DNA from: a virus | Virus record (IMG/VR): IMGVR_UViG_3300033571_011534 | Location: 11,732-75,731 of that record | Length of the DNA: 64,000 bases | Reading direction: 5' to 3' (one strand) | Shown: piece by piece, positions 1-64,000 of the stretch | Layout of the letters: each line of letters begins with the position of its first letter | Position numbering within the stretch: position 1 is the stretch's first letter | Position numbers and translations under genes: made by a program | Notes under the pieces: model-generated | Told to the model about the DNA's origin: nothing | What the model saw: only the letters and a program-made list of their open reading frames with translations | Database searches by the model: none

Positions 1-219
1 TTCCATTTTTTTATTAATATCTGAAAATACTGTCTTTGTTTTGAATTCTAAATTTTTACCATACCAAAAATCTGCAAAATCTTCGCCTTTTGCCGTGTCT
101 TCAGAAAACCAATCTTTTTCGCTAAGGCTATTTATAATATTAAAAACTTCGCCAAACTCCTCTTCAGAAAGAAAATTATTAATTTCATAGACACCCTCGT
201 GCAACTTTACAATTTCCAT
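1..219 (-). CDS. Partial (runs off window) probable 2OG-Fe(II) oxygenase, N-terminus
   Basis: ATG at 219; MEIVKLHEGVYEINNFLSEEE resembles the N-termini of neighbouring oxygenases; catalytic motifs lie outside the window. Confidence 0.55.
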   Translation of the reverse strand, partial: MEIVKLHEGVYEINNFLSEEEFGEVFNIINSLSEKDWFSEDTAKGEDFADFWYGKNLEFKTKTVFSDINKKME

Positions 220-223
220 ATCA

Positions 224-892
224 TCACACATACTTACTATTAAAGATATTGCTAATTTCTAGATGGTTTACATTAAAGTGTTTTGGCAAAGAGGAAATCC
301 ATCTAATGGCCTCTGCCACATCCTCTGCGGTCAAAGCGTTGTCTTTTTTCTCAATTTGGGTATCTATTGTTCCTGGGCAGATTTCTGTAACCTTAATGCC
401 GTACTGGGGAAATTCCATTCTCATTGTGTCAACAAGAGCCATCATCCCCCTTTTCGCATTAGTGTAATTTCCGCCACCCCGAAAAGGAACCTTTCCAGAA
501 AGAGATGATACAAAAACAATTGACGGAGACTCTGACCTTTGTAAACACGGCACGAATAGCTGAGAAAGATACATTGGTCCAGAAACGTTTATGTCATATG
601 CCATTCTAAAATTATCCATTGTTTCATTAATAATGCTGGTTGGGCTTGCTCCTCCGCCTGCATTATTTACCAGCAAATCTAGAGAAATATCCTTGTACTT
701 GTCAAAGAAGCCTTTTATCTGATCTTTTTGTGTAATGTCTAGTCGATAAAGTTCTAGGTTATCAGAACTTATTTTAGATAATTCGGACAGGTTTCTTGAT
801 ACAGCTATTACCCTATACCCAGAATTTAGCAAAAGCTTTACAGTGGCATAGCCGACGCCCTTGCTAGACCCAGTCACGATTGCCGTTTTCAT
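224..892 (-). CDS. Short-chain dehydrogenase/reductase (SDR)
   Basis: TGSSKGVG Rossmann motif, NNAG, YTNAK catalytic YxxxK, PG motif. Confidence 0.92.
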   Translation of the reverse strand: MKTAIVTGSSKGVGYATVKLLLNSGYRVIAVSRNLSELSKISSDNLELYRLDITQKDQIKGFFDKYKDISLDLLVNNAGGGASPTSIINETMDNFRMAYDINVSGPMYLSQLFVPCLQRSESPSIVFVSSLSGKVPFRGGGNYTNAKRGMMALVDTMRMEFPQYGIKVTEICPGTIDTQIEKKDNALTAEDVAEAIRWISSLPKHFNVNHLEISNIFNSKYV

Positions 893-1743
893 TATCCCAA
901 AGATTCTATTTCTTTTTCATAATAAGACTCAAAGTCTTGCCAAAACGGGACGCCATTAATTATGTCAATGTTGTCGCTATTTCTATTATATCTAAGCCTT
1001 TCGTCTTCCATCTGCTTCCAGATGTCCTCTCCATACTTTTCTTGCAACCTTTTCCAAAGTGGGTGGCCAGGGTAGTCGTATCTCCAGTATGTTCTAATAA
1101 TATACTTTTCTCCCTCAGAGACTATTTTGACTCCATGATAATGTGGGTGGCCAGAATTAAAAATAACTAAATCTCCAGCCTGGGGCTTATAGTTATATTC
1201 TTCTTTAATTACAGAAACATCGTCATTGTCTAAGAATCTAAATAAAACATCTCCACCAGAATAATTATCGTTTAGATAGAAAACTGCGGTTACGGCAAAT
1301 TTATGTCCAGGATTATAGGCAAATTCTCTTTGATAGTCTGTGTGGAAGGCCATTGCATAGTCGCCACCATTGATTTCATTTTGCCTTGGTTCATATTTTG
1401 CAATATTCCATCCACTAAATATCCAGTTATCGATAGATACATTATTTGCCTCGACGTACTCTTTTGTTGCATTGTAAAATACGTCATTTATTTCACTTTC
1501 AAATGGACCGCATGCCCCAAAGTCGTGGTCATAGATATTTTTTGCTTCTTCCCACTGTTCTGGTGTTGGAAAACTATCAAACCTAGTTGTAAAATGTGTA
1601 CCCTCTGCATGCTTTCCAAAAATATACCAGTCTTTCCATTCCACCTTTTTGTCAAGATAGTCCAACGTAGCTTCTGGACTCTTTAATGCGTTTTTAAAGA
1701 CCCAGACTGTGTTGTGGATTTTCTGAATATCAAAATTAGACAC
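892..1743 (-). CDS. 2OG-Fe(II) oxygenase, prolyl 4-hydroxylase-like
   Basis: HTD, YLNDNYSGG, HGV and KY motifs of the DSBH fold. Confidence 0.88.
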   Translation of the reverse strand: MSNFDIQKIHNTVWVFKNALKSPEATLDYLDKKVEWKDWYIFGKHAEGTHFTTRFDSFPTPEQWEEAKNIYDHDFGACGPFESEINDVFYNATKEYVEANNVSIDNWIFSGWNIAKYEPRQNEINGGDYAMAFHTDYQREFAYNPGHKFAVTAVFYLNDNYSGGDVLFRFLDNDDVSVIKEEYNYKPQAGDLVIFNSGHPHYHGVKIVSEGEKYIIRTYWRYDYPGHPLWKRLQEKYGEDIWKQMEDERLRYNRNSDNIDIINGVPFWQDFESYYEKEIESLG

Positions 1744-2437
1744 TGCAGCCTCCGTGTAGGTTCATATCATTATGAATCCAGTGGCTTGGGACCATATACT
1801 TTACCCCAGACTTTACTGTGTGGGCAATGTGATAGTACGGAGCGGATGATGGGAATATGATAATACTTCCAGCACTTGGCTTAACGCCAAAATCGATTTC
1901 GTTATTCTCAACAGCAACAGAGTAATCCAAATCTGGGCTAACAACCTTGCTGTGGTCCTCGTAATCAGAAAGCTTAAAGGATATTTCTCCGCCATCACAG
2001 TCATCATTCAAATACATTACCAAAGAGTACCTGAGGGTTTTGTCTCCATCTAGCTGGTCATAGTGTGCCCCCATTGCAGCGCCAGTATTGTATTTTTTAA
2101 TATTAAAGACTGGGAATAGCCTTGGCTCATCGCTATCGCCAACTGCTGCGGCATAGTCTTTACAAACGTTGTACAGCGACTTCATGATGTTGATGTAAAT
2201 AAATTCAGACTTACTTCTGTATGGCTCTTCCATATGCTTAATCTGATTAAGATCAAACGACTGAGTCTCTCCATATATAAAAGTCTTGTCGTTTGAAGCT
2301 GTCCAGTCTTGCCATAGCGGCTTTCCAGCGGATGCTCCGATTTCGTCTAGTTCCCTAATGGCGTCCATAACCTCTTTAAAGTTTTCGACGGCATCCTCGT
2401 AGTAGTAAACCTTTTCGTGTAATACCTGCTTTTTCAT
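1736..2437 (-). CDS. 2OG-Fe(II) oxygenase, prolyl 4-hydroxylase-like
   Basis: HYD, YLNDDCDGGE, FPS..HIA..V.SG.KY; start placed at MKKQ, abutting the upstream stop. Confidence 0.88.
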   Translation of the reverse strand: MKKQVLHEKVYYYEDAVENFKEVMDAIRELDEIGASAGKPLWQDWTASNDKTFIYGETQSFDLNQIKHMEEPYRSKSEFIYINIMKSLYNVCKDYAAAVGDSDEPRLFPVFNIKKYNTGAAMGAHYDQLDGDKTLRYSLVMYLNDDCDGGEISFKLSDYEDHSKVVSPDLDYSVAVENNEIDFGVKPSAGSIIIFPSSAPYYHIAHTVKSGVKYMVPSHWIHNDMNLHGGCSV

Positions 2438-2438
2438 A

Positions 2439-3098
2439 TTAGTACCTATTCCTTTGATAATGTCCAACTTCTTTTATAAAGCCCACAAGGACATATCTGA
2501 TTGGGCCTTCTGAAACAAATTCTACTCCATGCTCATACTTTTCATTGCCTGGAAAAATCAACAAGCACTTTGGCTTTGGCCTTAGCTTTAAGCCTAAATT
2601 TTTAAAAAGTAACTCTCCATCTTTATAGTCATCATTGATATATGTAATAGCTGCATACCTAATAGATGGGTCTGTGTGCTGATCAGTATGAGACTTTAGC
2701 TCAACCCCTGGTTGCATTCTTTGAATTGTTGCAAGCCCACTGAGCTCTAGAGAGCTATCTGCCTCTCTGACCATGGAAGCAAGCCTTTCATAAAAAACCC
2801 TATATTCTGGATATTTACTTATATTAAGATTTTTGTCTGTCCAGTTTTGAGTGATCTCGAACTTGCCCTCAGCCACAAGGTTATCTACGTCATCTCTTCC
2901 AAACTTTTCTATGCAAAAATTTTTTAAATTTGACATGTACTCAATTTCCCAGTCAGGTTGAGATGCCTCGTTAATTCTGTCTTGCAGAAAGCTTAAGTCT
3001 TCGTCTGTTAGGAAATTGTCAATAGATAGTAGCTCATCAGTTAGCTCTTCAAACGCAATGCCCCTATCTTTTAAAACTTCCTTTAACGACTCAATCAT
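2439..3098 (-). CDS. 2OG-Fe(II) oxygenase
   Basis: HTD, YINDDYKDGEL, HGV, RY; paralog of 39880..40548. Confidence 0.88.
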   Translation of the reverse strand: MIESLKEVLKDRGIAFEELTDELLSIDNFLTDEDLSFLQDRINEASQPDWEIEYMSNLKNFCIEKFGRDDVDNLVAEGKFEITQNWTDKNLNISKYPEYRVFYERLASMVREADSSLELSGLATIQRMQPGVELKSHTDQHTDPSIRYAAITYINDDYKDGELLFKNLGLKLRPKPKCLLIFPGNEKYEHGVEFVSEGPIRYVLVGFIKEVGHYQRNRY

Positions 3099-3099
3099 C

Positions 3100-3846
3100 T
3101 TACAGGTCTTCTACCTTATACTTGTTTCCATTTATGTCTATCTTGTAGCCTTCTTTTAGCAGATCTTGCCACTCTTTTCTTTCTAGCTCTTGACCGTCTC
3201 TAATCTTCTTCATTTCTTCCGCCCAGGCGTCTCTCAGCTCTTGAGGGTATGCGTCTTCTTCACGATCATCCCAAAAAGATCCGATTGTGTATCTAACGCC
3301 TGACTCAATTAGGGTAACCTCGTGCATATTATTAAATCCGCCATCAAATGCCGCAAGCATTCCAACCTTTGGCTTAATCTCTATATCTTGTGATGGGAAC
3401 TTTAGAAGACCTCCCCCAAAGTCATCATTTAAGTAAAGAAACGCAGCATATCGGCTTCTAGTAAATGGTCCAGAGTTGCCATGCTCATCTGTATTGTCGG
3501 AGTGGACTCTTGCATATGCTCCTGGCTCCCACTTTTGTGTATGGTATCCGATCTGAACGACTGTTTTTGGATCTAGGTCGTGTACGGATGCAACTGCCTC
3601 AATAATGCCCTGCTTAATTTTTGAAAAAATGTCAGAGTCAAGACCCTCATCTAGGATCTCTTGATCGCCATCCTGCGGTAAAACAGAGGAATAGGACTCG
3701 TAAAAAGATATTGGCATCCACGTAATTTTTCCAGTTTCTGCAACCTTATCTAGGACTTTTATGATTTTTTGAGATTCTTCTGGGGTTAAAAAGTTCTCAT
3801 AAAGGACTATATCCTTAGTAATCCTGTTTTTGTTATTTAAATTCAT
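3100..3846 (-). CDS. 2OG-Fe(II) oxygenase
   Basis: HSD, YLNDDFGGG, HEV..IESGVRY. Confidence 0.9.
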   Translation of the reverse strand: MNLNNKNRITKDIVLYENFLTPEESQKIIKVLDKVAETGKITWMPISFYESYSSVLPQDGDQEILDEGLDSDIFSKIKQGIIEAVASVHDLDPKTVVQIGYHTQKWEPGAYARVHSDNTDEHGNSGPFTRSRYAAFLYLNDDFGGGLLKFPSQDIEIKPKVGMLAAFDGGFNNMHEVTLIESGVRYTIGSFWDDREEDAYPQELRDAWAEEMKKIRDGQELERKEWQDLLKEGYKIDINGNKYKVEDL

Positions 3847-3898
3847 TGCAAGGCACTCCTTTTAAATATATTATAGCAGATAGTAAAAGTGGCCAGCA

Positions 3899-4624
3899 TT
3901 AAGCAAAGTTCCAGAGCGACCACTTAGATCTCCAGGAACTGTCCCATTCTTCATACCAGGACTTAGACCAATCTTCCATTTTTTGACTTCTCCAGGCTTC
4001 TCTTTCTTCAGAATACTTGGAATCAGAAAAGTCCCAGAATGAAATTATTGTATATCTGAGTCCAGACGTGATTTCCCTTACTCCGTGGATGTTTTCCTTT
4101 CCTCCAGGAAAAAGAACTAGCGACCCAGCCTTTGGCCTAACGTCCATTTCGTGCTCAGGAAAAAACACCTCTCCACCAGAATACTGATCATTTAGATAAA
4201 TAATCGCTGCGTACTTATTTATTTCAAAATGGTTAGAGTCTCCATTTTCATCTGTATTGTCGGAGTGGACATGACCAAGACCTCCAGTTTGAAATTTTTG
4301 GGCATGAATAGTGTTAAGGGAAACGTCCTTAGAGAAAAAGAAAGATACGTGATTATTTATTTTTTCAACAATGTCATATACAGTAGATTTAGAAAGATTA
4401 AACAATTCAAGATCTACGTCTGGCTCTGGGAAGTGTCCTAGTCGATATTTATAAGAAGCAACATGCCCCCAATTTTCTGGTTTGCTTTCTATATACTTAA
4501 TTATGTTTTTGCAAGCCTCATCGTCTAAAAAATCCAGAACTTCTATTATTTTATTTTGACTGATTCCAGGAGTTCCATTATTATTCAAAGAGTCTAAATG
4601 GACAACAATTTTGGGGTCCATCAT
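3899..4624 (-). CDS. 2OG-Fe(II) oxygenase
   Basis: HSD, YLNDQYSGGEV, HGV.EITSG.RY; close paralog of 3100..3846. Confidence 0.9.
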   Translation of the reverse strand: MMDPKIVVHLDSLNNNGTPGISQNKIIEVLDFLDDEACKNIIKYIESKPENWGHVASYKYRLGHFPEPDVDLELFNLSKSTVYDIVEKINNHVSFFFSKDVSLNTIHAQKFQTGGLGHVHSDNTDENGDSNHFEINKYAAIIYLNDQYSGGEVFFPEHEMDVRPKAGSLVLFPGGKENIHGVREITSGLRYTIISFWDFSDSKYSEEREAWRSQKMEDWSKSWYEEWDSSWRSKWSLWNFA

Positions 4625-4629
4625 TTTTA

Positions 4630-5304
4630 TTACTCAGAAGTTTTTTCTTTATGAGACAGGATTGTCCAAAAGAACGGTACTGTATACCTGATACCAGAGA
4701 TAATTTCTGAAACTCCATGAATGTAGTTCATGTCTCCAGGGAAGAAGTAAGCAGCGCCCCTCTTAGGCTTAAATTGAATGTTCTGGTTTGGAAAGTACAA
4801 CTCGCCACCTTCATAATCATCGTTAATGTAGAAAAGGCCAGCAATGTCGTAATATGGGAAATCATTTGGCTTACCAGCGTCTGGTCCTGTGTGAAGCTCT
4901 TTGTCTGCGTGTGGCATCTGTAGCTGCCCTGGAAGCCATCTAACCATTGCTGGGCTAGTTGGGAGGGCGTCTACGCCAAAGAACTTATCTACCTCTATCT
5001 TCAATCTTGCAACCATTCCCTCAATAATTTCTGGAATTTCTTGATTTGTTTTATAGATAGTTGGATAGGTCGCTACACGATTAGCCCAGTATCCAGCATC
5101 ATAAATAACGGTTCCGTTTTCGTTGTGATGAGTTTCTGTTTGGTCCCAGTTTTCATTACTTCTAATAAAGTCATTTAGAGCAGTCAGCTCTTCTTCGGTC
5201 ATAAAATTTTCTAGGGCAACAATGTTTTCTGGAGATGAACCAAAAAATCCAGATGGCGTAATTGAAACCCGATCAACAATGTGATTGTTAGTTAAGTCGT
5301 CCAT
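4630..5304 (-). CDS. 2OG-Fe(II) oxygenase
   Basis: HAD, YINDDYEGGEL, HGV.EI.SG.RY. Confidence 0.9.
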   Translation of the reverse strand: MDDLTNNHIVDRVSITPSGFFGSSPENIVALENFMTEEELTALNDFIRSNENWDQTETHHNENGTVIYDAGYWANRVATYPTIYKTNQEIPEIIEGMVARLKIEVDKFFGVDALPTSPAMVRWLPGQLQMPHADKELHTGPDAGKPNDFPYYDIAGLFYINDDYEGGELYFPNQNIQFKPKRGAAYFFPGDMNYIHGVSEIISGIRYTVPFFWTILSHKEKTSE

Positions 5305-5318
5305 TATAACTCTCCTTC

Positions 5319-6044
5319 TTAGTCATACTTTCGTCTTTCCCAAACCTCTTTTAAGTATACACCACCGTTGGGCACCCGATATTTCTTCGAGTTTTCCATG
5401 TTCTTTTTCATAATAGAAAGGCCAGAATCAAGCTCGTACTCAGACTCCCAGTCCTCTCGTTTAAATGGTATCATTTGAGAATATGGTGTTCCAGCTGGAA
5501 TAACCCCAGTCCAGCCTTCTTGTATAAAAAATGGAAAAGTTCCTGGAAGGTGTACCTTATCATTGTCGATGATACCGCTTGTTGTATGAAATGGCAAGTC
5601 ATATCTTCCAAAAGGCTGGGCATACAAGACGCTGTACCCCTTTGGAGTAGCTACGGCCCAGTCTGGGTACCAGGCAAAATGCTTTTTATAGTATCCTCGT
5701 GGATGCTCAAACTGCGGCATAGGATCTCGAAACTGAATAAAATCAGAGTATTTAGGGTCTAATACTTTAGCTGAAATTTCATTTTTGCTATCAAGAAAAA
5801 ACTCGATATCGCAAGGAGTTCTATATACGTAACCAGTAATAAAAATATCATATATGGCTGGGCAGGCTTTCCAGGTTGGAATCTTACCACCATCCATTCC
5901 AATGATGCTTTCTCCATTTTGTCCCTTGTAGAATCTGTCAGCAGAGGTATACCATTCTGGCAAACTTTTTGATACTGGCTCTGGAGCTGATGAGTCTTTT
6001 TCGGACAACCACCCTCTATTAGCTAAAAATTTAATTTTTGGCAT
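5319..6044 (-). CDS. Conserved phage protein, DUF6065-like
   Basis: PEWY, TWKACP, GY..TPCDI, SGIIDND, IPAGTP..Q.IPF motifs; resembles the adjacent gene. Confidence 0.5.
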   Translation of the reverse strand: MPKIKFLANRGWLSEKDSSAPEPVSKSLPEWYTSADRFYKGQNGESIIGMDGGKIPTWKACPAIYDIFITGYVYRTPCDIEFFLDSKNEISAKVLDPKYSDFIQFRDPMPQFEHPRGYYKKHFAWYPDWAVATPKGYSVLYAQPFGRYDLPFHTTSGIIDNDKVHLPGTFPFFIQEGWTGVIPAGTPYSQMIPFKREDWESEYELDSGLSIMKKNMENSKKYRVPNGGVYLKEVWERRKYD

Positions 6045-6750
6045 AATTGGTGACCTTCATGATAATCTTTTTGGATTCGTGATGGCCGATAGGGACTCCG
6101 TTGTGGTCTACAGCATCTCGATAAAAATGAGTCCATTCCCCTTTAGAGTTCTTTTCCTGACTTGCAACTCCACGATCTCTCATTCTTTCCTGCCATTGAA
6201 GGTCCTCGTATTCTGGCCTTCCATTACGAACCTCTAGTTCGTGTTCCTGAATATCAGAAAGGGATATTGGCAAGACAGAAGCTATTGGAGTGTTTGCTGG
6301 TATTGTTATTTCAATATTTGGCTCTGTAATCATCCAAGCAATCGGAAGGTCACCAGCCAAAACAGAAGTACTTATTAGGGTTGTCATACACTGAGCTCCT
6401 CTAATAAACTGATTCGGCACAGGCATTGTCAAAAGACTTAGATTTTCATTGTTTTCTTTTACAAATGTAATGTCTGTGTAAAAGCTAACAGTTCTGTTTC
6501 CACGATTTGGATGAGCATAATTTGAACCAGAAAGAATTTTTACGTGCTCTCCTCTTGAATCATTTATTCCATCCCAAATAAACGTAATATCTTCTGGGTA
6601 CGAAATGCCCCACCCAAGTCTATTTGACAAAGAAACAGGAAAGCACTGATAGGCATGTCTATCAAAAGTAATATCCATCCAGTCACGGTGTAGCGGTAGC
6701 TGATCTATATTAGCGTGATGACCAGAAGTGTAGGCTGTTACCTTGGGCAT
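6031..6750 (-). CDS. DUF6065 family protein
   Basis: RDWMD...HAYQCFP.SLSN.LGW signature recalled for DUF6065. Confidence 0.65.
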   Translation of the reverse strand: MPKVTAYTSGHHANIDQLPLHRDWMDITFDRHAYQCFPVSLSNRLGWGISYPEDITFIWDGINDSRGEHVKILSGSNYAHPNRGNRTVSFYTDITFVKENNENLSLLTMPVPNQFIRGAQCMTTLISTSVLAGDLPIAWMITEPNIEITIPANTPIASVLPISLSDIQEHELEVRNGRPEYEDLQWQERMRDRGVASQEKNSKGEWTHFYRDAVDHNGVPIGHHESKKIIMKVTNYAKN

Positions 6751-7454
6751 CAGGAACCTGTCTCTTGGTAGAACTTTGGATTGTGATATTTATCTGAGTA
6801 ATCCAGCATTGTCACAATAGAATGCTTTATTCCAGACTCTACTGGCAACGATTTGTGAGGATACATGTAGTTAGATGGGAAGATGAAAAGATCTCCTGCC
6901 CTTGGCTTTACCTTTAGCCCCTGTAGTCTAAATTCTAGCTCTCCACCAGTATAGTCATCATTTGGATAGGCAACAAGCGAAACAACACAGTTATAGGAGT
7001 AACCGTTGTCAGAATGCTCTTGGAAGTGTTGTCCTGGACCATATTTTACAAAGTTCATTGCTTCCCAGTAGCGGAGCTCTCCGACGTTGAATCGTCTTGA
7101 GTAATCTTTTACTGCTGCGATTTCTCTATCATAAACATCTTGCCACAACTGCTGAAGCTTTTGAGATGCTGGAGATTGGTCATGCATAATATCTGTTTTC
7201 TTGTACTTAAAATCCCAGCAGTCACGGTATTCTGGCATCTTGGTACCGTAGCCCACCATAGCTTCCATGTAGTTGTAGTAGTTTGTATTATCGTCCAAAA
7301 CCTCTTCGAGTCTATTTATGATATCCATATCTGTAGGAAGGACATCGTGGTATACGAATATGCCAGGAGATAGCTCCTCTACAGAAGACCAAGTCTGCTC
7401 TTCGATCTGATAGTATTCCTGAATTCTTCTGCTTAAATCTTCAACTTTTTCCAT
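6750..7454 (-). CDS. 2OG-Fe(II) oxygenase
   Basis: FVKY, HSD, NDDYTGGEL, FPSNYMYPH, SG.K. Confidence 0.9.
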   Translation of the reverse strand: MEKVEDLSRRIQEYYQIEEQTWSSVEELSPGIFVYHDVLPTDMDIINRLEEVLDDNTNYYNYMEAMVGYGTKMPEYRDCWDFKYKKTDIMHDQSPASQKLQQLWQDVYDREIAAVKDYSRRFNVGELRYWEAMNFVKYGPGQHFQEHSDNGYSYNCVVSLVAYPNDDYTGGELEFRLQGLKVKPRAGDLFIFPSNYMYPHKSLPVESGIKHSIVTMLDYSDKYHNPKFYQETGS

Positions 7455-7464
7455 TTTTCACCAA

Positions 7465-8220
7465 TCAGTATGTTATCTTTGTCGAGTCCTCTTGCCTATA
7501 TGGGAAATATCTTAGATTTCCACGATCATTGTAGTCTGTCATAACAACCACAGAGTACTTTGTACCGCTTTTCATTGGCAATGAGGCGTGTTCATATATA
7601 TATGTAGATGGGAAAACAGCAATATCTCCAGGCTTTGGCTTAATAGTTAAATCAAACCTTGGGAAGTAAAGCTCTCCACCCTCATAATCATCGTTTAGGT
7701 ATGCAACAACAGAGACTGTAGTCACATATGCGGGACCATGGTCTGCATGAATATTAAAATGCTTCCCCTCTCCCTCATACTTTACAAAATTAAATGCTTC
7801 GTAGTATGATATTCCTACTCCCCAATAGTGTCCATAATCCTGGACATTTGGGTGAATAGCCTGAAATGCCTTTTCGTGCATATCATATAGTTCTGAGTTT
7901 TCTGGATTTCTTGGGCCGTAGGAAGTACTATTAATTTTAAAGTCTACACAATCTCTTGCATCTGATAAAACAGCATCAGACTCTGTTACCATGGCTCCGT
8001 GCCACTTATAGACATCACTTGTGCTATTCGTAAGCTTTGACTCTAGGGTATTTATAATGCTCTTACAGTCGTTAAAAGAAATAGCATTATTGTAAATATT
8101 AATTCCAAGTGCTGGATTTGATACTAAAATACCGCCACCTGTTGTTCTGTCTGGCATTCTGTTGCTATAAGTTTCGGATCTATCTTTAGTTAGCCAAGGA
8201 TTTTCATATTGTTGTTCCAT
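7465..8220 (-). CDS. 2OG-Fe(II) oxygenase
   Basis: FVKY, HAD, YLNDDYEGGEL, FPSTYIYEH, SGTKY; leaderless after TGATATAAT (8227-8235, minus). Confidence 0.9.
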   Translation of the reverse strand: MEQQYENPWLTKDRSETYSNRMPDRTTGGGILVSNPALGINIYNNAISFNDCKSIINTLESKLTNSTSDVYKWHGAMVTESDAVLSDARDCVDFKINSTSYGPRNPENSELYDMHEKAFQAIHPNVQDYGHYWGVGISYYEAFNFVKYEGEGKHFNIHADHGPAYVTTVSVVAYLNDDYEGGELYFPRFDLTIKPKPGDIAVFPSTYIYEHASLPMKSGTKYSVVVMTDYNDRGNLRYFPYRQEDSTKITY

Positions 8221-8244
8221 GCAGCAATTATATCACAGTGGCCA

Positions 8245-8289
8245 AAACAGAAAAACTGCAAGTTATTTCTAACCTGCAGCTTTCTGTTT
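8245..8289 (-). terminator. Hairpin/intrinsic terminator after the FN3-PPFF gene
   Basis: Imperfect inverted repeat aaacagaaa..ctgca / tgcag..tttctgttt; T-run on minus strand. Confidence 0.6.
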
Positions 8290-8299
8290 ATACGCTAAC

Positions 8300-9112
8300 C
8301 TAGCAGCGGGGTGGACATCCACCAAACCTTGGGAAGAATGGACCGAATCTAGGGAAGAATGGCGGGAAGAATGGTGGGAAGAATGGGAAGAACGGTGGGA
8401 AGAACGGCGGGAAGAACGGTGGGAAGAATGGTGGGAAGAATGGGAACCATGGTGGGAAAAATGGTGGGAAGAACGGGAACCATGGTGGGAAGAATGGGGG
8501 GAAGAACGGTGGAGTAGTAGTAATGTCTCCAGAATATGGAGACCACTCTCCTAGGCCATTTGCATTTTGAGCACGTACACGATATGCCTGAGTAGTAGAA
8601 CCCTCTTGAGCAACGGTAACAGAAGTGCTTGTAGTGGACCCACTCTTGCTATCTGTACTTTCCCAAGAATAAGAAGTAATAGTACTTCCTCCGTTATTTG
8701 GGATATTCCAGCTTACAATATCCTCATTAACTTGTGGGCTAGCTGAAGGAGCATTAGGCGCTGCTGGAACTGTGGTTGCTGTAACACTTACAGATGAAGA
8801 TGGCTGAGAAGTTCCAGCATTATTAGATGCAGTTACTGTAACAGAGTAGCTAACATTAGAGGCAAGACCCTCTACGGAAATTGGAGAAGAAGATCCTGTG
8901 CCAGTTCTAGTGGTCTGGCCAGATGCTGTAGCAGTTACAGTATAAGAGTTGGCAGCTGGAGAATCATCTGGCAAAGAGAACGACACAGTTGCTGCGCCGT
9001 TATTAAAAGCTCTTGATGTCCCTACGTTTTGTGCTGATACATTGATCGGAGCCTTAGGCTCTAAAAAGTCATTCTGCTGTGACGACCTTCCGCCAACTTC
9101 TTTCTTTGCCAT
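8300..9112 (-). CDS. Two fibronectin type III domains plus C-terminal (PPFF)n repeat tail; probable virion-surface protein
   Basis: FN3 signatures (GLASNVSYSVTVTASNNAG; VSW..P.NGGS.IT.Y...YRVRAQNANG.GEWS); 70-aa Pro/Phe tail ending GCPPRC. Confidence 0.8.
   Translation of the reverse strand: MAKKEVGGRSSQQNDFLEPKAPINVSAQNVGTSRAFNNGAATVSFSLPDDSPAANSYTVTATASGQTTRTGTGSSSPISVEGLASNVSYSVTVTASNNAGTSQPSSSVSVTATTVPAAPNAPSASPQVNEDIVSWNIPNNGGSTITSYSWESTDSKSGSTTSTSVTVAQEGSTTQAYRVRAQNANGLGEWSPYSGDITTTPPFFPPFFPPWFPFFPPFFPPWFPFFPPFFPPFFPPFFPPFFPFFPPFFPPFFPRFGPFFPRFGGCPPRC
8303..8512 (-). repeat. Coding tandem repeat, ~12-bp unit encoding PPFF/PPWF/PFF/PRFG
   Basis: Plus-strand gggaagaa(t/c)gg(t/c) repeated, with synonymous variation. 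Confidence 0.95.
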
Positions 9113-9161
9113 GTAGGTTCTCCTTCTTTAAAGACTCTTTAATTATAACGTATTTTTTAAA

Positions 9162-9197
9162 ATCCCATATTTAGGTGTTTGCCATTAAATATGGGAT
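9162..9197 (-). terminator. Intrinsic terminator-like hairpin
   Basis: Perfect 12-bp inverted repeat atcccatattta / taaatatgggat downstream of 9209..11605. Confidence 0.7.
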
Positions 9198-9208
9198 CTT
9201 AATTGTTT

Positions 9209-11605
9209 TTAGGCCTTTAGGTCTCCATAAACAATCCAGCTGTTCTCTGAACGCTTTAGAATTGTTGCAGATGACCACTGAGTTCTAAGCTTTAGACCTG
9301 GTGTTGAGTTTACGGTAACACCAGCAGCACCAGCAATCGTAACCTCACCAGTACCAGTTCCAAGGATGTCCATGGATGCTCCGACTGGCCATGCCAGGGT
9401 AGCGTTTGCTGGAATTGTAAAGGTAGTTGCTGAAGATGAGCTCATCTCTACAATACCGTCTCTTAGGTCTAGGTCGTCTAGTGTATAGCTTGAAGTTTTT
9501 ACTACAAACTCAGTAAGTGATGGAACACCAACTTTAGTCTGGGTACCGTCGGTAAATACGACTCCAGCAGCAGTTAGGTTGTTTACCTGTAGGTCATCAA
9601 GAGATCCCTGTCCAAAATCAACAGTTGTTGCAGGCTCAGTGGTTACACCCTTGAATAGCTTCCAGCGGTCGTCAGATACGTCACGAACGATACCAGCATG
9701 CTTTAATGCTCCGTCGTTGTATCCTACTACAAGACCAAGGTCTACGGTGTTTGCAGCATTTTCGTGTGCAAGCTGAAGCATGTTGTCTTCAATTGTGATG
9801 CTTGTTGCACTTGCTAAAAACTCTGTACCATTTACAGTCAAGTCACCGTCAACAACTAGATTTCCTTCTACTTCTACGTTTCCAGTAAAGGTTGCACCAG
9901 AAAGGTTTGCCTTTGCGTCTAAAGCTGTTTGAGTTGCAGTAGAAACTGGCTTGTCAGCATCAGAGGTGTTGTCTACATCTCCAAGACCAACGTGTGCCTT
10001 TGTTACACCCGCAACAGTTCCAGTAAATGTTGGATTAGCTGTAGGAGCCTTAGAGTCTAACTGATCCTGAACGTTTGAAGATACAGTAGAGATGTGGCCA
10101 AGCTCAGTTGCAGACACGTTTCCAATCGAAGTAGTGCTTGGAAGAGTTACTGTTCCAGAAAGCGTTGGGTTATTAAGTGGTGCATAAGTTGCAGACGCCA
10201 CTGAAGAGTCTAGCTTGTCATCAATCTGGTTCTGGATTGAAGATGTTACACCATTAAGGTGACCAATCTCGGAAGAAGAGACGTCCCCAATTGAAGTGGT
10301 AGATGGCAAGACAACAGTTCCAGTAAAGTTTGGTGATTCTGATGGAGCCTTCTCTGCAAGATCAGAAACGACAGTATTTAGAGTGGTCTGCTGATCTGCA
10401 AAGTCATTGTCAAGTCCCAAAATGTTAGCATTCGCTGCTATCAGTCCGTCAGACAAAGCACTTACTGCGTCATTGATAGTTAAAATATCTGTAGCAGCCT
10501 GGTTTGCAGTTGTGGTTACTGTAGCTAGGTCGTTTGCAACTGAAGTAACAGTATCAGAAATAGCATCATCAGCTGCAGTAAGGGTGTCAGAAAGTGTTAA
10601 AATTTCAGAATCAACATAGCCCTTGCTAGCAACAACATCTAGGTCTGCAGAAAAAGTATTTCCATTAAGAGTAATTCCTAGTCCAGCAAGATAGGTTCCT
10701 GCACCAGAGAACTGAGTAAATTCAACAGGGTCTGTTCCGATAGTTCCTACGGTAGCTGTTTGAACCCATCCAGTGTCTCCATTAACCGTTCCTCCAGATA
10801 CGAAAACAAAGTCACCAGCATCAATTTCTGCAGGTGAGTTATAGTCTTGTGCTCTATTGGTTGAATAGTTTGTTCCGCCCATGGACTGAAGAGCATAAAT
10901 ACCATTTTGTGTTGGGTCTGTTTGATCCTTTACAAGAATTCTCATGCCGTCGAAGGTTGTGACACCGTCAATGCTTGGAAGATTAGATCCAGAAGAAATA
11001 AGAATGTTTTCAGTTGTTGCAGCCGCTACAGACTCGTGAATGTGCAGGTTGGAAGCTACGCCATCAACATATGACTTAGTTGCAGCTTCTAGTGGCTGTG
11101 TTGGGTTTGCACTAAGAACAACAGAGCCAGTAAAGACTGCTCCATCTCCACGTGCGTAGTCTGCTAGCATAGTGTCAGTATAGTCTTTGGACTCTGTTAC
11201 TCCGTCCTCAACACTTTGCTGAATATTTGTAAAGAAGTTAGGGTCATCGCCAATAGCATCTGCTAGCTCTGAAAGAGTGTCAAGAGCTTCTGGTGCCAGG
11301 CCAACTACGTTTTCGATTGCCTGGTCTACATAGCCAAGCTGCGAGGCTGGAATCTGACCACTTGAGTTAAGAGTTGCAACACCATTAGCTGCGCCTCTCT
11401 GGGTAAGAGGAACATAGTCATCAATAGATCCGCCAAGCGTCGTTGCATTTTGGAAGTAGTCTAGCTGGCTCCAAGTGCTTTCTCCATCACCAATCTTAAA
11501 AGAGTTGGTGTCAACCTCGAAACCAATTTCTCCAGGTCCTAGCACTGGGTTTGCTGTGGTCCACTGTTCTGCGGTACCACGACGCTGCTGCATTCTAATA
11601 GCCAT
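9209..11605 (-). CDS. Tail fibre-like structural protein with Mtd N-terminal-like domain
   Basis: QRRGTAEQW...L.PGEIGFE.DT..FKIGDG N-terminus; APEALDTL.ELA, GLGDVDNTSDADKPVS fibre motifs; LRTQWSSAT...W.VYGDL C-terminus. Confidence 0.75.
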   Translation of the reverse strand: MAIRMQQRRGTAEQWTTANPVLGPGEIGFEVDTNSFKIGDGESTWSQLDYFQNATTLGGSIDDYVPLTQRGAANGVATLNSSGQIPASQLGYVDQAIENVVGLAPEALDTLSELADAIGDDPNFFTNIQQSVEDGVTESKDYTDTMLADYARGDGAVFTGSVVLSANPTQPLEAATKSYVDGVASNLHIHESVAAATTENILISSGSNLPSIDGVTTFDGMRILVKDQTDPTQNGIYALQSMGGTNYSTNRAQDYNSPAEIDAGDFVFVSGGTVNGDTGWVQTATVGTIGTDPVEFTQFSGAGTYLAGLGITLNGNTFSADLDVVASKGYVDSEILTLSDTLTAADDAISDTVTSVANDLATVTTTANQAATDILTINDAVSALSDGLIAANANILGLDNDFADQQTTLNTVVSDLAEKAPSESPNFTGTVVLPSTTSIGDVSSSEIGHLNGVTSSIQNQIDDKLDSSVASATYAPLNNPTLSGTVTLPSTTSIGNVSATELGHISTVSSNVQDQLDSKAPTANPTFTGTVAGVTKAHVGLGDVDNTSDADKPVSTATQTALDAKANLSGATFTGNVEVEGNLVVDGDLTVNGTEFLASATSITIEDNMLQLAHENAANTVDLGLVVGYNDGALKHAGIVRDVSDDRWKLFKGVTTEPATTVDFGQGSLDDLQVNNLTAAGVVFTDGTQTKVGVPSLTEFVVKTSSYTLDDLDLRDGIVEMSSSSATTFTIPANATLAWPVGASMDILGTGTGEVTIAGAAGVTVNSTPGLKLRTQWSSATILKRSENSWIVYGDLKA

Positions 11606-11671
11606 GTAAAAACTCCTCGTTAAAGCTTATATTAAATTATATATACAATTTTAAATAAAGATTTGATTTCT

Positions 11672-12127
11672 TTAGTTAAAATTATCTATTGCAATTCCAC
11701 CATTGTAGATGTCTGCCCAATCAATTGTTCCTGGGCCACCGCCATCTGCAGCAGTTCCCTGAGGCTGATTAAAGCTTCCAGCATCAACAAACCTGGTCAC
11801 GATAAGTCCATTTCCATCGATAGATGTATCGTGAATGTGGTCTGGAATATTTAGCGTGTCATCGATTGTTGCGATTGTTCGCCAAAGTCCTTCGTAGTAT
11901 ACGTTAATTCTTTCTACAATGGTGTCGAACCAAAGCATTCCGTTTAGTGGGTCTTCTGGAGGGGTTGATCCAGAAGGCATAAGTCCAGAAACAGAGTCAA
12001 CGTATTCTTTTGTTGCTAAATGTGTAGGAAGAGTAGGGTTAGCCGCAGCAACATTTCCTCCAAATAAACCGTCGCCAGCTACCTGTATTCCATGCTTGAC
12101 TTTAAAGTCTTTATTAACTGCAGTCAT
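11672..12127 (-). CDS. Virion structural protein (tail fibre associated)
   Basis: KDFKVKHG N-terminus shared with the adjacent gene; ATKEYVD and G.LWFDT fibre motifs. Confidence 0.55.
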   Translation of the reverse strand: MTAVNKDFKVKHGIQVAGDGLFGGNVAAANPTLPTHLATKEYVDSVSGLMPSGSTPPEDPLNGMLWFDTIVERINVYYEGLWRTIATIDDTLNIPDHIHDTSIDGNGLIVTRFVDAGSFNQPQGTAADGGGPGTIDWADIYNGGIAIDNFN

Positions 12128-12153
12128 CCCTACTCTCCCTATTTATTAAATTA

Positions 12154-14445
12154 CTATGAAAGTAATGTTCCCATTACCTTGATTGTTGAATTGTTGTTGG
12201 TTGGGGTAACAAGAAGTCTTACGTTACCGCCAGTTACGTCTGCAGTAATACCTGATGCAGAACCGTTTGTTCCTACAACAGCGTACTCTGTAATCGCAAT
12301 GTTGTCTGAAGAGTCAAGGGTCAAAAGAACCTCTGATACCTCAGTGTGAGATCCGTGAGCAACCTTAACCAAGAACTTTGCAGATCGGTAATCTGCAGTA
12401 GCAAAGCTGTATGCTACAACGTTCTGGGAAGCGTCTCCAGAAGATGCTGCTGCAACCTGAGTTGCAACCTCATTAATGTCGATCTCTGTAAAGTTAGGAA
12501 CAACAGCCTCTAGAGCAGATACTGCACGAGCATCCGTAAAGTAGAGGTTTGTAGAACCTTCAGCAAGATCATCAGTATCAGAGTCTGCAACACCGTTTTC
12601 AGCAGTAATGGTTAGACCATTCTCATCTCCAGTAATCTGAATGTTGGTTTTTGTTGCTCCAACAAGAAGGTCTGCTGCATCTGCCTTTGCACGTGATGTA
12701 GTGTAGTAAAGGTTGGTTGTGCCTTCCTCAATGTCATCAGTGTCAAGTGCGTTAATAGCATCGCCAATAGTTCCGCCTACTGCATCAATTGCTCTCTGGT
12801 TTGTGAAGTATAGGTTATTGCTTCCCTCTTCAATGTCGTCAGAGTTTAGAGCAGAGATTTCTGTGTCTGTGTAAAGCTTTGCATCAGCTTCTGCCAAATC
12901 AGCGTAGTTCTGGTAAGCAGTAGTGATTGCAGCTTCACGAGCATCTGTGTGGTCCTTGGCATTGTTTTCTGCTGTGTTTGCATAACCCTGAGCAGCAGTG
13001 TCTAGATCTGAGATTTCGGCGTCTACATAAGACTTAGTAGCAGTGTAGTCCTCGTCAATAGAAAATGAGTTTCCATTCAGATTTAGACCAGTGCCTGCAA
13101 CGTACTCTCCAGCACCAGAGAACTGATCAAAATTAATTGAGCTTGTTCCCAAAGTTGTTACAACGTTTGTCTGAACCCATCCAGTACTTGCGTAGGTGTT
13201 ACCTCCAGTTACGAAGGTAAAGTCACCACCCTGGATTTCGGCAGCAGAGTTGTAGTCATCTGCACGTACCCAAGCACCAGGCTTTGCTAGATAGATACCA
13301 TTCTCAGTGGTATTTGACTGATTCTTAACAAGGACACGCTCATCTTCGTTAAGACCTACGCCATCAATTGTTAGCAAGCCACCTGTTGCAAGATCTACGT
13401 TTGCAGCTGTTGCTGCAACTACAGATGCGTGAACATGTAGTCCCTCTGCAACTGCGTCTACGTACTGCTTTGTAGCTGCACCAAGTGCCTGAGTTGGGTC
13501 TCCAGGAAGAATAACATCACCAGTAAAGGTTGCTCCAGCTAGTGGTGCATACAGAAGTGCTGCTGCACTAGCTGCTGCATTGATAGCATCAGCCTCAGCT
13601 TCATCTGCATACTCCCTTAGAGAAGTGTCTAGTGTGTCAATCTCGTCATTGGTGTATGCGTTTGCGGAACCAAGAGTTGCGGTGTCTGCGTCATCTACAT
13701 AGTTCTTAGTTGTAGCATCTGTACCAGCAGTAGGTGTTCCAAGATCTTCAATCTTGTTACCGTTCATGTCTAGGTTTACAGATAGGTTAGTTCCCGCACC
13801 AAGAGTCTTGTTGGTAAGAGCCTGGGTATTGTCAGTTCCTACAACGAATCCAGATACTCCGTGTACGCCTGTGTCTAGGTCTGAGTGGTTGGTTACTGCT
13901 GTTGCAATTCTGTCTGATACTGTGTTTCCAGCGGTACCGTCAACAGTATTGTCACCGATTAGGTTATCAACTGTTCCCTTGACAACTACTTTGTTATCTG
14001 GTGCCTCGCCATTTATAAATACATTTCCATCAGGTACATCAAATTCTACCATTCCACTAGCACTAATGCCGATAAAATCATTTGCATCTAAACGAATATC
14101 ATCTGATGCATTTAGTCTAAAGTCATTAGTGTTAATCTCAACATCGGTGTTGTCAATATTGGCAATAACAAGATCGCCATCCTCATCCTCATAGATACGA
14201 GCGATGTCCGTAACACTAAGCTCATTTACTGTGATATCTCCTGCAGCAAAGTTACCGCTTGCATCACGCTTTACAACCTTGTTTGGCACATTTGCTGACT
14301 CTGCTCCGCCACCAGCTAGGTTGATAATGTACTGCTCATCTGCAGCATTTTCTTTCTTAAGGACATCGTATCCGCCTACGGTAGCATTTGCACCCTCAAC
14401 GACAAGTCCTGATTTAATCTTAAAGTCTTTTACGACTGTTGCCAT
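12154..14445 (-). CDS. Tail fibre-like structural protein
   Basis: ATK.YVD repeats, three DD(I/L).EG..NLY(F/Y)T..RA repeats, internal domain shared with 9209..11605. Confidence 0.7.
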   Translation of the reverse strand: MATVVKDFKIKSGLVVEGANATVGGYDVLKKENAADEQYIINLAGGGAESANVPNKVVKRDASGNFAAGDITVNELSVTDIARIYEDEDGDLVIANIDNTDVEINTNDFRLNASDDIRLDANDFIGISASGMVEFDVPDGNVFINGEAPDNKVVVKGTVDNLIGDNTVDGTAGNTVSDRIATAVTNHSDLDTGVHGVSGFVVGTDNTQALTNKTLGAGTNLSVNLDMNGNKIEDLGTPTAGTDATTKNYVDDADTATLGSANAYTNDEIDTLDTSLREYADEAEADAINAAASAAALLYAPLAGATFTGDVILPGDPTQALGAATKQYVDAVAEGLHVHASVVAATAANVDLATGGLLTIDGVGLNEDERVLVKNQSNTTENGIYLAKPGAWVRADDYNSAAEIQGGDFTFVTGGNTYASTGWVQTNVVTTLGTSSINFDQFSGAGEYVAGTGLNLNGNSFSIDEDYTATKSYVDAEISDLDTAAQGYANTAENNAKDHTDAREAAITTAYQNYADLAEADAKLYTDTEISALNSDDIEEGSNNLYFTNQRAIDAVGGTIGDAINALDTDDIEEGTTNLYYTTSRAKADAADLLVGATKTNIQITGDENGLTITAENGVADSDTDDLAEGSTNLYFTDARAVSALEAVVPNFTEIDINEVATQVAAASSGDASQNVVAYSFATADYRSAKFLVKVAHGSHTEVSEVLLTLDSSDNIAITEYAVVGTNGSASGITADVTGGNVRLLVTPTNNNSTIKVMGTLLS

Positions 14446-14463
14446 TTTTTATCTCCTTTTAAT

Positions 14464-14910
14464 TTATGCCTTTAGCCCCATGCGAGCGAATCGCACGGTG
14501 ACTGGCTTAATAGCTGAATCTGGGGTAACAGTTATAGCAACTGTATCTCCAGCCCTAGAGACATTAACGGTGCCCATATTCCCATCGTTGTCTATTGTTC
14601 CGTATTCAGTGACAGAGACATTTTCCTCGTCAACCAATACGGTTAATTCTGTAGCATAGAAGAGGTTATCCCCCTGAGTTGTTTTTGATATTGAAACAAT
14701 GTACTTAACCATTCTCCACTGAGTTGCGTTAAAGCTATCAATGATTGTTGGATTTTCAATTCCAAAGATTTCGTTTTCATTGTTTCCAAATGTTCCTAAA
14801 TCAGTTGCCTGACTGGACATTGTGTCAATCAAGTCTTCATAGTCAGTCTGACTTGGTCTGTCTCCAGTTTCATATCTGGATTTAACATAGGGTATAGTTA
14901 CTCTTGCCAT
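14464..14910 (-). CDS. Structural protein
   Basis: ETGDRP...DY.DLID N-terminus; beta-rich C-terminus similar to that of 12154..14445. Confidence 0.55.
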   Translation of the reverse strand: MARVTIPYVKSRYETGDRPSQTDYEDLIDTMSSQATDLGTFGNNENEIFGIENPTIIDSFNATQWRMVKYIVSISKTTQGDNLFYATELTVLVDEENVSVTEYGTIDNDGNMGTVNVSRAGDTVAITVTPDSAIKPVTVRFARMGLKA

Positions 14911-14940
14911 ATTTATTATTATAAATAGCTTTTTTAAAGA

Positions 14941-15165
14941 TTATAGAATATAGTTGCTATATCCAATAATTTGTACGCCAATTCCAGGAACATTATTACT
15001 AGAAAAACCAGGAATCTGAATACTTGTAAATCTTACTCTAAATGGTAGCGTGTCTAGAATCTTTACTCTTCCAGACTTGTAAGTTATTTTTGATCGATGG
15101 CTACCGACTTCGTATATCTTTCTAACTTTTTCAGATTCAAGAATCTTTATAGTTGAAGTTGCCAC
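14941..15165 (-). CDS. Hypothetical protein in tail module
   Basis: Start overlaps the upstream stop; co-oriented. Confidence 0.5.
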   Translation of the reverse strand: MATSTIKILESEKVRKIYEVGSHRSKITYKSGRVKILDTLPFRVRFTSIQIPGFSSNNVPGIGVQIIGYSNYIL

Positions 15166-15575
15166 TAGTCAGTTACGTCCTCTAGAACAATGACACTACC
15201 CTGGGCCACTGTCCAAACCTTTGCATTTTGCGGTAAAGAAAGCTGGATGTCAAAAATATCTCCAGTCTCTAGAATCAGAGACTCGTCAGCAGTAATCGAT
15301 ACCGTAAACTCTCCTGGTCCGTCCTCTGGCGTTACGCTAGGGGTAACAGATAAAATAAGACTTGCATCATCAGAAATAGTCCCTAAAGATAGTGCTACGT
15401 TAGGTCTTTTAATTTTCATGCTAATTGACCAGTCTTCTATTACAAGTGGTTGCTTAGCATCGTCAACTGCAAAAACTCTAAATGCGGCAGTATCTCCTCT
15501 TACAAATGTCCAGGATACGAATGGTGGCTTGTTGCCAACGTCTACAAATCTAGAAGAACCTCTTGATACAGCCAT
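15165..15575 (-). CDS. BppU-N-like baseplate/tail adaptor protein
   Basis: RGDT...FDIQL...TVAQGS...EDVT pattern shared with 20492 and 21686. Confidence 0.5.
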   Translation of the reverse strand: MAVSRGSSRFVDVGNKPPFVSWTFVRGDTAAFRVFAVDDAKQPLVIEDWSISMKIKRPNVALSLGTISDDASLILSVTPSVTPEDGPGEFTVSITADESLILETGDIFDIQLSLPQNAKVWTVAQGSVIVLEDVTD

Positions 15576-15603
15576 AAATAAATTATAACATATTTAAATA
15601 ATC

Positions 15604-15633
15604 TTGACACTTTTACCCAAACGATGGTATAAT
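15604..15633 (+). promoter_or_regulatory. SigA-type promoter
   Basis: TTGACA-18bp-TATAAT with extended TG. Confidence 0.8.
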
Positions 15634-15681
15634 TTTATAAGAGACCCTTAAACAAGGTCTTTTTCCTTTAGGAGGTGCAAT

Positions 15682-16302
15682 TTGAGAAATACAGTTGCAA
15701 TAATGGGATCAGTATTAGTTTTGCTTGGATGCTCCTCGTCCACACATGCAAATGAACGCAGTAATTCGCTACCGCTTTCTTATAGCTCTAGCTATTCGAC
15801 AGGGCCGATTGGCGATCTTCTTGGAGTAAGTGACGATATTACGATGCTAGAAAAATTAGCAGAAGATTATCAAATAGCTTCACAAAAAGAATTTGAAAGA
15901 AAAAAGGCAGCAATACAAAACAGAATGGCGCTAGAGTCTAGAATGAAAGCCCTTTATTCTTATGTTGGAAAAACCCCATACGTTTTTGCTGGCTCTACCC
16001 CTAGAGGATGGGACTGCTCTGGACTAGTTCTGTGGTTTTACTCTGGACTAGGGGTAGACCTTGAGCATTCTGCAACGAAGCAGGCAATGTCTGGGAAAAA
16101 GGTAGAAATTCCAGCTTTTGGAGATCTTGTGGCATTTAAGCATTTTAGTGCCAAGAAGTATTTTCATATTGGGATCTACATTGGTGACGGAAAAATTATC
16201 CACTCCAGAGAGCCTGGAACAGTGACCGCCATATCAGAAATTAACGACAAGTGGTTTGAAAGAAGCTACGTTGAGTTTGTCAGAATTGTAGACACTCAGT
16301 GA
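15682..16302 (+). CDS. NlpC/P60 cell-wall peptidase, probable lipoprotein
   Basis: GKTPYVFAG...GWDCSGLV, HIGIY.G...IH; LLGC lipobox; AGGAGG RBS. Confidence 0.9.
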   Translation: MRNTVAIMGSVLVLLGCSSSTHANERSNSLPLSYSSSYSTGPIGDLLGVSDDITMLEKLAEDYQIASQKEFERKKAAIQNRMALESRMKALYSYVGKTPYVFAGSTPRGWDCSGLVLWFYSGLGVDLEHSATKQAMSGKKVEIPAFGDLVAFKHFSAKKYFHIGIYIGDGKIIHSREPGTVTAISEINDKWFERSYVEFVRIVDTQ

Positions 16303-16799
16303 AAATCGTTTTATCAATAACTTCTTTTTTAGCCCTGTCTGGATTAGCCATAGGGCTTGTTTCAAGCTTTTCAAAAAATGATACCCAATCGCTAAAAGTC
16401 TCAAATGCCGCCACTGTGTCATTTGAGCGGGGAAGCTACAAAATAGTAAAAGAAAAAGATACCTATAAAACACAAATATCTGAAAAAAGACTTAGACAAA
16501 TATTAAGTAAAGTAGGATTTAAAGAAGATGCATTAGATATGGCCGTAGCTATTGCATATTACGAATCAACCTTTAGACCCATGGCATTAAATAGATCTAG
16601 CAACTGCTATGGACTATTCCAAATAAATATGACTGGCGACCTTGGAAAATCACGTAGGGAAAAATACGGACTATCTAAAAATGAAGATCTATTTAATCCT
16701 GTAATCAATGCGTCTATTGCATATAAAATGTCAAATGGTGGAAAGAACTGGTCTGCCTGGACAACTAAGGATCTTGCAGAAGCAAAGGTTAACGGCTAA
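16299..16799 (+). CDS. Secreted lytic transglycosylase (SLT/lysozyme-like)
   Basis: Signal peptide; AIAYYES, GLFQIN, NP..NA, WSAW. Confidence 0.85.
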   Translation: MKIVLSITSFLALSGLAIGLVSSFSKNDTQSLKVSNAATVSFERGSYKIVKEKDTYKTQISEKRLRQILSKVGFKEDALDMAVAIAYYESTFRPMALNRSSNCYGLFQINMTGDLGKSRREKYGLSKNEDLFNPVINASIAYKMSNGGKNWSAWTTKDLAEAKVNG

Positions 16800-17044
16800 A
16801 CTTCTTCCTTTGCCCATTTGTGTAATGGACATTCAGCGTGGGCAATAGTTGTCTTTGCCCTCATAAAGCATCCACACTTCTTGCAAGTTTTAGTTGCCTG
16901 AATTAACTCTGGACACGCTTTACAAATATCATATCGTGCTTGTGCAATTTCTTTAGAGACATATTTAGTTGCTGGATTAATGAGATCCCATGGCCTGGTC
17001 TCTCCCAAATTCTCTTTCCATTGTTCCCAAGGAGTTTTAGTCAT
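16796..17044 (-). CDS. Small Cys-rich protein (DUF6171-like)
   Basis: R..IC..CP...C..CGCFM..K......CP..KW; paralog of 23482..23682. Confidence 0.65.
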   Translation of the reverse strand: MTKTPWEQWKENLGETRPWDLINPATKYVSKEIAQARYDICKACPELIQATKTCKKCGCFMRAKTTIAHAECPLHKWAKEEV

Positions 17045-17276
17045 CTAACTCGTACCCTGGCCCTTCTTGATTGTGATATGGATCTGATGCTGGTCTATAC
17101 AGCATTCCGTCAATGACCCTCCAGGCTGGCGAAATATCGTCAAAGCCAGTAACCTCTATAACCTGAGGCCCTGATCTAAGACCAGCGATGATTCCGTCAA
17201 ACTGCGGATCATCTGGAAGCTTCATAATATGAAAAACTTCTCCATTTATAACAAATGCAAATACTTTTTCTGACAT
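17037..17276 (-). CDS. Hypothetical protein
   Basis: Leaderless start MSEKVF after a TATAAT box. Confidence 0.55.
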   Translation of the reverse strand: MSEKVFAFVINGEVFHIMKLPDDPQFDGIIAGLRSGPQVIEVTGFDDISPAWRVIDGMLYRPASDPYHNQEGPGYELDD

Positions 17277-17290
17277 ATAGCCATTATACA

Positions 17291-18166
17291 CTAGACAGCG
17301 ACTAGTCTGCCAGTTGTTGGCGTAGTACATCCTCTGGACTGTAGTCTAGAAGTACTATCGCAAGAAGATGAAAATGTGGTAACAACCCTGTCCTGAACTC
17401 CACCAGAGCATCGGCTCCAGCTTCCTTCTACTGTCATAGAGCAGCATCTGCTATCAGATTGAGTGTATTTTGAGCAGTCCGATCTTGTACACGTTCTGGT
17501 TCCAGACTGAGTTCCTCCAGAACAACCTCCCCAACTATAAGAGCCACATCCAGAGCTGCAGCAAGATCTTGTTGTTTCCTCAAACCTAATACTGCAATCA
17601 GTTCTAGTACAAACTCTTTCTCCAATTTGAACACCACCAGAACATGGCCCCCATGTATAAGATCCACAGTTTGCGCTGCAGGTGGGAGCTGGAGGAACGT
17701 ATCCGCAAGTTGTTGAGTTAGAAATGCTACTTGTTGAGCTTACAGATGAGCAAGACTGAGTTTGAACAGACACAGACCCATCGCTATAGGAGTATGTTAC
17801 CTGATTTTCCCTAAAGGTAGTTGTGGTTGTAAGAAGTGTAGTTCCACTACAAAAAGTGCTACTTGATGATCCAACAGAGTAACATGGCCCCGAAATAACA
17901 TCGACCAAAACGATTGCTGGCGGTACATAAGACGAATAAACAAAAGAAATCGGCAGCTCGTAATCAATTAACGTACCAGCGTTTACTGATTGTGAATTAA
18001 TTCTGTCATTAAGAGATTGGTTCGTGGTACTAGACGAGCTTTCCGCATTAAACCTTAGTCCAGCAGACTGAATAGCCGCCCTGGCCTGCTCTCTAGTTAG
18101 TCCAGAAAGGTTCGGCATGGCAACCATTCCCTTGGATGATCCGAATCTAGATAAAGCCCCTAGCAT
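17291..18166 (-). CDS. PASTA-like domain plus Cys-rich thrombospondin-type-1-like repeats
   Basis: MPNLSGLT..QARAAI..AGL...SQS..AG; three W..CSGG.Q...R repeats. Confidence 0.65.
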   Translation of the reverse strand: MLGALSRFGSSKGMVAMPNLSGLTREQARAAIQSAGLRFNAESSSSTTNQSLNDRINSQSVNAGTLIDYELPISFVYSSYVPPAIVLVDVISGPCYSVGSSSSTFCSGTTLLTTTTTFRENQVTYSYSDGSVSVQTQSCSSVSSTSSISNSTTCGYVPPAPTCSANCGSYTWGPCSGGVQIGERVCTRTDCSIRFEETTRSCCSSGCGSYSWGGCSGGTQSGTRTCTRSDCSKYTQSDSRCCSMTVEGSWSRCSGGVQDRVVTTFSSSCDSTSRLQSRGCTTPTTGRLVAV

Positions 18167-18174
18167 TTGTCCAC

Positions 18175-18810
18175 CTAGGCCGTTAGGTCTCCAACTAGAT
18201 ACCAGATATTTTCTGCTTTTTTAAGCAAAACAGCCTGGGCATATCTTGAAGATATCTTCCTATTACCAAACTTACTCAAAAGTGTAATGCTTTGTGCGTT
18301 TGATGGTGCAAAGGTTGTTTGTCCAACTCCAGACTGAATAAATACGAACTGCGAACCTACTGGGATTGGGTCTTGCGAATTTGTTGGTATGGTAACTGTG
18401 TTATTTGTGGAAATGTTTATGTCGATAGTTCTTCCAGCATCTGCTGATGAAAGCGTAAAGTTTGAAGTTCTTTCTAATAGGCCTGCGTTGTCTCCATATA
18501 CTCGCCAAGCTCCGTTTGAGTAATACTGAAGCTGGTTTAGTGATCCACCAGACGAATTGTTTCTTACAAACGCAATAGCCCCATTTTGTGGAGTTGGGAT
18601 TGAAGAGTCTCTTTGAGCTGGGTTTTCGAAATTATTAATACCAAGCCTGGAAATAAAAGTTGATAAAACAGATATTGAATTTGAAAAATTATGGGTTCCG
18701 CTCCACTCAAAGTTTTGGGTTGTGTCAACTGATCCTGCAATTGGGAACCATGTGTCGGAGGCTTCATTATAAATATAACCAAGCTTTCCTGTAGAACTAA
18801 TGTTAGACAT
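18175..18810 (-). CDS. Structural protein (tail fibre associated)
   Basis: C-terminal VTIP...PVG....Q.G.GQ...W.LVGDL domain as in 9209..11605. Confidence 0.55.
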   Translation of the reverse strand: MSNISSTGKLGYIYNEASDTWFPIAGSVDTTQNFEWSGTHNFSNSISVLSTFISRLGINNFENPAQRDSSIPTPQNGAIAFVRNNSSGGSLNQLQYYSNGAWRVYGDNAGLLERTSNFTLSSADAGRTIDINISTNNTVTIPTNSQDPIPVGSQFVFIQSGVGQTTFAPSNAQSITLLSKFGNRKISSRYAQAVLLKKAENIWYLVGDLTA

Positions 18811-19688
18811 TACCCAATCTCCTTCACTACCGCCTGAATGGTGTAACTAGCAGACTGCCCATCAAAGGTTATTGTCTCTGATGACAAGTTTTCAAGAACA
18901 TAGGTCAACAGAGATCCCTCTGGTGCGGTTACGCTATCGACATAGTGTATCTGTGGCACAGAAATTCCATCAAAATAAAATGAGCCTAGTAGAGTGGGGG
19001 ATTGCTCTGAGTTAATAAATCTTCTCAAGCCAATGTTACCTTGAGCTGACTGAAGAGCCTTTCCAAAAACAAAAGAAACCTCTACTTTTGAATTATCTTT
19101 TGTTGTAGTAATTGCTGGCGCTAGAGGGACAAGTGCTCCTGAATTTTGATATCCAAAAACTGGAGCAATACCTAGACCAGCAGCCGTTACGGAATCAAGT
19201 CCGACAATACTAATTGATTGGCCAGTAAGGTTCACTACGCTAATTGCTCCTGCAGATGAAGAAGATCCAGAGGCGACTGTTTTCCACGTCTCGTCTGCTG
19301 CATCATAAACTTTGATTTCTTTTGTTGAGCTATTTACCCACAAAAGACCGTTTTCTTCAGCCGATGGCTGAGATTCTTGATAATATGCTACAAAAAAGTT
19401 TTCGTATATTGGGGCATTTGAGTTTGCGTCTACCCAAATAGCACCGTCCACTTTGCTTGATGGCTCATTTGGTGAGTAGGCAGATCCAATTCCGAGCTGC
19501 TCCAAAGTCTGCAGCCTTAGGTTTGCTGATTGGAGGTGGCCAGCAACGGAATTAGGGATTACCTGGCTAACATTAGATGGAACTGTTTTAGTTCCATAAT
19601 GGAAAATCTTCAAGGCATCCTGAATGTTTGCGTTTTCAGAAAGGCTTGGTACTTGTGTCGAGAATATTGGTCCGATTGATTCTGGCAT
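18810..19688 (-). CDS. Structural protein
   Basis: G.IWVD / G.LWVN fibre-type repeats; tail module context. Confidence 0.5.
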   Translation of the reverse strand: MPESIGPIFSTQVPSLSENANIQDALKIFHYGTKTVPSNVSQVIPNSVAGHLQSANLRLQTLEQLGIGSAYSPNEPSSKVDGAIWVDANSNAPIYENFFVAYYQESQPSAEENGLLWVNSSTKEIKVYDAADETWKTVASGSSSSAGAISVVNLTGQSISIVGLDSVTAAGLGIAPVFGYQNSGALVPLAPAITTTKDNSKVEVSFVFGKALQSAQGNIGLRRFINSEQSPTLLGSFYFDGISVPQIHYVDSVTAPEGSLLTYVLENLSSETITFDGQSASYTIQAVVKEIG

Positions 19689-19730
19689 AGTTTTTTATCA
19701 CCAGGATTATTGTATCATAATACTATTAAA

Positions 19731-20489
19731 TTATGACTCTTCATCTGGCTGCTCAGAGGTATTTCCAATATTTGCAGTCACAACAATGTTTAGGCTTCTA
19801 ATGCCAGTAAGTGGTGCCCATGACACAACTGGAAGCTGGGTCTGTGGGTTAATGGTCGTAGTTGCCTCTACCGCACTAATAAGAACTGGCAAGAAAATTG
19901 TTCCCTGAACCTCATTGGCCAAAATTGGGCCTAGAGATATTGAACTTGAAATTGGGTTATTTACAATTCCAGTTCCCTGTGGATTATTTATTGGGTCAAA
20001 AAGCTCTGGATCGTTTTTTGACAAAATGCTGTACTGGACGTTAAAGTTTTCAGAGTTTACGAGTCCGAGTTCATCGAGGGAAAAGAAGTCATTTAGAGGA
20101 AAAATAAGTCCTGGAAGCTTTTGATTACCAACTGTACGAACCGCCTGACCATTAAGAAATTCTACGTCAATATTTGCAATTGCGGTATTTGGAATAAGCC
20201 TTAAAATTCTTTCCCATACAGCAACTCCATTAACATTCTGATACTGATATAGGAACAAGTACTCATTGTCTGATGGCTTCAAATTAATGTAAAAATCAAA
20301 AATTTGTGGAGTAGAGTTTGTTGGCTGAGATGGAGAAGCAATAATCACATTCGGATCTGTTGGCTTTCCGTCTCCCCTAAAGATATACGTTCCTCTTGAT
20401 CCTGGTGGGCCATAGTCAAGAGAGATGTCTAATAATGATGGGCCACCTAGAACTGACAGCTGATTATTAGAAAATACAACTTCTGTCAT
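19731..20489 (-). CDS. Structural protein
   Basis: GPPGSRG...G.G.P motif; context. Confidence 0.45.
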   Translation of the reverse strand: MTEVVFSNNQLSVLGGPSLLDISLDYGPPGSRGTYIFRGDGKPTDPNVIIASPSQPTNSTPQIFDFYINLKPSDNEYLFLYQYQNVNGVAVWERILRLIPNTAIANIDVEFLNGQAVRTVGNQKLPGLIFPLNDFFSLDELGLVNSENFNVQYSILSKNDPELFDPINNPQGTGIVNNPISSSISLGPILANEVQGTIFLPVLISAVEATTTINPQTQLPVVSWAPLTGIRSLNIVVTANIGNTSEQPDEES

Positions 20490-20491
20490 AG

Positions 20492-20863
20492 TTATGCCCC
20501 AGTTACTTGCTCTTCAACGGAAATAGTCCCAGTTAGCAACGTGTAAACCTTGTTGTATGGAGTATCTGTCTTATTTATCTCAACGTCATAGAAGTAATCT
20601 TTTGATGCGTCTAGAGCGTTACCGTCATTTGGTCTAATAGCGCAGGTAATGTGAGTTCTGTCCAAAGAAATCTCTGCATAGGCCTCAACCTTGCTTGTAC
20701 GTCCTGGAAGCCCTCTTTCTGCCGAAATAGTAAACTTCACACCGTTGAGTCTGTCGTATCCATCCAAGCTAAACGATTGACCGTTATTCTGCTTTGGGTA
20801 GATTTTAAACTCATACGTGTCGCCACGGTAATAGTTAATATTAAGATTAGCTGGAAATGCCAT
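20492..20863 (-). CDS. BppU-N-like tail/baseplate protein
   Basis: YRGDT...YDVEI...TLLTGTI.V..QVT. Confidence 0.5.
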   Translation of the reverse strand: MAFPANLNINYYRGDTYEFKIYPKQNNGQSFSLDGYDRLNGVKFTISAERGLPGRTSKVEAYAEISLDRTHITCAIRPNDGNALDASKDYFYDVEINKTDTPYNKVYTLLTGTISVEEQVTGA

Positions 20864-20880
20864 AGCCTTATTATAGCATG

Positions 20881-21588
20881 CTACATGACAAAAACTGTAA
20901 AACTTTTAACTTTTAGTAGACAATCGTAGTCTGAACGAATCTGGACAAATATTCCGTTTTGCCTTTGAATTGCCTTTTCGACTATCATCGTATGCTCAAT
21001 AGAGATTCCATAAGTATGTGGGTACTTTAAGCTTGCAGCAAAGGTAGATTGTTCGATTTCAGTCATAGTGCTTTTGCACCAAATCTCTGTATTTGGCATT
21101 AAGCTTTCTACCTCAAAATCGTAAACGACCTTTACCAAAGCGCCAATATTTAGCCCTTTTAGGTTTATTAGCTTAGAGTTAGAGTTATACAGTGTTCCAG
21201 CGTTTTCTGGTAAGTATTCCTCAATTTTGCTACTAACATCAACTGATACCTTTACCCAGCCATCTTTTCCCTGATCAGCTCCTAGTCTATAGGTTTTACT
21301 GCCAGAGTCATAGTATTTGGCAAATCCTGGATTTTGATTGTTTTTTAGAATAAACGGGCTTCCGTCTTTTCCATTTGCTCCTGGCTTTCCAGGTTGTCCT
21401 GCATCACCCTTTGGACCAGTGTCTCCTTTTGGTCCAGGATCTCCCTTAGGACCTTGGTCGCCTTTTGGACCAGCTGGGCCAGGAACAGAAATAAATCCTT
21501 CCTGTCTTTGTATTGGGGTATTCTGGACTAATTCAGCATATCTATTCTTAGACTCTACTGGAAAGGACATATTCTTAGATAAGGCCAA
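20881..21588 (-). CDS. Collagen-repeat structural protein
   Basis: About 13 consecutive Gly-X-Y triplets (GPAGPKGDQGPKGDP...). Confidence 0.8.
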   Translation of the reverse strand: MALSKNMSFPVESKNRYAELVQNTPIQRQEGFISVPGPAGPKGDQGPKGDPGPKGDTGPKGDAGQPGKPGANGKDGSPFILKNNQNPGFAKYYDSGSKTYRLGADQGKDGWVKVSVDVSSKIEEYLPENAGTLYNSNSKLINLKGLNIGALVKVVYDFEVESLMPNTEIWCKSTMTEIEQSTFAASLKYPHTYGISIEHTMIVEKAIQRQNGIFVQIRSDYDCLLKVKSFTVFVM

Positions 21589-21599
21589 CTATGCTCTCC

Positions 21600-21686
21600 C
21601 TATTTTTTTACTGGAAACGACTTTCCGTTAATCTTTACTACTGATGGTAAATTCTTAGGTGTATTGCTAACTCTGATAACTGGCAT
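21600..21686 (-). CDS. 28-aa small protein
   Basis: MPVIRVSNTPKNLPSVVKINGKSFPVKK; ATG overlaps the upstream stop and fills the gap. Confidence 0.4.
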   Translation of the reverse strand: MPVIRVSNTPKNLPSVVKINGKSFPVKK

Positions 21687-22069
21687 TATAGTGATCCTGT
21701 AGTTACATCACTTAAAACCTTGATGGTTCCAATAACTGGTGTCCAAATAGATCCATCTTCTAGTGTTACCTGTAGGTCAAATGGCAATTCTGCTACCGTT
21801 TTTGCAAATCCTATTCCCCAGGACTCTGTTATTTCAGGAGAGGCAATAATGTCGACATATCCAGAAAAGACCTGAACCTCTAGTTCATCCAAGAAGTCTC
21901 CTCTTAGGTCATAGGAGGTAGCGGCAAAGGTCCAGGAAGAGGTGTTAAACTTAGTAACTTCGTCATCTTCAAGGAATTCAATCCTGATAGAAGAACTATC
22001 TCCTCTTACAACTTGCCAGGTAACATTGGCTGGATCGGCACCAAAAACTTCGGGGACACATAGACTCAT
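21686..22069 (-). CDS. BppU-N-like tail/baseplate protein
   Basis: W.VVRGDS...FDLQV...WTPV.GTI.V.SDVT. Confidence 0.5.
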   Translation of the reverse strand: MSLCVPEVFGADPANVTWQVVRGDSSSIRIEFLEDDEVTKFNTSSWTFAATSYDLRGDFLDELEVQVFSGYVDIIASPEITESWGIGFAKTVAELPFDLQVTLEDGSIWTPVIGTIKVLSDVTTGSL

Positions 22070-22098
22070 AATACTATTATTATACCTCCATATAAAAG

Positions 22099-22145
22099 AA
22101 CTAGCATCCAGGATGGTGGGTATGAGAACAGCCTGAATGCTAGTT
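22099..22145 (-). ncRNA. Candidate hairpin small RNA
   Basis: 14-bp stem with G-U valid on minus strand, own TGTTATAAT just upstream, U-tract after. Confidence 0.4.
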
Positions 22146-22266
22146 GTTTAAATTATAACATATAGATAACATTGGCATAAAAAACACTATATATAGTAGT
22201 TACCAAATTGTTATGAAATCTTTATAAAAACGTAATAAAAAATATCGTTTGTTTCTGCTATAATCC

Positions 22267-22339
22267 TATATATATAATATATATAAATATATATAATATA
22301 TTAATATTAAGTATATATTAATAATTAATATATAATAAT
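22267..22339. repeat. Extreme AT tract
   Basis: 73 bp with a single G; (TA)n-like. Confidence 0.85.
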
Positions 22340-22346
22340 CGGTTTT

Positions 22347-22682
22347 TTACTTTTTGTCAAAATGATTTAGAAGTGCCTCGAAAAGTTTATCAATTTTTTC
22401 TTCTAATCTAAAACTATCTTTTTTAAGATCTTTTACATCTTGGTCAATTTTATTGATTTTATTATAGATTTCTTTGTGGTCTGATTCCATTTTATTTACC
22501 TGGTCCTTTAAGCTTGAACCTCCATTAGGCTTTAATTCCTTGGCCACATTAGTAATCTCGTCTTTAATGAAAACGGTAAATTTTTTGTGGATTTTGTAGA
22601 CAATTGTTGACGCCAGCGTAATCAGGGTAAGAATTCCAACAGTTAGGGGCACGTAAGTTTGTAGCCATTCAACAAGAGTCAT
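22347..22682 (-). CDS. Membrane-anchored coiled-coil protein (possible lysis accessory)
   Basis: N-terminal TM helix, ELKPNGGSSLKDQV motif common in actinophages, heptad tail. Confidence 0.55.
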   Translation of the reverse strand: MTLVEWLQTYVPLTVGILTLITLASTIVYKIHKKFTVFIKDEITNVAKELKPNGGSSLKDQVNKMESDHKEIYNKINKIDQDVKDLKKDSFRLEEKIDKLFEALLNHFDKK

Positions 22683-22749
22683 ATCTATAATTATATTGTT
22701 TTTTTAAACATTTTTGCGCATGGTATAATTTATTTCTAGGAGAAAAACT

Positions 22750-23388
22750 ATGTCGGTTCAGGTTATTGATAGCTACATTTCGGATTACGATGCAAGGATG
22801 ATCATCGATGGATTTTCTCCGCACCTGGTAGCCAGCGGCCGAATTGGTATGGCTGAGGCTCAGTACGCAGATCCAGTTAAGGCGATTAACAACATTTACG
22901 AAGGTAAGCCGATTATTGACAATGAGGAGTCACTTGAGGCTGCAGCACTTTTTACAGAAACTGTTAACAAGATCGCAAAAGAGATCAGCGAATTTTACAA
23001 CGTAGAGGCAGTGCCTGCAAGCTCGATTTTTGCAGAGGTTTCTCAAGGCGGTAAAAATGGACTTCACTGCGATAGTGTCATGATAGACGGCACTCCGTGG
23101 CCAGATAATGACGATACACTGGATGGTCTTGAGTTTTCGGCATTATTGTATTTAAATACTTCGGGGGTAGATTACGAAGGCGGTCAAATCGTATTTCCAA
23201 ATCAAAAGATCACGATAACGCCAGAAGTCGGTAAATTGATTTTCTTTCGGGGCGATATTGATCACCCACATGAAGTTTCCGAAGTAACCGCAGGCACAAG
23301 ATATGCATTAGTTTTGTTTTATGGCTCCGCTGATAAAGTAAAGCAATATCAGAGATTTAAGTCAAAGCTCAATTTCGGCGGTATATAG
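22750..23388 (+). CDS. 2OG-Fe(II) oxygenase
   Basis: HCD, LYLN..DYEGGQI.FP, HEV..V..GTRY. Confidence 0.88.
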   Translation: MSVQVIDSYISDYDARMIIDGFSPHLVASGRIGMAEAQYADPVKAINNIYEGKPIIDNEESLEAAALFTETVNKIAKEISEFYNVEAVPASSIFAEVSQGGKNGLHCDSVMIDGTPWPDNDDTLDGLEFSALLYLNTSGVDYEGGQIVFPNQKITITPEVGKLIFFRGDIDHPHEVSEVTAGTRYALVLFYGSADKVKQYQRFKSKLNFGGI

Positions 23389-23481
23389 AGATACCATAAC
23401 CACCATACAGTAAAACCCTGTAATATGGTTATTTGCACTAAAAAGCCTGACATGCTATAATATTAAGACAAGGTGGGTTAT

Positions 23482-23682
23482 ATGTCTAAAGATGTACGAT
23501 TTATAGACCTTTTCGATCCTAATCAGCCTAGGAGCGATAGAGAGCTAATCGAGTACAGGCTTAGTATCTGTAATCAATGTCCCTGGTTTAATAAAAACCT
23601 AGCCAAATGTAAAAAGTGCGGGTGTTTTATGAAGCTAAAAAGTACACTACAACAAGCTAAATGTCCAATAGATAGGTGGTAA
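23482..23682 (+). CDS. Small Cys-rich protein (DUF6171-like)
   Basis: R.SIC..CP...CKKCGCFM..K.....CP..RW. Confidence 0.65.
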   Translation: MSKDVRFIDLFDPNQPRSDRELIEYRLSICNQCPWFNKNLAKCKKCGCFMKLKSTLQQAKCPIDRW

Positions 23683-23870
23683 AAGTGACTAGAGAAGAAA
23701 TTGTACAGAAGATGGTTGAAATTGCAGAAGCATTTAACCTACAGGCTATGGAAGCAGCTAATCTTCCAACAGACCAAGCAGAACAGATGGCTGCACAGGT
23801 TAGGCCACAGTTGTATACAATCCAAGGCGAGATTTATGATACCCTCGTCGAAGATGGAGTTATTCAGTAA
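23676..23870 (+). CDS. Hypothetical protein
   Basis: Overlaps the upstream gene; plausible helical protein. Confidence 0.5.
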   Translation: MVKVTREEIVQKMVEIAEAFNLQAMEAANLPTDQAEQMAAQVRPQLYTIQGEIYDTLVEDGVIQ

Positions 23871-23966
23871 TTCTTATTAAGATGGATTCTGTGGAGTCTT
23901 GCAAGGACACTTGTCATTACAGCCACATGCCATCTTGTGCTTAATAATCAACATAGGAGTATTATA

Positions 23967-24164
23967 ATGCAAAAATTTTATTTTAGACCAAACCTTGATA
24001 TAGTCAAGGAAAGATACCTTCACAATGCTGGATTTGAGTATAAGGTTCCAGCTGATGTCTTTAATGCTTTGTTAGTTGTAGAAGCAGAAGATCTGGATAC
24101 CGCCAAAGAAATCAGGATAGGTATTACCGATATCGATATGTGGGAGCAAGTAGATAGCGAATAG
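23967..24164 (+). CDS. Hypothetical protein
   Basis: AGGAG RBS before MQKF. Confidence 0.55.
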   Translation: MQKFYFRPNLDIVKERYLHNAGFEYKVPADVFNALLVVEAEDLDTAKEIRIGITDIDMWEQVDSE

Positions 24165-24347
24165 TCCGTTATCATTTTGTTATAATTAATACCCGCTGAA
24201 ATCTGAAAAAATTTTCAAATTGACAAAAATCTGAATATTTTTTAACTATGTACGATACACGATCTTGCAAAAAAAATAAAAAAGCATAGTGAGCACACAC
24301 GTACCCGTACGCCTTCTTACATTTTTTATGAGACTGGTGCCTGCTTT

Positions 24348-24563
24348 CTATTTTAGAATAGAAAGACTAGCTAATGCATCTTCTACATTGTCAAACATTG
24401 CAGTAAAAGCATCTAGTGATTTTTGCTTTCGCAATTCACCACACACTTTCAAATCGTGATTAGCTTTCCATTTTTTAGCATCTAGGTAGTAGCTCAAAAA
24501 AGTTTCTTGTTCGTATTCACAATTTGAGCAACGAGTCTTGCGATACATTGTTGTTTTAGTCAT
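24348..24563 (-). CDS. Hypothetical early protein (CxxC)
   Basis: AAAGGA RBS; in leftward mini-operon. Confidence 0.55.
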   Translation of the reverse strand: MTKTTMYRKTRCSNCEYEQETFLSYYLDAKKWKANHDLKVCGELRKQKSLDAFTAMFDNVEDALASLSILK

Positions 24564-24662
24564 TTAGTTATTTTCCTTTTCATTTAGAGAGATTGTTAGT
24601 TGAGTGATTGAAGAGATTGCGTTATCGAACTCTTCCCAAGTTTCGAATGTTAGGGTAATCAT

Positions 24663-24860
24663 TTATTCACCGTCCCAACAAGTGTTCCAGTCAGTTTCGC
24701 AAGGCTCCCAATACTGAAAGCTTGAGCAGAAAGCGCAACCTGCGAACTTATCGTGCTTGATACAGTAAGCCCTATCCTGGTATTCATCACAACAGCGGAA
24801 TAGGTCATCACCGCTTAGGGTGTAGTAGTAATCACTTACCTTGAACATTGTTTGAGTCAT
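24663..24860 (-). CDS. Hypothetical Cys-rich early protein
   Basis: AGAAAGGATA RBS; downstream of the minus-strand promoter at 24968-24991. Confidence 0.6.
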   Translation of the reverse strand: MTQTMFKVSDYYYTLSGDDLFRCCDEYQDRAYCIKHDKFAGCAFCSSFQYWEPCETDWNTCWDGE

Positions 24861-24886
24861 AATTATCCTTTCTAAACTCTAGGTTT

Positions 24887-24934
24887 TTATTTGCTAGGCT
24901 CATACCGCTAAGGGTCTTATTTGCTAGGCTCATA
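24887..24934. repeat. 18-bp direct repeat x2
   Basis: ttatttgctaggctcata at 24887 and 24917. Confidence 0.9.
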
Positions 24935-25057
24935 ACCTTTTTTTTCTTATTTATTTATCTTGCTTTTAGCCTAACACGAACCTACGACATTTATACCCCT
25001 TTTTCTAGCCTTTTTGATACAAACTTTAGACTAATTTTTTGTAGGGTATCTACAAAG

Positions 25058-25087
25058 TTATCCACAGGCATAGAATAGTTATCCACA
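25058..25087 (+). promoter_or_regulatory. Two perfect DnaA boxes
   Basis: TTATCCACA at 25058-25066 and 25079-25087. Confidence 0.7.
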
Positions 25088-25241
25088 GGTGCGCCGAGGC
25101 CCTATATCTAGTAGTACTAATTAAGTTACGATACTAGATCTAGATCTCCCAGAATTATAACAAAATGATAACAACAACGGCGTGTCGCTTGATAAATGTC
25201 GTAGGGTTGTGGTAGGTTGTTAGTAGTTAGAAAGGATAGAA

Positions 25242-25466
25242 ATGAATAACGAACTATTTGAGAAATTGGTATCACTAAAGACTGATACTCATACCGCTAG
25301 GTTTAGCGATGATGGCTCTGCCGTCAAACACGATGAAGAAAAATACCAAAAGGCTTTGGCTAGTCAAAACGACTTTACTGATGAAGAGATAACAGCGGAG
25401 AGTGTTCGCCGTTGGAACCTGATGATACAGAAAATGAACGAGGCATACCAAGCCAAAATGTCCTAG
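25242..25466 (+). CDS. Hypothetical early protein
   Basis: AGAAAGGATA RBS, promoter at 25195. Confidence 0.65.
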   Translation: MNNELFEKLVSLKTDTHTARFSDDGSAVKHDEEKYQKALASQNDFTDEEITAESVRRWNLMIQKMNEAYQAKMS

Positions 25467-25501
25467 GGTTATGCTAGGCTAATTTTAGAAAGAAGGAAAA
25501 A

Positions 25502-25681
25502 ATGGAAGAAAAAATCTGTGTATTTTGTATGAACCTAGTCAATGACTATGTATGCTTTGAGTGTGATGACTACAAGGGTCTAATGCCACTAAAGGAAGCT
25601 GAGAGCTATCTAGGTGAGGACTTCCCTGAAGAGTACCGCCAACCAATGGCTATCTATGGGCAGAGGCTCTACTGGCAATAA
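25502..25681 (+). CDS. Small CxxC..CxxC protein
   Basis: MEEKICVFC...CFEC; RBS and promoter at 25457. Confidence 0.55.
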   Translation: MEEKICVFCMNLVNDYVCFECDDYKGLMPLKEAESYLGEDFPEEYRQPMAIYGQRLYWQ

Positions 25682-25893
25682 ATGTCAGAGGGTCATGCTA
25701 GGTTATAAGTAATTAGAAAGGATAAAGATGTACTACAACAGAGAAGCCCACCAACTACTAGAGGACACCCTAAAGGTTCTTCAGGCTAAAAGAAAACACG
25801 CCTACCCATACATGGTTGGACTACTAATGCCAAATGTTCCTTTGACAGAGGCTAAGAGAATTGCTAAGATTGTAGAAGAAATGGAGAGTGAAA

Positions 25894-26070
25894 ATGACTG
25901 AGGAAGATTTCGATGATTGGCTAGATGATGTTTATCCAACTTATCAAATTGCGGGGGTAGAGTTGCGTCCCTCACAAATGCTAAAGAACTGCGACCCTAT
26001 CGCATACAGAATTGCGATGTCAGAATGTGAAGATAGAGAAGAGGAATGGAATGGCTACTTTGACAACTGA
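25894..26070 (+). CDS. Small acidic phage protein
   Basis: FDDWLDDVYP...PSQMLK..DPIAYR motif seen in phage early genes. Confidence 0.55.
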   Translation: MTEEDFDDWLDDVYPTYQIAGVELRPSQMLKNCDPIAYRIAMSECEDREEEWNGYFDN

Positions 26071-26722
26071 AGAACTAGAAACCCTAATTTTTCAAATTGA
26101 CCTAATGCTATCTGATGACAAAATGTCTGAGGGTGTTGGTAGTCTTTTTACAACAAGAGAGGATAACTAAATGATTTTTTATAACGGATTCAATCTAATG
26201 ATTGATTTGATTTTGGTTGCTGTTGTGTATGTTGTTGCTCACGGAATTGGATACCGCAAAGGCTTAGACAAAAACAAAACACCATTTTAGCAACACGCCA
26301 AAGCCAGGGCTTGACAATTCTGGTTTTTTGGGCCGAGGCGATCTGATCGGGCCCCAAATTTTGTTTACGAAGATGTTTACGAAATTCCCAAAAAATCTCC
26401 CAAAAATGTCAGAGGGTCAATGTATAATAAGGCTATGAAACTAGGAAAAGCTAATGAATCAAGACGCAAGGCGGAAAGTCAAGAACTATTCCGCAACTTA
26501 CTAAAAGCTCCTCACCTAGTTTCTACCCCTCAAAAATACAAGGGTAGCCGTCAGTCTAACAAGACTAACGCTATCAAGGAAAGTAGAGCAAGTGAGTAAT
26601 TATAACTGTTGGGACTGTAATAAACTAACTAGACACTTATTCGAATACAGAACAATAAATGTCTGTGCCTCATGCTATGCTATTAGAGTTGGACACCCCT
26701 CAGCAAGAAAGTTGGTAAAGTA

Positions 26723-26884
26723 ATGGGAAAGTATTCTGTTGGCTATGACGGTTTCGTTATCGTCAATGCTAAGAATGAGGAAGAGGCCTATAACAAGGCT
26801 AACAAGTATCTAAGCAAGACTAACCTTATCAATGATGGTGATGAGGGTGAATGGTATCTTACTGAAGCGGAAGAGATAAAGTAA
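26723..26884 (+). CDS. Small acidic protein, VEA.SEEEA-type family
   Basis: MGKYSV...IVNAKNEEEAY; coupled by TAATG overlaps. Confidence 0.5.
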   Translation: MGKYSVGYDGFVIVNAKNEEEAYNKANKYLSKTNLINDGDEGEWYLTEAEEIK

Positions 26885-27186
26885 TGGGAAGAATGACGGC
26901 CATGTCAATTGCAGAGACAGATGTATCACTAGAGCAACAACTAGCCTGGCACCTTCAAGGGAATCACTATCCACCAATTCCAAAAGCAATGGTTCAACCC
27001 TGCATAGACGCTATTGACGCTTATTGGGAAGAGGACTATGACAGACTAATCCAATTGCCAATTGATGGCTTAGACCGTAATGGAGAGCCATTCCAAATTA
27101 GATGGCGTGATGGCTCAGACAAGGCCCCTGCATGGGCATTAGTTGAACACGCTCACCTTGACAGTTGGCTGCCTGAAATAGAATAA
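26884..27186 (+). CDS. Conserved actinophage protein
   Basis: WHLQGNHYPP...CIDAI...APAWALVE.AHL..W. Confidence 0.65.
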   Translation: MGRMTAMSIAETDVSLEQQLAWHLQGNHYPPIPKAMVQPCIDAIDAYWEEDYDRLIQLPIDGLDRNGEPFQIRWRDGSDKAPAWALVEHAHLDSWLPEIE

Positions 27187-27230
27187 ATGTCAGACGTCGT
27201 CTGTATAATTGTCTAAGAAAGGATACCCCA

Positions 27231-27950
27231 ATGCCCCTAATACGTTCAAAAGATAGAAAGGTAACAAATGCTGTATCTCCGAATGGTAAGTCGCCCACTA
27301 TTGCTAACACCTTTGGGCTTCCGTCTGGTAAAGCGTTTTCCTGCCCTGGAGCGACTAGTGTATGCGAGAAAGTCTGCTACGCTGGCAAGCTTGAGAAAAT
27401 CTACAAGGGAGTAAAAGACGTTCTTCTAAACAATTGGGACCTGCTACGTAATGCAGACCAATTGGAGATGGAAGCGCTACTTTACCAAATGATAGATGAG
27501 TTTGATAAAGACTGTAACAAGCGCAATGCAGAAAAGCTGTTTCGAATTCACTGGGATGGAGACTTCTTCAATGAGACTTACACTCACGCTTGGAAGAATG
27601 TAATCAAGGCTTGGCCTAGCATTCAATTCTGGGTATACACTCGTTCAGACTTTTCGGTACCTATTCTTAGCGATGTTGACAACCTTAGCCTGTACTTCTC
27701 AACTGATGATGACAACTGGCAGCTGGCTAGTAAGTTGAAGCAAGAGACTGGCGTCAAGCTTGCATACCTTGCCAATAACTTTGCAATGGGTAAAGAGCGG
27801 ATGTTGTCTATAACACCTAAGTCTGCAATTCCTTGTCCTGAGAATGCTAAGAAACTTCCGCTAATCAGTGACAAGGGCTCCGCCTGCGTAACTTGCGGAC
27901 AGTGTGTGTTCGCTCGCAATGACATTTTATTTAGCGCTAGCAAAAAGTAA
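27231..27950 (+). CDS. GP88-family protein (radical-SAM-like Cys motif)
   Basis: CPGATSVCEKVCYA, FRIHWDGDFF, FWVYTRS, C-terminal CP..C..C..C. Confidence 0.7.
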   Translation: MPLIRSKDRKVTNAVSPNGKSPTIANTFGLPSGKAFSCPGATSVCEKVCYAGKLEKIYKGVKDVLLNNWDLLRNADQLEMEALLYQMIDEFDKDCNKRNAEKLFRIHWDGDFFNETYTHAWKNVIKAWPSIQFWVYTRSDFSVPILSDVDNLSLYFSTDDDNWQLASKLKQETGVKLAYLANNFAMGKERMLSITPKSAIPCPENAKKLPLISDKGSACVTCGQCVFARNDILFSASKK

Positions 27951-28248
27951 GGAGATGAGGTAAAATATACCATGGACGCATTTTATATCATAACTATTTT
28001 ACTTCTTATGTCTCTATTGCTAGTCTCTACTAATCGAAAATAGACTCATGCTATAGGGGCATGTAAACTGTAGGGATCTTCTTACATCCTTTCTTAGGTC
28101 CTTACCGTCCTGGCTACGACGTAAAACTGGCCACAATCTGGGCCGAGGGCTTTATAACAAAATAATAAAGATTTAAGATCCTTTACGACACGCTCCCAAA
28201 ATGTCGTAGGGTTGGTGTATAGTAATACTACCTAACAGAAAGTAGAGT

Positions 28249-28812
28249 ATGGGAACTAGAGGAATAACAGAAGTAATTTACAATGGCGAGACTGTAGTTA
28301 GCCAGTATGGTCAATGGGACCACTACCCAAGCGGTCAGGGTATCACAGCGTTCAAGTTTCTACGCAGCCAAGAAAACATCGACAACCTAAAGAAAAACCT
28401 TAGCCTAGTCTATGTTCCAAGTGATGAGGAATACAAGTCTATTGTTAGCAAGTATTCTGATGAGCGTGGAATGATGACTATGGAGCAAGGTGAAGAGTAT
28501 AGCAAGATGTATCCAAGTCTTACTAGAGATACTGGTGCTGGTATCCTTGAGGTAATTGCTAACGCTACCAATCCAGTTCCGTTGTTCCTGGACCTAGAGT
28601 TCAAAAACGACAGACTGTTTTGTGAGGGTGTCTACACAATCAACCTAGATGACAACACTTTCACAACTAGATACAATCGCTATGAAAATGAAAATGATGA
28701 AGATACTTTGACTTTATCTTTTGAGCAGATTCTTTACACAGGTGAAGATGACTATCTGGAAAAAGCAAAGTGTGGAGTCTATCAGTATCTCAAGGCTGAG
28801 GCTTTAGCCTAA
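28249..28812 (+). CDS. Conserved phage protein
   Basis: MGTRG...QYGQWD.YPSGQG...CE..Y.I.LD pattern. Confidence 0.6.
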   Translation: MGTRGITEVIYNGETVVSQYGQWDHYPSGQGITAFKFLRSQENIDNLKKNLSLVYVPSDEEYKSIVSKYSDERGMMTMEQGEEYSKMYPSLTRDTGAGILEVIANATNPVPLFLDLEFKNDRLFCEGVYTINLDDNTFTTRYNRYENENDEDTLTLSFEQILYTGEDDYLEKAKCGVYQYLKAEALA

Positions 28813-29035
28813 CAAAGATACCCTGCCAGCTTGACAAACTGGTGGGGATCTGGTCGGGCCCAAAACTAGTAATTTGTCAAGTTTACGATTATAACAATTT
28901 TTCCCCTGAATTGTTATAAAAAAAATAGGGCGTGGCTCTTGATAATGTCGGAGGTATGCCCTATAATTTAGGAGTAGCAAAAACGACTACTAAATAGAAA
29001 AATCCTAGTGGAAAGACTAGGTGAAAGGAAGCAAA

Positions 29036-29191
29036 ATGGCAAATGTAATTGCCCCCGTTGTTGGCTCACAATACACTACTCAGAAATCAGGTGTTTCTGG
29101 GATTGTTCAGGAAGTAGTGGCAAATAAGACTGGCACTTATCGTGTTCGTCTTGATGTAAATGGTCAGCCACGCTGGACAACTATCAAGTAA
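29036..29191 (+). CDS. Small beta-rich protein
   Basis: GAAAGGA RBS; YTTQKSGVSG.V.EVV...RVRL...RWTT. Confidence 0.55.
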   Translation: MANVIAPVVGSQYTTQKSGVSGIVQEVVANKTGTYRVRLDVNGQPRWTTIK

Positions 29192-29299
29192 TAAATTAGT
29201 TTGAGGGGGTAGAGTTATTTATCCTTTCGCTACCCCCTCTCCTAAAATGTCTTACCCTGCCCCTATAATGTAATTACCCCAAATAGAAAGTAGAAACAA

Positions 29300-29746
29300 A
29301 TGGCTAGAACCCTGTCCGTAAAAGTTCCAACAAGCAAACTAATCGCAGACATTGAGGCAAGTATTGCTAAGATTGACGCAGACATTGAGGCGTATGCTGG
29401 AAAGCGTAAGCAGTATGAAGCAGACATAAAGCAGTATGAGAAAGACCTTGTTGCTTTTGCGATTGACGCACTAAAGAACCCAGACAACATTGGAACAGAA
29501 CACAACGCACTAATTCGCATCACAACCAACAACTACCGCAACGCTGTATCTGTTGATTTTGATACTGAGGCACTTGGCTTTCCAAAGCGACCAGAAGAGC
29601 CAGCCAGACCAAATGAAAAAAGTTATTTTGGTAGGGACTACACCACACGCAAGGAAATCCTAGAGAAGAACCTTCGTATTCTCAAGATGACCTCGCAAGA
29701 GGAAGTATCAGCGAGTTCATACTCATCTGTTATTGACCTAATCTAA
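29300..29746 (+). CDS. Hypothetical coiled-coil protein
   Basis: AGAAAGTAG RBS, promoter at 29246. Confidence 0.65.
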   Translation: MARTLSVKVPTSKLIADIEASIAKIDADIEAYAGKRKQYEADIKQYEKDLVAFAIDALKNPDNIGTEHNALIRITTNNYRNAVSVDFDTEALGFPKRPEEPARPNEKSYFGRDYTTRKEILEKNLRILKMTSQEEVSASSYSSVIDLI

Positions 29747-30164
29747 TCTTATTCGCACAAATACTGTGTAGGCAACTACTCTAAAGCTGAAGCGAATAAT
29801 CACCTGAGCAAGTGGCTAAACTGCTCACTAGATTTGGTAAGGCAGATGCTATTTGCTGTTGCTGAATAGAAGTGAGTGCTAGCACAAAAACTTCGTTCCT
29901 TACCTCCAAAGATTGATCCTGCTAATTGTAATGGTACACTGGGCTTGGATCAATACCCCCTGTTGCAATCAATTTGATAGATGCCCAGTTCGAACGAAGC
30001 ATCTCGCAGGGGGATCTTCCCATTTTTGGGTCGGGCCGCCGTTACCAAATTGTTATTTACGAAGACTAATTATTTTTTCCTAGATTCTTGACAAATGTCA
30101 GAGGGTGGCTGTAAAATAGTCTCAACAAACAAATAACTAATAACCCTAATAGAAAGTAGATAAA

Positions 30165-31166
30165 ATGGCACACTTGCTAGAACAGTCCGCAACAGGCGAA
30201 ACCGCTTTTGCTTCTTTTCGTGAGCCTGCTTGGCACCAGCTAGGCACAGTTTTCAATGAAGAAGTCTCAACTAACAAGATGTTGAAACTCGCACACCTTG
30301 ACAACTGGAATGTTCGCTTGGAAGATGTAGCGATTCCAAATGGTTTTGAGAGTGACAAGAATTATTTCTTCGTGACTAGAACTAACCCATTCAACAAAGA
30401 GCAAAATGATGTCCTTGGCGTAGTTGGTGAAAGATACAATGTTCTTCAGAATGAAGACTTATTTGATTTCGGTGATGCCCTGCTAGATGGTGGTCGCTGG
30501 GAAACTGCTGGTTCAATCAAGAACGGAAGACAGGTTTTCGGTTCTCTTGCTCTTGAGCGTGAAACAGTTCTTGACCCTAACGGCGTGTCAGATGTTGTAA
30601 AGTCTTATTTGCTAATCAACACTAGCCACGACGGCTCAGTTGCTATTCAGGCAAGTATCACACCTGTTCGTGTTGTATGTGCTAACACTCTAAATCTTGC
30701 TCTTGGTAAAGGCAACAGAGGTGTCAAGCAAACTTTCAAGATTCGCCACACCGCAACAGCATCTGGCAAGGTTGCTCAAGCTAGAGAGGCTCTTGGTCTT
30801 GCTAATAAGTATCTTGATGAGTTTGATAAGCTTGCTCAGTCTATGATTGCTAAAGAAATTACTAAGGCTCAGTTTGACAAGATTGTTGAGCTTGCTTATC
30901 CAAAGCCTGACAAGGACACAAAGGGTGCTGTCAAGAAGTGGGAAAACAAAACAGACATTCTTCAGGGAATCTATGTTGGCTCAACTAACGGAATGATTGC
31001 TGGAACTGCTTGGGGTGCTTTCAACGCTCTAACAGAGAGACTAGACTGGTATCGCACTGCTAGAGGTGGTTCTAACGAATCTATTCTAGCTGCTGCTTCT
31101 GGTTTTGACCCTGTGACTACCGCAGAAAAGAACAGACTGCTTCAGCTGGTCTTGGCTAACGCCTAG
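30165..31166 (+). CDS. DUF932 / TIGR03299-type phage-plasmid protein
   Basis: REPAWH.LG, LG.VG..Y...QN, ETAGS...G, SHDGS, TPVRVVC.NTL, RHT, GTAWG..NA.TE..D. Confidence 0.85.
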   Translation: MAHLLEQSATGETAFASFREPAWHQLGTVFNEEVSTNKMLKLAHLDNWNVRLEDVAIPNGFESDKNYFFVTRTNPFNKEQNDVLGVVGERYNVLQNEDLFDFGDALLDGGRWETAGSIKNGRQVFGSLALERETVLDPNGVSDVVKSYLLINTSHDGSVAIQASITPVRVVCANTLNLALGKGNRGVKQTFKIRHTATASGKVAQAREALGLANKYLDEFDKLAQSMIAKEITKAQFDKIVELAYPKPDKDTKGAVKKWENKTDILQGIYVGSTNGMIAGTAWGAFNALTERLDWYRTARGGSNESILAAASGFDPVTTAEKNRLLQLVLANA

Positions 31167-31357
31167 CCAAAAGTCCTGAGCATGACTAAAAACTGCTCTC
31201 CATTCATTTGCCAGGATCTAAAATTTTGGGCCGAGGGCCTAAAATAAACTTAATTAATAAAAAATCTTAATTACGAACTATCAAAAAAATTCGCAGAAAT
31301 CTTGATAAATGTCGGAGGGTCATGTCATAATAGACCTACCCTAAAGAAAGTAGACAA

Positions 31358-31552
31358 ATGCCCAAATACTATGTGAAGATGCGTATTGACTTTGCTGGTG
31401 AGCTAGAAGCAGAATCAGCTGAGGCAGCCGAACAACTAGCTTGGACTAGTTGGGGAGACTCTATGGACAACGACATAACCTATGATGGTGTTTATGACAT
31501 TGACGTAGAAGAGATTGAAGATGATGAGGAAGATGAGGAAGAAGATGAATAA
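31358..31552 (+). CDS. Small acidic protein, VEA.SEEEA-type family
   Basis: ELEAESAEAAEQLA; acidic tail. Confidence 0.55.
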   Translation: MPKYYVKMRIDFAGELEAESAEAAEQLAWTSWGDSMDNDITYDGVYDIDVEEIEDDEEDEEEDE

Positions 31553-31687
31553 GCACTTCCGCTGCCAGACTACAATTTCTTTTGACCAGGTATCAGATGG
31601 ATACTATGCACAATGCCCTAGTTGCGATGAAGACCTATTTAGTTTTGAGGTCGTATAATGTCAGAGGGTAGTGTTATAGTATCTACT

Positions 31688-31924
31688 ATGAAAGTATGCC
31701 CCAATCATTCAGGTAGTTTTGACTGTACCCCCTTTTGTCGTATCTGTGAGGGAAACCAGGAGTACGAGTCAAACGGCTACCTACCATGTAACAGATTCGG
31801 CCACTGTGGAGAATACATTGAGGAGGACATCTGGCATGAGGAGCTAGGCTTCTGTGTTGAATGTTCTCACTTATACTGGGACCAAGAGCTAGACCCATTT
31901 ACACTAGAGAGGATAGAGCAGTGA
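31688..31924 (+). CDS. Cys-rich hypothetical protein
   Basis: Leaderless start after TATAGT; CP.H...DC.PFC..C. Confidence 0.55.
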   Translation: MKVCPNHSGSFDCTPFCRICEGNQEYESNGYLPCNRFGHCGEYIEEDIWHEELGFCVECSHLYWDQELDPFTLERIEQ

Positions 31925-32053
31925 AAGAGTGGACCACCTTTATAAATAAATCTAATAAGAATGAGTTTGAGACTCTGCTAGCAGACATAATGTCAGAGGC
32001 TCTTGCTAAACTAGATACTGTCCCTGATGAAGAACTAGAAAGGCTAATTGACT

Positions 32054-32209
32054 GTGAGTAAAACTTGGCAAGTAGAATACAACGCTACCTATTGGGTAGA
32101 AGCAGAAACAGAAGACGAGGCTATTGAGTTGGCTATTGAATCACACGCTGACCTACCTAACGGAGACTGGGAAGCACACATTGAGCAGAAGTGGGAGACG
32201 AAAGCATAA
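32054..32209 (+). CDS. Small acidic protein, VEA.SEEEA-type family
   Basis: GTG start; WVEAETEDEAIELA. Confidence 0.5.
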   Translation: MSKTWQVEYNATYWVEAETEDEAIELAIESHADLPNGDWEAHIEQKWETKA

Positions 32210-32366
32210 TGGCTACCAGCGAAATGGAAAAGATTGGATACGAGAATGGTATTAGATTTGCTATTCATTCCATAGAAAAATCTCTAGACAATCCAGCACT
32301 AAACATCTTGACACCAAAGCAGAGTCTTGGTATCCTATTAGCATCACTAAGAATGGAGATTCAGTA

Positions 32367-32564
32367 ATGTCCTATGTATTAGAACAAACAAGCTATGTTT
32401 CAGAAGACGGAAACTTTGGAACAGGCTACCTACTAACATTCCCCTACAATGCGCTGACTGAAGAGCAGTGGGAAGTATTGGACATGCTAAACGATAGCTC
32501 TAAGATGGAGTATGCCCACGCTATCCTAAATGGACAGGCTGACCTATCGGAGTGGGAAGGCTAA
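32367..32564 (+). CDS. Hypothetical acidic protein
   Basis: TAATG coupling on both sides. Confidence 0.5.
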   Translation: MSYVLEQTSYVSEDGNFGTGYLLTFPYNALTEEQWEVLDMLNDSSKMEYAHAILNGQADLSEWEG

Positions 32565-32836
32565 TGGCCAAAGAGGTCTGGAGTGTGTCTGTCTACAAAG
32601 AAGGCATAATCGAAATAGACACTGATGAAATGACTATCGAACAGGCGGTAGAGGATTGGGTCTATGACCTGGAAGTTGACTACGACCTAATTGAAAGAGT
32701 GGAAGGCTAGTCCTTCCATTTTTTCGGTCGGGGCTGATCTTTAAATAAAATACTTATAAATAAAAAACCTTTAAGATCTCATTATTTTTTTTCCCAGATC
32801 CTTGATAATGTCAGTGGGTAGCAGTATACTATAGTC

Positions 32837-33223
32837 ATGAAAGTAAAGTTGATTGATCCAGAAAAAGCTAAAAACGTATTGGGACTAGACAAGGAAGAGC
32901 ACTGGGTTGCCCCTTCTGTTGTTGTCAACACCCCCAAAGGCCTAGCCGTAGTTTGCTATGAAGGTGTAGGCTGGTTCGAAAACGAGGGCAAGTACAAGAT
33001 CCTTGTTGGAGATGAATGGAATGATTGGGTAAAAGAAATCACTAAGGATGAACTTATTAGTATTATTTCTAATAAGGAAACTACCCTTCATCAGTTAATT
33101 GATCCGCACAATGATAGGACTAGATCTAATCTATCGATCTGGGAGAATCAGATTAAGAATACCCCGCAAAATGTCGTAGGGTTAGGTTATAATGAGGAAA
33201 AGAAAGAGGTGGCAAATGCCTGA
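32837..33223 (+). CDS. Hypothetical protein (possibly recently acquired)
   Basis: Leaderless after the 32807 promoter; contains GATC/TTAA unlike neighbours. Confidence 0.5.
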   Translation: MKVKLIDPEKAKNVLGLDKEEHWVAPSVVVNTPKGLAVVCYEGVGWFENEGKYKILVGDEWNDWVKEITKDELISIISNKETTLHQLIDPHNDRTRSNLSIWENQIKNTPQNVVGLGYNEEKKEVANA

Positions 33224-33395
33224 ATACAAAGTTCAAAGAGAGTACACCAACTGGGAAGAAATTACAGTTGAGGCAGATTCGGAAGAGCAAGCTTTAGAGA
33301 TTGCAGAGGACGACGAAGACTTATGGAACTATGCAATTGATGCTAGTTCATATAATTACACAGGTGAGACCTGGGTAGGAGAAGCAGATGCCTAA
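33216..33395 (+). CDS. Small acidic protein, VEA.SEEEA-type family
   Basis: MPEYKV...TVEADSEEQALEIA; GAGGTGG RBS. Confidence 0.55.
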   Translation: MPEYKVQREYTNWEEITVEADSEEQALEIAEDDEDLWNYAIDASSYNYTGETWVGEADA

Positions 33396-33558
33396 GCACA
33401 TGCATTACTTTAGCTATGGAGCCTGCATTCATTGCGGTAAGGCAGTCAACAAAGGCCTTGGCGTAGACCTGTACAAGGGAAAAAGGGTTTAAGAACCCTC
33501 TTGACAAAATCCCAGAATCCTGAGATAATAGTTTTACCCTAGAGAAAGTATAACCCCA

Positions 33559-33963
33559 ATGGAGAACACAAAAGTAGAAGCGCCCTACACAGAGTACCAA
33601 GGTTGGAACGAATGGGCAGATAAATACAAGCCTATCAAGAATCACTTACGCAATGACCCAGACGAAACCATGTTCGAGACCTATGGCGAAGAGGTTGAGT
33701 TTGTATCTAACTATGACAACAAGTATGTCTGGACCTATTTGCAAGGAGACATGTCTGACCTTATTTGTGCAGGCTATCACTATGTAAATAGATTAGGATA
33801 CTACATCTCTGAGGTACCGTGGACGAACGAGGATGACTATGTCCTGCTATCAGTAGAAGTAGAATGCAAATGCTACGACGAAGATGCATACGACGATGGT
33901 GGTTTTGGAAATCCAGAATGCCAAGAATGTGAAGGGTATGGCTATGTCACAAATTATGTATAG
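33559..33963 (+). CDS. Conserved phage protein
   Basis: YKPIKNH...FETYGEE...VWT...G.H.VNRLGYYI. Confidence 0.65.
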   Translation: MENTKVEAPYTEYQGWNEWADKYKPIKNHLRNDPDETMFETYGEEVEFVSNYDNKYVWTYLQGDMSDLICAGYHYVNRLGYYISEVPWTNEDDYVLLSVEVECKCYDEDAYDDGGFGNPECQECEGYGYVTNYV

Positions 33964-34315
33964 GAATAAGAACAGAGACAAGACCAAGGTCGTCTATGAC
34001 CTAAACATCTTTAAACGTGAGCTATTAAACGACGAAGGTGAATACGAGCACATGGGCCCCTGGTACATTCATATCTATGAATACGACGGTGGCAATATCG
34101 AAGAGGTAGGCGATCCGATTGAGTTGACGTCTGCTGAAGCTGATAGTCTTATTAATAATGACCCATACTTTCAAAACCATGAGCCAGACCTATGGTACGG
34201 CCTGGAGGGATTCATGTTTGAAAAGTGGGATGCATTGCCAGACAGGCTTAAGGCTGTATTTGAATGGTTACCCAAGTACAAGGAAGACATGGGGTATGGC
34301 CTTGTCAATGATTAA
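33944..34315 (+). CDS. Hypothetical protein
   Basis: Long ORF, start uncertain. Confidence 0.5.
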   Translation: MSQIMYRNKNRDKTKVVYDLNIFKRELLNDEGEYEHMGPWYIHIYEYDGGNIEEVGDPIELTSAEADSLINNDPYFQNHEPDLWYGLEGFMFEKWDALPDRLKAVFEWLPKYKEDMGYGLVND

Positions 34316-34472
34316 ACTAAGATTGATGCGTTGAGCCAAGCTCCGCATCATATGGATACGACAGTTAGGGGTAGCTAGCGTATCCAGGGGGTGTCAGGAC
34401 TTTTCCTACTTTCAGTCTTGACACCCCAACCAATTTGTGGGATAATGGGCACAGGAGAATAACCAATTGACA

Positions 34473-34667
34473 ATGAGTGATGAAGAAAAGGTCGCAGTAA
34501 AAATTACTGGACTTCTTTCTGACCATAGGCTAAACTTAGACAGGGTTGGCTTGTATGTGGCAAGAGAAGAACCAAGTAGCAATTACAGACGACTAATGAT
34601 TGTGGCAGAAGCCGCTGATGAGGAATGGGAGAGCAGGTATGGCAGACACGACAGCAACAAGCTATGA
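34473..34667 (+). CDS. Hypothetical protein
   Basis: AGGAG RBS; TTGACA-17-GATAAT upstream. Confidence 0.55.
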   Translation: MSDEEKVAVKITGLLSDHRLNLDRVGLYVAREEPSSNYRRLMIVAEAADEEWESRYGRHDSNKL

Positions 34668-34929
34668 GGCAAAGTGTGAAATCCTTGCTGATGTTTGGAT
34701 AGAGTATAGAGATGAAGAAGCCTTTCAGGAACTGATGGAGTTTGCTGACTTAGGCTTTCCACTTGCGTATGCTGTTCAGGGCGGTATCATAGAGAGCAAC
34801 GAACGAGTAGAAGAATTAGTAGAGGGAACTTTCACCTTGCTACTTCAGTTGCTCAAAGTTGATGACACTGGCTTTGACAGTATCACCCAGCTCTTTGACA
34901 AATCCGAAGAAGCAAATAAATCAAAATAA
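34639..34929 (+). CDS. Hypothetical protein, paralog of 39252..39527
   Basis: ILAD.W...RD...F....DLG.P.AY...TF.LLL...V.DTGF shared. Confidence 0.65.
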   Translation: MADTTATSYEAKCEILADVWIEYRDEEAFQELMEFADLGFPLAYAVQGGIIESNERVEELVEGTFTLLLQLLKVDDTGFDSITQLFDKSEEANKSK

Positions 34930-35177
34930 TTTTTGACCCAGCTTGACATTCGATCAAGACTGTGGTCGGGGTATGTTATCAAAATGTTATCAAACCACTA
35001 TTGACAAAACCTTTACGATGGACTATAATATTTCCCTGAAATTTGATCGAGGTCTATCCAAACCTCAAACCTTATATTGTTTAACATATTACGATCATCT
35101 GTAAAAAATCGCTGAAATATTTTACATATAGGTTTGGGTATTTTTGGCAATCTTATCAAACATGATATACTTATGCC

Positions 35178-35375
35178 ATGAGTCCAAGACATTTCTATAG
35201 AGCATACTATCCAGAAGAAGCCAAGAAGATGGATCAAGCATATGCTGAAGCTGGTGTTATTATTGTAGATACTGTTACTAGAGCATTTAAGAGGTTTGTT
35301 ATTCCTTTCTTTGTACCTGGCCTCAGGGAGACTAATAATACTGACAAAGATAATGCCAAGGGCATCAAAGAATAA
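35178..35375 (+). CDS. Hypothetical protein
   Basis: Leaderless after TGATATACT. Confidence 0.45.
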   Translation: MSPRHFYRAYYPEEAKKMDQAYAEAGVIIVDTVTRAFKRFVIPFFVPGLRETNNTDKDNAKGIKE

Positions 35376-35837
35376 CCCCATTCCCCCCTATATAAATAAC
35401 ATTACGAAGAACATAAAAAAATCGCTGAAATCTTTTTCTTTTGGCCAGATTTCATTTAAAATGGTTTAGTTTTTGATATTTTTATGGCCATATTTTATAT
35501 AAAAAATGCTTGACATTTGACGGATATTATGGTATAAAGGTTTGGCGTTTAAGGGGTGTAAGGGTTTGGGGTTTGGTAAATGATTACGAGTTTAAGTTAA
35601 TATGTGCTCCATTATCCACTATCCTCCATATCACTCCACTTTAACTCTATTAAACTTAATAAACAGTAAGATCTTTTATCCAAAACATGGTCTCTAAACA
35701 TGCTCTAAATAGCCACAGAATCGATTTTGAGGGGGGTATACAAACCTTCGTATCTTGGATGTGGGGCTATGGGGATATCTGGATATCAGGCTTATTTCTC
35801 TATAGTGTTATTGGTTATATAGGGGATGGTGGTTTGA

Positions 35838-36419
35838 TTATTTGATACCGTCGGAGTTTAGGCTATCCCTAATCTTATGAGCTTCATCAAAGATAGGATC
35901 GTCCTGGAGATATCTCATGTGCGAATAGTCTAGGTCTTCATCTATAAACCTAAAGAAAGCCATGGTTATAAACTCTCCCTCTTTGAAGGTCTTATGTGGT
36001 CTCCAATGAGGATACTCATTTGGGTTAAATATGATAGCTTCGTTGTCTTCCATCTCAAAGACTTCCTTGTCTACCGCCAGACCCCATGTCGTATTGGACT
36101 TGTATTGGTAGTCAATAATTAATCCATTATTGTCCCCATCAAAGTGTGGTGGGAGATTTGGCTGTCCATATTTTGCATCATAGTCGACAAACATAACTCC
36201 TATTTGTGGAAGCTTCCTGCCAACAAGTTTTTCGACTCTCTCTTGAATACCCTCTAAAGTGGGCATCGGCAGTCTTGCCACATACATGAGTCTTCCAAGG
36301 ACTGGGTCGTGTTTCTTTTCTGATCTATACATCCACTCATCCTCATCAGTAAGGATGTGCTCGATTACTTCTAGCTCTTCTGGGAGGAGAAAGTTTTTGA
36401 CCCTGTACACATTGTCCAT
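35838..36419 (-). CDS. Divergent 2OG-Fe(II) oxygenase-like protein
   Basis: LPPHFD ... HWR facial-triad candidates. Confidence 0.55.
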   Translation of the reverse strand: MDNVYRVKNFLLPEELEVIEHILTDEDEWMYRSEKKHDPVLGRLMYVARLPMPTLEGIQERVEKLVGRKLPQIGVMFVDYDAKYGQPNLPPHFDGDNNGLIIDYQYKSNTTWGLAVDKEVFEMEDNEAIIFNPNEYPHWRPHKTFKEGEFITMAFFRFIDEDLDYSHMRYLQDDPIFDEAHKIRDSLNSDGIK

Positions 36420-36451
36420 ATGTTAAATTATACCATTTCTGGACAAGCTCA

Positions 36452-36781
36452 TTAAATATCGTCGTCGACTGTATTGTTTAGCTCTATAGGCTTAAGTAGA
36501 TCCATAGCATGCTTGTACTGGATTGCCTTGTTACCCTGCCCCATGTTAATGGCAGACTCAAACATCATGTTCAGGACATATTGGATACGAACCTGCTCTG
36601 CTTCGATACCAGACTGATACCCATTGCTATACCCTAGCTCATAGTTATAGTCAGCCTCAGAGCTATTCTCAGATTCAGATTCTTCATATCCAATATCGTA
36701 GCCAAGCTCATATCCGTGCTCTTGTCCAGCGTCAAAGATTTCTTTTTCTTCGTCTGTTAGCTCATCGTAGTTCACTGCCAA
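36452..36781 (-). CDS. Acidic protein with GYxxGY repeats
   Basis: GYELGYDIGY, GYSNGYQSG. Confidence 0.55.
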   Translation of the reverse strand: MAVNYDELTDEEKEIFDAGQEHGYELGYDIGYEESESENSSEADYNYELGYSNGYQSGIEAEQVRIQYVLNMMFESAINMGQGNKAIQYKHAMDLLKPIELNNTVDDDI

Positions 36782-36992
36782 CCTCCAAGGTTTCCTTTAG
36801 GTGTGAAAAGATTGTCTCCTGGTAAATGGGTGTCCTTGTCCTACGAGACTGTTCCTCTAGTTTGTTTATTTCATTAAGAACCCTAAGCCTCTCATCCAAC
36901 CTTGCCTTTTCAACAAAGTCATTGATAGCCTTAACATCTGACTTAGAGGTGCTTGGGTCTAGCACCAACATTCCATGCTCGTACTTAATCAT
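36762..36992 (-). CDS. Hypothetical protein
   Basis: In overlapping operon chain. Confidence 0.5.
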   Translation of the reverse strand: MIKYEHGMLVLDPSTSKSDVKAINDFVEKARLDERLRVLNEINKLEEQSRRTRTPIYQETIFSHLKETLEVGSELR

Positions 36993-37242
36993 TACGCCAA
37001 ATCTCCACTCCTACGAAAAGGTTAAGAATCTCAAAACTAATGGACCTGTCATAGAAGTTGATTGCAGCTGCGATACCCCAGTGATCTGTCCTGCCAGCAT
37101 AGAAGCCTATCGTATCGAAAAGGACTATGCTACGACTAAATCCAAAGGTATTGCTATCAATCCTAATCCACTTACGCCTACCTGCCTTTTGCAGGTCTTT
37201 GTCTGTATAACCCTCTGCGTGAAGGCTTGCCATCTTAGCCAT
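36985..37242 (-). CDS. Hypothetical protein
   Basis: GGAG RBS; operon chain. Confidence 0.5.
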   Translation of the reverse strand: MAKMASLHAEGYTDKDLQKAGRRKWIRIDSNTFGFSRSIVLFDTIGFYAGRTDHWGIAAAINFYDRSISFEILNLFVGVEIWRND

Positions 37243-37444
37243 TAGATTGCTCCCAGTCTCCCTTGTATGTGTAGTTCACTCCTAGCTTAGGTAGGTAAAC
37301 ACAAATCTCGTCAGGCTCCAAATACCTTGTGTGCTTGTCAGATGTAATATGAAACATCCAGGTGCCTTCTGCTACCTCTGTCTCTACATCCATGTCGCTC
37401 ATTAGATTAATAAACGTGTCACGCTTAGCTGTTACGAACATCAT
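37235..37444 (-). CDS. Hypothetical protein
   Basis: Downstream of a TTGACA..TAAAAT promoter. Confidence 0.5.
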   Translation of the reverse strand: MMFVTAKRDTFINLMSDMDVETEVAEGTWMFHITSDKHTRYLEPDEICVYLPKLGVNYTYKGDWEQSNG

Positions 37445-37595
37445 ACCCTTTGCTCTCAGTAGTACTATTTTATAGTATTACGAAGACATTGTCAATACCC
37501 CAGGATGCTAGAGGCTATTGCTATGTAATAGCATACTAATCTCTATAATCCGCCGAACTTTTTGCCGCCGAACTTAATGCTATAATGTATAAGAT

Positions 37596-37784
37596 ATGAC
37601 AAGACCACAACATGAATTCGAAGAGCTCGAATCCGCAGTAACCCTTACAGTTTATACAAAGTCTCCAAACAAGTGGCTACTGATCGACAGGGAGACTGGT
37701 GTTGCCTACCAAGGCTCTGAACATGGACGATGGGATAAGCTTATTCCCAAGATTAAAGAGTCCTCTGAAAAACCAGGCATATAA
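37596..37784 (+). CDS. Hypothetical protein
   Basis: TKSP.KW.LID.ETG..Y.G motif; TGCTATAAT just upstream. Confidence 0.6.
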   Translation: MTRPQHEFEELESAVTLTVYTKSPNKWLLIDRETGVAYQGSEHGRWDKLIPKIKESSEKPGI

Positions 37785-38070
37785 TAGTTTTATGATTTCT
37801 GGTACCTGTAACTCTTGTGGAAAGATAGCCACTGAGCCTGTACGACTTCCTCCAAAAGGAATCGTCCCTAGGACTCCACAGAAATGTTACGATTGCTCAA
37901 AAAAGAACTAATCTTTATTTAGCACTTCATTATCAAGCTCTATTTGCAGAAACCTTATATCCATCTCAAGAGTCTCAATAGCTTCTGCGTTCATCATAAG
38001 ACCCATCTCGATAGCGTCTAAGGCCTTTTTAATGCTGGACAACTCTTTGGCGAAGTCTTCCATTCTGATA

Positions 38071-38433
38071 CTAAATATCTTCTTTTTCTAGCCAGGCTAC
38101 TAGCTCTGGATTGTCACGCAAGAACATTAGCATTGCATTTTCGTAAACACCAATAAAGAAATGCTCCCACTCCTCAAAGTCTGCCTCTGGCTTTGGGAGG
38201 CCGTTCTCAAAGACCATCCTCATTGCATGTAGGATTTCGTGCAGTAGCGTTACCTGCTGCTTGCTACGACTAAGGGCACTGGAAACGACAATAAGGTTTC
38301 CAAGATCAAGAGTGTACCCATTTGTACCATCATTAAGCATGCCGTCATCTTTTGGGTCACGGAACACAATATTAAAAACTTGGCTTCCAACCTTTACCTT
38401 TTCTGGATAAGCCTCTACCTTAGTCGACTTCAT
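38071..38433 (-). CDS. Zincin-like metallopeptidase domain protein
   Basis: TLLHEILHA (HExxH) with downstream E. Confidence 0.65.
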   Translation of the reverse strand: MKSTKVEAYPEKVKVGSQVFNIVFRDPKDDGMLNDGTNGYTLDLGNLIVVSSALSRSKQQVTLLHEILHAMRMVFENGLPKPEADFEEWEHFFIGVYENAMLMFLRDNPELVAWLEKEDI

Positions 38434-38617
38434 TCTTAGATCTCCTCAACCTCAGATATTTCTCTAATGCTGATGGCACGTTGAACTCCTGCAATATACC
38501 CATCTTGCCAGGCAGTTAGGGCTGACTCTGTTGTGTCTCTCCCAACGCTTGCCATCCATTTTTGCATGTCTAGCGGAGCAAACTTAACTATTTCAGATTC
38601 GATGTCCAACTGGTCTC

Positions 38618-39112
38618 CTATGATATTAGTGGTTCTTTGTTTACGTGTGTTACCCAGAAGTAACTACAAGTGCTGCAGCATGGTTTGTTGTCCTTGCTGA
38701 CAGTGGCAATCTTAAAGGAATAGTAATACTCTGGATCCTTCTTGTAAAGATTAGCTTTATGCGTAGTTATGATTCTATCACTAAACTCTGGGTTTTGCAA
38801 CCACTCTGGAAACTGGCTTCCCCACAGGAACTTCTTTGAAGACCTAAGATTTGCTAGATTTTCCTCATTCTTATCTGTCTTGATACCACGCTTTTTTGCC
38901 TCCTGGACCATGGCTTTTGCATAGGTAAACAGGACGTGCTCTGAGCCTCGCCACATCTTGACAGCTGGATGATTGCGCCAGCCAGCTTTTGGATCATCGC
39001 TTGAAAGGACCTTTAGTATTTGATAAGTTTCTAGTATTTGCTTGTTTAGTCTTTTTGAGTCTAGCGTCTGCGCTATATCTTTAAAGTTTTTTGATGTAAG
39101 GAAAGTCTGCAA
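38618..39112 (-). CDS. MSMEG_6728-like / pyrimidine-dimer DNA glycosylase family protein
   Basis: MQTFL...LD.KRL.KQ..E..QI...W.NHPAV.MW...H..NL..KD..YY. Confidence 0.75.
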   Translation of the reverse strand: MQTFLTSKNFKDIAQTLDSKRLNKQILETYQILKVLSSDDPKAGWRNHPAVKMWRGSEHVLFTYAKAMVQEAKKRGIKTDKNEENLANLRSSKKFLWGSQFPEWLQNPEFSDRIITTHKANLYKKDPEYYYSFKIATVSKDNKPCCSTCSYFWVTHVNKEPLIS

Positions 39113-39211
39113 TGTTGCCTTCTTCTGTAGAGAGTTTTCTTATGTACCCATTATAGCTTATAACCAAATGCCTGTCAAGAATATCTTATTAAATAAACTA
39201 ATTACTCATTA

Positions 39212-39240
39212 TTGACAAAAAGGATTATCTTTGATATAAT
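39212..39240 (+). promoter_or_regulatory. SigA-type promoter
   Basis: TTGACA-17-TATAAT with extended TG. Confidence 0.8.
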
Positions 39241-39251
39241 TATGTAGAGGA

Positions 39252-39527
39252 GTGCTATTGTCAGAAACACCTTTTAACACTAAAACAGAGATACTGGCAG
39301 ATTTATGGATGAACCATAGAGATGCCGATATTTTTATAGACTTTGTCGAATACAACGATCTTGGCTTGCCTATAGCTTATCTGGCAGCCAACGAAGTAAT
39401 AGAAGTAAACAAGGTGATCGCTGGCTTTATTGAAGAAACGTTTACCCTTTTGCTAGCTCTACTAGAGGTTGAAGATACAGGGTTTAGTTCTTTGTCTGAT
39501 TTAATTTCTCCAGACATCTATGATTAA
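39252..39527 (+). CDS. Hypothetical protein, paralog of 34639..34929
   Basis: Shared motifs. Confidence 0.65.
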   Translation: MLLSETPFNTKTEILADLWMNHRDADIFIDFVEYNDLGLPIAYLAANEVIEVNKVIAGFIEETFTLLLALLEVEDTGFSSLSDLISPDIYD

Positions 39528-39631
39528 TCGCTATTGTTTGGTATAATTGTTATACCCCAGCTGGCTTGGGAACGGGAAATGAATGGGCCAGCTGGGGCTA
39601 TATTTATAACAACAACTAGGAGAATCCCCCA

Positions 39632-39853
39632 ATGACAACCGTATACGTAAAGCCATCTTGTGTCCAGTGCGATGCAACAAAAAGACTTATGGATCGATTA
39701 GGCGTTCAATATGACACCGTAGACATCACAAAAGACCCAGATGCACTAGAAAAGATTTTAAGCATGGGATTCAAATCTGCACCAGTTGTTATCACAGACA
39801 ACGATGCCTGGTCTGGCTTTAATCCAGACAAGGTGGGGCAGCTAGCGGCATAG
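39632..39853 (+). CDS. nrdH: Glutaredoxin-like NrdH
   Basis: CVQC active site, APVV, WSGF.PD. Confidence 0.9.
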   Translation: MTTVYVKPSCVQCDATKRLMDRLGVQYDTVDITKDPDALEKILSMGFKSAPVVITDNDAWSGFNPDKVGQLAA

Positions 39854-39879
39854 TTGCCCCAGTCGTGTATAATATAACC

Positions 39880-40548
39880 ATGAGGCACGAACTACAAAAC
39901 CTGACTAAACAGAATTTTATTGATTTTGGATACTCGGTAGAAGAAATAGATACCGAAATATTTTTAATTAAAGACTTTTTGACAGATGAAGAAGCTAAAG
40001 CGTTTTTAGATATAGCAAACTCTGCTAGTGAGGATGAATGGTCTGTTTCTTATATAGAGGGGCTAAAGTCTTTCGCTAGAGCAAAGTTTGGATACGACGA
40101 CTTAGATGAACTGGTTGCCAGCGGCAAGCTTGAGATTACCGATAGATGGAGAGACAAGAACCTTACTTTACACGACAAGAGTCTTCTTGACCCAATAAAC
40201 GAAAGACTTTCAAGGGTTATAAAGCATATTCCTGAGCTTTTGTATAATGGTATCGATGCTATACAGAGGCAGTATGAAGGCGCAGATCTTGTGGTCCATG
40301 TTGATAATCAAACAGACCCCTCCCTTGTTTATGCCGCAATTATCTATCTAAATGACGACTATACAGATGGTGAGCTTATATTTCCAGAGCGTGGCATTGA
40401 AGTAAAGCCACCAGCAAAGACTTTGGCGATATTCCCCACTCACGAAGAATATCTTCATGGAACTAACGCTCCTGGGCCTGGTCCCGTAAGGTATGTCTTG
40501 CCCTCGTTTATTGGCGTAAAAGGCTTTTACGAGAACAATAAATACTAA
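39880..40548 (+). CDS. 2OG-Fe(II) oxygenase
   Basis: HVD, YLNDDYTDGEL, HG..RY; paralog of 2439..3098. Confidence 0.88.
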   Translation: MRHELQNLTKQNFIDFGYSVEEIDTEIFLIKDFLTDEEAKAFLDIANSASEDEWSVSYIEGLKSFARAKFGYDDLDELVASGKLEITDRWRDKNLTLHDKSLLDPINERLSRVIKHIPELLYNGIDAIQRQYEGADLVVHVDNQTDPSLVYAAIIYLNDDYTDGELIFPERGIEVKPPAKTLAIFPTHEEYLHGTNAPGPGPVRYVLPSFIGVKGFYENNKY

Positions 40549-40569
40549 AGCATGTTAAAATAGATTATT

Positions 40570-41169
40570 ATGAGCATAAACGCATGGGGAAGAATAAGTC
40601 CTAGAAGAAGGCAAAAGATGCAAGAAATTGCAGACAGAAGCGACCCTACAAAAATCACCAAAGAAAAGATTGAGGATCAAAAGCGTAAGCGCTATGAGTT
40701 GCAAGAATCAAAACGTGCACCTAAGATCCAGGTAGACCAAAAGATAATTCTTTGGACATGGCTTATTGGTATTGCTGTTGCCTTTATATCATCTGCTGTA
40801 GTTTCTTTTAATGGTATTACTTCTGTAGCCACTTTCGTAGGTCTTTCTCAAGCCTGGATGGCTGGACTATTTTTCTTTTTCATTGAGCTAATGTACCTTT
40901 TGTTTTTGGTAGCGTACCTTGTCCTTGCCTCAAGACTGGATGAGGATGGCAACCCAGAAAAAACTGGCGGAGCTTTAATTGGAATGATTTCCTTTGGTGG
41001 AATCGCTGTTTTGGCTAATGCGTTCCACACATTTGACTTCTGGGACTGGGCCTGGGTAGAGCCACGCATGTGGGCTGGAGTAATTCTTAGCATTGCTGCA
41101 CCAATAGCAATTATTAGTGCTTCCAAGATGGCGTCCAGAGTTGTTTTTGCAAAAGCAATTAAGCTCTAG
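40570..41169 (+). CDS. Four-TM membrane protein (DUF2637-like)
   Basis: Four hydrophobic helices, SF.G..., N..H, AP motifs. Confidence 0.55.
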   Translation: MSINAWGRISPRRRQKMQEIADRSDPTKITKEKIEDQKRKRYELQESKRAPKIQVDQKIILWTWLIGIAVAFISSAVVSFNGITSVATFVGLSQAWMAGLFFFFIELMYLLFLVAYLVLASRLDEDGNPEKTGGALIGMISFGGIAVLANAFHTFDFWDWAWVEPRMWAGVILSIAAPIAIISASKMASRVVFAKAIKL

Positions 41170-41855
41170 GCTTCTAGATAACTCTTTTCGCTAAATAATT
41201 TTTTTAAAATATTTTCCTTAACAGTCCGAAAAGACGAATCTGATGTTGATAAAAACTCAGAATCTTCTACTAGATAGTTATAACTTTTAAACTGCATATT
41301 GCTTTCTGAGTAAACCTTGACATCTGACATTTGGCTGCCACCAACAGAGAACATGTTTCCATATACAGATCTCCATAACAGATTACTATGTTTCATTGCC
41401 CTTGAAAGCTTTTGCTTTTCTACTGTAAATGGAATATGAAGCTCATACGAAAGTGGTTCTGAAAACCCCATACGGAATAGCTGCTCATGTGTATCCTTAA
41501 TTTTTTTAGTATAAACATAGCCAGAAGAAGCCTTTTGATAGCTTATATATTTCTTAAATAGGCTACCTTCATGAGCATACTCAAAGCTGTCTACTTTTTT
41601 CATAACGTAAAAGTCATCGTTCATAACTACAAACTTGTCATCTATAATTGGTGATTCTATAGCAGTTATTAGGTTTTTGTGAACATTGTCATATTTCCTT
41701 TGATCCTGGCTTACCAGAATAGATTCCCCCAGATACCATGCTGGCTTGGCCCCTACAAGAATAATCTTTGGACTATCTACATTTTTTATTAATGACCTTA
41801 TGGAGTACTTAAGCTCTTCGTCAGAATCTGGCCCACACAAATAAACAAACTGCAT
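41166..41855 (-). CDS. Stealth-like / glycosyltransferase-like protein
   Basis: ELKYSIRSL, P.W, F..MNDDFY, ELHIP. Confidence 0.55.
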   Translation of the reverse strand: MQFVYLCGPDSDEELKYSIRSLIKNVDSPKIILVGAKPAWYLGESILVSQDQRKYDNVHKNLITAIESPIIDDKFVVMNDDFYVMKKVDSFEYAHEGSLFKKYISYQKASSGYVYTKKIKDTHEQLFRMGFSEPLSYELHIPFTVEKQKLSRAMKHSNLLWRSVYGNMFSVGGSQMSDVKVYSESNMQFKSYNYLVEDSEFLSTSDSSFRTVKENILKKLFSEKSYLEA

Positions 41856-42530
41856 TTAAACTCTTTTATCTTTAAAATCTACAAGGTCTTTATAGTGTTG
41901 GTTTTCTGGTCTATCTCCACGATATGTTGGGTCATTAAATGTAGAGTGTGCTGATCCCGCCACATATCCAAACAGCTTTCCATATTTTTCAAAATACATT
42001 CGATGAAACATAGTGTCTTCTGGCCCCCACCCCTTTATCTTTTCCTCAAATCCACCTATCTCTTTAAAGATATGAACAGGCACAACAATTGCACCGCTGC
42101 ATGGCCACAGCCTTCTTGGAAGAGAGTCGGAGTATGAAAGTGTGGGAGGGGAAAACTCTTTTCCAAGTTTCATGTTGTAGTTAAGTCTTTTTAAAAAGAT
42201 AATTGTTTCTTTCATATCCTTATGCTGAAAGTATCTATTATAAGGAGCAGCAATTTCGTTATTCTTAACTGAATAATTAATTGCTTTTCTTAATGCCAGC
42301 GGGTCTACAAAGAAATCTGCATCGTTAAATATTACTAAATCACATCCAGAATCAATAGCCTTTTGTGCCCCCAGGTTTCTAGCCTGTGATAGGTTAAACT
42401 CTTCTTCAGTGCTGTCAGACACAATTATTTCAAAATCTGGAAAGTTTTTATTATAGCATTCTATAACCTTTTCAAAAGCTGGCACTCTGCTTGGGTGAGA
42501 TCTCCAGGGAATGACTATAGAGATTTTCAT
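41856..42530 (-). CDS. Glycosyltransferase (GT2/GT7-like)
   Basis: SIVIPWR, ARN.GA, DAD, GGF.E...GWG.ED. Confidence 0.85.
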   Translation of the reverse strand: MKISIVIPWRSHPSRVPAFEKVIECYNKNFPDFEIIVSDSTEEEFNLSQARNLGAQKAIDSGCDLVIFNDADFFVDPLALRKAINYSVKNNEIAAPYNRYFQHKDMKETIIFLKRLNYNMKLGKEFSPPTLSYSDSLPRRLWPCSGAIVVPVHIFKEIGGFEEKIKGWGPEDTMFHRMYFEKYGKLFGYVAGSAHSTFNDPTYRGDRPENQHYKDLVDFKDKRV

Positions 42531-43258
42531 ATATTGCCGAACTTTCTTAAGAAGTGCTCTATTGCAGAACCACTTGGAGGCTTTTGATTAGTATCAAAGT
42601 TTTTCATTCTCAATGCCCCAGTAAAAAATGTTGCGCAATATGCGCCATCACACATTCTAATTATTTCTTCTTTCTTGTCTGGATTCCAGAAGTCTTCTGA
42701 TTTACTCCAGTGATCTAAGACATTGACCAGGCTGGCTGGCTGTGCATACTTCATTAGATCAAATCTTTTAACAAGCTTTGTAATTAAAACTGGCCCAAGC
42801 TCTGCCCACTTAGCCTTTTTTTGAGCAAGCCTTATTTGTGGCAGTATGGTCTTTGCCATTTGATTAATCTGTTTTGTAAAGGCATGCGACTGTGGCATTT
42901 TAAGAATTCCTCCAGCTACAAGACTGTCTGATTCTTTTATAAAAACAAATGGGACATCTTCAAAGAAGTTGTTGTTCAGGCATAGTGTGTCTGCATCTAC
43001 CCACATTAGTCCAGTTTTTTCAATCATATTATATCTAAAGTAATCAGAAAATGCTGCTAGCTGACCATGATATGTAAAGATTTTATCAGATGGAACTATC
43101 TCTTCTGCATTTCTTTTAATGACGCCATCTGGGACCTCCATATCCATATCATAAACATAGAGAAATACTTCGTGTCCATGGTAAACAAAAGACTTTAAAC
43201 AAAGCTTTTGAACTAATCCTAGTCCATCGCCAATCCACAAAGATCCTACGGTAGCCAT
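42527..43258 (-). CDS. Glycosyltransferase (GT32, DXD)
   Basis: LW.G, CLKSF..HG, FSDYFRY, G.WVDAD, W..LGP. Confidence 0.8.
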   Translation of the reverse strand: MATVGSLWIGDGLGLVQKLCLKSFVYHGHEVFLYVYDMDMEVPDGVIKRNAEEIVPSDKIFTYHGQLAAFSDYFRYNMIEKTGLMWVDADTLCLNNNFFEDVPFVFIKESDSLVAGGILKMPQSHAFTKQINQMAKTILPQIRLAQKKAKWAELGPVLITKLVKRFDLMKYAQPASLVNVLDHWSKSEDFWNPDKKEEIIRMCDGAYCATFFTGALRMKNFDTNQKPPSGSAIEHFLRKFGNI

Positions 43259-43303
43259 GGCGTCCTGACTGGCAATAAGAATATCATGATACAATTATAC
43301 AGT

Positions 43304-43585
43304 ATGACAAGCTCTGCTAAGCAAAGAAAGCAACTACATGCCACACTGGAGGAGTTGCACCTCCACAAAGAAAAGCACGGCTGCGCTGACTGCAGAAATC
43401 ATTACCCCCATTACGTATTAGAATTTGACCATAGGCCAGGAGAGACGAAGATAGACGTTGTCTATAGGGTTCTGCGCTCTTATGGACCAGCGGCTGCATG
43501 GGCAGAAGTAAGGAAGTGTGACGTAGTTTGCGCTAACTGTCACAAAATAAGGACATATGAAAGAGAGCAAGAAAGTGAGTCTTGA
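43304..43585 (+). CDS. HNH-like zinc-binding endonuclease
   Basis: CADC...FDH...C.VVCANCH..RT. Confidence 0.7.
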   Translation: MTSSAKQRKQLHATLEELHLHKEKHGCADCRNHYPHYVLEFDHRPGETKIDVVYRVLRSYGPAAAWAEVRKCDVVCANCHKIRTYEREQESES

Positions 43586-43729
43586 GGACGAGATAAAAGA
43601 AATACTATTTAATATTGGTAAAGACATCAAGGTTCACAAACTAATAAATGGCAACATGATATTAGAAATTGATTACGAAAAGCATACCCAAGAAATAATT
43701 AATGCAATAAAAAACAATAAATCTAAAAA

Positions 43730-44725
43730 CTAAAAGATTTCTCTTATTGGTCTTGACTTTGTGTAATCCTTACCAAAGTCTGCAAACAGGGCCTTATCCT
43801 TCATTCTGTTTACTATGGCACGTGACCAGGCAAAGCCTGCGTTGCCACCCCATGCATCCCACATAATACGACCATTAGATGGGTTGCTTGTGTTGTTAAA
43901 GTCTTTTCCACCCTTGCTTGCCTGCTCATGACGAGAGAAGAATGAGAACATGCGCCTAACAGTGCTTAGAGACATTGCTCTACCAGCCACGATATCTCTA
44001 GCACGGCCCCAGCCTACAGGGGTGCCTGCACCAGTTGCCTTGCCATCTTCTTTCCATTTCAATGCACGGCGAGCAGCTGCTTTCATTCCTGCATTTGGGG
44101 TAAAGGTTTCTGCCTTAGCCATCATTTCCATATCGTCATCTTCATACTCTTCCATGCTGATGTTTGGCATATTAATTCTTTCGACATCTGACATTAGTGC
44201 ACCAATTGTGTATGGTGTGTAGTAGTATACCCCGTCGTCTTCTTCTAGAATTCTAACAGCTACCGCTGGATTTTCTGGAGTAGAGTTAACGGAGTAAGGA
44301 TTTTCTGGCTCACCATATCTACCACCTTCACGCATAACGTGTTCTACTTGACCAACAATCATTCCTTCTGTGGTTCTTGCACTTACGAAGTCGCCTTCTG
44401 TGATTGCGGCATCTGCTTTAGATACTGGTACACAATTAGGAACCATTTTACCGCCCTTGCCTGGCTTCATTCCTCTTTGAGTATAGCCTTCCCAGCAGGG
44501 ATTTGATTTAGACACGGGCCATTCTTGTGGATTCTTAATTCCAATCCCGCCGTCATTGGTGATCATTTCTTTTTCATCAATATTTCCCTCAGATTGATTT
44601 ATAGCGTAAATCTGAGCAGCTGCAGCGTCAGCAGTGTCGTGACACCCCATTACGGTGCCGTCGTCTTTTACTGCAGGATATCCTGAACAGCCGTATGAGC
44701 CCTTGGCTCCAACATGATATGGCAT
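43730..44725 (-). CDS. Multi-domain phage protein (possibly head-associated)
   Basis: CWEGY..GMK...VPNCVP module; GT.VG..RA...RMFSFFSRHE...W..WGG..G..W domain. Confidence 0.55.
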   Translation of the reverse strand: MPYHVGAKGSYGCSGYPAVKDDGTVMGCHDTADAAAAQIYAINQSEGNIDEKEMITNDGGIGIKNPQEWPVSKSNPCWEGYTQRGMKPGKGGKMVPNCVPVSKADAAITEGDFVSARTTEGMIVGQVEHVMREGGRYGEPENPYSVNSTPENPAVAVRILEEDDGVYYYTPYTIGALMSDVERINMPNISMEEYEDDDMEMMAKAETFTPNAGMKAAARRALKWKEDGKATGAGTPVGWGRARDIVAGRAMSLSTVRRMFSFFSRHEQASKGGKDFNNTSNPSNGRIMWDAWGGNAGFAWSRAIVNRMKDKALFADFGKDYTKSRPIREIF

Positions 44726-44740
44726 AGATTTATTATACCA

Positions 44741-45535
44741 CTATATGAACTTCTTGTTTTCTTTTAAGAACCTAAATAGATTCGGCCTAATATCGTCCCA
44801 GGATGCTGTAAGCATGCCATAAAGGCCCTCTTGCTTAAAAGAATTGATTTCTTCAAGAAACTGCTCTGGGGTAAAGATTTGAGAGTCGCTAGTTCTGTTA
44901 ACCATAGAATCAGGCGATACCCCATCCTCAGGAAAAACTATGACTGGATTTATCGAAACAAGGATGTTGTTATTGTTTATTGAAACCCGTTGCCGAACTT
45001 TCTCATAGGTGCCATCTTCTTTCCACTTTTTGTGAGTTATGTGCGGAATGATCATTTTGTAGCCATACTTTGAAGCAGCTTCTAAAACATACTCATTTGT
45101 TGTAGAGACATATACGTTCGGAATTTCAGTTTCTGGACTACTACAATTATTCTTTAGCCAGTCTATTGCGCCTAAGTATTCTATTAGATATTCAGATTTT
45201 TCTATTCTGGTTGACCAATCGTTAACTGGACCTACAAAACTGTTATACGGCTTTTCTAGTTCCTTTGGGTCTCCTGCTATTAAATTAATCTCTAACCTAT
45301 TTCCAATCATTCCACAAATTGTTTTATGTATCATTGATAAGTATTGAGGAGAAATAGCGTAAGGCCTAACGGCAACCATGTATCTAAAGTCGTCCTTTAG
45401 GCTATCGATATTACCAATCAAAGTTGTAAAATAGTCTGGAGAACGTGCGTTGTATAAGAACAAGCTTCCATCAAAACCGCTTTCATAAATATCATCTATA
45501 AATCGATATTCTGATCCAAAATAATATATTTTCAT
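44741..45535 (-). CDS. Luciferase-like monooxygenase-fold protein
   Basis: YMVAVRP..ISPQY....RLEINLIAG pattern of LLM TIM barrels. Confidence 0.55.
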   Translation of the reverse strand: MKIYYFGSEYRFIDDIYESGFDGSLFLYNARSPDYFTTLIGNIDSLKDDFRYMVAVRPYAISPQYLSMIHKTICGMIGNRLEINLIAGDPKELEKPYNSFVGPVNDWSTRIEKSEYLIEYLGAIDWLKNNCSSPETEIPNVYVSTTNEYVLEAASKYGYKMIIPHITHKKWKEDGTYEKVRQRVSINNNNILVSINPVIVFPEDGVSPDSMVNRTSDSQIFTPEQFLEEINSFKQEGLYGMLTASWDDIRPNLFRFLKENKKFI

Positions 45536-45595
45536 TTTTCCTTCTAGCTGGCAATTGCCTAAGCTTCATAGCTGGAGCATTATTGTATTATAGCA

Positions 45596-46687
45596 CTATT
45601 CAGCTATATATGTACCAGAGATATGAAAGTTATCTGCTGTAGTCAGGTTAACTGGGGAGTTGTGGTCAAATATCTCATCCTGACCATTTGAGCCAGTGTA
45701 ATTTAGAAATAGCCTGTTTGTTCCCGCCTGGACATGACCACCTACTGAATACTGATTGTTTGCAGATATATCGTGCAGGCACCCATCATTAAGCTGGTAA
45801 GCGTACTTAGCATTAAATGGCAAGTCAACGTAGTATTGGCCAGTTCCAAAGTTAGTAATATTATCCATATCTACCTGAATCTCAAAGTGAACTAGTGGGC
45901 CAGTCTTAACATAATTTCCAGTGAAACGTGGGGCTCCGTTAAAGGTTGGCTGTGTTCCAGCAGTACCGCCATTAACTGTAAATGACACCTCTACTGGTGC
46001 TGAATTAGAGATATCTCCAATAGTTGCAATCCTTGTTTCTCCACCGATAGTAGGTGTACCAAGATATGCATATGAACTTCCTGGGTAAAGAATAATATCA
46101 TTGTCTGCTTCAAGAGTTAAATTAGATCCATCTGATGCAATTTTTTCAGTTTTCTGGTCACCAAAAGCAATTCCACCCTTTGTTGAATCTTGATTTCCAA
46201 CAACTACTAAGTGGTTTGCAATATTGCCGTCTCCAATAAGTACATCATCACCAATTGTTATATTATCTATTGCACCATTGCTTGTAAGAGTAATTTTGCT
46301 AAATGTTGGGCTATCTATTGTTCCTAAATCTTGTGGAAGAACTGCATCTTCTCCGTCTGCACCGTCTGCACCGTCTGCTCCATCTGCACCAACTGCACCC
46401 TTTGCTGCAAGTAGATTCCAGATAAAGCCTTCTGATGGAGTGTCTCCAACATTTCCGCCATTTGAATTAGCACGGTACCAAAGTTGTCCATCATATGTTG
46501 CAATATCTCCTACTGCATATGATGCCCCACCATTGTATTCACCAGTAAAATTCCAAAGTGCATCTGCACCATTTGCTCCGTCAGCACCTGGGGCACCATC
46601 TGCACCAGCTGGACCTTCTGGTCCTGTAGGCCCTGCTGGGCCAACTGTGCCCTCTCCGCCACTAGAGCTGCCACTAAATCTAGCCAT
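45596..46687 (-). CDS. Collagen-repeat fibre protein
   Basis: GXY runs (GADGADG), Y.VGD.ATY.G small binding module, beta-rich C-terminus. Confidence 0.75.
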   Translation of the reverse strand: MARFSGSSSGGEGTVGPAGPTGPEGPAGADGAPGADGANGADALWNFTGEYNGGASYAVGDIATYDGQLWYRANSNGGNVGDTPSEGFIWNLLAAKGAVGADGADGADGADGEDAVLPQDLGTIDSPTFSKITLTSNGAIDNITIGDDVLIGDGNIANHLVVVGNQDSTKGGIAFGDQKTEKIASDGSNLTLEADNDIILYPGSSYAYLGTPTIGGETRIATIGDISNSAPVEVSFTVNGGTAGTQPTFNGAPRFTGNYVKTGPLVHFEIQVDMDNITNFGTGQYYVDLPFNAKYAYQLNDGCLHDISANNQYSVGGHVQAGTNRLFLNYTGSNGQDEIFDHNSPVNLTTADNFHISGTYIAE

Positions 46688-46968
46688 TAGTTTCCTGACT
46701 CTAGGTTAGTCTTTATAATTGCAACCTGAGAGTTGTTTGTATCAGTAGTTGCATATAGAGCATCTTTTCCTGGAAGCTCAAAAGAAATTGCTGTTCCAGG
46801 ATTTAGGCGGTATCCATAAGAAGAACTTGTCACACCTTCTCCACCAATATAAACATAGGCAGAAGCGTGAATATTCTGAATGGTAATGTCCATTCCAGAG
46901 TGGGTTCCGCTAGGGGTAAGTCTTGTGGCTGTCTCATTTGACAGGCTAATGGTAGAGTGGATTGTCAT
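46687..46968 (-). CDS. Small beta-sandwich structural protein
   Basis: IQN....VYIGG..VT...G.RL.PG motif. Confidence 0.55.
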   Translation of the reverse strand: MTIHSTISLSNETATRLTPSGTHSGMDITIQNIHASAYVYIGGEGVTSSSYGYRLNPGTAISFELPGKDALYATTDTNNSQVAIIKTNLESGN

Positions 46969-47017
46969 ATGACTATTATACCTGTTATATTTAAAAGGTA
47001 ATTCCCAGGTTATAAGG

Positions 47018-47761
47018 CTATATTAGCTCTTTATATTTGGACACAAAGTCAAAAAGCCTTGCCTGATCTTTGTCAAAGCCAACCAAAAGAACTCCGTAAA
47101 CACCAGCATCCTTTATGTCTTTTAAAACTTTTACTATTTCTTCTTCTGTGCCATGGACCAGGTCGTTTCCCCTATCTTCGTCCATGATTGCCAGGCCGCT
47201 GTTGTCTATAATTGGAGTAATAGATAAAACTATATTATTTGTGTTTATTTTTTCGGCATATTTTTTATATGTATAATAAGGCACAACCATTTTGCCATTA
47301 AACTTATTTGATGCATCCAGAGTAAACTCATTAGTCACAGAAACATATATGTTGGCTAGATCATTTTTCATAGACTTTTTATAATTACCCAGCACTTCTA
47401 GGTATTTAATTAGGTAGTTTGACTTTTCAACAGAGCTAGAGTTATCATTAATCTCTCCGACAAAAAAGTTGTGAGGCTCCTCTTCTTGCTTTGCCCATCC
47501 AGATACTAGATTTATTTCTAGTATGTCTCCAAAATAATTATAAATATTCCTAGATATCATAAAGAGATATTGTGGAGAAATTACATATGGCCTAATTGCC
47601 ACCATGTATTTAAAATCTTTCCTAATTTTTGACGCATTGTGTACTATTTCTGTAAAATGCTCAAACCTTGAAGAGTCATACAAAAATAAATTACCGTCAA
47701 ACTTTGCATCATAGACCTTATCTATAGAATCAAAGTCTCCACCAAAATAATAAAACTTCAT
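47018..47761 (-). CDS. Luciferase-like monooxygenase-fold protein, paralog of 44741..45535
   Basis: YMVAIRPY.ISPQYL, LEINLVSG. Confidence 0.55.
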   Translation of the reverse strand: MKFYYFGGDFDSIDKVYDAKFDGNLFLYDSSRFEHFTEIVHNASKIRKDFKYMVAIRPYVISPQYLFMISRNIYNYFGDILEINLVSGWAKQEEEPHNFFVGEINDNSSSVEKSNYLIKYLEVLGNYKKSMKNDLANIYVSVTNEFTLDASNKFNGKMVVPYYTYKKYAEKINTNNIVLSITPIIDNSGLAIMDEDRGNDLVHGTEEEIVKVLKDIKDAGVYGVLLVGFDKDQARLFDFVSKYKELI

Positions 47762-47781
47762 ATAGTCTATGATACACTAAA

Positions 47782-47866
47782 GTCCCCACACAGAACCTCT
47801 GGCGATGCCCAGTAAAATGGTAACTAATCATCCTAAGAATAGCAACACCTTGCCCTGTGTGAGGAC
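47782..47866 (-). ncRNA. Candidate ~85-nt small RNA
   Basis: 12-bp closing stem (G-U on minus strand) starting 6 nt after its own TATAAT; no ORF. Confidence 0.5.
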
Positions 47867-47889
47867 AATTTTATTATACCGCTTTTAGA

Positions 47890-48567
47890 TTACTTGGTAG
47901 GTTTCTTTGCAGCAGCCTTTTTAGGGGCAGATCCAAAACCTGGAACTGGGTTCACAAGCTTCTTTCCCTTTCCTGGCTTCTTCTTTGCGCCTAGGCTAGA
48001 AACATCTAAGCTAGGAGGAGCACTGTTTACGATACCATCATCTGGGGTCTCGTCTTTTGCAGAGTCTCTTAACTTTTCCCAAGCCATTACGGCTTCAACA
48101 AATGCAATAGGACTAACAAAGCCCTTGCCGTTTAGATCCCAGCGGTGAGTTCTGCCTTCGACAATTTCAAAGTGCAAATGTCTTCCAGCTGAAGCTCCAG
48201 TGTTTCCCATAATTCCTAGGATGGTTCCAGCTTCAACCTTTTGGCCAGTCTTAACCTTTAGGCTTCCTTCTTTCATGTGACCTGATCTAGTCACGTACCA
48301 CTTTCCATTAATCTTTGAACGAATGTCAACGTAGTATCCAATGCCGCCCAGCGAACCGTCGGCTTTCTTTAGCTTTGATGGACCTGCATACACTACTGTT
48401 CCATCGTGCCATGCTTCGATATAAATCTTTGGGTTTGGCCCCCAGATGTCATCGCCGTTATGATGCTTTTTAATTTTTTCGATGGGATGCACCCTCCATC
48501 CGAAGGGGCTTGTAATTTTCCAAGCCTTGCCCTTTTTCCCGTCAATGGGGTATTGCGATTTTGCCAT
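47890..48567 (-). CDS. M23 peptidase (lysin-like)
   Basis: HNGDD (HxxxD), G.TG.S.G.HLHFE; Lys-rich tail. Confidence 0.88.
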   Translation of the reverse strand: MAKSQYPIDGKKGKAWKITSPFGWRVHPIEKIKKHHNGDDIWGPNPKIYIEAWHDGTVVYAGPSKLKKADGSLGGIGYYVDIRSKINGKWYVTRSGHMKEGSLKVKTGQKVEAGTILGIMGNTGASAGRHLHFEIVEGRTHRWDLNGKGFVSPIAFVEAVMAWEKLRDSAKDETPDDGIVNSAPPSLDVSSLGAKKKPGKGKKLVNPVPGFGSAPKKAAAKKPTK

Positions 48568-48667
48568 TTTTCTCCTTACACAAGTAAAATCATGTCTCTA
48601 TTATGAAACACAGTCTTATTATATCAGAAAAAATGGGCCTTTTTACAACATGCCCAGGTTGGTTTAG

Positions 48668-49057
48668 CTACTTAATTTCGATTTTCTTTGGCTTCTTTTC
48701 TTCTGGAACACGCTTGTACAAATCAATGTACAGAATTCCGTCAATCATCGATGCCCTGTCTACCTCAAAATATTCTGGCAGACTGAATGATCGTGTGAAC
48801 TTGCGACCAGCAATGCCCTTGTAGACATAGTTGGCCCCTTCGTCCTCCTGGCGCTCACCCTTAACCGTTAGCACATCCTTCTCTACTGAGATATCGATGC
48901 CATACTGATTAAATCCAGCAACAGCAAACTCTAGGACGTAGTGTTCGTCTGAGATTTTGTTGATGTTGTATGGTGGGTAAGATGCCTTTACTGGCTGTGT
49001 GAATACCTTCTCAAATTCCTGAGCAAGGCTTCCGAATGGGTCATTAAAAATAACCAT
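48668..49057 (-). CDS. Small heat-shock protein Hsp20 (IbpA-like)
   Basis: YPPYNI, E.AVAGF, GIAGR.F.RSF.L, A...DGIL. Confidence 0.92.
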   Translation of the reverse strand: MVIFNDPFGSLAQEFEKVFTQPVKASYPPYNINKISDEHYVLEFAVAGFNQYGIDISVEKDVLTVKGERQEDEGANYVYKGIAGRKFTRSFSLPEYFEVDRASMIDGILYIDLYKRVPEEKKPKKIEIK

Positions 49058-49108
49058 TTATATCATCTCCTTATATTAAGCGAGTTAATTGCCCCCAAAT
49101 GGCAGGCA
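49058..49108 (-). promoter_or_regulatory. ROSE-like RNA thermometer leader
   Basis: CUC-G-CUUA pairs with UAAG-GAG (SD), bulged G, UCGCU motif; upstream GC hairpin. Confidence 0.55.
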
Positions 49109-49335
49109 GGTTAATTATATCACAACTCAGGCAAAAGTAATAGCCCGAATTACCAAAGGCTTAGGCCTATCTCTAAGACGTCAAGGTGAAAGCTACAGAC
49201 AGGCAGGTTCCTATCTGTAGAAGAAAAGATCTCGGTTGCAGAAGAGTCACAACCTGATATTGCACAAAGTCCCTTTAGGGATTGTAAGTCTTGGGCGTTG
49301 TCTTTAAGTCCTAGCATTAAACCATTATATCATAA

Positions 49336-49713
49336 CTAATCTTTTGGCTTATTTGGCAATAAGCTTTTTAGTTTTTGATAAGCATTCGTAAGCTCATGGT
49401 CTGTAGACTTTTCAAAAACGACATCTGCTTTATCAACAAACTCAGAGATTCCAGCTTGCGCTGATTCGATATACTCAAATGCAGCATCTCTTGATTCAGA
49501 CAAAAATCTTACAAATCCCTCAGATTTATTAATTTCATTTTCCTTGATTGCCTGGTCAAGGGTTGAAAGCACAGCCATTTTATCAATCTCTAACTGAACT
49601 ATTTTTGTTAAACCCTTTTTGTATTTAGATCTAAATCTAATATTATCTACAAGAAGTACTAGAATAACAAACGCAATAACAACAACTGCAATAACATCCA
49701 GTAAATTAGGCAT
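49336..49713 (-). CDS. Membrane-anchored hypothetical protein
   Basis: N-terminal TM; F..FLSESRD.AFEYIE. Confidence 0.55.
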   Translation of the reverse strand: MPNLLDVIAVVVIAFVILVLLVDNIRFRSKYKKGLTKIVQLEIDKMAVLSTLDQAIKENEINKSEGFVRFLSESRDAAFEYIESAQAGISEFVDKADVVFEKSTDHELTNAYQKLKSLLPNKPKD

Positions 49714-49945
49714 CTGGTTTACCGCCCTCTCTAACAAGTAATACGATAGCACCATTGTCCTCTAGTGCCTTTTTAACTCGTATCATATACTCTACTGCCT
49801 TTATCTTATCCTCACCAGTTAAAGACATGAACTTCTTCTCACTAGCCCTTACTGTTATGAAATGATCGTTGTCGATGATGTCAAGACTAAAGTTTGATGG
49901 AGGATTAATAGACCTAAAAGCTCTTCTCATTTGATCTGTATACAT
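49706..49945 (-). CDS. Hypothetical protein
   Basis: Operon chain after whiB. Confidence 0.6.
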   Translation of the reverse strand: MYTDQMRRAFRSINPPSNFSLDIIDNDHFITVRASEKKFMSLTGEDKIKAVEYMIRVKKALEDNGAIVLLVREGGKPDA

Positions 49946-49946
49946 A

Positions 49947-50237
49947 TTATTTGCCCTTATCCATTGTTAAAACTTCCCAGGTTTTGGCCCAGTCTTTTTT
50001 ATTTCTATGACGATTAAACTCTTTTGAAATTTTTCCAGATTCTAGATACACTCCACCCCAGACACCCCATTCTTTTTGAGAGATGCCAACAGCAAAGCAC
50101 TGCCTCACAACTGGACAGCCAGAGCAAAGCTGATCTATTGCTGGACGTAAGAGTTCATCTTCTTCGTATGTATCAAAAAATAAATTAGTATCATAATCAC
50201 GACAAGAGGAATCATCTTTCCACTTGCCACTATCCAT
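49947..50237 (-). CDS. whiB: WhiB-family Fe-S transcription factor
   Basis: W....C...D..LFF, C..CPV...C, GVWGG. Confidence 0.9.
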   Translation of the reverse strand: MDSGKWKDDSSCRDYDTNLFFDTYEEDELLRPAIDQLCSGCPVVRQCFAVGISQKEWGVWGGVYLESGKISKEFNRHRNKKDWAKTWEVLTMDKGK

Positions 50238-50448
50238 TTTTGTTTAGAAGTCCTTCTGGTATTGACCAACCATTTTCAGATGGAGAGTATCTTTTCTGAA
50301 CATACCATTTTCCAGAAACCCTTACACCATCACGCCTCTTCCAGGCAAAGTGGTCAGGAATTCTTAGTAGGACATCCCAGCCATCCCAAGATAGTCTTTT
50401 GTTATTCTTAACAATTTCTTCCATTTTTTCAAGAGACTTTACTAACAT
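50230..50448 (-). CDS. Hypothetical protein
   Basis: LSWDGWDV motif; operon chain. Confidence 0.6.
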   Translation of the reverse strand: MLVKSLEKMEEIVKNNKRLSWDGWDVLLRIPDHFAWKRRDGVRVSGKWYVQKRYSPSENGWSIPEGLLNKNG

Positions 50449-50508
50449 GATTTTCCCTATATTTTTATTTTTATTATTTAGCTTTTGCACATTCCGCTAG
50501 CTAAAATA

Positions 50509-50856
50509 TTAATATCTAAAAACGTCGTTCTTGATATCTTTTGCAGATAAGAAGTTTACTATTTCTGGAATAGCTTCTTTGTGGTTACAAAAGTATGCGA
50601 ACTGACTAATTACTGGGTGGTTTGATTTAAACCACTTTAGAGGAACACGAATAAGCTTTGTCTTGATCCCTCTTGATTTAAAATTAGACACATTCAGATA
50701 CTCTTCTGCCATCTGCGTTACACGATATGGCCCTGCAGAAAAAATGATGAACTCTTTATCATCCGAATCCTTCATTGAATACAGCGTTTTTGCCATTCCA
50801 GACAGGAATATGTTATAGTCATTGAAGCTTTTACTTCCATGAATTCCCAAGATCAT
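50509..50856 (-). CDS. Hypothetical protein (SLOG/YspA-like)
   Basis: I.I.GS..F.DY N-terminus. Confidence 0.4.
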   Translation of the reverse strand: MILGIHGSKSFNDYNIFLSGMAKTLYSMKDSDDKEFIIFSAGPYRVTQMAEEYLNVSNFKSRGIKTKLIRVPLKWFKSNHPVISQFAYFCNHKEAIPEIVNFLSAKDIKNDVFRY

Positions 50857-51256
50857 TTCTGTCCTGCCCTTCGTTTAGTTTGTCTACAATAAACATCATG
50901 TCTTTTAATTCTACCTTATCCATGGCCATTATGTCAAGTGTTTTTGTAGAACTTTCATCTACAACTCCACCCACAAGGTTTGCGGAATACAGAGAGTTGT
51001 TCCTTATCCAGTAGGCCTTGCCCTTAAAGAACAGGATCTTCTGGTGCCTGCTATCAAAGAATCGTGTAGACTGGGTGACCATTTCTTTTCTGTTTTCCTT
51101 TGCAGACATTGCAAAAATATATGGCCCAACCACGCTAAATATATGGCTTTGTCTATAACGAACCTTCATGACTGAGTCTTTAGTTACTTTTGAAACTGCC
51201 TTGCTTAATATAAAAGTTCCAACGATTGCGACAATTGCGCCTACTAGATATTCCAT
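50831..51256 (-). CDS. Membrane-anchored hypothetical protein
   Basis: N-terminal TM; GGAG RBS. Confidence 0.55.
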   Translation of the reverse strand: MEYLVGAIVAIVGTFILSKAVSKVTKDSVMKVRYRQSHIFSVVGPYIFAMSAKENRKEMVTQSTRFFDSRHQKILFFKGKAYWIRNNSLYSANLVGGVVDESSTKTLDIMAMDKVELKDMMFIVDKLNEGQDRNDLGNSWK

Positions 51257-51267
51257 ATTGCTCCAGG

Positions 51268-51606
51268 TCACCTATTGTTTTCTAAAAATGCACGGAGTAT
51301 ATCCTTTAAAGCATTTCTGTGGTTTATGTCTAGCTTCTCTATTTCCTGGACATCAAATGCCTTTTTTAGCAAATGAACTGTAGGGTTTGCCTCAAGAACA
51401 TTAAGTTCTAAAAACCCTAGTTCCCAGAGCTTCATGATCTCTTGATAAAAAAGATCATTAAACCTGTCATACATTTCAGGATTCTGTTCTTTAAGTTTAC
51501 CTGTAGCAGAGTAAAGCATTTCTCCAGTGTCAGAGTCTATTCCAGCAAACTCAATTGCTCCAGAGAGAATTAGTTTTGCTATGTATTCGTCATCGCTTGT
51601 ACTCAT
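51268..51606 (-). CDS. Hypothetical protein
   Basis: AGGAG RBS. Confidence 0.55.
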   Translation of the reverse strand: MSTSDDEYIAKLILSGAIEFAGIDSDTGEMLYSATGKLKEQNPEMYDRFNDLFYQEIMKLWELGFLELNVLEANPTVHLLKKAFDVQEIEKLDINHRNALKDILRAFLENNR

Positions 51607-51624
51607 TAAGACTCCTAAAGTAGA

Positions 51625-51867
51625 CTAGTCTTCAGATTGCTGATTTTTAGCATGGAGCTTTTCACGCTCATCAACTATTTGATAGGCAAACTTCATCATT
51701 TTGTCATACCCAACTGCATTGTTAACAATTCCTTCGTAGTGGTGAGCACAGAACAAAAGCTCTCCAGAAACGCCGATTGCCTTTACATAGGCCTGCGCAC
51801 CGCAAGACGCCGTGTCACACCTATCATTGGCATTTAGACTGGTTTCTTCCACAACCTTGGTTTTCAT
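51625..51867 (-). CDS. Conserved actinobacterial zinc-binding protein
   Basis: DRCD..CGAQAYV...GEL.FCAHH. Confidence 0.65.
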   Translation of the reverse strand: MKTKVVEETSLNANDRCDTASCGAQAYVKAIGVSGELLFCAHHYEGIVNNAVGYDKMMKFAYQIVDEREKLHAKNQQSED

Positions 51868-51869
51868 TT

Positions 51870-52052
51870 TTACTTTCCTTTATCTGTTGAGTAAAATCCA
51901 CTACCGTTAAATGTTACACCAACAGATGAATAAATTCTAACTAGTTTTTTATTACAGTTGTCACAAAAATAATCTGGCTCTGGTTCTGAAATACCCCGCA
52001 CTTTTACATGCGGGGCATCACAGTCTCCACAGCGATATTCGTATACCGCCAT
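51870..52052 (-). CDS. FmdB-family zinc-ribbon protein
   Basis: YEYRC..C...C..C...F.GSGFY.TD. Confidence 0.85.
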   Translation of the reverse strand: MAVYEYRCGDCDAPHVKVRGISEPEPDYFCDNCNKKLVRIYSSVGVTFNGSGFYSTDKGK

Positions 52053-52057
52053 GTCAG

Positions 52058-52384
52058 TTACTTCTTTGGGGAAGCCTTTTTAGTTGAAGCTGTGGTCTTC
52101 TTTGCAACTGGCTTCTTAACATCTGAAGATGCAACCTTTCCAGTTCCCGCAGACTTCTGAACGGCCTCTACAACGTCTACAATTGCCTTTCCAAGGTCCT
52201 TCTTATTAGACGGAGTGACGTTCGCATAAGCTAGAGAAGATCCTCCTACTGCCAATGCAGCAGCTGCGAGAGTAAGAACCTGCTGAGCTACATCGTCGCT
52301 AATTGCTCCAATAATAACCAATACAGGAACTGCTGCAGCAACAAGTCCATAAATTGACTTTCGAACTTCTGGTGTTAGATTCAT
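52058..52384 (-). CDS. Holin
   Basis: RK.IYG..AA..P.L...G, two TM helices, basic tail; next to endolysin. Confidence 0.65.
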   Translation of the reverse strand: MNLTPEVRKSIYGLVAAAVPVLVIIGAISDDVAQQVLTLAAAALAVGGSSLAYANVTPSNKKDLGKAIVDVVEAVQKSAGTGKVASSDVKKPVAKKTTASTKKASPKK

Positions 52385-52488
52385 AATTAATTATTCCTTT
52401 GTTTTAATTAAAATAGTTATTGATTACAAACTCTTAAGAAAGCAATCAATAGAGCAATTGTACCATCTGGTGGGTGGGTATGTCAAGC

Positions 52489-53295
52489 CTATGGAAGCTT
52501 TATTACTTGCCCAACAAGTATTAGATTTGGGTTTTTAATGCCATTAATCTCTACAAGGGTTGCCACAGTTGTCTTATACTTGCGAGCAATGCCAGTAAGG
52601 GTTTCTCCATGAAGAACGCTGTGAGTCTTTGCTGTCTTTTTTGCTGCAGGCTTTGCTGCAGGTTTTGGCTTTTTAGCTGCAGGCTTGGCACCGCCTGATA
52701 GCGACGCTGGTGGTGTAGTCTTAACTGATGCACCAGGAGTCACTGGAGAGCTGGCCTTATTAGAGCTAGACGAAGCAACATCTGCATAGGAAGCAGCACC
52801 GTTTAGTGCAATTACCGCATTCATAAACTCAATTGGTTCAACAAATCCCTTTCCATTGTCTGACCATCCGTGCGACTTGCCTTTCCAGATTTCCCAGTGC
52901 AAATGCACACCAGTGCTCATACCACTGGTGCCCATCACTCCAAGAACATCTCCAGCCTTTACCTTATCTCCCTGCTTAACGGTCATAGATCCTTTAACAA
53001 GGTGCGCATAAAGAGAGCTGTAAAACTCTCCATTAATATTGTGGGTAATTTTCACGTAGTAGCCAAATCCGCTAGGCTCTCCGTTATCCTTCTTTGTTTT
53101 TGATGGACCTGCATAGGTCACAGTTCCAGCATATGGGGCGTAAATCTTATTATCTTTTTTATTAGTATAGATAATGTCCGTGCCGTTATGATGTTTCTTT
53201 GTTTTATGTACTGGGTGTATCCTCCAGCCCATATAGCTTGTTACTTTCCAGTCCTTTCCTGGGTTCCCAGAAAGGGGTAATCTTGCTGTAGTCAT
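52489..53295 (-). CDS. Endolysin, M23 peptidase + LysM
   Basis: HNGTD, YAHL, HLHWE; C-terminal V..GETL.GIA..Y....L...NGI.NPN.I..GQ.I.LP. Confidence 0.9.
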
Positions 53296-53365
53296 GTGTA
53301 AATCTCCTTTTAAAACAATTATATCATTAATAATAAAAAATCCGATCAATGGTATAATTGATTAT

Positions 53366-54064
53366 ATGTCTTTAAGTCTAGCAAACGCACCCAGAATTAT
53401 TCCTGGTACCTATGGTAGGGCCAAGATTTCCTTTTCTTCACAAGAGCAGTGCTATTTTTTGCATTACGATAATGTTCAGTGGATGGGGGTTCGTTTAGAC
53501 TTTTCGGATGCCTTTGATAACTTATATTCTCAATACGAGATTGCTCAGGGCCGTGTACTAATTACTGGGCTTGGCTTTGGTATTCTAACAAAAGCCCTAG
53601 ATGCAAAAGAAAGCGTAGAGTCAATTACCGTTATTGAAAAAGAGCAAGATATTATTGACACTTTCCTAAAGAATAATAGGATAAGTAGTAAAGTTAAAAT
53701 TATCAAAGAAGATGCTACAACTTACACAACAGAAGAAGAGTATGATTGCCTGTTGCCAGACCATTACGAAAAGCAGACTTGGGAGTGGAAGGTAAAAGAT
53801 ATGAACGCCATTTCGAAAAGAATAAAGCACAAGTATTTCTGGCCATGGTCTTTAGAAATGCTGTTCTTTAAAAAGGTTTACCCAAGAGATCATCATATAC
53901 AAGACATCTGTGTAGATCTTGCAGAAAATCCCTCAGAGGTCTATAAAAAATGGCAAGACTTTATTAAAGAATATTTTGAAGGAAACGAGTACATTTTAGG
54001 AATTGAGCAAGAAAAAATTATTCAATATTTGTACTTGTATAAAGAGCACTATCCTTACAGATAG
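53366..54064 (+). CDS. Class I SAM-dependent methyltransferase / spermidine-synthase-like
   Basis: VLITGLGFG, TVIE, DA, YD. Confidence 0.65.
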   Translation: MSLSLANAPRIIPGTYGRAKISFSSQEQCYFLHYDNVQWMGVRLDFSDAFDNLYSQYEIAQGRVLITGLGFGILTKALDAKESVESITVIEKEQDIIDTFLKNNRISSKVKIIKEDATTYTTEEEYDCLLPDHYEKQTWEWKVKDMNAISKRIKHKYFWPWSLEMLFFKKVYPRDHHIQDICVDLAENPSEVYKKWQDFIKEYFEGNEYILGIEQEKIIQYLYLYKEHYPYR

Positions 54065-54071
54065 CAGTTAA

Positions 54072-54395
54072 TTACTGTTGCTCTTCGCCAGCTTCAAAAG
54101 CAAACTCTTCTGATTCTTCTTCAACAACTGGCTCTTCAGATGGTTCCGAGTTGCCATTGTTTTGACCAATCAGAATACCAGCTAGCGTTCCAGTAATGAA
54201 AGTCGCAATGCTTCCAAGAACATTGAAAAACATTTTATCATTTTCAGACTGAGCGCCAATTGGCTGAGTTACAAAAATCAATGCATATAGAATACCAACT
54301 GCAGTCATTAGCAAGATGGATCCTAGAATTAGTCCTAGAGAAAACTTTAGTCTTGCATCTAGTTCTGCTGCGCTGTATCTACGCCTTCTACTCAT
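54072..54395 (-). CDS. Two-TM membrane protein
   Basis: Two hydrophobic helices, acidic tail. Confidence 0.6.
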   Translation of the reverse strand: MSRRRRYSAAELDARLKFSLGLILGSILLMTAVGILYALIFVTQPIGAQSENDKMFFNVLGSIATFITGTLAGILIGQNNGNSEPSEEPVVEEESEEFAFEAGEEQQ

Positions 54396-54690
54396 GTACG
54401 TGTTCCTCTACTGTTTCAGACTCTTCTTCTACGACTACCTCTTCGGAGCTAGTTGATTCGTCTACGTTTTGATCTTCTTCTATTGTATCAGATTCTGGAG
54501 CAAATGGGTCGTACCCAAGAATATCCTCTAGGCATGTTCCAGAGGCATCACAAATTGGTGGCTTGCATTCTGCTTTTTCCCAGTTTTCTGGGTCTTGGCA
54601 TGGGTATCTGTAGTGACCATCATAGCCACAACCAGAAAGGGTAACTGCCAAGAAGGTAGCAGAAATGATTCCTAATACTTTCTTTTTCAT
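54388..54690 (-). CDS. Lipoprotein
   Basis: LSGC lipobox; YRYPCQDP.NW...C.PP.C...GTC. Confidence 0.7.
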   Translation of the reverse strand: MKKKVLGIISATFLAVTLSGCGYDGHYRYPCQDPENWEKAECKPPICDASGTCLEDILGYDPFAPESDTIEEDQNVDESTSSEEVVVEEESETVEEHVHE

Positions 54691-54900
54691 AGTTATATTA
54701 TATCCTTCTTTATTAGTCGTCTTTGTTTCTAATTGGATATGTGATAATCCAGATTGCTAGAGTCATCAGGATAAGCATACCAGTTAGGTCCTTGGCGCTT
54801 CCCTCCAAAACTAGCCAGGCAACAACCATTCCAAGCAAAGTCCAAGACTGATCTATGATGTCTTTAAAAAGACCCTTTAAGAACTTCTTCATTTTTCCTC

Positions 54901-55302
54901 CTACTTTTTATTTCGTTTTGACTTTAACAAATCAAAATCTTTAACCTTGGTTTCTCCAAGGTAGTCCCAGGCGTAGCCCTCATCAATCATTATTTGATTA
55001 ATTGACTTAGCTGATCCATCTAGAAAGACCCATCCAAGAACTCTTCCATATTTTTCTGAAGAGTCTGGCTTTTCTGTTTTTATAACAACGTCTTTTGCCG
55101 ACGAAATAGCCTTTTTTAAAAACTCTTTTGACTCAAGGCCTAGAGCTTTTTCCGCTTTGTCCTTTGTCCTGGACTCTGGTGTATCTATTCCAGCAAGTCT
55201 AATCCTTTGAGAATAGGCAATGCTAAAGCCCAAATCTATCTCTGCATCAAAGGTGTCTCCGTCAACAACGTTGACAACTCTTTTTACTCTATACTCATAC
55301 AT
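54901..55302 (-). CDS. Thermonuclease (SNase-like)
   Basis: VVDGDT, RLAGIDTPE, KYGR.L, N..M...G.A. Confidence 0.9.
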   Translation of the reverse strand: MYEYRVKRVVNVVDGDTFDAEIDLGFSIAYSQRIRLAGIDTPESRTKDKAEKALGLESKEFLKKAISSAKDVVIKTEKPDSSEKYGRVLGWVFLDGSAKSINQIMIDEGYAWDYLGETKVKDFDLLKSKRNKK

Positions 55303-55303
55303 T

Positions 55304-57040
55304 CTATGATCCGTTCCTTATGTTAATTGTTGTAGCTATACCGCTTATTGAAACTGCTGATAAAGCTGCTTGAACGGCAACGATTGCTGTAACAACTACC
55401 TTTTCTGAGGTCTCTCTAACTTGCGGACTCATATCTGCTCCAGCATTCCCCAAGAAGTTAACAAGCTCAACTGCACCGCCCAAAGCATCTCCCAGTAGAG
55501 GAATAGCTGCAAGGGACTCGTCAAGAACAATGTCATCTTGTTGTGCAGCAACCATAAGAGCTTCGAGTGCCTGCTCGTATTCCTCTGAACCAGGCTCAGC
55601 GGTTTCAAAAACTTCAAGGGCTGCTTCAACTAGGGCCTCTGCCTGCTCAGCTGAGAGGTCAGTAGCTACAATTTCATCTAGCTCTACCGACATAAGCTCC
55701 TCTGCAGAAATATCTACTGGTAAATCTTCCGCAGATGTGATAGACTCTTCTTCAGAAGGAGATGGTTCAGGTGAAGGCTCAGGTAAAGGCTCAGGCTCTA
55801 AAGGTTCTGGAGAGGGCTCTACAGGTTCTGTGGTTGGCTCTTCTGGTTGTGTTGGTTCCTCTGGCTGTGGTGTGGTCGGTTCTTCTGGCTCTGGCACCAA
55901 CGGCGGTTCTGGTTCTGGGGTCACTGGTATGGTTGGCGGTACGACAGGTTCGACTGGCACGACTGGAGGTTGAGTAGGCTCTGGAGCAGGCTCAACTGGA
56001 ATATTTTCATAAGTAATAAGAAGAATTAAAACCTTGGGCGTTCCAGGAGCTGGATCGTTTTCAAAGGTTGTGTTTGAAACTTCAACAGTTGCAGAAGTTT
56101 GTCCAGCTAGTAATTCAAAAAGAATGGAAGAAACTTCTTGTCCACGAGTTCCATCATTTGGATCTCCATAATATCCAACAGCACTTGCAATTCTTTGGCC
56201 TTCAGGAGCAACTACTTGAACAAATGACCCCTCGTTTGTAACTGTTGCCCCCTCTGGAATTGCTGGTGGAGTTGGTGTGGGCGTAGGCTCTGGGGTGGGG
56301 GTTGGCTCAGGAGTAGGTTCTGGTGTAGGCTCTGGAGTAGGCGTAGGCGTTGGCTCAGGGGTAGGTGGATTAAATGGAGCCTCTTCTGTGGGCTCTGGTG
56401 CTAGAACTGGAGGCGCTACCGTCTCCTCAATTCCATAGGTTTCGAAGTCAACGATCTGTCCGTTGTTTAGACGAACTCCAGTCCGTGGATTGTTCTGCGG
56501 ATACTCTGGTCCATCTAGCGTGTAAGCCATTGCAACTGTGCCATCTGAAAGAATAGCAGCAGTAATCACAATGCGTGTTGGCTCTGGGGTATTCTGTAAC
56601 CAAATTGGTCTAGCTGAAATATCTACCTGGAATCCACCATCCGATGAGCGAATGATAAGATGTTCATCGTTTCTCCACTGCGGGTAAACGACCCAGTCAA
56701 AAGAGTACAAGGAGATAGACGGAGTTGATGGGTAAGTCCAGTAGGTTCCATCTGGCCTACCAAAGGTAATTACTGAGTTGGTAGTGGCAAAAATATTATT
56801 GTAAACAACCCCATCGAAGGTTACGGTGGTGGTTAATGGAATTTGGTACGATACATCGTCTCCACCACAAGTGCGAATTTCTGTAACGACTGGTTCGGTT
56901 GAAGCGTTTTGCTGTGCAGCTGCTACTGCAGCAACTTGACCTGGGCTAACGCAGCTGGCATTAGCAACTTCCGATATGCCAAGTACTGGCAAGAATGCTA
57001 AAGCAAGGGCTGCCGTGACTCTTCCTACTTTGTTCTTAAT
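55304..57040 (-). CDS. Secreted/membrane-anchored Pro-rich surface protein (probable ATT start)
   Basis: Signal peptide complete only from ATT at 57040; PEPT/PTPE repeats; DPAPG..K.L lectin-like module; hydrophobic C-terminus. Confidence 0.65.
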   Translation of the reverse strand: MKNKVGRVTAALALAFLPVLGISEVANASCVSPGQVAAVAAAQQNASTEPVVTEIRTCGGDDVSYQIPLTTTVTFDGVVYNNIFATTNSVITFGRPDGTYWTYPSTPSISLYSFDWVVYPQWRNDEHLIIRSSDGGFQVDISARPIWLQNTPEPTRIVITAAILSDGTVAMAYTLDGPEYPQNNPRTGVRLNNGQIVDFETYGIEETVAPPVLAPEPTEEAPFNPPTPEPTPTPTPEPTPEPTPEPTPTPEPTPTPTPPAIPEGATVTNEGSFVQVVAPEGQRIASAVGYYGDPNDGTRGQEVSSILFELLAGQTSATVEVSNTTFENDPAPGTPKVLILLITYENIPVEPAPEPTQPPVVPVEPVVPPTIPVTPEPEPPLVPEPEEPTTPQPEEPTQPEEPTTEPVEPSPEPLEPEPLPEPSPEPSPSEEESITSAEDLPVDISAEELMSVELDEIVATDLSAEQAEALVEAALEVFETAEPGSEEYEQALEALMVAAQQDDIVLDESLAAIPLLGDALGGAVELVNFLGNAGADMSPQVRETSEKVVVTAIVAVQAALSAVSISGIATTINIRNGS

Positions 57041-57140
57041 TTTATATCACTCCACATTAAGACAAATAAACTACTTTGTAATATTATAAAGTGATTATAT
57101 AAAAAATAGGCAGTTTTATATCATGCCTAGGATATTTTTA

Positions 57141-59297
57141 TTAGAATAGGTCGTTATTCATTAGCTTTGCCCATACCCTGGCAAAATCTTCCTTGAACTT
57201 TCTCAACCCATCCTTTGATGCATAGACCTCACAGTATGCCCTTAATACAGAATTTGAAGCAAACACTAGGTCTGATCTTGTGGCTGTCCACTTGTATTCT
57301 TTAGTTTTTCGATCAAAGCCCTGATACAAAGAATCTTCAACAGGCTTCCACTCAGTACCCATATCTAAGATATTTACAAAAAATTCATTAGATAGAATTC
57401 CTGGAGTCTTTGTTAGCACACCATAACCATTAGATGGAATTCCCAGCGACCTTAAACCACCATAAAGAACTGTCATCTCTGGAGGAGTTAGTCCCAGAAG
57501 CGTGGCCTTGTCAATCAAGAATCGATCTAACGAATCGGCAAACTTTTTGTGTGACCAGTTTACAAAAGCATCAGCTACTGGGTACAGATGATTAAATGAA
57601 TCAATATCTGTTTGGTCTTGTGTTGCATCTCCACGACCGCCAGTAAAGATTACCTCTAGGTGTGATGCTTTTTGAAGAGCATAAGTTCCAGCATAAACAA
57701 TCAGGTCTGCTAAAGAAATCTTTCCCTCAAGCTTTGCGTGAATCTCCTCAACTGCAGAAAGAGTTTCAGCAACCTCTACGTTTACTGGCCAATCCCTTTG
57801 TGGCTTGAGGGCAATCCTTGCACCATTTGCCCCGCCTCTCTTGTCAGTGTTTCTGTACGTAGCTGCTGACGCATAGGCTAACCTTACCAGGTCTTGATTT
57901 TTTATTTTGCTATCTTCAATCAGACTCTTAGCTAGCTCTAGAACCTCTTCACTTGGGTTCTCCTGCTGCTGTACTGGGTCCTGCCAAATAAGGGTTTCTT
58001 GTGGAACCTCAGGTCCATGGTATCTAGATCTTGGCCCCATATCTCTGTGCGTTAACTTAAACCATGCACGTGCAAACTTGTCAGTAAAGTAGTCGAAGTC
58101 TTCCAGGAACTTTCTGCAAATCTTGTCATACTCTTCATCTCCAAAGCGAAGCGCAAGATCCGTAGTTAGCATCCGTGGAGCTACCTTTTCTCCTGCAATA
58201 TGAGCGTTAGGAGCTAGGTCAGCATCGTCAACCTGTCCAACTGGCTCCCACTGAGTTGCACCAGCTGGGGACTTAGTTTGTTGCCACTCATACTTATAGA
58301 TCAATCTTAGGTAATCATTGTCCCACCTAGTTGGATTTGGAGTCCAGGTAACCTCTAGGCCAGAAGAAATGGTATCTTCTGAATGCCCCTTGCCCTGAGA
58401 ATTCTTCCAGCCAAGTCCTACGGCTGACAAATCATCTACCGCCTCTGGCTCTGGTCCAACTTGAGAAGCGTCTCCTGCACCATGTGTTTTTCCAAAAGCA
58501 TGGCCACCTGCAATAAGCGCAACAGTCTCTTCATCATTCATTGCCATGCGCTTAAATGTCTCACGGATATCAGCAGCTGCCAACTTAAAATCTGGATTTC
58601 CGTCTGGCCCTTCTGGATTTACATAGATAAGCCCCATCTGTACAGCTGCAAGTGGGTCTTCTAAAGTGTCAGCCTGACGAGATGCGTCGTACCTCTTATT
58701 TGCAAGCCACTCAGTTTCTTTACCCCAATAGGTATTGTCTGGTTGCCAGACGTCCTCACGTCCTCCAGCAAATCCGAATGTTGGAAAGCCCATGTCTTCA
58801 AGGGCAACGTTACCCGCAAGGATCATTAGGTCAGCCCAGCTTAGCTTGCGACCATACTTTTGCTTTACTGGCCACAGCAGCCTACGTGCCTTGTCTAGAT
58901 TTATATTGTCTGGCCAGGAGTTAAGTGGGGCAAACCTGTGAAGTCCCTGACCGCCACCACCACGGCCATCAGACACACGATATGTTCCAGCTGAGTGCCA
59001 TGCCATTCTAATAAATAGTGGGCCATAGTGTCCGTAATCTGCTGGCCACCAGTCTTGAGAAGACCTCATAATCTGTACAATATCTTTTTTAACTTCGTCA
59101 AGATCTAGTGCATTAAACTCTTTAACATAGTCAAAGCCATCATCCATCGGATTACTCTTTGGATTATTGTGAAGAAGCGGATCAAGCGAGATCTGATTAG
59201 GCCACCAGTCGTTATTGGATGTGCCGCTTGAAGTTGAAGTCTTTTTGTTTGATTCGTATTGACCGTGGTCAACTGGACATTCGCTATTGTTTGACAT
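57141..59297 (-). CDS. katG: Catalase-peroxidase
   Basis: [46 protein letters not shown]; both domains present. Confidence 0.97.
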
Positions 59298-59458
59298 TTT
59301 TCTCGCTTTCTTTTTGCTGAATAAATTTTTGATCAATTAGTTTTTGAATTACTCTTTCTGCTATGAGGTCTGCAAACTTTTCATCTTGCAGTTGTTTATC
59401 AAATAGCTCTGGAAGTCCCATTGCGTTTCCTATCTCTAAATATAAATTATATCATAAG

Positions 59459-59531
59459 CAGTCCGTACGGGATTTGAACCCGTGCTCTTCTGCGTGAAAG
59501 GCAGACGAGATAACCGCTACTCCAACGGACC
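59459..59531 (-). tRNA. tRNA-Glu(TTC)
   Basis: Cloverleaf; anticodon arm tctgc-CTTTCAC-gcaga; GTTCAAATC T-loop. Confidence 0.92.
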
Positions 59532-59535
59532 ACAG

Positions 59536-59607
<72 letters not shown>

Positions 59608-59624
59608 AAGGCCACTATTTATAA

Positions 59625-59822
59625 CTATTTAATCTTTATAAATTTAGCCCAGACACGCTCGTGGATAAAATATGCCAAAGCCTCCCAGGCCATGTAAATT
59701 AGTGCTCCTATAGTGGCATACTCCCACTTGCCTGTAAATAGAAAGATTACTCCCGCTATAATAACAAGGTGGACGAACTCCCAGCTTAACGTTTTAACTA
59801 AACTTCTCTTTGTGCTTTCCAT
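59625..59822 (-). CDS. DUF2061-family membrane protein
   Basis: ES.KRSLVKT.SW ... Y..HERVW. Confidence 0.8.
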   Translation of the reverse strand: MESTKRSLVKTLSWEFVHLVIIAGVIFLFTGKWEYATIGALIYMAWEALAYFIHERVWAKFIKIK

Positions 59823-59855
59823 GTTTCCTCCGTTTGTTTAGGCATATTGCCTAAG

Positions 59856-59929
59856 CGACTCCAACCAGACTTGAACTGGCGACCTCCTCCGTGACAGGGA
59901 GGCGCTCTAACCAACTGAGCTATGGAGCC
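59856..59929 (-). tRNA. tRNA-Asp(GTC)
   Basis: cctcc-CTGTCAC-ggagg; GTTCAAGTC. Confidence 0.93.
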
Positions 59930-59982
59930 TAATGCCCATTTTTATCTCATACCCGTGAGAGTGGTATGGGCCACACCATTAG

Positions 59983-60054
59983 CTCCCCTTCGTGGATTCG
60001 AACCACGGACCTTAGAGTTAACAGCTCTCTGCTCTGCCGCTGAGCTAAAGGGGA
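59983..60054 (-). tRNA. tRNA-Asn(GTT)
   Basis: agag-CTGTTAA-ctct; GGTTCGAATCC. Confidence 0.92.
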
Positions 60055-60065
60055 TGGATATTCAG

Positions 60066-60308
60066 TTATAGTTTAAAGCCGCTGTTCGTTGCTCTCCATA
60101 TAGATGGAGAATGATTTTCTTCTACTGCAGCTTTTGTTTGCTCATCCTCATAAAGTCTTATGATGTGAACACAAGGATCTGCTTCTTCAAATTCGGCATA
60201 CTCCTGATCAGTTAATGGTAGTCCGTCATGTGTGTAGCAGACAGCTGGTCCACAGAACTTATTTGCTAGACCCTCTTGCAACCACTCTTCAAAACTTTTA
60301 TTGATCAT
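60066..60308 (-). CDS. Hypothetical protein
   Basis: C.THDG.P...DPC.H..RL motif. Confidence 0.6.
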   Translation of the reverse strand: MINKSFEEWLQEGLANKFCGPAVCYTHDGLPLTDQEYAEFEEADPCVHIIRLYEDEQTKAAVEENHSPSIWRATNSGFKL

Positions 60309-60332
60309 TAGGAATGTGCCTTCTTTATCAGA

Positions 60333-61118
60333 TTACTTGTTGGTAACAGCTGCGATTACAGTTGCTACTGATGTGGTAAACCCAGCCATGAAAGGATTGC
60401 TATCGCTTAGGGTTACTGGAAAAGAATCATGACCACCCTGTACAGCTGTTCTTACAGACTTCAGCTTTGGGCTAGTGTAAACGTCTCCTGACAACACAAT
60501 ATCAGAAAGCTGGGCACTTCCGTGAAAGCCAGAAGATCCAACAGAGATAGCGTCTGAGATACATGCTGGATAGTCAACCATTCTTGTACTGCCGTGGTTT
60601 CCAGAAGAAGCGTAAAGCTTAACTCCTGCAGCCCTTAGTGATGAAATAGCAGCAACGATATTGTTGTGTGCTGTAGTTACGTTTATTCCTGGCGAAGATG
60701 GAGTACATCTTGCACCGTTACCAGAGTTGTAGGAAAAAGATACAGCCTTAATGTTGTGCTGTGCAGCATTAGCCATTACCCAGTTTAGAGCAACAAGCAG
60801 CTGGTTGCCAGTTACAACGCCAGTCTTGGTGGACCCTGCTTCAATTAGAACAAGGTGTGCATCTGGGTTGGTGGTCCTAGCAATATCTGCCATGATCGTT
60901 CCATGGTTAAATGCCCTAAGCTGAACCGCACCTCTTGGAGTTACGGCCATATTACAGATTACTGGAGAGCTAACGCAAATCTCGGTAACCTTTCCATCAA
61001 TTAGCTGTGATTCAAAATTTACGTCAATGATGGCTACAGCTGGTTGTGGGCTAGCTTGTGCTGGAGAAATTCCGACAATAGCTAGTAATGCAATAACACC
61101 GATTAGAATTTTTTTCAT
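60333..61118 (-). CDS. Secreted subtilisin-like (S8) peptidase, compact
   Basis: Signal peptide; VAIID, NHGT, SSGN, YPAC, TTSVAT (D/H/N/S residues). Confidence 0.65.
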   Translation of the reverse strand: MKKILIGVIALLAIVGISPAQASPQPAVAIIDVNFESQLIDGKVTEICVSSPVICNMAVTPRGAVQLRAFNHGTIMADIARTTNPDAHLVLIEAGSTKTGVVTGNQLLVALNWVMANAAQHNIKAVSFSYNSGNGARCTPSSPGINVTTAHNNIVAAISSLRAAGVKLYASSGNHGSTRMVDYPACISDAISVGSSGFHGSAQLSDIVLSGDVYTSPKLKSVRTAVQGGHDSFPVTLSDSNPFMAGFTTSVATVIAAVTNK

Positions 61119-61222
61119 TGTTTCATACCCTTTTGTTGTTTTTTTCATAGTAATAATATACCAAAAAGCTGGCGAAAAAGCAAGCATTAAGACAAAGATT
61201 TTTAAATCAATAACAAGATATA

Positions 61223-61603
61223 TTAAGATTGGTCGATGATTTTAAAGCCGTCTTGCCTGTCCAGGTACTGCCACTGCATATCGACAATATCGAAAGTGTC
61301 TGATAGGTGACTCAAGACATCAAGATAGTCTAGCTCTCCACAGGTGTAAAGATCAAATTGAAGAATCATTGGGTCTAGCTTTTCCCAAATATGAAACGCA
61401 ATATGAGAGGTCTCTACAGAAACAGCGGCAGTAACACCCTCGTTTCCAACCATATCTACATACTTAGAAATAGGTCCAGCTGCAATCTTCATGTCAATTC
61501 TTTCGACAAGATCTTTCATCCATTGCTTGGCATCCTCTTCAGTCCTTATTGGATTTTTGATTTCTGCTCTCACCATTAGGTGTAGGTGCTTAATTTCCTT
61601 CAT
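61223..61603 (-). CDS. speD: S-adenosylmethionine decarboxylase-like proenzyme
   Basis: G.T....ETSHI..H.W ... DLYTCG. Confidence 0.7.
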   Translation of the reverse strand: MKEIKHLHLMVRAEIKNPIRTEEDAKQWMKDLVERIDMKIAAGPISKYVDMVGNEGVTAAVSVETSHIAFHIWEKLDPMILQFDLYTCGELDYLDVLSHLSDTFDIVDMQWQYLDRQDGFKIIDQS

Positions 61604-61617
61604 GTTTTTCCTATCTA

Positions 61618-64000
<2,383 letters not shown>

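Follow-up and report, generated by a model that had tools for sequence, protein, structure and literature searches.

Arrays of 2OG-Fe(II) oxygenases in aquatic phages have been noted at least since 2010, and their role has so far been guessed to lie in DNA repair, 2-oxoglutarate balance, or metabolite synthesis (Sullivan et al. 2010; Iyer et al. 2010, PMC2938197). What do the enzymes of such an array act upon? The question is raised here by an uncultured phage, probably of actinobacteria, in which an oxygenase array lies downstream of a gene for a protein with a long proline-phenylalanine tract. We analyzed a 64,000-nucleotide stretch of its IMG/VR record (IMGVR_UViG_3300033571_011534, positions 11,732 to 75,731), hereafter the window, together with related phage contigs. 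An earlier note on this DNA had proposed a dedicated pathway that oxidatively modifies the tract. We put a probability of roughly 0.5 on phage-encoded tailoring of the phage's own protein, with the Pro-Phe tract as the oxygenase substrate.

The oxygenase island and its products

Gene calls and Pfam searches placed ten PF13640 oxygenases in one run inside the fibre module, between two PPFF proteins (Table 1). The island is larger than the at least nine oxygenases described before. The eight complete oxygenases in the window are all co-oriented on the minus strand and all score above the PF13640 gathering threshold of 27 bits (range, 28.8 to 51 bits), the ninth, which leaves the window, could be completed, and the island runs 1.7 kb past the window edge through a 193-aa gene, for which no known family was matched, and a tenth oxygenase. 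Beyond the latter follow a collagen-like Mtd_N fibre and then the second PPFF protein (all four genes from the 193-aa gene onward, L001:8119-11387). The whole record holds 12 PF13640 matches, two of them outside the island. Two further collagen-like stretches occur within the window. Searches of Pfam and PHROG gave no family match for the 151-aa protein of the fibre cassette, and at most loci the repeat gene is immediately preceded by a relative of the 798-aa Mtd_N fibre protein.

Table 1. Features of the island and its surroundings (window positions, except those prefixed L001)
Feature	Position	Strand	Evidence or remark
Oxygenase 9, N-terminal 77 codons in window	1..231	-	whole gene L001:11384-11962
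SDR, 222 aa	224..892	-	PF00106, 138.6 bits
Oxygenase 8, 283 aa	892..1743	-	PF13640, 48.7 bits
Oxygenase 7, 243 aa	1736..2467	-	PF13640, 41.1 bits
Oxygenase 6, 219 aa	2439..3098	-	PF13640, 36.3 bits
Oxygenase 5, 248 aa	3100..3846	-	PF13640, 34.8 bits
Oxygenase 4, 241 aa	3899..4624	-	PF13640, 44.3 bits
Oxygenase 3, 224 aa	4630..5304	-	PF13640, 28.8 bits
Second dUTPase-fold-family protein, 241 aa	5319..6044	-	phrog_7084, 5e-33
DUF6065 protein, dUTPase fold, conserved Cys, 239 aa	6031..6750	-	PF19541, 84.5 bits
Oxygenase 2, 234 aa	6750..7454	-	PF13640, 51 bits; HxD..H and K
Oxygenase 1, P4H/PHD-like, 251 aa	7465..8220	-	PF13640, 47.6 bits; AF2; Foldseek
Terminator-like hairpin between repeat gene and array	8251..8284	-	15-pair stem, then T run; consensus match only
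FN3 x2 protein with C-terminal Pro/Phe tract, 270 aa	8300..9112	-	PF00041, 36.5 bits
Coding region of 72-residue (PPFF)n tract ending GCPPRC	8303..8518	-	residues 199-270
Fibre protein, Mtd_N N-terminal domain, 798 aa	9209..11605	-	PF18454, 44.3 bits; PHROG tail families
Small fibre-cassette protein, 151 aa	11672..12127	-	recurs between two fibre genes in related loci
Fibre protein opening the fibre cassette, 763 aa	12154..14445	-	PHROG tail fibre and virion structural families
Far PF13640 paralogues	22750-23388 and 39865-40548	+	Pfam
Second PPFF protein	L001:8119-8991		FN3-like domain, PPFF x7, He_PIG Ig domain
Collagen-like Mtd_N fibre adjoining island	L001:9000-9998		outside window

Catalytic residues are intact throughout, as the earlier note had read them: in an alignment of the genome's oxygenases, HxD...H (H158, D160, and H211 in oxygenase 1 numbering) is invariant in 12 of 12 paralogues, and every one has an R or K after the distal His. 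All 12 carry HxD, the form found in hydroxylases as opposed to halogenases. The paralogues have diverged to 17 to 38% identity with oxygenase 1, and gene maps show relatives of oxygenase 3 as the oxygenase neighboring the repeat gene in other island types. Oxygenase 1, the one member modelled (AF2 pLDDT 87), has in that model the double-stranded beta-helix fold of peptidyl-prolyl hydroxylases. Its Foldseek matches include CrP4H, PHD2, BaP4H, PBCV-1 vCPH, and PPHD (E 4e-11 to 1e-9, TM 0.5-0.67); among the matches listed, nearly all are peptidyl-prolyl hydroxylases, and several were solved with peptide or protein substrates. In a profile comparison, the 12 oxygenases also matched Bacillus anthracis P4H, P3H1, PBCV-1 P4H, PHD2, and lysyl hydroxylases.

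Of the two genes previously called DUF6065-like, one clearly belongs to that family (PF19541 gathering threshold, 26.6 bits). Its AF2 model (pLDDT 91.6) aligns with dUTPases over residues 1-165 (VIA-align Z 9.6-7.5), and Cys36 is invariant in 52 aligned sequences. The assignment held less firmly for the other, for which Pfam, PF19541 included, gave no match; it appears tied to the family only through its alignment with the DUF6065 protein, with the invariant Cys common to both, through phrog_7084, and through gp43 of phage Syn9 (BLASTP E 3e-5 at 22% identity, the Cys motif included). The predicted SDR is indeed one, as its translation contains the cofactor motif TGSSKGVG and the catalytic motif YTNAK, in agreement with the classical TGxxxGxG and YxxxK. 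Pfam scans of the island genes returned PF13640, PF19541, and SDR families only, with no JmjC or halogenase above threshold and no protease or transporter/exporter family; the island also contains no glycosyltransferase.

The repeat protein in the window consists, as first described, of two FN3 domains and a Pro/Phe tail. Its 72-residue tract holds 30 Pro, 30 Phe, and 2 Trp (86% Pro/Phe/Trp), arranged in 9 PPFF, 2 PPWF, and 4 PFF units with GCPPRC at the C-terminal end. At the DNA level, the 12-nt repeat matches to only 77% and uses mixed Pro codons (CCA/CCG/CCC/CCT), which rules out recent slippage as the origin of the tract and indicates that the protein sequence is under selection. Across loci, the tract occurs on unrelated folded domains (FN3, PASTA, and Ig) in proteins of up to 1566 aa; one 151-aa repeat protein in another locus scores as PASTA, and weak Hint/intein-like matches follow the tract in two other loci. 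The papers searched make no mention of such a Pro/aromatic repeat polymer. In the window, a promoter-like element, in addition to the terminator-like hairpin, separates the repeat gene from the array, and by eye TGATATAAT stands 6 nt ahead of the ATG of the first oxygenase. The two therefore look, from these signals, like separate transcription units, as had been suspected.

Linkage of repeats and arrays across phage contigs

The co-occurrence and synteny survey suggested in the earlier note favored the proposed association. A (PPFF)4 DNA pattern matched at least 120 viral contigs, all in frame, and PF13640 was present in 43 of 49 viral records with (PPFF)4, typically with 6-9 matches each. 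Downstream of the repeat gene, an oxygenase was present within 3 kb in 57 of 72 cases, often after a gap of 9-15 nt; on the upstream side this was so in 1 of 48, and a fibre-like gene occurred there, again within 3 kb, in 42 of 48. Thus, genes for Pro/aromatic-repeat proteins and oxygenase arrays are strongly linked, and the linkage is directional and recurrent. It holds for repeat proteins whose nonrepeat parts are unrelated families: an oxygenase is downstream for 53 of 58 proteins of the FN3 type, for 10 of 14 that make up a small type without a Pfam score (111-229 aa), and for 3 of 3 of another small type. Gene maps show the adjacency to be kept despite rearranged and inverted array orders, and the paralogues remain distinguishable as orthologous groups whose order is conserved across loci. 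In one sister island, L012, the repeat gene is followed by a sulfotransferase, an Asp/Asn beta-hydroxylase-type cupin, and a methyltransferase. Not every repeat gene has such neighbors: around some that encode large proteins (882-960 aa), no oxygenase lies within 9 kb.

The reverse test, in which contigs were picked solely by the oxygenase motif NDDYEGGEL, found repeats at none of the 51 loci with a single oxygenase. They were present at 2 of the 26 loci with two or three oxygenases and at 12 of the 36 that hold at least four (16 of 36 when PPGFF variants are counted). Ten array records of at least 17 kb had no repeat in the fetched stretch; nine have it elsewhere in the record, and the tenth, a complete 112-kb genome, encodes an FN3 homologue with PPGFF[A/G/S] repeats. 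Arrays occurring independently of such genes in related phages, which the earlier note had named as evidence against its proposal, were thus not encountered in these records. Repeat carriers split into two portal lineages that are only 22% identical, which speaks for some independence of the association, but much of the co-occurrence is inherited synteny within these two lineages, so that it represents few independent events.

Relation to known systems

Plant and algal P4Hs have as substrates hydrophilic Ser-Pro runs that are later glycosylated, and the Chlamydomonas P4H acts on cell-wall proteins with Pro runs. This enzyme (PDB 3gze/2jig) is the best structural match of oxygenase 1 among the matches listed, at 16-17% identity, and it binds a polyproline-II-type (Ser-Pro)5 peptide (PDB 3gze title). 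The extensin-type system glycosylates its hydroxylated substrate, whereas the island lacks a glycosyltransferase. Of the dedicated pathway proposed earlier, the strong linkage and the prolyl-hydroxylase-like fold of oxygenase 1 stand, but the likeness to RiPP pathways fits poorly: the repeat sits on folded FN3, PASTA, or Ig domains, and the island has no protease or exporter.

PBCV-1 itself encodes Pro-Ala-Pro-Lys repeat proteins. As in the island, these occur with a virus-encoded P4H-type enzyme (PDB 5c5t), which is among both the structural and the sequence relatives of the island oxygenases and hydroxylates Pro-Ala-Pro-Lys repeats (PMC3634087). PBCV-1 has one such enzyme and a eukaryotic host, whereas the island has ten in a phage, with Pro-Pro-Phe-Phe as the repeat; PBCV-1 also lacks an array, a dUTPase-fold partner, and a fixed gene linkage. 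Its P4H activity has been demonstrated in vitro, while that of the island enzymes is predicted. Bacterial beta-hydroxylase/sulfotransferase neighborhoods that include collagen-like or tail-collar proteins (Iyer et al. 2010, PMC2938197) also place hydroxylases beside a predicted repetitive or fibre substrate, together with enzymes that would act on the new hydroxyl, and L012, with its three additional enzymes, resembles them. They are, however, cellular operons with Gly-X-Y or tail-collar proteins, whereas the present loci are from phages, with a Pro/aromatic repeat and mostly P4H-type enzymes.

The closest known array is gp41-gp54 of Syn9 (Iyer, Abhiman, de Souza and Aravind 2010, PMC2938197), for which small-metabolite synthesis, and not phage-protein modification, was proposed. 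Both it and the island are tandem arrays of many diverged classical 2OG-Fe(II) dioxygenases that include a dUTPase-fold protein with a conserved Cys (gp43, corresponding to 5319-6044), and both lie directly after tail-fibre genes. The Syn9 array has two tryptophan halogenases and a JmjC/MINA-type member, neither of which is in the island, and the island has the SDR in addition. Furthermore, the island is bracketed by two Pro/aromatic repeat proteins, whereas no PP[F/Y]F repeat was found anywhere in the Syn9 genome, nor in P-SSM5 or Melnitz. Since the Syn9 array is homologous, such arrays do not require a Pro-Phe tract.

Candidate targets and a model for tailoring

The Syn9 array, with its position after fibre genes, is also an argument that the oxygenases act on other targets, such as host translation factors, ribosomal proteins, small molecules, or peptide metabolites. 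The link to the repeat would then be positional: accessory genes often insert at the end of a fibre cassette, and the arrangement would merely have been inherited. Secondary-metabolite tailoring has been argued for (Iyer et al. 2010, PMC2938197), PPHD and a P4H, both among the structural relatives, modify EF-Tu, the array in the window is furnished with promoter-like and terminator-like signals of its own, the genome contains two further paralogues outside the island, and most repeat carriers fall in two lineages. We nevertheless consider this explanation rather unlikely, given that repeats are absent from 51 of 51 single-oxygenase contigs and near-universal with arrays in long records, that domain families unrelated to one another carry the tract, each beside an array, and that the adjacency persists through rearranged and inverted orders. 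In addition, the PPFF pattern is almost missing from cellular genomes, with 10 matches in 596 Gb, six of which are the same phage island.

Alternatively, the oxygenases may modify other virion proteins (fibres or collagen-like Gly-X-Y proteins), with the Pro-Phe protein as a structural neighbor only. The collagen-like Mtd_N fibre adjoining the island, the two collagen-like stretches in the window, and the presence of B. anthracis P4H and procollagen hydroxylases among the closest sequence relatives would fit. There is, however, no enrichment of collagen-like ORFs near arrays (2 of 36 array loci, versus 16 of 36 for Pro/aromatic repeats), and the large fibre proteins beside the island have no Pro-rich tracts, making this improbable. 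Even harder to sustain is a service to host metabolism or repair (2-oxoglutarate drawdown, succinate, or DNA repair) in which copy number matters more than specificity, as put forward for cyanomyophage 2OG-Fe(II) genes (Sullivan et al. 2010). Old paralogues in separate orthologous groups of conserved order suggest distinct specificities and not dosage, the fold is P4H/PHD-like and not AlkB-like, and the genes sit in the late structural module, so that we give this very little weight.

A model for tailoring of the Pro-Phe tract is proposed based on the genes, their intact catalytic residues, the folds of oxygenase 1 and the dUTPase-like protein, and the recurrent order of fibre gene, repeat gene, and array; from these we infer the tract as substrate, the residues modified, the order of steps, and the location on the virion. 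The substrate would be a fibre-associated protein, encoded by the last gene of each fibre cassette and built from a folded FN3, Ig, or PASTA module and a tract of PP[F/Y/H/W]F units. The adjoining P4H/PHD-type Fe(II)/2-oxoglutarate oxygenases would hydroxylate the tract at its prolines and perhaps at further side chains, and the SDR here, or a methyltransferase or sulfotransferase in sister islands, may then work on the hydroxyl groups so introduced. For the two dUTPase-fold proteins, with their conserved Cys, a role as nonoxygenase accessory subunits is hypothesized. As a result, a very hydrophobic Pro-Phe polymer might gain stiffness and polarity and serve the particle as a rod or adhesive tip. 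Counting against tailoring are the hairpin and promoter-like element between repeat gene and array and the two paralogues far from the island; ten to twelve old paralogues also seem many for a four-residue repeat. More tentatively, and at somewhat less than even odds, we suggest that phages of freshwater-type actinobacteria carry on fibre-associated proteins a poly(Pro-Pro-Phe-Phe) rod or adhesive that is multiply oxidized by dedicated hydroxylases and then derivatized.

In sum, a genetically fixed partner provides a concrete candidate substrate for phage oxygenase arrays. If the link is true, phages would chemically tailor their own adsorption apparatus, and the loci would offer a new kind of repeat polymer together with hydroxylases of defined peptide specificities. 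Should the oxidized poly(Pro-Pro-Phe-Phe) surface material prove real, the tandem dioxygenase arrays of aquatic phages would gain their first identified substrate, multienzyme posttranslational tailoring would for the first time have been seen on a phage's own particle protein, and the rod or adhesive would be a chemically new surface material.

Gene order of the island within and beyond the window

All genes of the finding lie on the minus strand, where two fibre genes, separated by a small conserved gene, are followed by the gene for a repeat protein (two FN3 stretches and a Pro/Phe tract containing PPFF units) and then by a tandem array of PF13640 oxygenase genes. The C-terminal 72 residues of the repeat protein include 30 Pro, 30 Phe, and 2 Trp, and its tract comprises nine PPFF, two PPWF, and four PFF units, with GCPPRC at the C terminus. 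The tract is encoded by a 12-nt DNA repeat whose copies match at only 77% and in which four Pro codons occur; thus, the Pro/Phe repeat is kept at the protein level. Eight complete oxygenases make up the array, with two 240-aa genes inserted after the second, and these are followed by an SDR gene and by a ninth oxygenase gene that the window edge cuts off after its start, so that the gene set claimed in the earlier note is all present. Two further PF13640 genes lie in the window outside the island.

The parent viral record is 75.7 kb long and 67% complete (CheckV); the window covers its bases 11732-75731, and the 11.7 kb outside the window were also retrieved and annotated. Past the ninth oxygenase lie a 193-aa gene, a tenth oxygenase, a collagen-like Mtd_N fibre, and a second PPFF protein, whose seven PPFF units lie between an FN3-like domain and a He_PIG Ig domain; further along are a 1193-aa protein and then the portal, prohead protease, and major capsid protein. 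The earlier count of at least nine oxygenases in the array thereby becomes ten. The ten-oxygenase island sits inside the structural module, bracketed by two Pro-Phe proteins, each closing a fibre cassette, and the same two-sided bracket is seen at two loci of other phage contigs (L031 and L151). A "methyltransferase-like" label for the 193-aa gene was unsupported, as Pfam and NCBIfam give no family.

Features of the phage and of related loci. Coordinates without a prefix are window positions; L001 is the record of this phage, other L handles are loci of other phage contigs, and G066 is a whole record.
Feature	Coordinates	Strand	Details
Second 240-aa gene	5319-6044	-	No Pfam match; phrog_7084
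DUF6065 protein	6031-6750	-	84.5 bits
Oxygenase 2	6750-7454	-	Second in transcription order
Oxygenase 1	7465-8220	-	First in transcription order
Repeat protein	8300-9112	-	270 aa
Fibre protein with Mtd_N domain	9209-11605	-	Second of two fibre genes
Fibre protein	12154-14445	-	First of two fibre genes
PASTA-domain protein	17291-18166	-	31.3 bits
Collagen-like Gly-X-Y stretches in other genes	21355-21480, 46562-46651	-	
WhiB-family gene	50049-50222	-	PF02467, 46.2 bits
Catalase-peroxidase KatG	57141-59336	-	Full length; NCBIfam PRK15061, 1054.6 bits against a cut-off of 981
Four tRNA genes	59458-60054	-	Glu, Thr, Asp, Asn
Class I ribonucleotide reductase	61618-63829	-	Both subunits
193-aa gene	L001:10806-11387		
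Sister island	L012:4324-8698	-	After a 393-aa repeat protein
Glutathione-peroxidase-like gene	L040:6713-7366	+	PF00255, 47.8 bits; inside an array of another island type
151-aa repeat protein	L121:2279-2731		Clear PASTA match, 42.4 bits; N-terminal module
Hint/intein-like match	L050:3043-5565 (repeat protein)	-	E about 1e-3, below cut-off
Hint/intein-like match	L174:8643-9971 (repeat protein)	-	E about 1e-3, below cut-off
Broken portal match and array genes	G066:44881-46469		Record of L193; 101 kb

Oxygenases and dUTPase-fold genes

In an alignment of the 12 oxygenase paralogues of the genome, none departs from HxD...H, and the distal His is followed by a basic residue in 12/12, in agreement with the intact HxD...H...R/K set described in the earlier note, and from these residues the paralogues look catalytically intact. 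They are 17-38% identical to oxygenase 1 and are therefore old. The triad Asp is present in all 12, as in hydroxylases and unlike in halogenases. A profile of the 12 matched the solved structures of Bacillus anthracis P4H, prolyl 3-hydroxylase 1, and PKHD/PiuC hydroxylases, as well as PBCV-1 P4H, PHD2, Pseudomonas PPHD, and lysyl hydroxylases. Oxygenase 1, the sole paralogue folded, was modelled (pLDDT 87) from a 40-sequence alignment of orthologues from the retrieved loci, and peptidyl-prolyl hydroxylases were nearly all of the Foldseek matches listed, including algal P4H with a (Ser-Pro)5 peptide, PHD2 with HIF peptides, the PBCV-1 enzyme, and the P4H-EF-Tu complex. A Pro-rich peptide would suit enzymes of this class as a substrate. 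Modelling of oxygenase 1 in complex with the 75-residue tail, run without controls, scored 0.00, a value that speaks neither for nor against binding. Relatives of oxygenase 2 in phage records were cyanophage and Methylophilales-phage genes only (25-32% identical).

Two DUF6065-like genes had been claimed earlier, and one of the 240-aa genes does score against that family; the other is without a Pfam match and is tied to it by an alignment of both with 50 relatives, in which one invariant Cys is common to all. This second gene also matched gp43 of phage Syn9 (E 3e-5), Cys motif included. In a predicted model of the DUF6065-type protein (pLDDT 91.6), residues 1-165 adopt a dUTPase fold; the 20 best rows of a VIA-align comparison with this model (Z 9.6-7.5) were dUTPases, dCTP deaminases, or viral proteins on the same fold, and Foldseek support for the fold was weak.

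Association of repeat genes with oxygenase arrays

A DNA pattern for (PPFF)4 was found in at least 120 viral contigs, every match being an in-frame PP[F/Y/H/W]F tract. Among the matches listed, 43/49 records had PF13640 genes, typically with 6-9 matches each, and the six records without were 13-31% complete. Neighbourhood counts used an HMM built from this phage's own 12 paralogues and only those cases with 3 kb of DNA visible. Again among the matches listed, an oxygenase was present in the 3 kb downstream of a repeat gene in 57/72 cases versus 1/48 upstream, and a fibre-like gene lay upstream in 42/48; thus, the order of fibre, repeat protein, and array is fixed. A DUF6065-type gene was downstream in 41 of the 72, and gaps between fibre, repeat protein, and array are often 9-15 nt. 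Stop-codon read-through from fibre into repeat gene was rejected since, at the 14 loci where both share one frame, a separate ATG opens the repeat gene three nucleotides past the fibre TAA.

Over 119 distinct tracts, the median length was 55 residues (maximum, 133), and in 78% of units Pro was paired as PP. The search itself fixes Phe at the final position of each unit; the residue before it was F in 79%, Y in 17%, H in 3%, and W in 1%. Many tracts end in PPxFK and others in Cys-rich knots. Weak Hint/intein-like matches lie right after the tract at two loci (L174 and L050); if genuine, they would point to self-cleavage where the tract ends.

Compared outside the repeat, the repeat proteins fell into 23 clusters. 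An oxygenase was downstream in 53/58 FN3-type cases, in 10/14 of a small type (111-229 aa, unscored by Pfam), and in 3/3 of another small type, with none directly downstream in other clusters, such as the 882-960-aa proteins and the internal-linker type to which the second PPFF protein is similar. From these clusters and neighbour counts, the tract is a module on unrelated carriers, nearly always in array phages. Much of the co-occurrence signal is nevertheless inherited synteny. Carriers of window-like islands have a common portal (49-94% identical), and a second carrier group (records G020 and G045) has portals that are 65% alike and 22% identical to that of this phage, with arrays of different gene order and partly different orientation. 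Truly independent tract-array associations are still few, perhaps three to five. In one other record, G066, the portal match and the array genes alike are interrupted by many stop codons and split ORFs, for which a low-quality assembly or decay of the copy is the likely explanation.

In 596 Gb of cellular genomes, the (PPFF)4 pattern gave 10 stretches, all in MAGs, six of which were the same island of fibre, repeat, and array and are most likely mis-binned phage DNA. These bins (Verrucomicrobiales, Gammaproteobacteria, and Cyclobacteriaceae) are taxonomically scattered and therefore give no host information. Megablast and tblastn searches of the island, FN3-PPFF protein, and DUF6065 protein against 50,697 phage records gave no match, although a low-complexity filter may mask the tail. 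Among the matches listed in a sequencing-run search were one DNA run, probably the source sample, and 0 RNA runs.

Likely host and the candidate substrate of the array

An actinobacterial host is likely, judging from the encoded WhiB-family gene, for which a control search gave a match in Corynebacterium only, and from the PASTA-domain protein; the GC content is about 40%. Cell-wall-sensing proteins of Gram-positive bacteria are known to carry PASTA domains, and the PASTA modules of the window protein and of the L121 repeat protein would fit a cell-wall-binding role. The peroxide scavenger KatG is notable beside 12 O2-dependent oxygenases in one genome, and the glutathione-peroxidase-like gene of L040 is a second tie between arrays and peroxide handling.

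If the array acted on something other than the tract, their link would be positional only. The main argument for this alternative is the array of Syn9 (gp41-gp54), the nearest described system, which has in common with the island its tandem diverged dioxygenases, a gp43-type protein, and a place right after fibre genes. No PP[F/Y]F repeat occurs in Syn9 (whole 177 kb), P-SSM5, or Melnitz, and arrays of the Syn9 kind thus do not need this tract. Syn9 differs in also having two halogenases and a JmjC-type member, both kinds absent from this island. A reverse test on 113 further contigs, picked solely by a DNA scan for the oxygenase motif NDDYEGGEL, bears on the same question. Repeats were found at 0/51 loci with one oxygenase, 2/26 with two or three, and 12/36 with four or more, the last rising to 16/36 when PPGFF variants were included; collagen-like ORFs near arrays showed no enrichment (2/36). 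For 24 array loci without a repeat in the retrieved stretch, one was present elsewhere in the record for 10, including 9/10 records of at least 17 kb. The tenth, a complete 112-kb genome, was rejected as an array without repeats because its FN3 homologue (44% identical) has a tail of PPGFF[A/G/S] repeats. Arrays occurring independently of PPFF genes in related phages, which the earlier note would take as a refutation, were thus not seen among these long records; Syn9 has a related array with no such repeats.

At three loci (L174, L177, and L235), the FN3 homologues have the six-residue unit PPGFF[A/G/S] in place of PPFF; Pro-Pro-Gly is the standard test substrate of collagen P4Hs. The islands of these loci are without a close oxygenase 1 orthologue, and at four others (L013, L104, L116, and L200), PPHF-rich tails precede an unknown gene of 154 aa and an oxygenase-2-like gene in place of oxygenase 1. 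The first enzyme may vary with the type of tail, a pattern confounded by relatedness.

Hydroxylation of Pro-Ala-Pro-Lys repeats by the PBCV-1 P4H (PMC3634087) is a functional precedent for the proposed tract hydroxylation. In addition, bacterial operons of hydroxylases and sulfotransferases have been predicted to modify co-encoded collagen-like or tail-collar proteins (Iyer et al. 2010; PMC2938197). Besides one PF13640-like oxygenase and two gp43-type genes, the sister island of L012 encodes a sulfotransferase (PF03567, 25.8 bits), a methyltransferase, and a cupin of the Asp/Asn beta-hydroxylase type (PF05118, 47.5 bits). In the searched literature, no mention was found of PPFF with phage, DUF6065, or PiuC. 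Collectively, the genetic link between tract and array is strong, and we put the probability that the tract is a substrate of at least some array enzymes at about one half.

Follow-up and report, generated by a model that had tools for sequence, protein, structure and literature searches.

An aromatic/proline tail on a phage FN3 protein as a candidate substrate of an adjacent array of prolyl-4-hydroxylase-like oxygenases

The FN3-tail gene and its Pro/Phe tract

The window, by which we mean the whole 64,000-nucleotide stretch of viral DNA analysed here, carries at 8300-9112 on its minus strand an open reading frame whose translation is a 270-aa protein of the layout FN3-FN3-(PPFF)n, the last gene of a tail-fibre block. 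The first FN3 domain (residues ~22-113, 8774..9049) matches the Pfam profile PF00041 over residues 37-110 (E 5.8e-9), its score of 36.5 bits exceeding the curated cut-off of 25, and a second, FN3-like domain occupies residues ~118-200 (8513..8761), with strands at 123-183. AlphaFold2, run on a 34-sequence alignment, renders residues 22-200 as two all-beta sandwich domains with a pLDDT of ~97 in each. An earlier note, made from the sequence alone, had assigned the tail to an FN3 protein without an evident signal peptide; the Pfam match and the modelled sandwiches bear out the assignment, and the N-terminus has no hydrophobic, signal-like segment. Moreover, the family profile matches the tandem FN3 domains of titin and fibronectin in the PDB. 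Sixteen nucleotides past the stop codon (8300-8302), a consensus scan finds a terminator-like hairpin with a U-run on the same strand (8251..8284), for which RNA folding gives -29.5 kcal/mol (z -2.85).

The tail itself, residues 201-270, is encoded at 8303..8512 on the minus strand and consists of nine PPFF, two PPWF, four PFF and two PRFG units followed by GCPPRC, exactly the counts given in the earlier note. Its 70 residues comprise 30 P (43%), 30 F, 3 R, 3 G, 2 W and 2 C. Proline is spelled CCA 20 times, CCG seven times, CCC twice and CCT once, whereas Phe is TTC at 28 of 30 positions. The nine PPFF units take six distinct synonymous DNA spellings, and although units vary between 9 and 12 nt, every change in length is made of whole codons and keeps the frame, in agreement with the earlier view that the varied Pro codons do not fit a pure slippage microsatellite. 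By Tandem Repeats Finder the repeat periods are 12, 33 and 45 nt. An 11-residue (33-nt) block, PPWF-PFF-PPFF, had already been recognized as duplicated; its two copies lie in tandem and differ at two synonymous sites only.

Of the frames that stay open across the repeat, none but the PPFF frame runs on from the FN3 head. An alternative open frame on the same strand lacks a start codon after its preceding stop, and the two open frames on the opposite strand would yield Glu/Trp-rich or Gly/Arg/Met-rich polymers. The tract is translated, and selection acts on the protein that it encodes.

In the AlphaFold2 model the tail is neither helix nor strand and has a low-confidence pLDDT of 50-60, so the picture of an extended rod rests on composition: a Pro or Pro-Pro recurs every 3-4 residues, which would leave neither helix nor sheet possible. 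A collagen-like triple helix would call for Gly at every third residue, a pattern absent from this tail with its 3 Gly in 70. A trimer prediction from three copies of residues 115-270 scored 0.00, which is evidence neither way. The protein ends six residues past the repeat, with no Hint domain, and its C-terminal G-C-P-P-R-C motif (8303..8320, minus strand) places two cysteines in a CxxxC arrangement, which probably serves to form a small disulfide loop or to join chains. The earlier note had likewise pointed to a terminal disulfide; GGCPPRC recurs in at least four relatives, and the bond is a reading of it.

In the run that probably gave rise to this DNA, a 16.4-kb Logan contig agrees with the window between 9400 and 8384, parts from it within the repeat and runs into a different Cys-rich end (protein P0001), so the window's last 27 codons are without independent confirmation in that assembly. 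Relatives do lend these codons support: the GGCPPRC end is found together with the same downstream oxygenase genes at four related loci (L003, L004, L006 and L125), all from other samples.

The fibre block, the phage and its host

Directly upstream of the FN3-tail gene, and like the rest of the block on the minus strand, lies the gene for a 798-aa fibre protein (9209..11605), which has an Mtd_N N-terminal domain (Pfam PF18454, E 1.7e-11) and tblastn matches to tail-fibre and minor-tail proteins. Two more genes of the block, for proteins of 151 and 763 aa, occupy 11672..14445; the 763-aa product matches PHROG families annotated as tail-fibre, virion-structural and head-decoration. The order of 763-aa fibre-like, 151-aa, 798-aa Mtd_N fibre and FN3-tail genes is conserved in 80 related loci. 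On the other side, beyond an array of oxygenase genes described below, follow a collagen-like Mtd_N fibre, a second PPFF protein, a 1193-aa protein and then portal, protease and capsid genes, an order that places the array within a late structural module and between two PPFF proteins. From gene position alone, we infer that the FN3-tail protein is associated with the virion. Collagen-like repeats also occur in other genes of this genome (L083:9000-9998 and window 20881-21588).

Streptomyces phages of ~130 kb share 43% identity with the capsid protein and 55% with another gene. Additionally, the genome carries NlpC/P60 and SLT lysis genes and encodes a PASTA-domain protein. Freshwater metagenomes contain contigs nearly identical to parts of the stretch, and the repeat attracts a large number of unrelated contigs from lake metagenomes. 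The phage is an uncultured lake phage of ~110 kb, and its host is likely a freshwater actinobacterium.

The downstream oxygenase array

The strongest lead to the function of the tail is an array of prolyl-4-hydroxylase (P4H)-like genes directly downstream, which the earlier note's text on the tail does not mention. The array begins 80 nt from the FN3-tail gene, is co-oriented with it on the minus strand and extends within the window over 892..8220. Eight of its genes match Pfam PF13640, the prolyl-4-hydroxylase-type 2OG-Fe(II) oxygenases (7465-8220, 6750-7454, 4630-5304, 3899-4624, 3100-3846, 2439-3098, 1736-2467 and 892-1743), and two further PF13640 genes lie left of the window (L083:10042-10746 and 11384-11962). 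Interspersed on the same strand are a DUF6065 gene (6031-6750), whose product has no meaningful PDB match by sequence, a conserved gene without a Pfam match (5319-6044) and a short-chain dehydrogenase (SDR) gene (224..892; PF00106, E 2e-40).

All ten PF13640 paralogues keep the HxD...H motif invariant, leaving the iron triad intact, and are 17-37% identical to the first of them, the product of 7465-8220. The array enzyme profile matches the P4H of B. anthracis (8e-17) and that of PBCV-1 (5c5t, 2e-8), as well as PHD2, human P3H1 and a Chlamydomonas P4H, and the enzymes are ~25-30% identical to those of cyanomyoviruses. By these matches the array enzymes are of the protein prolyl-hydroxylase type. 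Across 30 neighbouring ORFs, Pfam identifies oxygenases, the SDR and DUF6065 as well as fibre, lysis and collagen-like proteins; a macrocyclase, a prolyl oligopeptidase or another protease of that kind is not among them. No glycosyltransferase was seen in the array.

A fast-evolving family of tails

Relatives of the 270-aa protein number 882 at E<1e-3 in a search of 5.8 billion proteins, and a back-translated scan of IMG/VR places the family at no fewer than 574 loci. Among 170 classifiable unique members, 135 carry a Pro-rich and 25 a Pro-poor aromatic tail after the second FN3 domain. An aromatic-rich tail thus stands in the same frame in 160 of the 170, and ~3 look frameshifted after a few units; the earlier note had named tail-less or frameshifted homologues as a ground for doubt, and neither turned out to be usual. 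Pooled over the family, F makes up 46% of the repeats, P 42% and Y 5%, the commonest units being, in descending order, PFF, PPFF, PYF, PPYF and PPRF. The Pro-poor types, found in sister phages on the same FN3 head, are FGFSP, FTPYS and FYN, which makes aromaticity, not proline, the family constant.

Tracts range from 12 to 181 residues (median 53), and their length changes readily. For example, proteins with 95-100% identical FN3 heads have tracts of 39, 43 and 71, of 49 and 80, or of 53 and 79 residues, and their end modules differ as well. P0001, the protein nearest to the window's and from the probable source sample, has an identical head and ends in a different, four-Cys motif. Such near-identical heads with unequal lengths and ends identify the repeat as a hot spot of slippage and C-terminal-module exchange, and the breakpoint between conserved and variable sequence seems to lie at the repeat start.

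Four kinds of ending follow the tail: a Cys-rich knob, a single Lys or a few residues, an acidic tail, or a domain of ~170 residues. The GGCPPRC or TGCPPRC form of the knob occurs in L003/L004, L006, L125 and L161. The ~170-residue domain, present in about one third of members (P0003, P0037 and P0062 among them), opens with Cys-x-x-x-Thr right after the repeat and often ends in ...VHN(K). A profile of 28 such domains matches the bacterial intein-like domain 2lwy at 1e-7 and two inteins at 1e-5, which identifies it as a Hint domain; in these relatives the block-B His is often Gln.

Searching 50,697 GenBank phage records by tblastn with the whole protein, the FN3 head and a Hint-bearing homologue returned no family member and weak FN3 matches only; the 270-aa protein has no match in PHROGs; and a search of the full-text literature found no description of a PPFF-type repeat family in phages.

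Other PPFF carriers

The repeat is not confined to the FN3-tail family. In the same genome, just left of the window (L083:8119-8991), a 290-aa protein has an internal (PPFF)7 linker that joins an Ig-like domain to a He_PIG Ig domain. In IMG/VR, a search with back-translated (PPFF)4 yields at least 120 stretches. Among the matches listed are proteins of 700-1561 aa in which internal PPFF tracts are followed by FN3-like domains, proteins with an N-terminus that is PASTA-like by eye and an end made of the repeat and a Lys, and more forms with a Hint cap. Across 185,579 prokaryote genomes, (PPFF)4 turns up just 10 times, always on MAG contigs, at least six of which carry fibre or oxygenase neighbours, suggesting that these occurrences are probably phage DNA. 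(PPFF)4 is essentially phage-specific. Our confidence is high that the window's tract is translated, evolves fast and forms an aromatic/proline stalk or linker in proteins of the fibre region.

Furthermore, P4H-like genes accompany the repeat outside the FN3 family: 32 of 47 other (PPFF)4 ORFs with flanks of at least 4 kb have such a gene within 6 kb, and these genes are often 27-46% identical to the window's. An orthologue of the second PPFF protein was not found in five array-poor phages, an empty answer that is by itself uninformative.

Tail type and the presence of the array

Comparing tail type with gene neighbourhood at the 67 family loci that have at least 4 kb of downstream DNA separates two groups completely. 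Where the tail is of the Pro-Pro type, three or more P4H-like genes lie within 8 kb downstream (48 of 48 loci), starting 2-2500 nt away; where it is a Pro-poor aromatic tail (FGFSP, FTPYS or FYN), at most two do so (19 of 19). On a tree of the FN3 heads both traits change six times and coincide each time, although well-supported branches of this tree of one short domain force only two of the six joint changes.

The same division is seen across whole records. Twelve Pro-Pro phages (45-81% complete) have 5-13 PF13640 genes each, whereas eight Pro-poor phages, three of which are 88, 94 and 100% complete, have 0-2. All but one of the 12 Pro-Pro phages carry the motif (PP[FY]F)2, seven of these 11 at two or three separate loci, and none of the eight Pro-poor records has it. 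Enzyme and repeat are thus gained and lost together, over 67 loci and 20 records, and the two are physically linked, so that both could travel on one recombination cassette even if the array enzymes do not act on the tail.

Collagen might be considered the array's real substrate. Collagen-like repeats, however, are found in array-bearing and array-poor phages alike and so do not explain the enzyme expansion; we rejected collagen on this ground as the cause of the pattern, and it may serve as an additional substrate. In four cultured cyanomyoviruses, 7-13 PF13640 genes occur without any PP[FY]F repeat, which implies that expanded P4H-like sets have other substrates elsewhere. In the phages studied here, the co-occurrence makes the tail a candidate substrate for the P4H-like enzymes.

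A proposed mechanism and its significance

The reading we favour is that the tract forms an extended aromatic/proline stalk, extensin-like in kind, that is hydroxylated by the adjacent P4H-like array; we would put its chances at about even. The tract would be the C-terminal low-complexity module of a small fibre-associated protein, forming a phenylalanine-studded, polyproline-II-like stalk ~20 nm long. After translation, the ten downstream P4H-like oxygenases would hydroxylate its prolines and possibly other residues, giving a stiffer and more soluble stalk, comparable with the effect of hydroxyproline in plant extensins and collagen. The terminal CPPRC would then close a disulfide loop or link chains, and the finished appendage could act as a spacer or a sticky whisker that positions the FN3 domains or touches the host envelope. 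The earlier note's polyproline-type rod for adhesion or cross-linking is compatible with everything seen. It counts against hydroxylation that ten divergent paralogues exceed the obvious needs of a two-letter repeat, and that the Pro-poor tails of sister phages show the family tail to be able to work without proline, and presumably without hydroxylation. As an extensin-type cross-linker we considered the phage's own KatG catalase-peroxidase and rejected it, since no more than 2 of 20 related records encode one.

A more general proposal, which we advance tentatively and think somewhat more apt to fail than to hold, is that Pro-Pro/aromatic tracts are the natural substrates of phage P4H-like oxygenases, yielding hydroxyproline-rich fibre appendages with paralogue-specific hydroxylations and covalently fixing end modules. 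Each divergent paralogue would then install its own hydroxylation, at C3 or C4 of proline or perhaps on aromatic side chains, and disulfide knobs, or Hint domains by way of the activated C-terminus that they leave, would provide the stalk's covalent anchor on virion or host wall. Such a post-translational matrix chemistry in phages, if true, would be new to description.

P4H-type 2OG-Fe(II) oxygenases are among the commonest "auxiliary" genes of aquatic viromes, an abundant enzyme class that has long been an orphan, and their tandem arrays in phages have been on record since 2010. This locus and its relatives supply a concrete and easily expressed candidate substrate, with a natural control in the sister phages that have Pro-poor tails and no array. 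Confirmation would mean that phages chemically tailor their own fibre appendages, and the structural repeats known so far would gain an aromatic polyproline polymer.

Alternative readings

The alternative with the most to recommend it leaves the tail unmodified, as an aromatic sticky tail or spacer whose side chains bind host envelope or polysaccharide, or hold fibre to fibre, with proline or without it. The array would act elsewhere, on collagen-like fibres, other virion proteins or a small molecule, and the two would travel together in one exchangeable host-range cassette. We regard this as a real possibility, if a doubtful one. It accommodates the sister phages that swap the Pro-Pro repeat for FGFSP, FTPYS or FYN types on the same FN3 head, and the close linkage, since the array adjoins the tail and the second PPFF protein flanks the same array. 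Roles in secondary metabolism have, moreover, been proposed for cyanophage dioxygenase arrays (Iyer et al. 2010, PMC2938197), and cyanomyoviruses carry many PF13640 genes without PPFF. A travelling cassette is harder to reconcile with the completeness of the separation over 67 loci and 20 whole records, and with the non-FN3 PPFF carriers, whose neighbouring P4H-like genes share only 27-46% identity with those of the window. Both groups have collagen-like repeats, which weakens them as the alternative target, and the enzymes are, by profile, of the protein prolyl-hydroxylase type in an array embedded in a structural module.

Two further explanations fare much worse. The earlier note had also entertained a multi-core ribosomal precursor that is cut into PPFF-type peptides and possibly cyclised, with the oxygenases as tailoring enzymes. 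PPFF is indeed the core of antamanide and cyclolinopeptide A (cyclo-PPFF scaffold, PMC9266943), and enzymes of a tailoring type lie next door. Yet the units abut without recognition or spacer sequences and in irregular phase, PPFF mixed with PFF, and the same repeat links folded domains inside other proteins. Pfam detects neither a prolyl oligopeptidase nor a macrocyclase nor any other protease of that kind in the 30 neighbouring ORFs; in place of a leader peptide stands a 200-residue folded FN3 pair in a fibre operon; and the number of repeats varies freely between identical heads. We consider such a precursor very improbable and have set this half of the earlier proposal aside. Almost no credence is left for an assembly artefact, or for a non-coding microsatellite that happens to adjoin an FN3 gene. 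Repeats of such kind do break assemblies, and the Logan contig leaves the window at 8384, inside the repeat on which the lake contigs pile up, but the frame and the P/aromatic pattern are kept in hundreds of independent assemblies, the FN3 head is continuous in the PPFF frame only, and relatives from other samples have the same C-terminal motif and downstream genes.

Comparison with known systems

The precursors of antamanide and cyclolinopeptide A are short, have a leader and recognition sequences, and come with a prolyl oligopeptidase of their own. They share with the window's tail only the tetrapeptide PPFF; the leader, the recognition sequences and the oligopeptidase are not present here. 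Another parallel is T4 Hoc, whose Ig-like/FN3 decoration domains on virions are thought to provide weak adhesion, and which resembles the FN3-tail protein in having small tandem Ig-fold domains encoded among structural genes. Hoc-type proteins, however, anchor by a folded capsid-binding domain, and we know of none with a Pro/Phe polymer or paired hydroxylases. The BIL/Hint domains of variable surface proteins (2lwy) have a likeness in about one third of the family, though not in the window's protein.

Plant extensins combine tandem Pro-Pro repeats with aromatics, are hydroxylated by P4H and form extended rods, some of them with aromatic cross-links; the P4H-type enzymes that act on them accept polyproline-II substrates. 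Extensins are built on Ser-Pro(3-5) and Tyr and are secreted, O-glycosylated and cross-linked by peroxidase. The window's tail, in contrast, is dominated by Phe, no glycosyltransferase is seen in the array, and KatG is unlinked to the trait.

The nearest precedents are the orphan dioxygenase arrays of cyanophages and the P4H of PBCV-1 with its Pro-rich repeats. Cyanophages such as Syn9 carry tandem arrays of ~10 classical 2OG-Fe(II) dioxygenases from several families, for which small-molecule products were proposed (Iyer, Abhiman, de Souza and Aravind 2010, PMC2938197). The likeness lies in about ten tandem 2OG-Fe(II) dioxygenases in a phage genome with an orphan substrate. In the four cyanomyoviruses that we tested, the genes are scattered and PP[FY]F repeats are absent, whereas the window's array is bracketed by two PPFF proteins in a structural module, in a phage whose capsid protein resembles that of Streptomyces phages. 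PBCV-1 has a P4H and, as its substrates, Pro-rich repeat proteins of its own (Eriksson et al. 1999, as cited in PMC9301287), and PMC9301287 states that the use of viral P4H "remains cryptic". Both viruses pair a P4H-type enzyme with short tandem Pro-rich repeats, and the window's enzyme profile matches the PBCV-1 structure. The eukaryotic virus PBCV-1 has a single enzyme, and its repeats are charged, of the (PAPK)n type; the phage of the window has instead ten divergent paralogues in one array, next to aromatic PPFF/PFF repeats carried on FN3 domains in a fibre operon.

Hint domains and alternative tails

In many relatives, a Hint/bacterial-intein-like domain lies directly 3' of the aromatic repeat (homologous proteins P0003, P0037, P0062 and P0096, among others; related loci L089, L115, L133 and L149), and the pairing of repeat and Hint domain recurs on proteins with unrelated N-terminal parts. 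The Hint-bearing relatives have no C-extein, and the block-B His of relatives' Hint domains is frequently replaced by Gln. Autoprocessing could plausibly occur where the repeat ends. Sister phages (loci L042, L054, L016, L034, L047 and L070) retain the FN3 head but carry aromatic polymers of the FYN, FGFSP or FTPYS types in place of the Pro-Phe tail; at L068 and L072, a (PV)n linker is followed by a Cys-rich domain.

Further PPFF loci and metagenomic abundance

The same genome encodes a second PPFF protein to the left of the window (L083:8119-8991, equivalent to G000:C1:8119-8991, in the record of this phage; minus strand), in which (PPFF)7 forms an internal linker, preceded by an Ig-like domain and followed by a He_PIG Ig domain. 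Its gene adjoins that of a collagen-like Mtd_N fibre (L083:9000-9998). Some related phage records (G015, G012) hold a third PPFF locus, located upstream of the FN3 gene at a distance of approximately 9 kb. PPFF-coding repeats appear to be common in lake and freshwater communities, since metagenome contigs from these habitats accumulate on the repeat DNA at window 8359-8460, with summed depths of hundreds to thousands; such repeats are expected to break up short-read assemblies of these communities.

Elsewhere in the window, a 291-aa protein (17291-18166, minus strand) combines an N-terminal PASTA domain with a repeated Cys-rich region (CxxGCGSYxWGxCSGG...). Some relatives, judged by eye, follow a PASTA-like N-terminus with a PPFF tail bearing a final Lys. 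Lysis-type genes for an NlpC/P60 endopeptidase and an SLT lysozyme-like protein (15682-16799, plus strand) are located within the structural region, on the strand opposite to it.

Oxygenase transcription and an auxiliary catalase-peroxidase

Downstream of the FN3 gene, an extended -10 element (TGnTATAAT; 8227-8235, minus strand) ends 6 nt before the ATG (8220) of the first oxygenase gene, and its position therefore suggests that the array transcript may be leaderless, starting after the terminator-like hairpin (8251-8284). Leaderless transcription is typical of Actinobacteria. The whole record contains 12 PF13640 matches, counting two plus-strand oxygenase genes outside the main array (window 22750-23388; G000:C1:52001-52240, approximately window 40270-40509).

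The phage also encodes a full-length KatG catalase-peroxidase (731 aa; 57141-59336, minus strand). The protein shares approximately 54% identity with enterobacterial KatG. It is an unusual auxiliary gene, present in 2 of 20 related phage records, namely this phage and its nearest relative.

Follow-up and report, generated by a model that had tools for sequence, protein, structure and literature searches.

Phages reportedly avoid the recognition sites of restriction enzymes throughout their genomes. Avoidance limited to one region of a genome has previously been known from single sites, namely EcoRI in phage T5 and, for a T7-like phage, a single Type I motif. In T5 the first DNA to enter the cell is a terminal repeat of 10.2 kb; this first-step-transfer (pre-early) DNA is without EcoRI sites, and T5 that has gained such a site becomes sensitive to restriction (PMC12455610). 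In Murciavirus (Autographiviridae), sensitivity to Type I restriction is decided only by motifs in the first-injected, first-expressed DNA (Martinez-Cazorla et al. 2025, PMC12455610), so that selection acts on part of the genome. The leading regions of conjugative plasmids, first-entering DNA with early anti-defence genes, are reportedly poor in restriction targets according to work cited in PMC12455610; unlike the phage DNA described here, they enter single-stranded and by conjugation.

The window analysed here is a 64-kb stretch of a 75.7 kb viral contig, and its palindrome-poor early block occupies 24.3-34.9 kb (Table 1). This block is best explained as the early, host-takeover-type module of an actinobacterial phage of ~110-117 kb that is kin of the Streptomyces BE-cluster phages (Stanwilliamsviridae). 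Its DUF932 and GP88-like genes, both set among small genes, have counterparts (55% and 50% identity, respectively) in Streptomyces phage Jay2Jay (NC_029098), which carries them in the same order and orientation within its 11.4 kb terminal repeat. The portal, protease, capsid, tail, helicase and primase genes are also collinear with those of Jay2Jay, and together with the shared early-module genes they form a Stanwilliamsviridae-like architecture. Jay2Jay differs in its GC content (49% vs 41% here), in having purged GATC across its whole genome and in showing no palindrome dip specific to its repeat. The DUF932 family is also found on mobile elements. No known anti-restriction gene was recognised in the block by Pfam and PHROGs, with most ORFs matching no family. 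In BE-cluster phages the homologous module sits inside a long direct terminal repeat, and the gene order in common with the repeat of Jay2Jay is the one observation suggesting that the block may enter the cell first. The contig ends of relatives lack homology, and the assembly of one complete relative, G004, closes into a circle by an overlap of 123 nt, which is compatible with a collapsed repeat or with headful packaging; the latter would void the first-entering part of the explanation favoured below.

Table 1. Transcription units, gaps and other features of the early block (positions within the 64-kb window)
Feature	Position	Strand	Content
Core palindrome-poor early block	24262..32836		No transcription unit contains GATC, TTAA or ATAT
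Leftward early unit	24348..24860	-	Two small Cys-rich ORFs, 24348-24563 and 24663-24860; TGTC-type promoter ~24989; without GATC, TTAA, ATAT
Gap 1, between divergent promoters	25016..25184		GATC 25137, 25143; TTAA 25121; ATAT 25104
Unit 1	25185..26170	+	Promoter with TGTC box 25197; small ORFs 25242-26170
Gap 2	26171..26394		GGGCCGAGGC-GATC-T-GATC-GGGCCCC; GATC 26340, 26345
Unit 2	26395..27950	+	Promoter 26407; small ORFs; GP88-family gene 27231-27950 (PF17338, homologue of Jay2Jay gp10)
Gap 3	27951..28189		GATC 28075, 28177; TTAA 28173; ATAT 27965, 27985
Unit 3	28190..28812	+	Promoter 28202; ORF 28249-28812
Gap 4	28813..28938		Hairpin, then GATC 28847
Unit 4	28939..29746	+	Promoter 28946; ORFs 29021-29191 and 29300-29746
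Gap 5	29747..30087		GATC 29915, 29948, 30013
Unit 5	30088..31166	+	Promoter 30096; DUF932 gene 30165-31166 (PF06067, homologue of Jay2Jay gp5)
Gap 6	31167..31301		GATC 31215; TTAA 31250, 31254, 31267
Unit 6	31302..32710	+	Promoter; eight small, mostly acidic ORFs 31358-32710
Gap 7	32711..32801		GATC 32736, 32775, 32797; TTAA 32741, 32771
Rule-breaking ORF	32837..33223	+	5 GATC, 2 TTAA
Outer part of block	33396..34929	+	Canonical TTGACA-17-GATAAT promoters; depletion partial only

The coding sequence of 24348-32710 (6216-6286 nt by the gene models) contains no GATC, TTAA or ATAT, against 17.1±3.4, 25.7±3.5 and 21.9±3.9 expected when synonymous codons were permuted among the region's own genes, keeping proteins and codon usage. 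None of 2000 shuffles reached the observed counts, and Markov expectations agree. A sequence-only reading had noted the absence of GATC and TTAA from coding blocks at 24.3-32.7 kb and from 33559-33940 and 34473-34929; this holds throughout, as does every position it gave for the two words, while ATAT had been overlooked. When the codon shuffle was repeated for successive blocks of the 75.7 kb contig, the effect was seen only at 24.3-32.7 kb and partially at 32.7-34.9 kb. Outside 24.3-34.9 kb the three words occur at or near expectation, and their avoidance is thus not genome-wide.

The depletion concerns palindromes, the mean z of palindromic tetramers being -3.15 and that of non-palindromic tetramers +0.11. 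ACGT, GTAC, TCGA, TATA, TGCA and AGCT are also depleted in the block (about ten tetramers are affected altogether), CTAG is a palindrome that is not, and the A/T-only non-palindromes TAAT, ATAA and TTAT are spared. The strongest signal is that of ATAT, whose absence from 27985-33350 is the largest interval of any tetramer in the genome, at 34 times the mean spacing; we know of no type II enzyme for this sequence. CCGG, CGCG, CGATCG and CTCGAG are absent from the entire contig. Avoidance has two tiers, with a few palindromes banned genome-wide and about ten more banned in the early module only. The first tier resembles the genome-wide avoidance described for phages, as does the loss of GATC, AGCT or GCGC from whole genomes of sister lineages; the second, local tier does not, being absent from the other ~90% of the genome.

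Like T5 pre-early DNA, the block is a run of small early genes over ~10 kb, served by strong promoters of the host type, and lacks sites that are common elsewhere in its own genome. The T5 terminal repeat contains no EcoRI, EcoRV, HindIII, BamHI, PstI or SalI sites and shows a mild dip in 4-mer palindromes. However, GATC, TTAA and ATAT occur in T5 at expectation, and the purge described here, of about ten tetramers, is far deeper and broader, GATC being reduced to 0.04 and TTAA to 0.08 of the expected level in transcribed DNA. The block has no homology to T5 pre-early genes. The case of Murciavirus is experimental and involves a single bipartite Type I motif of a T7-like phage, whereas here many 4-bp palindromes are concerned, the evidence is drawn from sequence and units contrast with spacers.

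Within the core block all fourteen GATC sites fall between transcription units, in gaps that account for 15.7% of the block, and all seven gaps are occupied. The GATC-free domain of each unit starts at the promoter and spans the 5' leader and the coding sequence, GATC returning only in the ~100 nt upstream of the next promoter. The spacers (2251 nt) contain fourteen GATC, seven TTAA and three ATAT. The earlier proposal that both GATC and TTAA cluster in spacers stands for GATC (6.2 per kb, vs 3.1 in the remaining window) and fails for TTAA (3.1 vs 6.5 per kb); TTAA and ATAT are restricted to the gaps, yet not enriched there. The contrast between units and spacers has the same direction for TTAA as for GATC at about one third of the strength, and for most palindromes the spacers are as depleted as the units. 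No extended consensus was found around the spacer GATC sites. In T5, no enrichment of sites between units has been reported.

The pattern recurs in relatives, 447 related contigs of uncultured actinobacterial phages having been matched, and the two-tier avoidance spans this whole family. The early module is the sole palindrome-poor zone in three complete relatives (110-117 kb), and the dip is present in 25 loci having full flanks. In promoter-anchored counts across relatives, GATC was observed 12 times in the transcribed 300 nt vs 326 expected, and 119 times upstream vs 127 expected. Tetramers were also ranked in 72 non-redundant (dissimilar) promoter-upstream windows, with the window under study excluded. 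Here GATC was found 63 times vs 24.2±4.6 expected, ranking first of 256 tetramers and ahead of the words of the conserved TTACGA motif, and just downstream in the same set it was found twice vs 22.6 expected. We found no earlier description of such inverse behaviour, in which one word ranks first among tetramers between units and hardly occurs inside them; it suggests either that the gene layout tolerates fragmentation or that Actinobacteria have a regulator that reads GATC.

The lineages differ in what they avoid: CCGG and CGCG occur in none, GCGC is missing from the whole genomes of G001, G003 and G004, and GATC, mostly along with AGCT, is absent genome-wide in 15 of 81. Because sister lineages purge them genome-wide, GATC, AGCT and GCGC appear to be real targets in this phage family, and differing sets of avoided words are what restriction repertoires that vary would be expected to leave. 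The avoided words may thus offer a readout of the restriction specificities of the hosts, possibly including an ATAT-specific activity, and the palindrome dip a sequence-only means to locate first-expressed DNA in uncultured phages.

The explanation that we favour, giving it an equal chance of being right or wrong, is that host restriction exerts selection on the DNA whose expression has to precede any self-protection by the phage, as with the first-step-transfer DNA of T5, and that for GATC this selection acts on whole transcription units. The early block would be transcribed by host polymerase before any phage countermeasure exists, and would therefore be under much stronger selection than the remaining genome to lose host type II palindromes. 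Most palindromes would have been purged across the whole block, and GATC, more weakly TTAA, from the transcription units only. An enzyme cutting at GATC, between the end of one unit and the promoter that follows, would free each promoter-gene-terminator cassette whole; the anatomy fits exactly the earlier suggestion that cuts leave such cassettes intact. With fourteen GATC sites remaining, the block is unprotected from a GATC cutter, and this model works only if cuts between units do no harm or can be repaired. We infer both restriction as the selecting agent and the survival or repair of a cut genome. The depletion is local, palindrome-specific and conserved in the same module of relatives, as expected under restriction pressure on early DNA; this partly supports the sequence-only reading, in which the block would also be the first DNA to enter.

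Simple tolerance of cuts does not explain the 2.6-2.7-fold enrichment of GATC in spacers. It is conceivable, though we consider it distinctly unlikely, that the early module is laid out for cutting, with GATC actively kept at every unit boundary and excluded inside. A host restriction enzyme specific for GATC would then dissect the first-entering copy of a terminal repeat, expendable because it is probably duplicated, into expressible cassettes; takeover and anti-defence genes would be expressed from the fragments and the sequence recovered from the second copy. The resulting DNA ends might feed DNA-damage-type (PafBC-like) early promoters. The sequence-only reading had also suggested that bound protein may shield the spacer sites, or that these may trigger a damage response; the latter idea is weakened by 15 of 81 lineages in which the same promoters persist without any GATC.

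A possible but unlikely alternative is that spacer GATC is a working signal, read by a factor recognising bare GATC (a Dam-type methylase switch, or a protein that binds or nicks at GATC) that controls early promoters or marks unit boundaries, and excluded from units, where the factor would interfere. The top rank of GATC upstream of early promoters, its clustering in regulatory DNA as for a Dam-type system and its lack of a surrounding consensus all suit such a factor. So does its behaviour in relatives, where its presence in spacers is conserved while position and flanks vary: in 25 of 25 aligned relatives at least one GATC occurs, at shifting positions, within 200 nt upstream of the start of DUF932, a stretch that takes in part of gap 5. 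Against it, no Dam-like methylase (PF02086, PF01555, PF05869) was found in this phage and four complete relatives (G000-G004), and the GATC-free lineages keep the same promoters and spacer motifs. GATC density is normal in the remaining genes, so that interference with transcription would have to be early-only, and the parallel loss of about ten other palindromes is left unexplained.

It is rather improbable that the pattern was inherited, early cassettes recombining among lineages of which some purge words genome-wide, with border GATC left as scars at junctions where cassettes were exchanged, or cut and re-ligated. The gene content of the block is indeed mosaic between close relatives, lineages free of GATC and AGCT exist, and GATC is located at cassette borders. 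However, TTAA or ATAT is missing genome-wide in no sampled lineage, although nearly all show depletion of both words in the early block. The spacers of GATC-free lineages are also without GATC, so the spacer sites cannot have been imported from these lineages, and homology breakpoints against one relative (L003) mostly do not match GATC sites.

Selection on RNA, by an early-active host or phage endoribonuclease cutting GAUC and UUAA and leaving untranscribed or read-through-only DNA free to carry them, would account for GATC-free domains that run from promoter through leader and coding sequence and for the weaker contrast of TTAA. We consider it highly improbable, as the depleted set is defined by DNA palindromy with TAAT, ATAA and TTAT spared, most palindromes are equally depleted in spacers, and at least one spacer GATC, at 30013, is probably transcribed since it lies in the loop of a terminator-like hairpin. 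We know of no RNase with GAUC/UUAA-type specificity.

An artefact of composition or codon usage in short, acidic, highly expressed genes is refuted, for although codon usage does differ in the block (CTA 43% of Leu codons vs 28% elsewhere; CAC 87% of His codons vs 57%), shuffles that preserve it expect 17-26 of each word where none is seen, Markov expectations agree, the effect is confined block by block, and non-palindromic tetramers show no overall shift.

Two ORFs, 32837-33223 and 33944-34315, break the rule, as had been recognised earlier. Their interpretation as recent arrivals does not suit 33944-34315, which is not depleted and whose 23 homologues are equally undepleted. It does fit 32837-33223, which has no nucleotide match in relatives L003-L005 and whose 11 distant homologues carry 0.29 GATC per kb; this ORF is plausibly a recent replacement.

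GATC, TTAA and ATAT are each absent from the 6.2 kb of coding sequence at 24.3-32.7 kb in the early block, and the spacers between its transcription units (2251 nt) hold fourteen, seven and three copies, respectively. For these genes the sequence-only reading had described a lack of GATC and TTAA; all of its coordinates for the two words were exact, and the observation was confirmed and extended to ATAT, to further palindromes and to relatives. ATAT, whose gap at 27985-33350 is the longest for any tetramer genome-wide, had been overlooked. A codon-aware null, in which synonymous codons were permuted among the block's own genes (2000 shuffles, proteins and block codon usage unchanged), predicted 17.1 GATC, 25.7 TTAA and 21.9 ATAT, and zero was reached in none of the 2000. 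The depletion is thus significant, and a codon artefact is a less likely source of the pattern. Other palindromes were also low: ACGT (4 observed vs 17 expected), GTAC (6 vs 22), TCGA (6 vs 20), TATA (10 vs 27), CGCG (0 vs 8) and AGCT (26 vs 40); CTAG was not (50 vs 42). Over all 256 tetramers, the mean z was -3.15 for palindromes and +0.11 for the others. General avoidance of A/T-rich words or TpA steps, as through silencer binding or spurious promoters, was rejected: among the sixteen A/T-only tetramers, only ATAT and TTAA (early-block density relative to elsewhere 0.05 and 0.09) and partly TATA and ATTA are low, with no depletion of TAAT, ATAA, TTAT or TAAA.

Codon usage in the early-block coding sequence (24300-32720) is shifted in the direction that removes the avoided words. 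Leucine is encoded by CTA in 43% of cases (28% elsewhere) and by TTA in 7% (16% elsewhere), histidine by CAC in 87% (57% elsewhere), and CTAA, GCTA, ACTA and CTAG are over-represented.

The core of the block (24.3-32.7 kb) consists of small ORFs, two leftward and about twenty rightward, in seven transcription units separated by spacers of a repeated layout (see table). The spacer GC motif has lineage variants in relatives (TCGGCA, TCGGGGCA and TCGGCGCA), the last of which accounts for an enrichment of GCGC in the spacers of GATC-free lineages. In the promoter at 26407 (TGTCAGAG-N8-TATAAT; 26407-26430), the -10 box falls within ORF 26420-26599. The start of this ORF was probably miscalled. The five small acidic early proteins, which loosely share an N-terminal Y.V strand and, after it, E-A/T-x-S/T-x-E-E/Q-A, may be paralogues. 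They showed no match to known families, and that they are DNA mimics is only a guess.

Elements of the early spacers, in order, and small acidic proteins of the early block
Feature	Coordinates	Description
Spacer element 1		Hairpin
Spacer element 2		GC motif, GGYCGGG type, either orientation
Spacer element 3		TTACGA motif
Spacer element 4		Promoter, TTGAYA ... TGTC[AG]G.G-N8-TAnnnT
Spacer element 5		Leader, end AGAAAGTAGA
Short GC motif (examples)	25088-25100, 26325-26356, 28850-28862, 30028-30040, 31228-31240, 32725-32735	GGGCCGAGG, GGTCGGGCC; after the hairpin in every early spacer, either orientation
Small, very acidic protein	26723-26884	Loose pattern common to all five
Small, very acidic protein	31358-31552	As above
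Small, very acidic protein	32048-32209	As above
Small, very acidic protein	32552-32710	As above
Small, very acidic protein	33192-33395	As above

When the codon-aware test was applied to the contig in 17 successive gene blocks, the effect was found only at 24.3-32.7 kb and, in part, at 32.7-34.9 kb; the depletion of GATC and TTAA is confined to the early block and not genome-wide. CCGG, CGCG, CGATCG and CTCGAG are missing from the whole 75.7 kb contig, and CCGG and CGCG are nearly or fully missing from every relative examined. Avoidance therefore has two tiers, with a handful of words excluded throughout and about ten others from the early block alone. Single words are also scarce elsewhere in the window: AATT in coding sequence at 35040-39200 (2 vs 17.9 expected), GTAC at 39200-44730 (4 vs 14.4) and TCGA at 49800-55303 (2 vs 9.9).

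The window (bases 11732-75731) comes from a 75.7 kb IMG/VR virus contig of 67% completeness (CheckV). No near-identical record was returned when the phage collection was searched at the nucleotide level. The DUF932 protein of the early block (30165-31166) has 447 matches among viral contigs, and complete relatives measure 110-117 kb; a literature search on DUF932 function gave nothing useful. By this protein, the nearest cultured relatives are Streptomyces BE-cluster phages (Stanwilliamsviridae, 55% identity), with further homologues in Mycobacterium, Microbacterium, Arthrobacter and Gordonia phages. The contig also carries a WhiB-family gene (49947-50237, minus strand), a family found in four complete relatives and matched only in Corynebacterium among control genomes. 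From the hosts of the cultured relatives and this gene, the host is very likely an actinobacterium. A full-length catalase-peroxidase (KatG-type) gene (57141-59336, minus strand) was uninformative as to host, its cellular homologues (54-59% identity) being scattered over many phyla. Among Logan contigs, one unlabelled metagenome contains the stretch and freshwater- or lake-labelled runs contain 0.06-0.20 of its words; no habitat is claimed. Seven freshwater actinobacterial draft genomes from the Lake Biwa methylome showed neither methylated motifs nor methyltransferases (PMC6329791), which serves as a caveat only.

The same pattern is seen in relatives. At 25 loci flanked by 10 kb on both sides, the density of ATAT, TTAA, GATC and TATA falls over approximately 10 kb around the DUF932 gene, and in three complete genomes the early module is the sole palindrome-poor zone (index 0.53-0.69 vs mostly 0.8-1.3 elsewhere). 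Genome-wide absences were compared in relatives including the complete genomes G001, G003 and G004 and lineages L027-L081. GCGC is missing throughout those three genomes, and GATC, mostly together with AGCT, throughout 15 of 81 lineages. Such lineage-specific sets of short palindromes would be the expected product of varying host restriction repertoires, and we know of no agent other than restriction with a signature of this kind.

Within the early block, all fourteen GATC lie in the seven gaps between units, which make up 15.7% of the block and each contain one or more. Cutting at all GATC sites would therefore free every promoter-to-terminator unit intact. TTAA (7 of 7) and ATAT (3 of 3) are likewise restricted to the gaps, yet at a density below background, so that the earlier statement that both words concentrate in spacers holds for GATC and fails for TTAA. 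Across relatives, the transcribed 300 nt and the 120 nt upstream were compared by anchoring on the promoter motif. GATC occurred 12 times downstream (326 expected) and 119 times upstream (127 expected), TTAA 67 (810) and 153 (368) times. AGCT, GTAC, TGCA, CATG and TCGA were depleted about equally on both sides of the promoter; the purge therefore reaches into the spacers as a rule, with GATC the exception. When only GATC-carrying lineages and windows resembling true spacers were retained, with dinucleotide (Euler) shuffles as the null, GATC was observed 93 times upstream (34.3±5.4 expected) and 6 times downstream (63.5), making it upstream the most enriched of the 256 tetramers, above words from conserved motifs. 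In a non-redundant set of 72 windows, from which similar windows and the present one had been left out, the values were 63 vs 24.2±4.6 upstream (rank 1 of 256) and 2 vs 22.6 downstream (rank 251). In all 25 aligned loci, the DUF932 start is preceded within 200 nt by at least one GATC, at shifting positions and in differing contexts, and no extended motif around the spacer sites was found.

A comparison with Streptomyces phage Jay2Jay (NC_029098) bears on whether this DNA may enter first. Its gp5 (DUF932 homologue) and gp10 (GP88-like homologue) have the order and orientation seen in the early block and lie within an 11.4 kb direct terminal repeat, and collinearity with a complete relative of the present phage extends to its portal, protease, capsid, tail, helicase and primase genes. 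By analogy, the block may be a terminal repeat (about 11 kb) in collapsed form, in which case either genome end would bring it in first. Against the analogy, Jay2Jay has no palindrome dip specific to the repeat: GATC is simply missing everywhere (0 in 1-60000 vs 192 expected under a Markov model). The repeat has a GC content of 55% (vs 48%), and genes for Lsr2-like and ParB-like nuclease-domain proteins adjoin the DUF932 and GP88 homologues. Also against it, assemblies are circular or broken within a variable region. In six relatives the contig ends 4.4-4.85 kb past the downstream side of the DUF932 gene; these ends are non-homologous, fall in a variable region and were rejected as a terminus, as was the 'direct terminal repeat' of G004, a 123 nt assembly overlap. 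Terminase typing with PF03237 and PF17289 gave no match.

The kind of phenomenon is already known. In T7-like Murciavirus phages, only Type I motifs within the first-injected region were found by experiment (2025) to matter, and the same work notes that T5 becomes sensitive once its first-transfer DNA acquires an EcoRI site, and that targets are scarce in the leading regions of plasmids (PMC12455610). In the BASEL study, the resistance of T5-like phages to restriction was tied to the number of sites and the sealing of sticky ends (PMC8594841). In the T5 first-step-transfer repeat, annotated as first to enter, we counted no EcoRI, EcoRV, HindIII, BamHI, PstI or SalI sites; some 4-mer palindromes are only mildly reduced there, with GATC, TTAA and ATAT at expectation. 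As far as could be found, what is new is the breadth and depth of the depletion, its two tiers across a large family of uncultured phages, and the excess of GATC where units adjoin.

On the best-supported reading, restriction drives selection on DNA whose expression has to precede phage self-defence. No anti-restriction gene was recognised among the early-block genes, and the protective function is therefore putative. The interpretation given in the sequence-only reading is supported in part. Restriction selection alone leaves one feature unexplained, namely that GATC is enriched between units but missing from their interior. With GATC, selection would act on the intactness of each transcription unit and not of the DNA molecule; cuts between units would have to be harmless or repairable, which would be plausible for a block present in two repeat copies. 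The main rival is a GATC-reading regulator; counting against it are the lack of three Dam-type methyltransferase families and the lineages that run the same promoters without any GATC. An RNA-level agent and inheritance through cassette exchange are less likely origins of the pattern.

Two ORFs with avoided words had been taken for recent arrivals. This is plausible for ORF 32837-33223, which contains five GATC and has eleven distant homologues with 0.29 GATC per kb; its region found no nucleotide match in the three closest relatives, and the ORF may be a recent replacement. ORF 33944-34315, with homologues kept in 23 relatives and undepleted to the same degree, is a standing exception and no newcomer. 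It belongs to the outer block, whose promoters are canonical TTGACA-17-GATAAT and not of the TGTC type.

Follow-up and report, generated by a model that had tools for sequence, protein, structure and literature searches.

The early cassettes of SPO1, T5 and T4 place clusters of strong early promoters in the host-takeover regions of large virulent phages, and the middle promoters of T4 carry the MotA box, (t/a)(t/a)(t/a)TGCTTtA, centred at -30. PafBC-type sigma adaptation is, to our knowledge, so far known solely as a host DNA-damage response. The promoters of this response follow the consensus tGTCgg(N10)tA(N3)T, the 5' part of which lies at -28 to -23 and contains a strictly conserved GTC triplet that is read by R46 and R50 of PafB (PMC8635444). 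WYL-domain regulators also act against phages, as BrxR and CapW switch on anti-phage defence upon sensing ssDNA (PMC9122601, PMC9122588, PMC11662680). No paper describing phage promoters of the PafBC class was found among those searched. The locus presented here, in the genome of a lake phage, suggests that a phage probably borrows the PafBC switch of its host for a block of small early-type genes.

The DNA belongs to a viral contig of 75.7 kb from an uncultured lake phage (40% GC, completeness 67%), of which a 64-kb window (64,000 nucleotides) was analysed. The pattern AATGTC-N12-YANNNT has 19 matches in this window, against 1.76 +/- 1.16 expected from 100 dinucleotide shuffles (largest count 5), and 17 of them fall within 24968-33193, 16 on the plus strand and one on the minus strand. 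This recount agrees with an earlier note on the sequence, which had described 17 co-oriented AATGTC-N12-(T/C)AnnnT sites in this interval. Its inventory of -10 hexamers is likewise exact (TATAAT five times, TATAGT, TAGGTT and TAGGCT twice each, and TAGTCT, TATGCT, TAAAAT, CATAAT, TAAACT and TATACT once each), as is its count of nine TGTCRG sites among the 17. The consensus is longer than the one given there and reads W-A-A-A-T-G-T-C-n-K-A-G-G-G-T-N5-TAnnnT, with AA at -30/-29 invariant at 17/17 sites. A -35 element is absent at 12/17 sites, while TTGAYA is present at 17-18 bp in the remaining five. Scanned over the entire 75.7-kb record, a PWM derived from these 17 sites gives no further hit of 13 bits or more. 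Outside 24.9-33.2 kb, where the earlier note had noticed no such site, there is one more AATGTC-N12-TAAAAT promoter at 37467-37490 on the minus strand, a hybrid that combines a perfect TTGACA-17-TAAAAT with AATGTC, is devoid of the G tract and has its -10 22 nt from the ATG; the 19th match (7825-7848, minus strand) lies within a coding array and is probably a chance hit.

The single leftward promoter of the cluster (AATGTCGTAGGTTCGTGT-TAGGCT, 24968-24991, minus strand) faces a leftward mini-operon at 24348-24860. The other 16 promoters point rightward into a plus-strand block (25242-33395) that includes a GP88 and a DUF932 gene and comprises about 30 small ORFs, most of which could not be annotated. 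Many of the small ORFs are devoid of a detectable family. At 16/17 sites an ORF starts 6-53 nt downstream of the -10, and the non-leaderless sites have leaders of 21-53 nt with the Shine-Dalgarno sequence AGAAAGGA or AGAAAGTAGA. Five of the rightward promoters are hybrids that also contain a -35: 25195-25218 (TTGATA at 18 bp, -10 to ATG 23 nt), 28944-28967 (TTGATA at 17 bp), 30094-30117 (TTGACA at 18 bp, serving the DUF932 gene at 30165-31166), 31308-31331 (TTGATA, with CATAAT as -10) and 32807-32830 (TTGATA, leaderless, TATACT to ATG 6 nt). Together with the last of these, two promoters without a -35, at 26405-26428 (TATAAT to ATG 6 nt) and 31657-31680 (TATAGT to ATG 7 nt), bear out the leaderless placement noted before, with the ATG 6-7 nt past the hexamer at three sites. 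The highest PWM score, 33 bits, belongs to the promoter at 25681-25704 (-10 to ATG 23 nt), which is flanked by the sites at 25457-25480 (within the end of ORF 25242-25466, -10 to ATG 21 nt) and 26122-26145 (-10 to ATG 25 nt). A GCC variant follows at 26658-26681 (-10 to ATG 41 nt), and the promoters at 27186-27209 and 28200-28223 serve the GP88-family gene at 27231-27950 and the ORF at 28249-28812, respectively. The C-tract variant TTACCCTGCCCC at 29246-29269 serves a conserved 148-aa ORF (29300-29746), the site at 31989-32012 lies within ORF 31861-32061, and the site at 33170-33193 lies within the end of ORF 32837-33223.

As the earlier note had stated, the genes flanking the block use canonical promoters. 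This second, sigma-70-type class follows the block on the plus strand at 33501-33529 and 34418-34446, both 11/12 matches to TTGACA-17-TATAAT, and at 35001-35029, a 12/12 match. Two further 12/12 matches, at 39150-39178 (minus) and 39212-39240 (plus), form a perfect divergent pair (39150-39240), the leftward member of which serves a pyrimidine-dimer glycosylase gene.

The architecture is conserved in the family to which this phage belongs, lake phages with genomes of 100-112 kb, each of which carries 12-28 TGTC-type sites, all in one cluster. Over 120 viral loci the spacing is rigid, with 388 sites at N12 and only 8-37 at each of the other spacings from N8 to N16. The family box is WWAATGTC, in which AA at -30/-29 is found in 88% of sites. 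Behind TGTC the family sites read R/T-G-W-S-S, and 77% of 254 sites have G at -23. Phage sites also favour a run of A at -32/-31 and a tract of GG(G) or CC(C) at -21 to -19, A occupies the expected +1 in 73% of family sites and the extended -10 TG (-15/-14) is present in approximately 58%. The -35 matches at 3/6 positions or fewer in 65% of family sites and at 5/6 or more in 23%. In one relative, orthologous genes that lost the TGTC box have a canonical TTGACA promoter instead, which suggests that box and -35 can stand in for each other. In lake metagenomes, contig joints end 6-26 nt from several TGTC-type promoters.

The host is taken to be an actinobacterium because the phage encodes a WhiB-family protein (49947-50237, minus strand), a marker for such hosts, and the 54% identity of its GP88 protein to proteins of Mycobacterium and Streptomyces phages was counted toward the same assignment; katG and other phage genes that were searched for a host signal gave none. 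A tyrosine integrase was looked for in the phage and not found, and the phage is probably virulent.

Measured against the PafBC promoter class, the phage sites place T-G-T-C at exactly -28 to -25 in 17/17 cases and keep the 10-nt gap between hexamer and -10 in all 17, of which 16 have TAnnnT and one CATAAT. The earlier reading is partly supported: the assignment to the PafBC architecture holds for consensus, spacing and position, with a good -35 in 5/17 sites; it does not extend to the AA at -30/-29, which is not common to host sites. The same architecture is found before recA in host-type genomes. In 20/20 small low-GC actinobacterial genomes the recA promoter reads TTGTCAGTGGC...TAnnnT followed by a TCGAAC SOS half-site, with one TGTC-N12-TAnnnT site there per genome, and in 2/20 the variant TGTCAGCCC stands before recA and mirrors the GGG/CCC alternation of the phage sites. 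From size and GC content, these genomes are inferred to belong to 'Ca. Nanopelagicales'. All six of them that were tested, low-GC genomes of 1.3-1.5 Mb which serve as stand-ins for the host, have tandem WYL genes (pafB-pafC orthologues). In one stand-in, G163, PafB matches the M. smegmatis protein (7P5X, E 6e-40), conserves K5, R8, E42, A43, R46, R50, K52 and R56, and is neighboured by a gene matching PafC. Of 50 TGTC-N12-TAnnnT sites in G163, 11-13 are intergenic although intergenic DNA makes up only about 5% of the genome, and these precede recA, carD, ssb, a DinG-like helicase gene and a gene with an SOS box. AATGTC-N12 sites number only two in G163 and are therefore not a general host promoter form.

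The reading that we favour, and judge somewhat probable, is that host SigA polymerase adapted by host PafBC drives the 17 promoters. The housekeeping SigA holoenzyme would recognise the TAnnnT -10, and at most sites the PafB-PafC heterodimer would replace the missing -35 contact, with the helix-turn-helix of PafB reading the GTC triplet at -27 to -25 and PafC bridging to sigma domain 4 ('sigma adaptation'). As PafBC is activated by single-stranded DNA, the early-type block would fire once the infected cell contains ssDNA, which could stem from phage DNA that is entering or has been resected, from replication or from damage to the host. The separate TTGACA/TATAAT set would need no adaptor. PafBC binding at the sites, early timing of the genes and ssDNA as the trigger are what we infer from these patterns. 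The G·C tract at -21 to -19 and the A run at -32 to -29 may be phage refinements that favour a straight course of the DNA in the PafBC complex. The fuller picture, to which we give about even chances, would be that of a family of approximately 100-kb, probably virulent freshwater actinophages whose early-type regulon gave up -35 recognition and took PafBC as its ignition key, so that a signal of DNA injury or entry starts the phage programme, with A run and G·C tract as 'super-site' refinements.

The need of PafBC for ssDNA makes it a conditional factor; that a probably virulent phage should make its first genes depend on it is odd. The reader could instead be encoded by the phage. An adaptor of no recognisable family, either a small early protein or one injected with the DNA, would then read the AATGTC box at -30 to -25 and bridge to the host sigma factor as MotA/AsiA do; the genes would be of the middle class, and convergence on, or mimicry of, the same docking geometry would account for the likeness to PafBC sites. 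The phage-specific AA at -30/-29 and G·C tract, absent or weaker in host-type sites, fit such a protein, and since host-type sites (recA promoters and G163) mostly have T at -29, the phage box is no plain copy and could suit a different reader. The separate canonical promoter class could express the factor first, Pfam assigns no family to most of the ORFs in and around the block, and four small or medium block ORFs are conserved in all three complete relatives. However, searches of this phage and five relatives, of which three are 95% complete or more, found no WYL, sigma-70 region 2, AsiA or PafB/C-like sequence, so that the WYL activator of the phage's own which had been considered before is found neither here nor in the near-complete relatives, and no Pfam DNA-binding domain was found in the block or among the approximately 40 ORFs of block and flanks. 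Moreover, core, position and flanks (TGTC-R-G-W-S-S) coincide with host recA promoters beyond what a new reader would need, and we consider a phage adaptor unlikely.

Still less probable, in our estimate, is that the sites are plain SigA promoters for which a good -10, together with an extended -10 TG and a partial -35, suffices without an adaptor, the TGTC and the G·C-tract spacer being a spacer or shape element or a homology patch for swaps of gene cassettes. The TTGAYA elements of five sites and the frequent TG at -15/-14 speak for this, the metagenomic contig joints would fit cassette swaps, and given those five -35 elements and the box-less canonical promoters of the relative's orthologues, some or even all sites may need nothing beyond SigA. 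Against it stand the poor -35 in about two thirds of family sites and the perfect TTGACA/TATAAT promoters elsewhere, which indicate that the phage uses that class when needed; AATGTC-N12 is not the general promoter form of G163 either, and spacer elements are not known to demand an invariant GTC at a fixed 12 nt, whereas the defining PafBC contact does. That the box is an operator appears highly improbable; in this reading a repressor or shut-off protein of the phage would bind each promoter of the block in its spacer, between -35 and -10, and silence it later in infection. Its place in the spacer is a classic operator position and it is common to all promoters of the block, but it lacks symmetry, 388 sites keep exactly the same number of bases between it and the -10, it is mostly found where a -35 is absent and it recurs upstream of host recA and ssb genes; a candidate repressor domain was searched for in the ORFs of block and flanks and not found.

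If control by host PafBC is correct, this would be the first phage regulon wired to the PafBC activator and a counterpart to WYL-controlled anti-phage defence, in which the alarm is turned to the advantage of the phage. The family would offer several hundred natural variants of PafBC-type sites that show which bases beyond GTC matter, a testable handle on when phage genes are expressed in the most abundant freshwater bacteria, for which there is no genetics, and compact promoters, inducible by ssDNA or damage, for genetic work in actinobacteria.

Among known systems, the PafBC (RecA-NDp) promoters of Mycobacterium and other Actinobacteria are alike in having TGTC at -28 to -25, a 10-nt gap, TAnnnT, usually no -35 and a preference for G at -23 (PMC8635444, PMC6789036, PMC11804915), and the same element stands before recA in host-type genomes that encode PafB and PafC as well. 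Unlike them, the phage promoters form one co-oriented cluster before small genes without assigned role instead of repair genes, add AA at -30/-29, the A run at -32/-31 and the GG(G)/CC(C) tract at -21 to -19, and in about a third of cases have a usable -35 in addition, their dependence on PafBC being putative. The middle promoters of T4, which are subject to 'sigma appropriation' by MotA/AsiA, similarly retain the -10 of the host but have, in place of the -35, a box at a fixed distance near -30. In contrast to T4, the box is an unrelated one (TGCTT there, TGTC here), neither an AsiA homologue nor another recognisable phage activator gene is found here, and the proposed reader is a host protein. 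The sites do not fit a T4-type middle promoter class, as no AsiA (PF09010) was found in this phage or four relatives and the box is WWAATGTC, not the MotA box.

The early clusters of SPO1, T5 and T4 share with this locus the dense promoters, each for one to three small genes without assigned role, and a gene content that varies in mosaic fashion from relative to relative, the repeated promoter marking the exchange points; they differ in having near-consensus -35 and -10 elements that are read by the host holoenzyme alone. Finally, BrxR and CapW resemble the proposed activator as wHTH-WYL sensors with an ssDNA ligand that tie infection or DNA damage to transcription. In those systems, however, the host turns the signal against the phage, whereas here the phage would use the signal of the host for its own genes.

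The window contains 19 matches to the pattern AATGTC-N12-(T/C)AnnnT, where 1.76 were expected and no shuffled sequence had more than five; 17 of the 19 sites lie within 24968-33193 (16 on the plus strand and one on the minus strand). A pattern recount returned exactly the -10 hexamers listed in an earlier note on this DNA as well as its nine TGTCRG sites. A further AATGTC-N12-TAAAAT site falls beyond the range given in that note, at 37467-37490 (minus strand), where the -35 element is a perfect TTGACA. Alignment of the 17 sites gives the longer consensus W-A-A-A-T-G-T-C-n-K-A-G-G-G-T-N5-TAnnnT, and a weight matrix built from them found no further match above 13 bits across the entire 75.7-kb record. 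At 16 sites an ORF starts 6-53 nt 3' of the -10 element. Three sites, whose ATG follows the hexamer by 6-7 nt, are leaderless, and the others have short leaders carrying AGAAAGGA or AGAAAGTAGA, which we take to be Shine-Dalgarno sequences complementary to the 3' end of actinobacterial 16S rRNA.

The same arrangement recurs in related viruses. A pattern scan of IMG/VR yielded at least 120 loci; among the matches listed, 30 loci have at least four sites, with 266 of their 276 sites on one strand. Five related records with lengths of 78-112 kb, three of which reach a completeness of 95% or more, contain 12-28 sites apiece, gathered in one cluster of about 10-13 kb per record, against 0-2 for the reversed-pattern control. 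Three of the five have a gene order in common with this phage at protein identities of 40-89%, and four encode a WhiB protein. Spacing among the matches listed is rigid, 388 sites having N12 against 8-37 for each other spacing from N8 to N16, although one N12 site per locus reflects ascertainment, since the loci were found with the N12 pattern. In the 254 distinct sites among the matches listed, A stands at -32 and -31 in 53% and 66%, G at -23 in 77% followed by A/T at -22, TG at -15/-14 in about 58% and A at the expected +1 in 73%; positions -21/-20 are GG or CC in 204 sites and mixed GC/CG in just 11. When the pattern did not require the AA, it was still kept in 207 of 236 strong TGTC sites.

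The ORFs behind the promoters number about 30 and are small. None of them except GP88 and DUF932 belongs to a significant Pfam family, and a conserved 148-aa early-type protein matched only unnamed viral clusters in the ESM Atlas. None of 50,697 deposited phage genomes matched this block in a nucleotide search; freshwater and lake metagenomes contain parts of the region, and contigs from four lake/freshwater runs show both its presence and mosaic relatives. Lake metagenome contigs matching 24900-33300 include relatives with different gene cassettes, and several contig joints fall within 6-26 nt of a TGTC promoter (25173/26393, 26096, 28929, 29235, 29275 back to 27225, and 31340). The joints, called at 80% likeness and only a hint, suggest that the repeated promoters are cassette swap points.

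As the earlier note had stated for genes outside the block, canonical promoters are found there: perfect or near-perfect TTGACA-17-TATAAT promoters follow the block directly and recur near 39.2 kb. Those near 39.2 kb include a divergent perfect pair at 39150-39240, whose leftward member serves a pyrimidine-dimer DNA glycosylase (region 38071-39112, minus strand); the ORF after the glycosylase (38071-38433) has a weak IrrE/M78-peptidase-like match (E 0.008). The two promoter classes replace one another at orthologous genes in three near-complete related phages (G404, G407 and G408). The conserved 148-aa gene has TGTC sites upstream in this phage, G404 and G407, and in G408 a TTGACA at 18 bp with AATGTA instead of AATGTC. 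Upstream of the DUF932 gene, this phage and G404 carry a hybrid promoter of TTGACA and TGTC, G407 combines TTTACA with TGTC, and the promoter of G408 is wholly canonical.

The source record is viral, 75,731 bases long (the window being bases 11732-75731), with 40% GC and 67% completeness by CheckV. By its gene content the phage is one of an actinobacterial host, because it encodes a WhiB-family protein (49947-50237, by family search), a family that exceeded its cut-off only in Corynebacterium in a control search of 14 reference genomes, and because its GP88-family protein is 54% identical to Mycobacterium and Streptomyces phage proteins. The 2OG oxygenases and the GC content of 40% had prompted the guess of a cyanobacterial host, which was dropped after the WhiB match. 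Ten 2OG-Fe(II) oxygenase genes (PF13640) lie at 892-8220 (minus strand), 22750-23388 and 39865-40548 (both plus strand), eight of which are divergent paralogues (24-43% identity) arrayed in tandem beside a short-chain dehydrogenase (224-892). The array is absent in G404 and G408, and G407 has weak partial matches (24-38% identity) in one place. A full-length catalase-peroxidase KatG (731 aa; 57141-59336, minus strand) is missing from the three related complete phages; as a host marker among 185,579 species genomes it was uninformative, many phyla matching it at 55-59% identity. Four tRNA genes (Glu-TTC, Thr-TGT, Asp-GTC and Asn-GTT) lie at 59458-60054 (minus strand), between katG and ribonucleotide reductase genes. 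Prophage induction as the purpose of the promoters was set aside after a search limited to tyrosine integrases, which found none in the phage or four relatives.

As stand-ins for the host we took the 20 smallest (1.3-1.5 Mb) of 400 sampled genomes of the class containing Amycolatopsis. Their GC content is 45-50% in 20-kb samples, which together with size suggests that they are 'Ca. Nanopelagicales'; their tetranucleotide correlation with the phage is modest (0.25-0.53), and tblastn of all phage ORFs against one of them, G163 (1,468,350 bases, 47.5% GC), gave no close host link. A single TGTC-N12-TAnnnT site precedes recA in all 20. It usually reads cTTGTCAGTGGCGCCTGCTACCTT, with TCGAAC, presumably an SOS half-site, directly after it, and in two genomes TGTCAGCCC instead, a GG/CC alternation as in the phages. 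The check for pafBC that the earlier note proposed for the predicted host was applied to these stand-ins, and two adjacent WYL genes were present in five of five genomes tested and in G163 as a sixth. One G163 WYL product matches M. smegmatis PafB (7P5X) over its full length (E 6e-40), with K5, R8, E42, A43, R46, R50, K52 and R56 unchanged, and the second matches M. smegmatis PafC. G163 has 50 TGTC-N12-TAnnnT sites, 11-13 of them intergenic in a genome that is about 5% intergenic, and the intergenic ones precede recA, carD, ssb, a DinG-like helicase and a gene with a full SOS box. Only two AATGTC-N12 sites occur in G163, so a host of this type does not use the phage box as its general promoter. 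Five PafBC-type promoters within 27 kb (G163:C1:470268-497662, loci L272-L273) precede genes for a trypsin-like peptidase, a TPR protein, a VWA protein, a C5 DNA methylase and an unidentified ORF, and from sequence they may form a damage-controlled island. The two best G163 matches to the phage matrix, at G163:C1:183617 and 188341 (plus strand), are 4.7 kb apart and have the downstream sequence TTGAATAcgaacYgtgagtaaRcaatctgcag in common.

Judged from these sequences, the TGTC sites are probably read by the host's SigA holoenzyme with host PafBC as its adaptor. A phage-encoded WYL activator, for which the earlier note had also proposed a check, was not found: family searches of this phage and its relatives (three at least 95% complete) detected no WYL domain, sigma-70 region 2 or AsiA, and tblastn detected no PafB/PafC-like sequence in this phage. 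An unrecognised phage adaptor acting in the manner of MotA is a possible though unlikely reader; its main point in favour is the AA at -30/-29, whereas at -29 most host-type sites carry T, and against it, Pfam and PHROGs searches of about 40 block and flanking ORFs gave no transcription factor. Somewhat less likely still is recognition by SigA alone, the box being a spacer element or recombination patch. Canonical and mostly -35-less promoters are both present, and the phage therefore has a helper-free class plus a -35-poor class, the pattern expected if the latter is conditional. That the box is an operator for a shut-off protein is very improbable, and no block ORF has a recognisable DNA-binding domain.

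Under adaptation by PafBC, a strand-symmetric G·C tract at -21 to -19 could stiffen that segment and so favour the PafBC path, and this symmetry would account for GGG and CCC being interchangeable. In the literature searched on PafBC/RecA-NDp together with phage or mycobacteriophage, no published account of phage promoters of this kind was found; pafBC is said in one citation to affect mycobacteriophage resistance. The PafBC consensus in vivo is tGTCgg(N10)tA(N3)T, with its 5' part at -28 to -23 and without a -35 element, and the GTC triplet, contacted by PafB R46 and R50, is near-invariant across actinobacteria (PMC8635444). The phage box has T-G-T-C at exactly -28 to -25, matching the position of the PafBC consensus.
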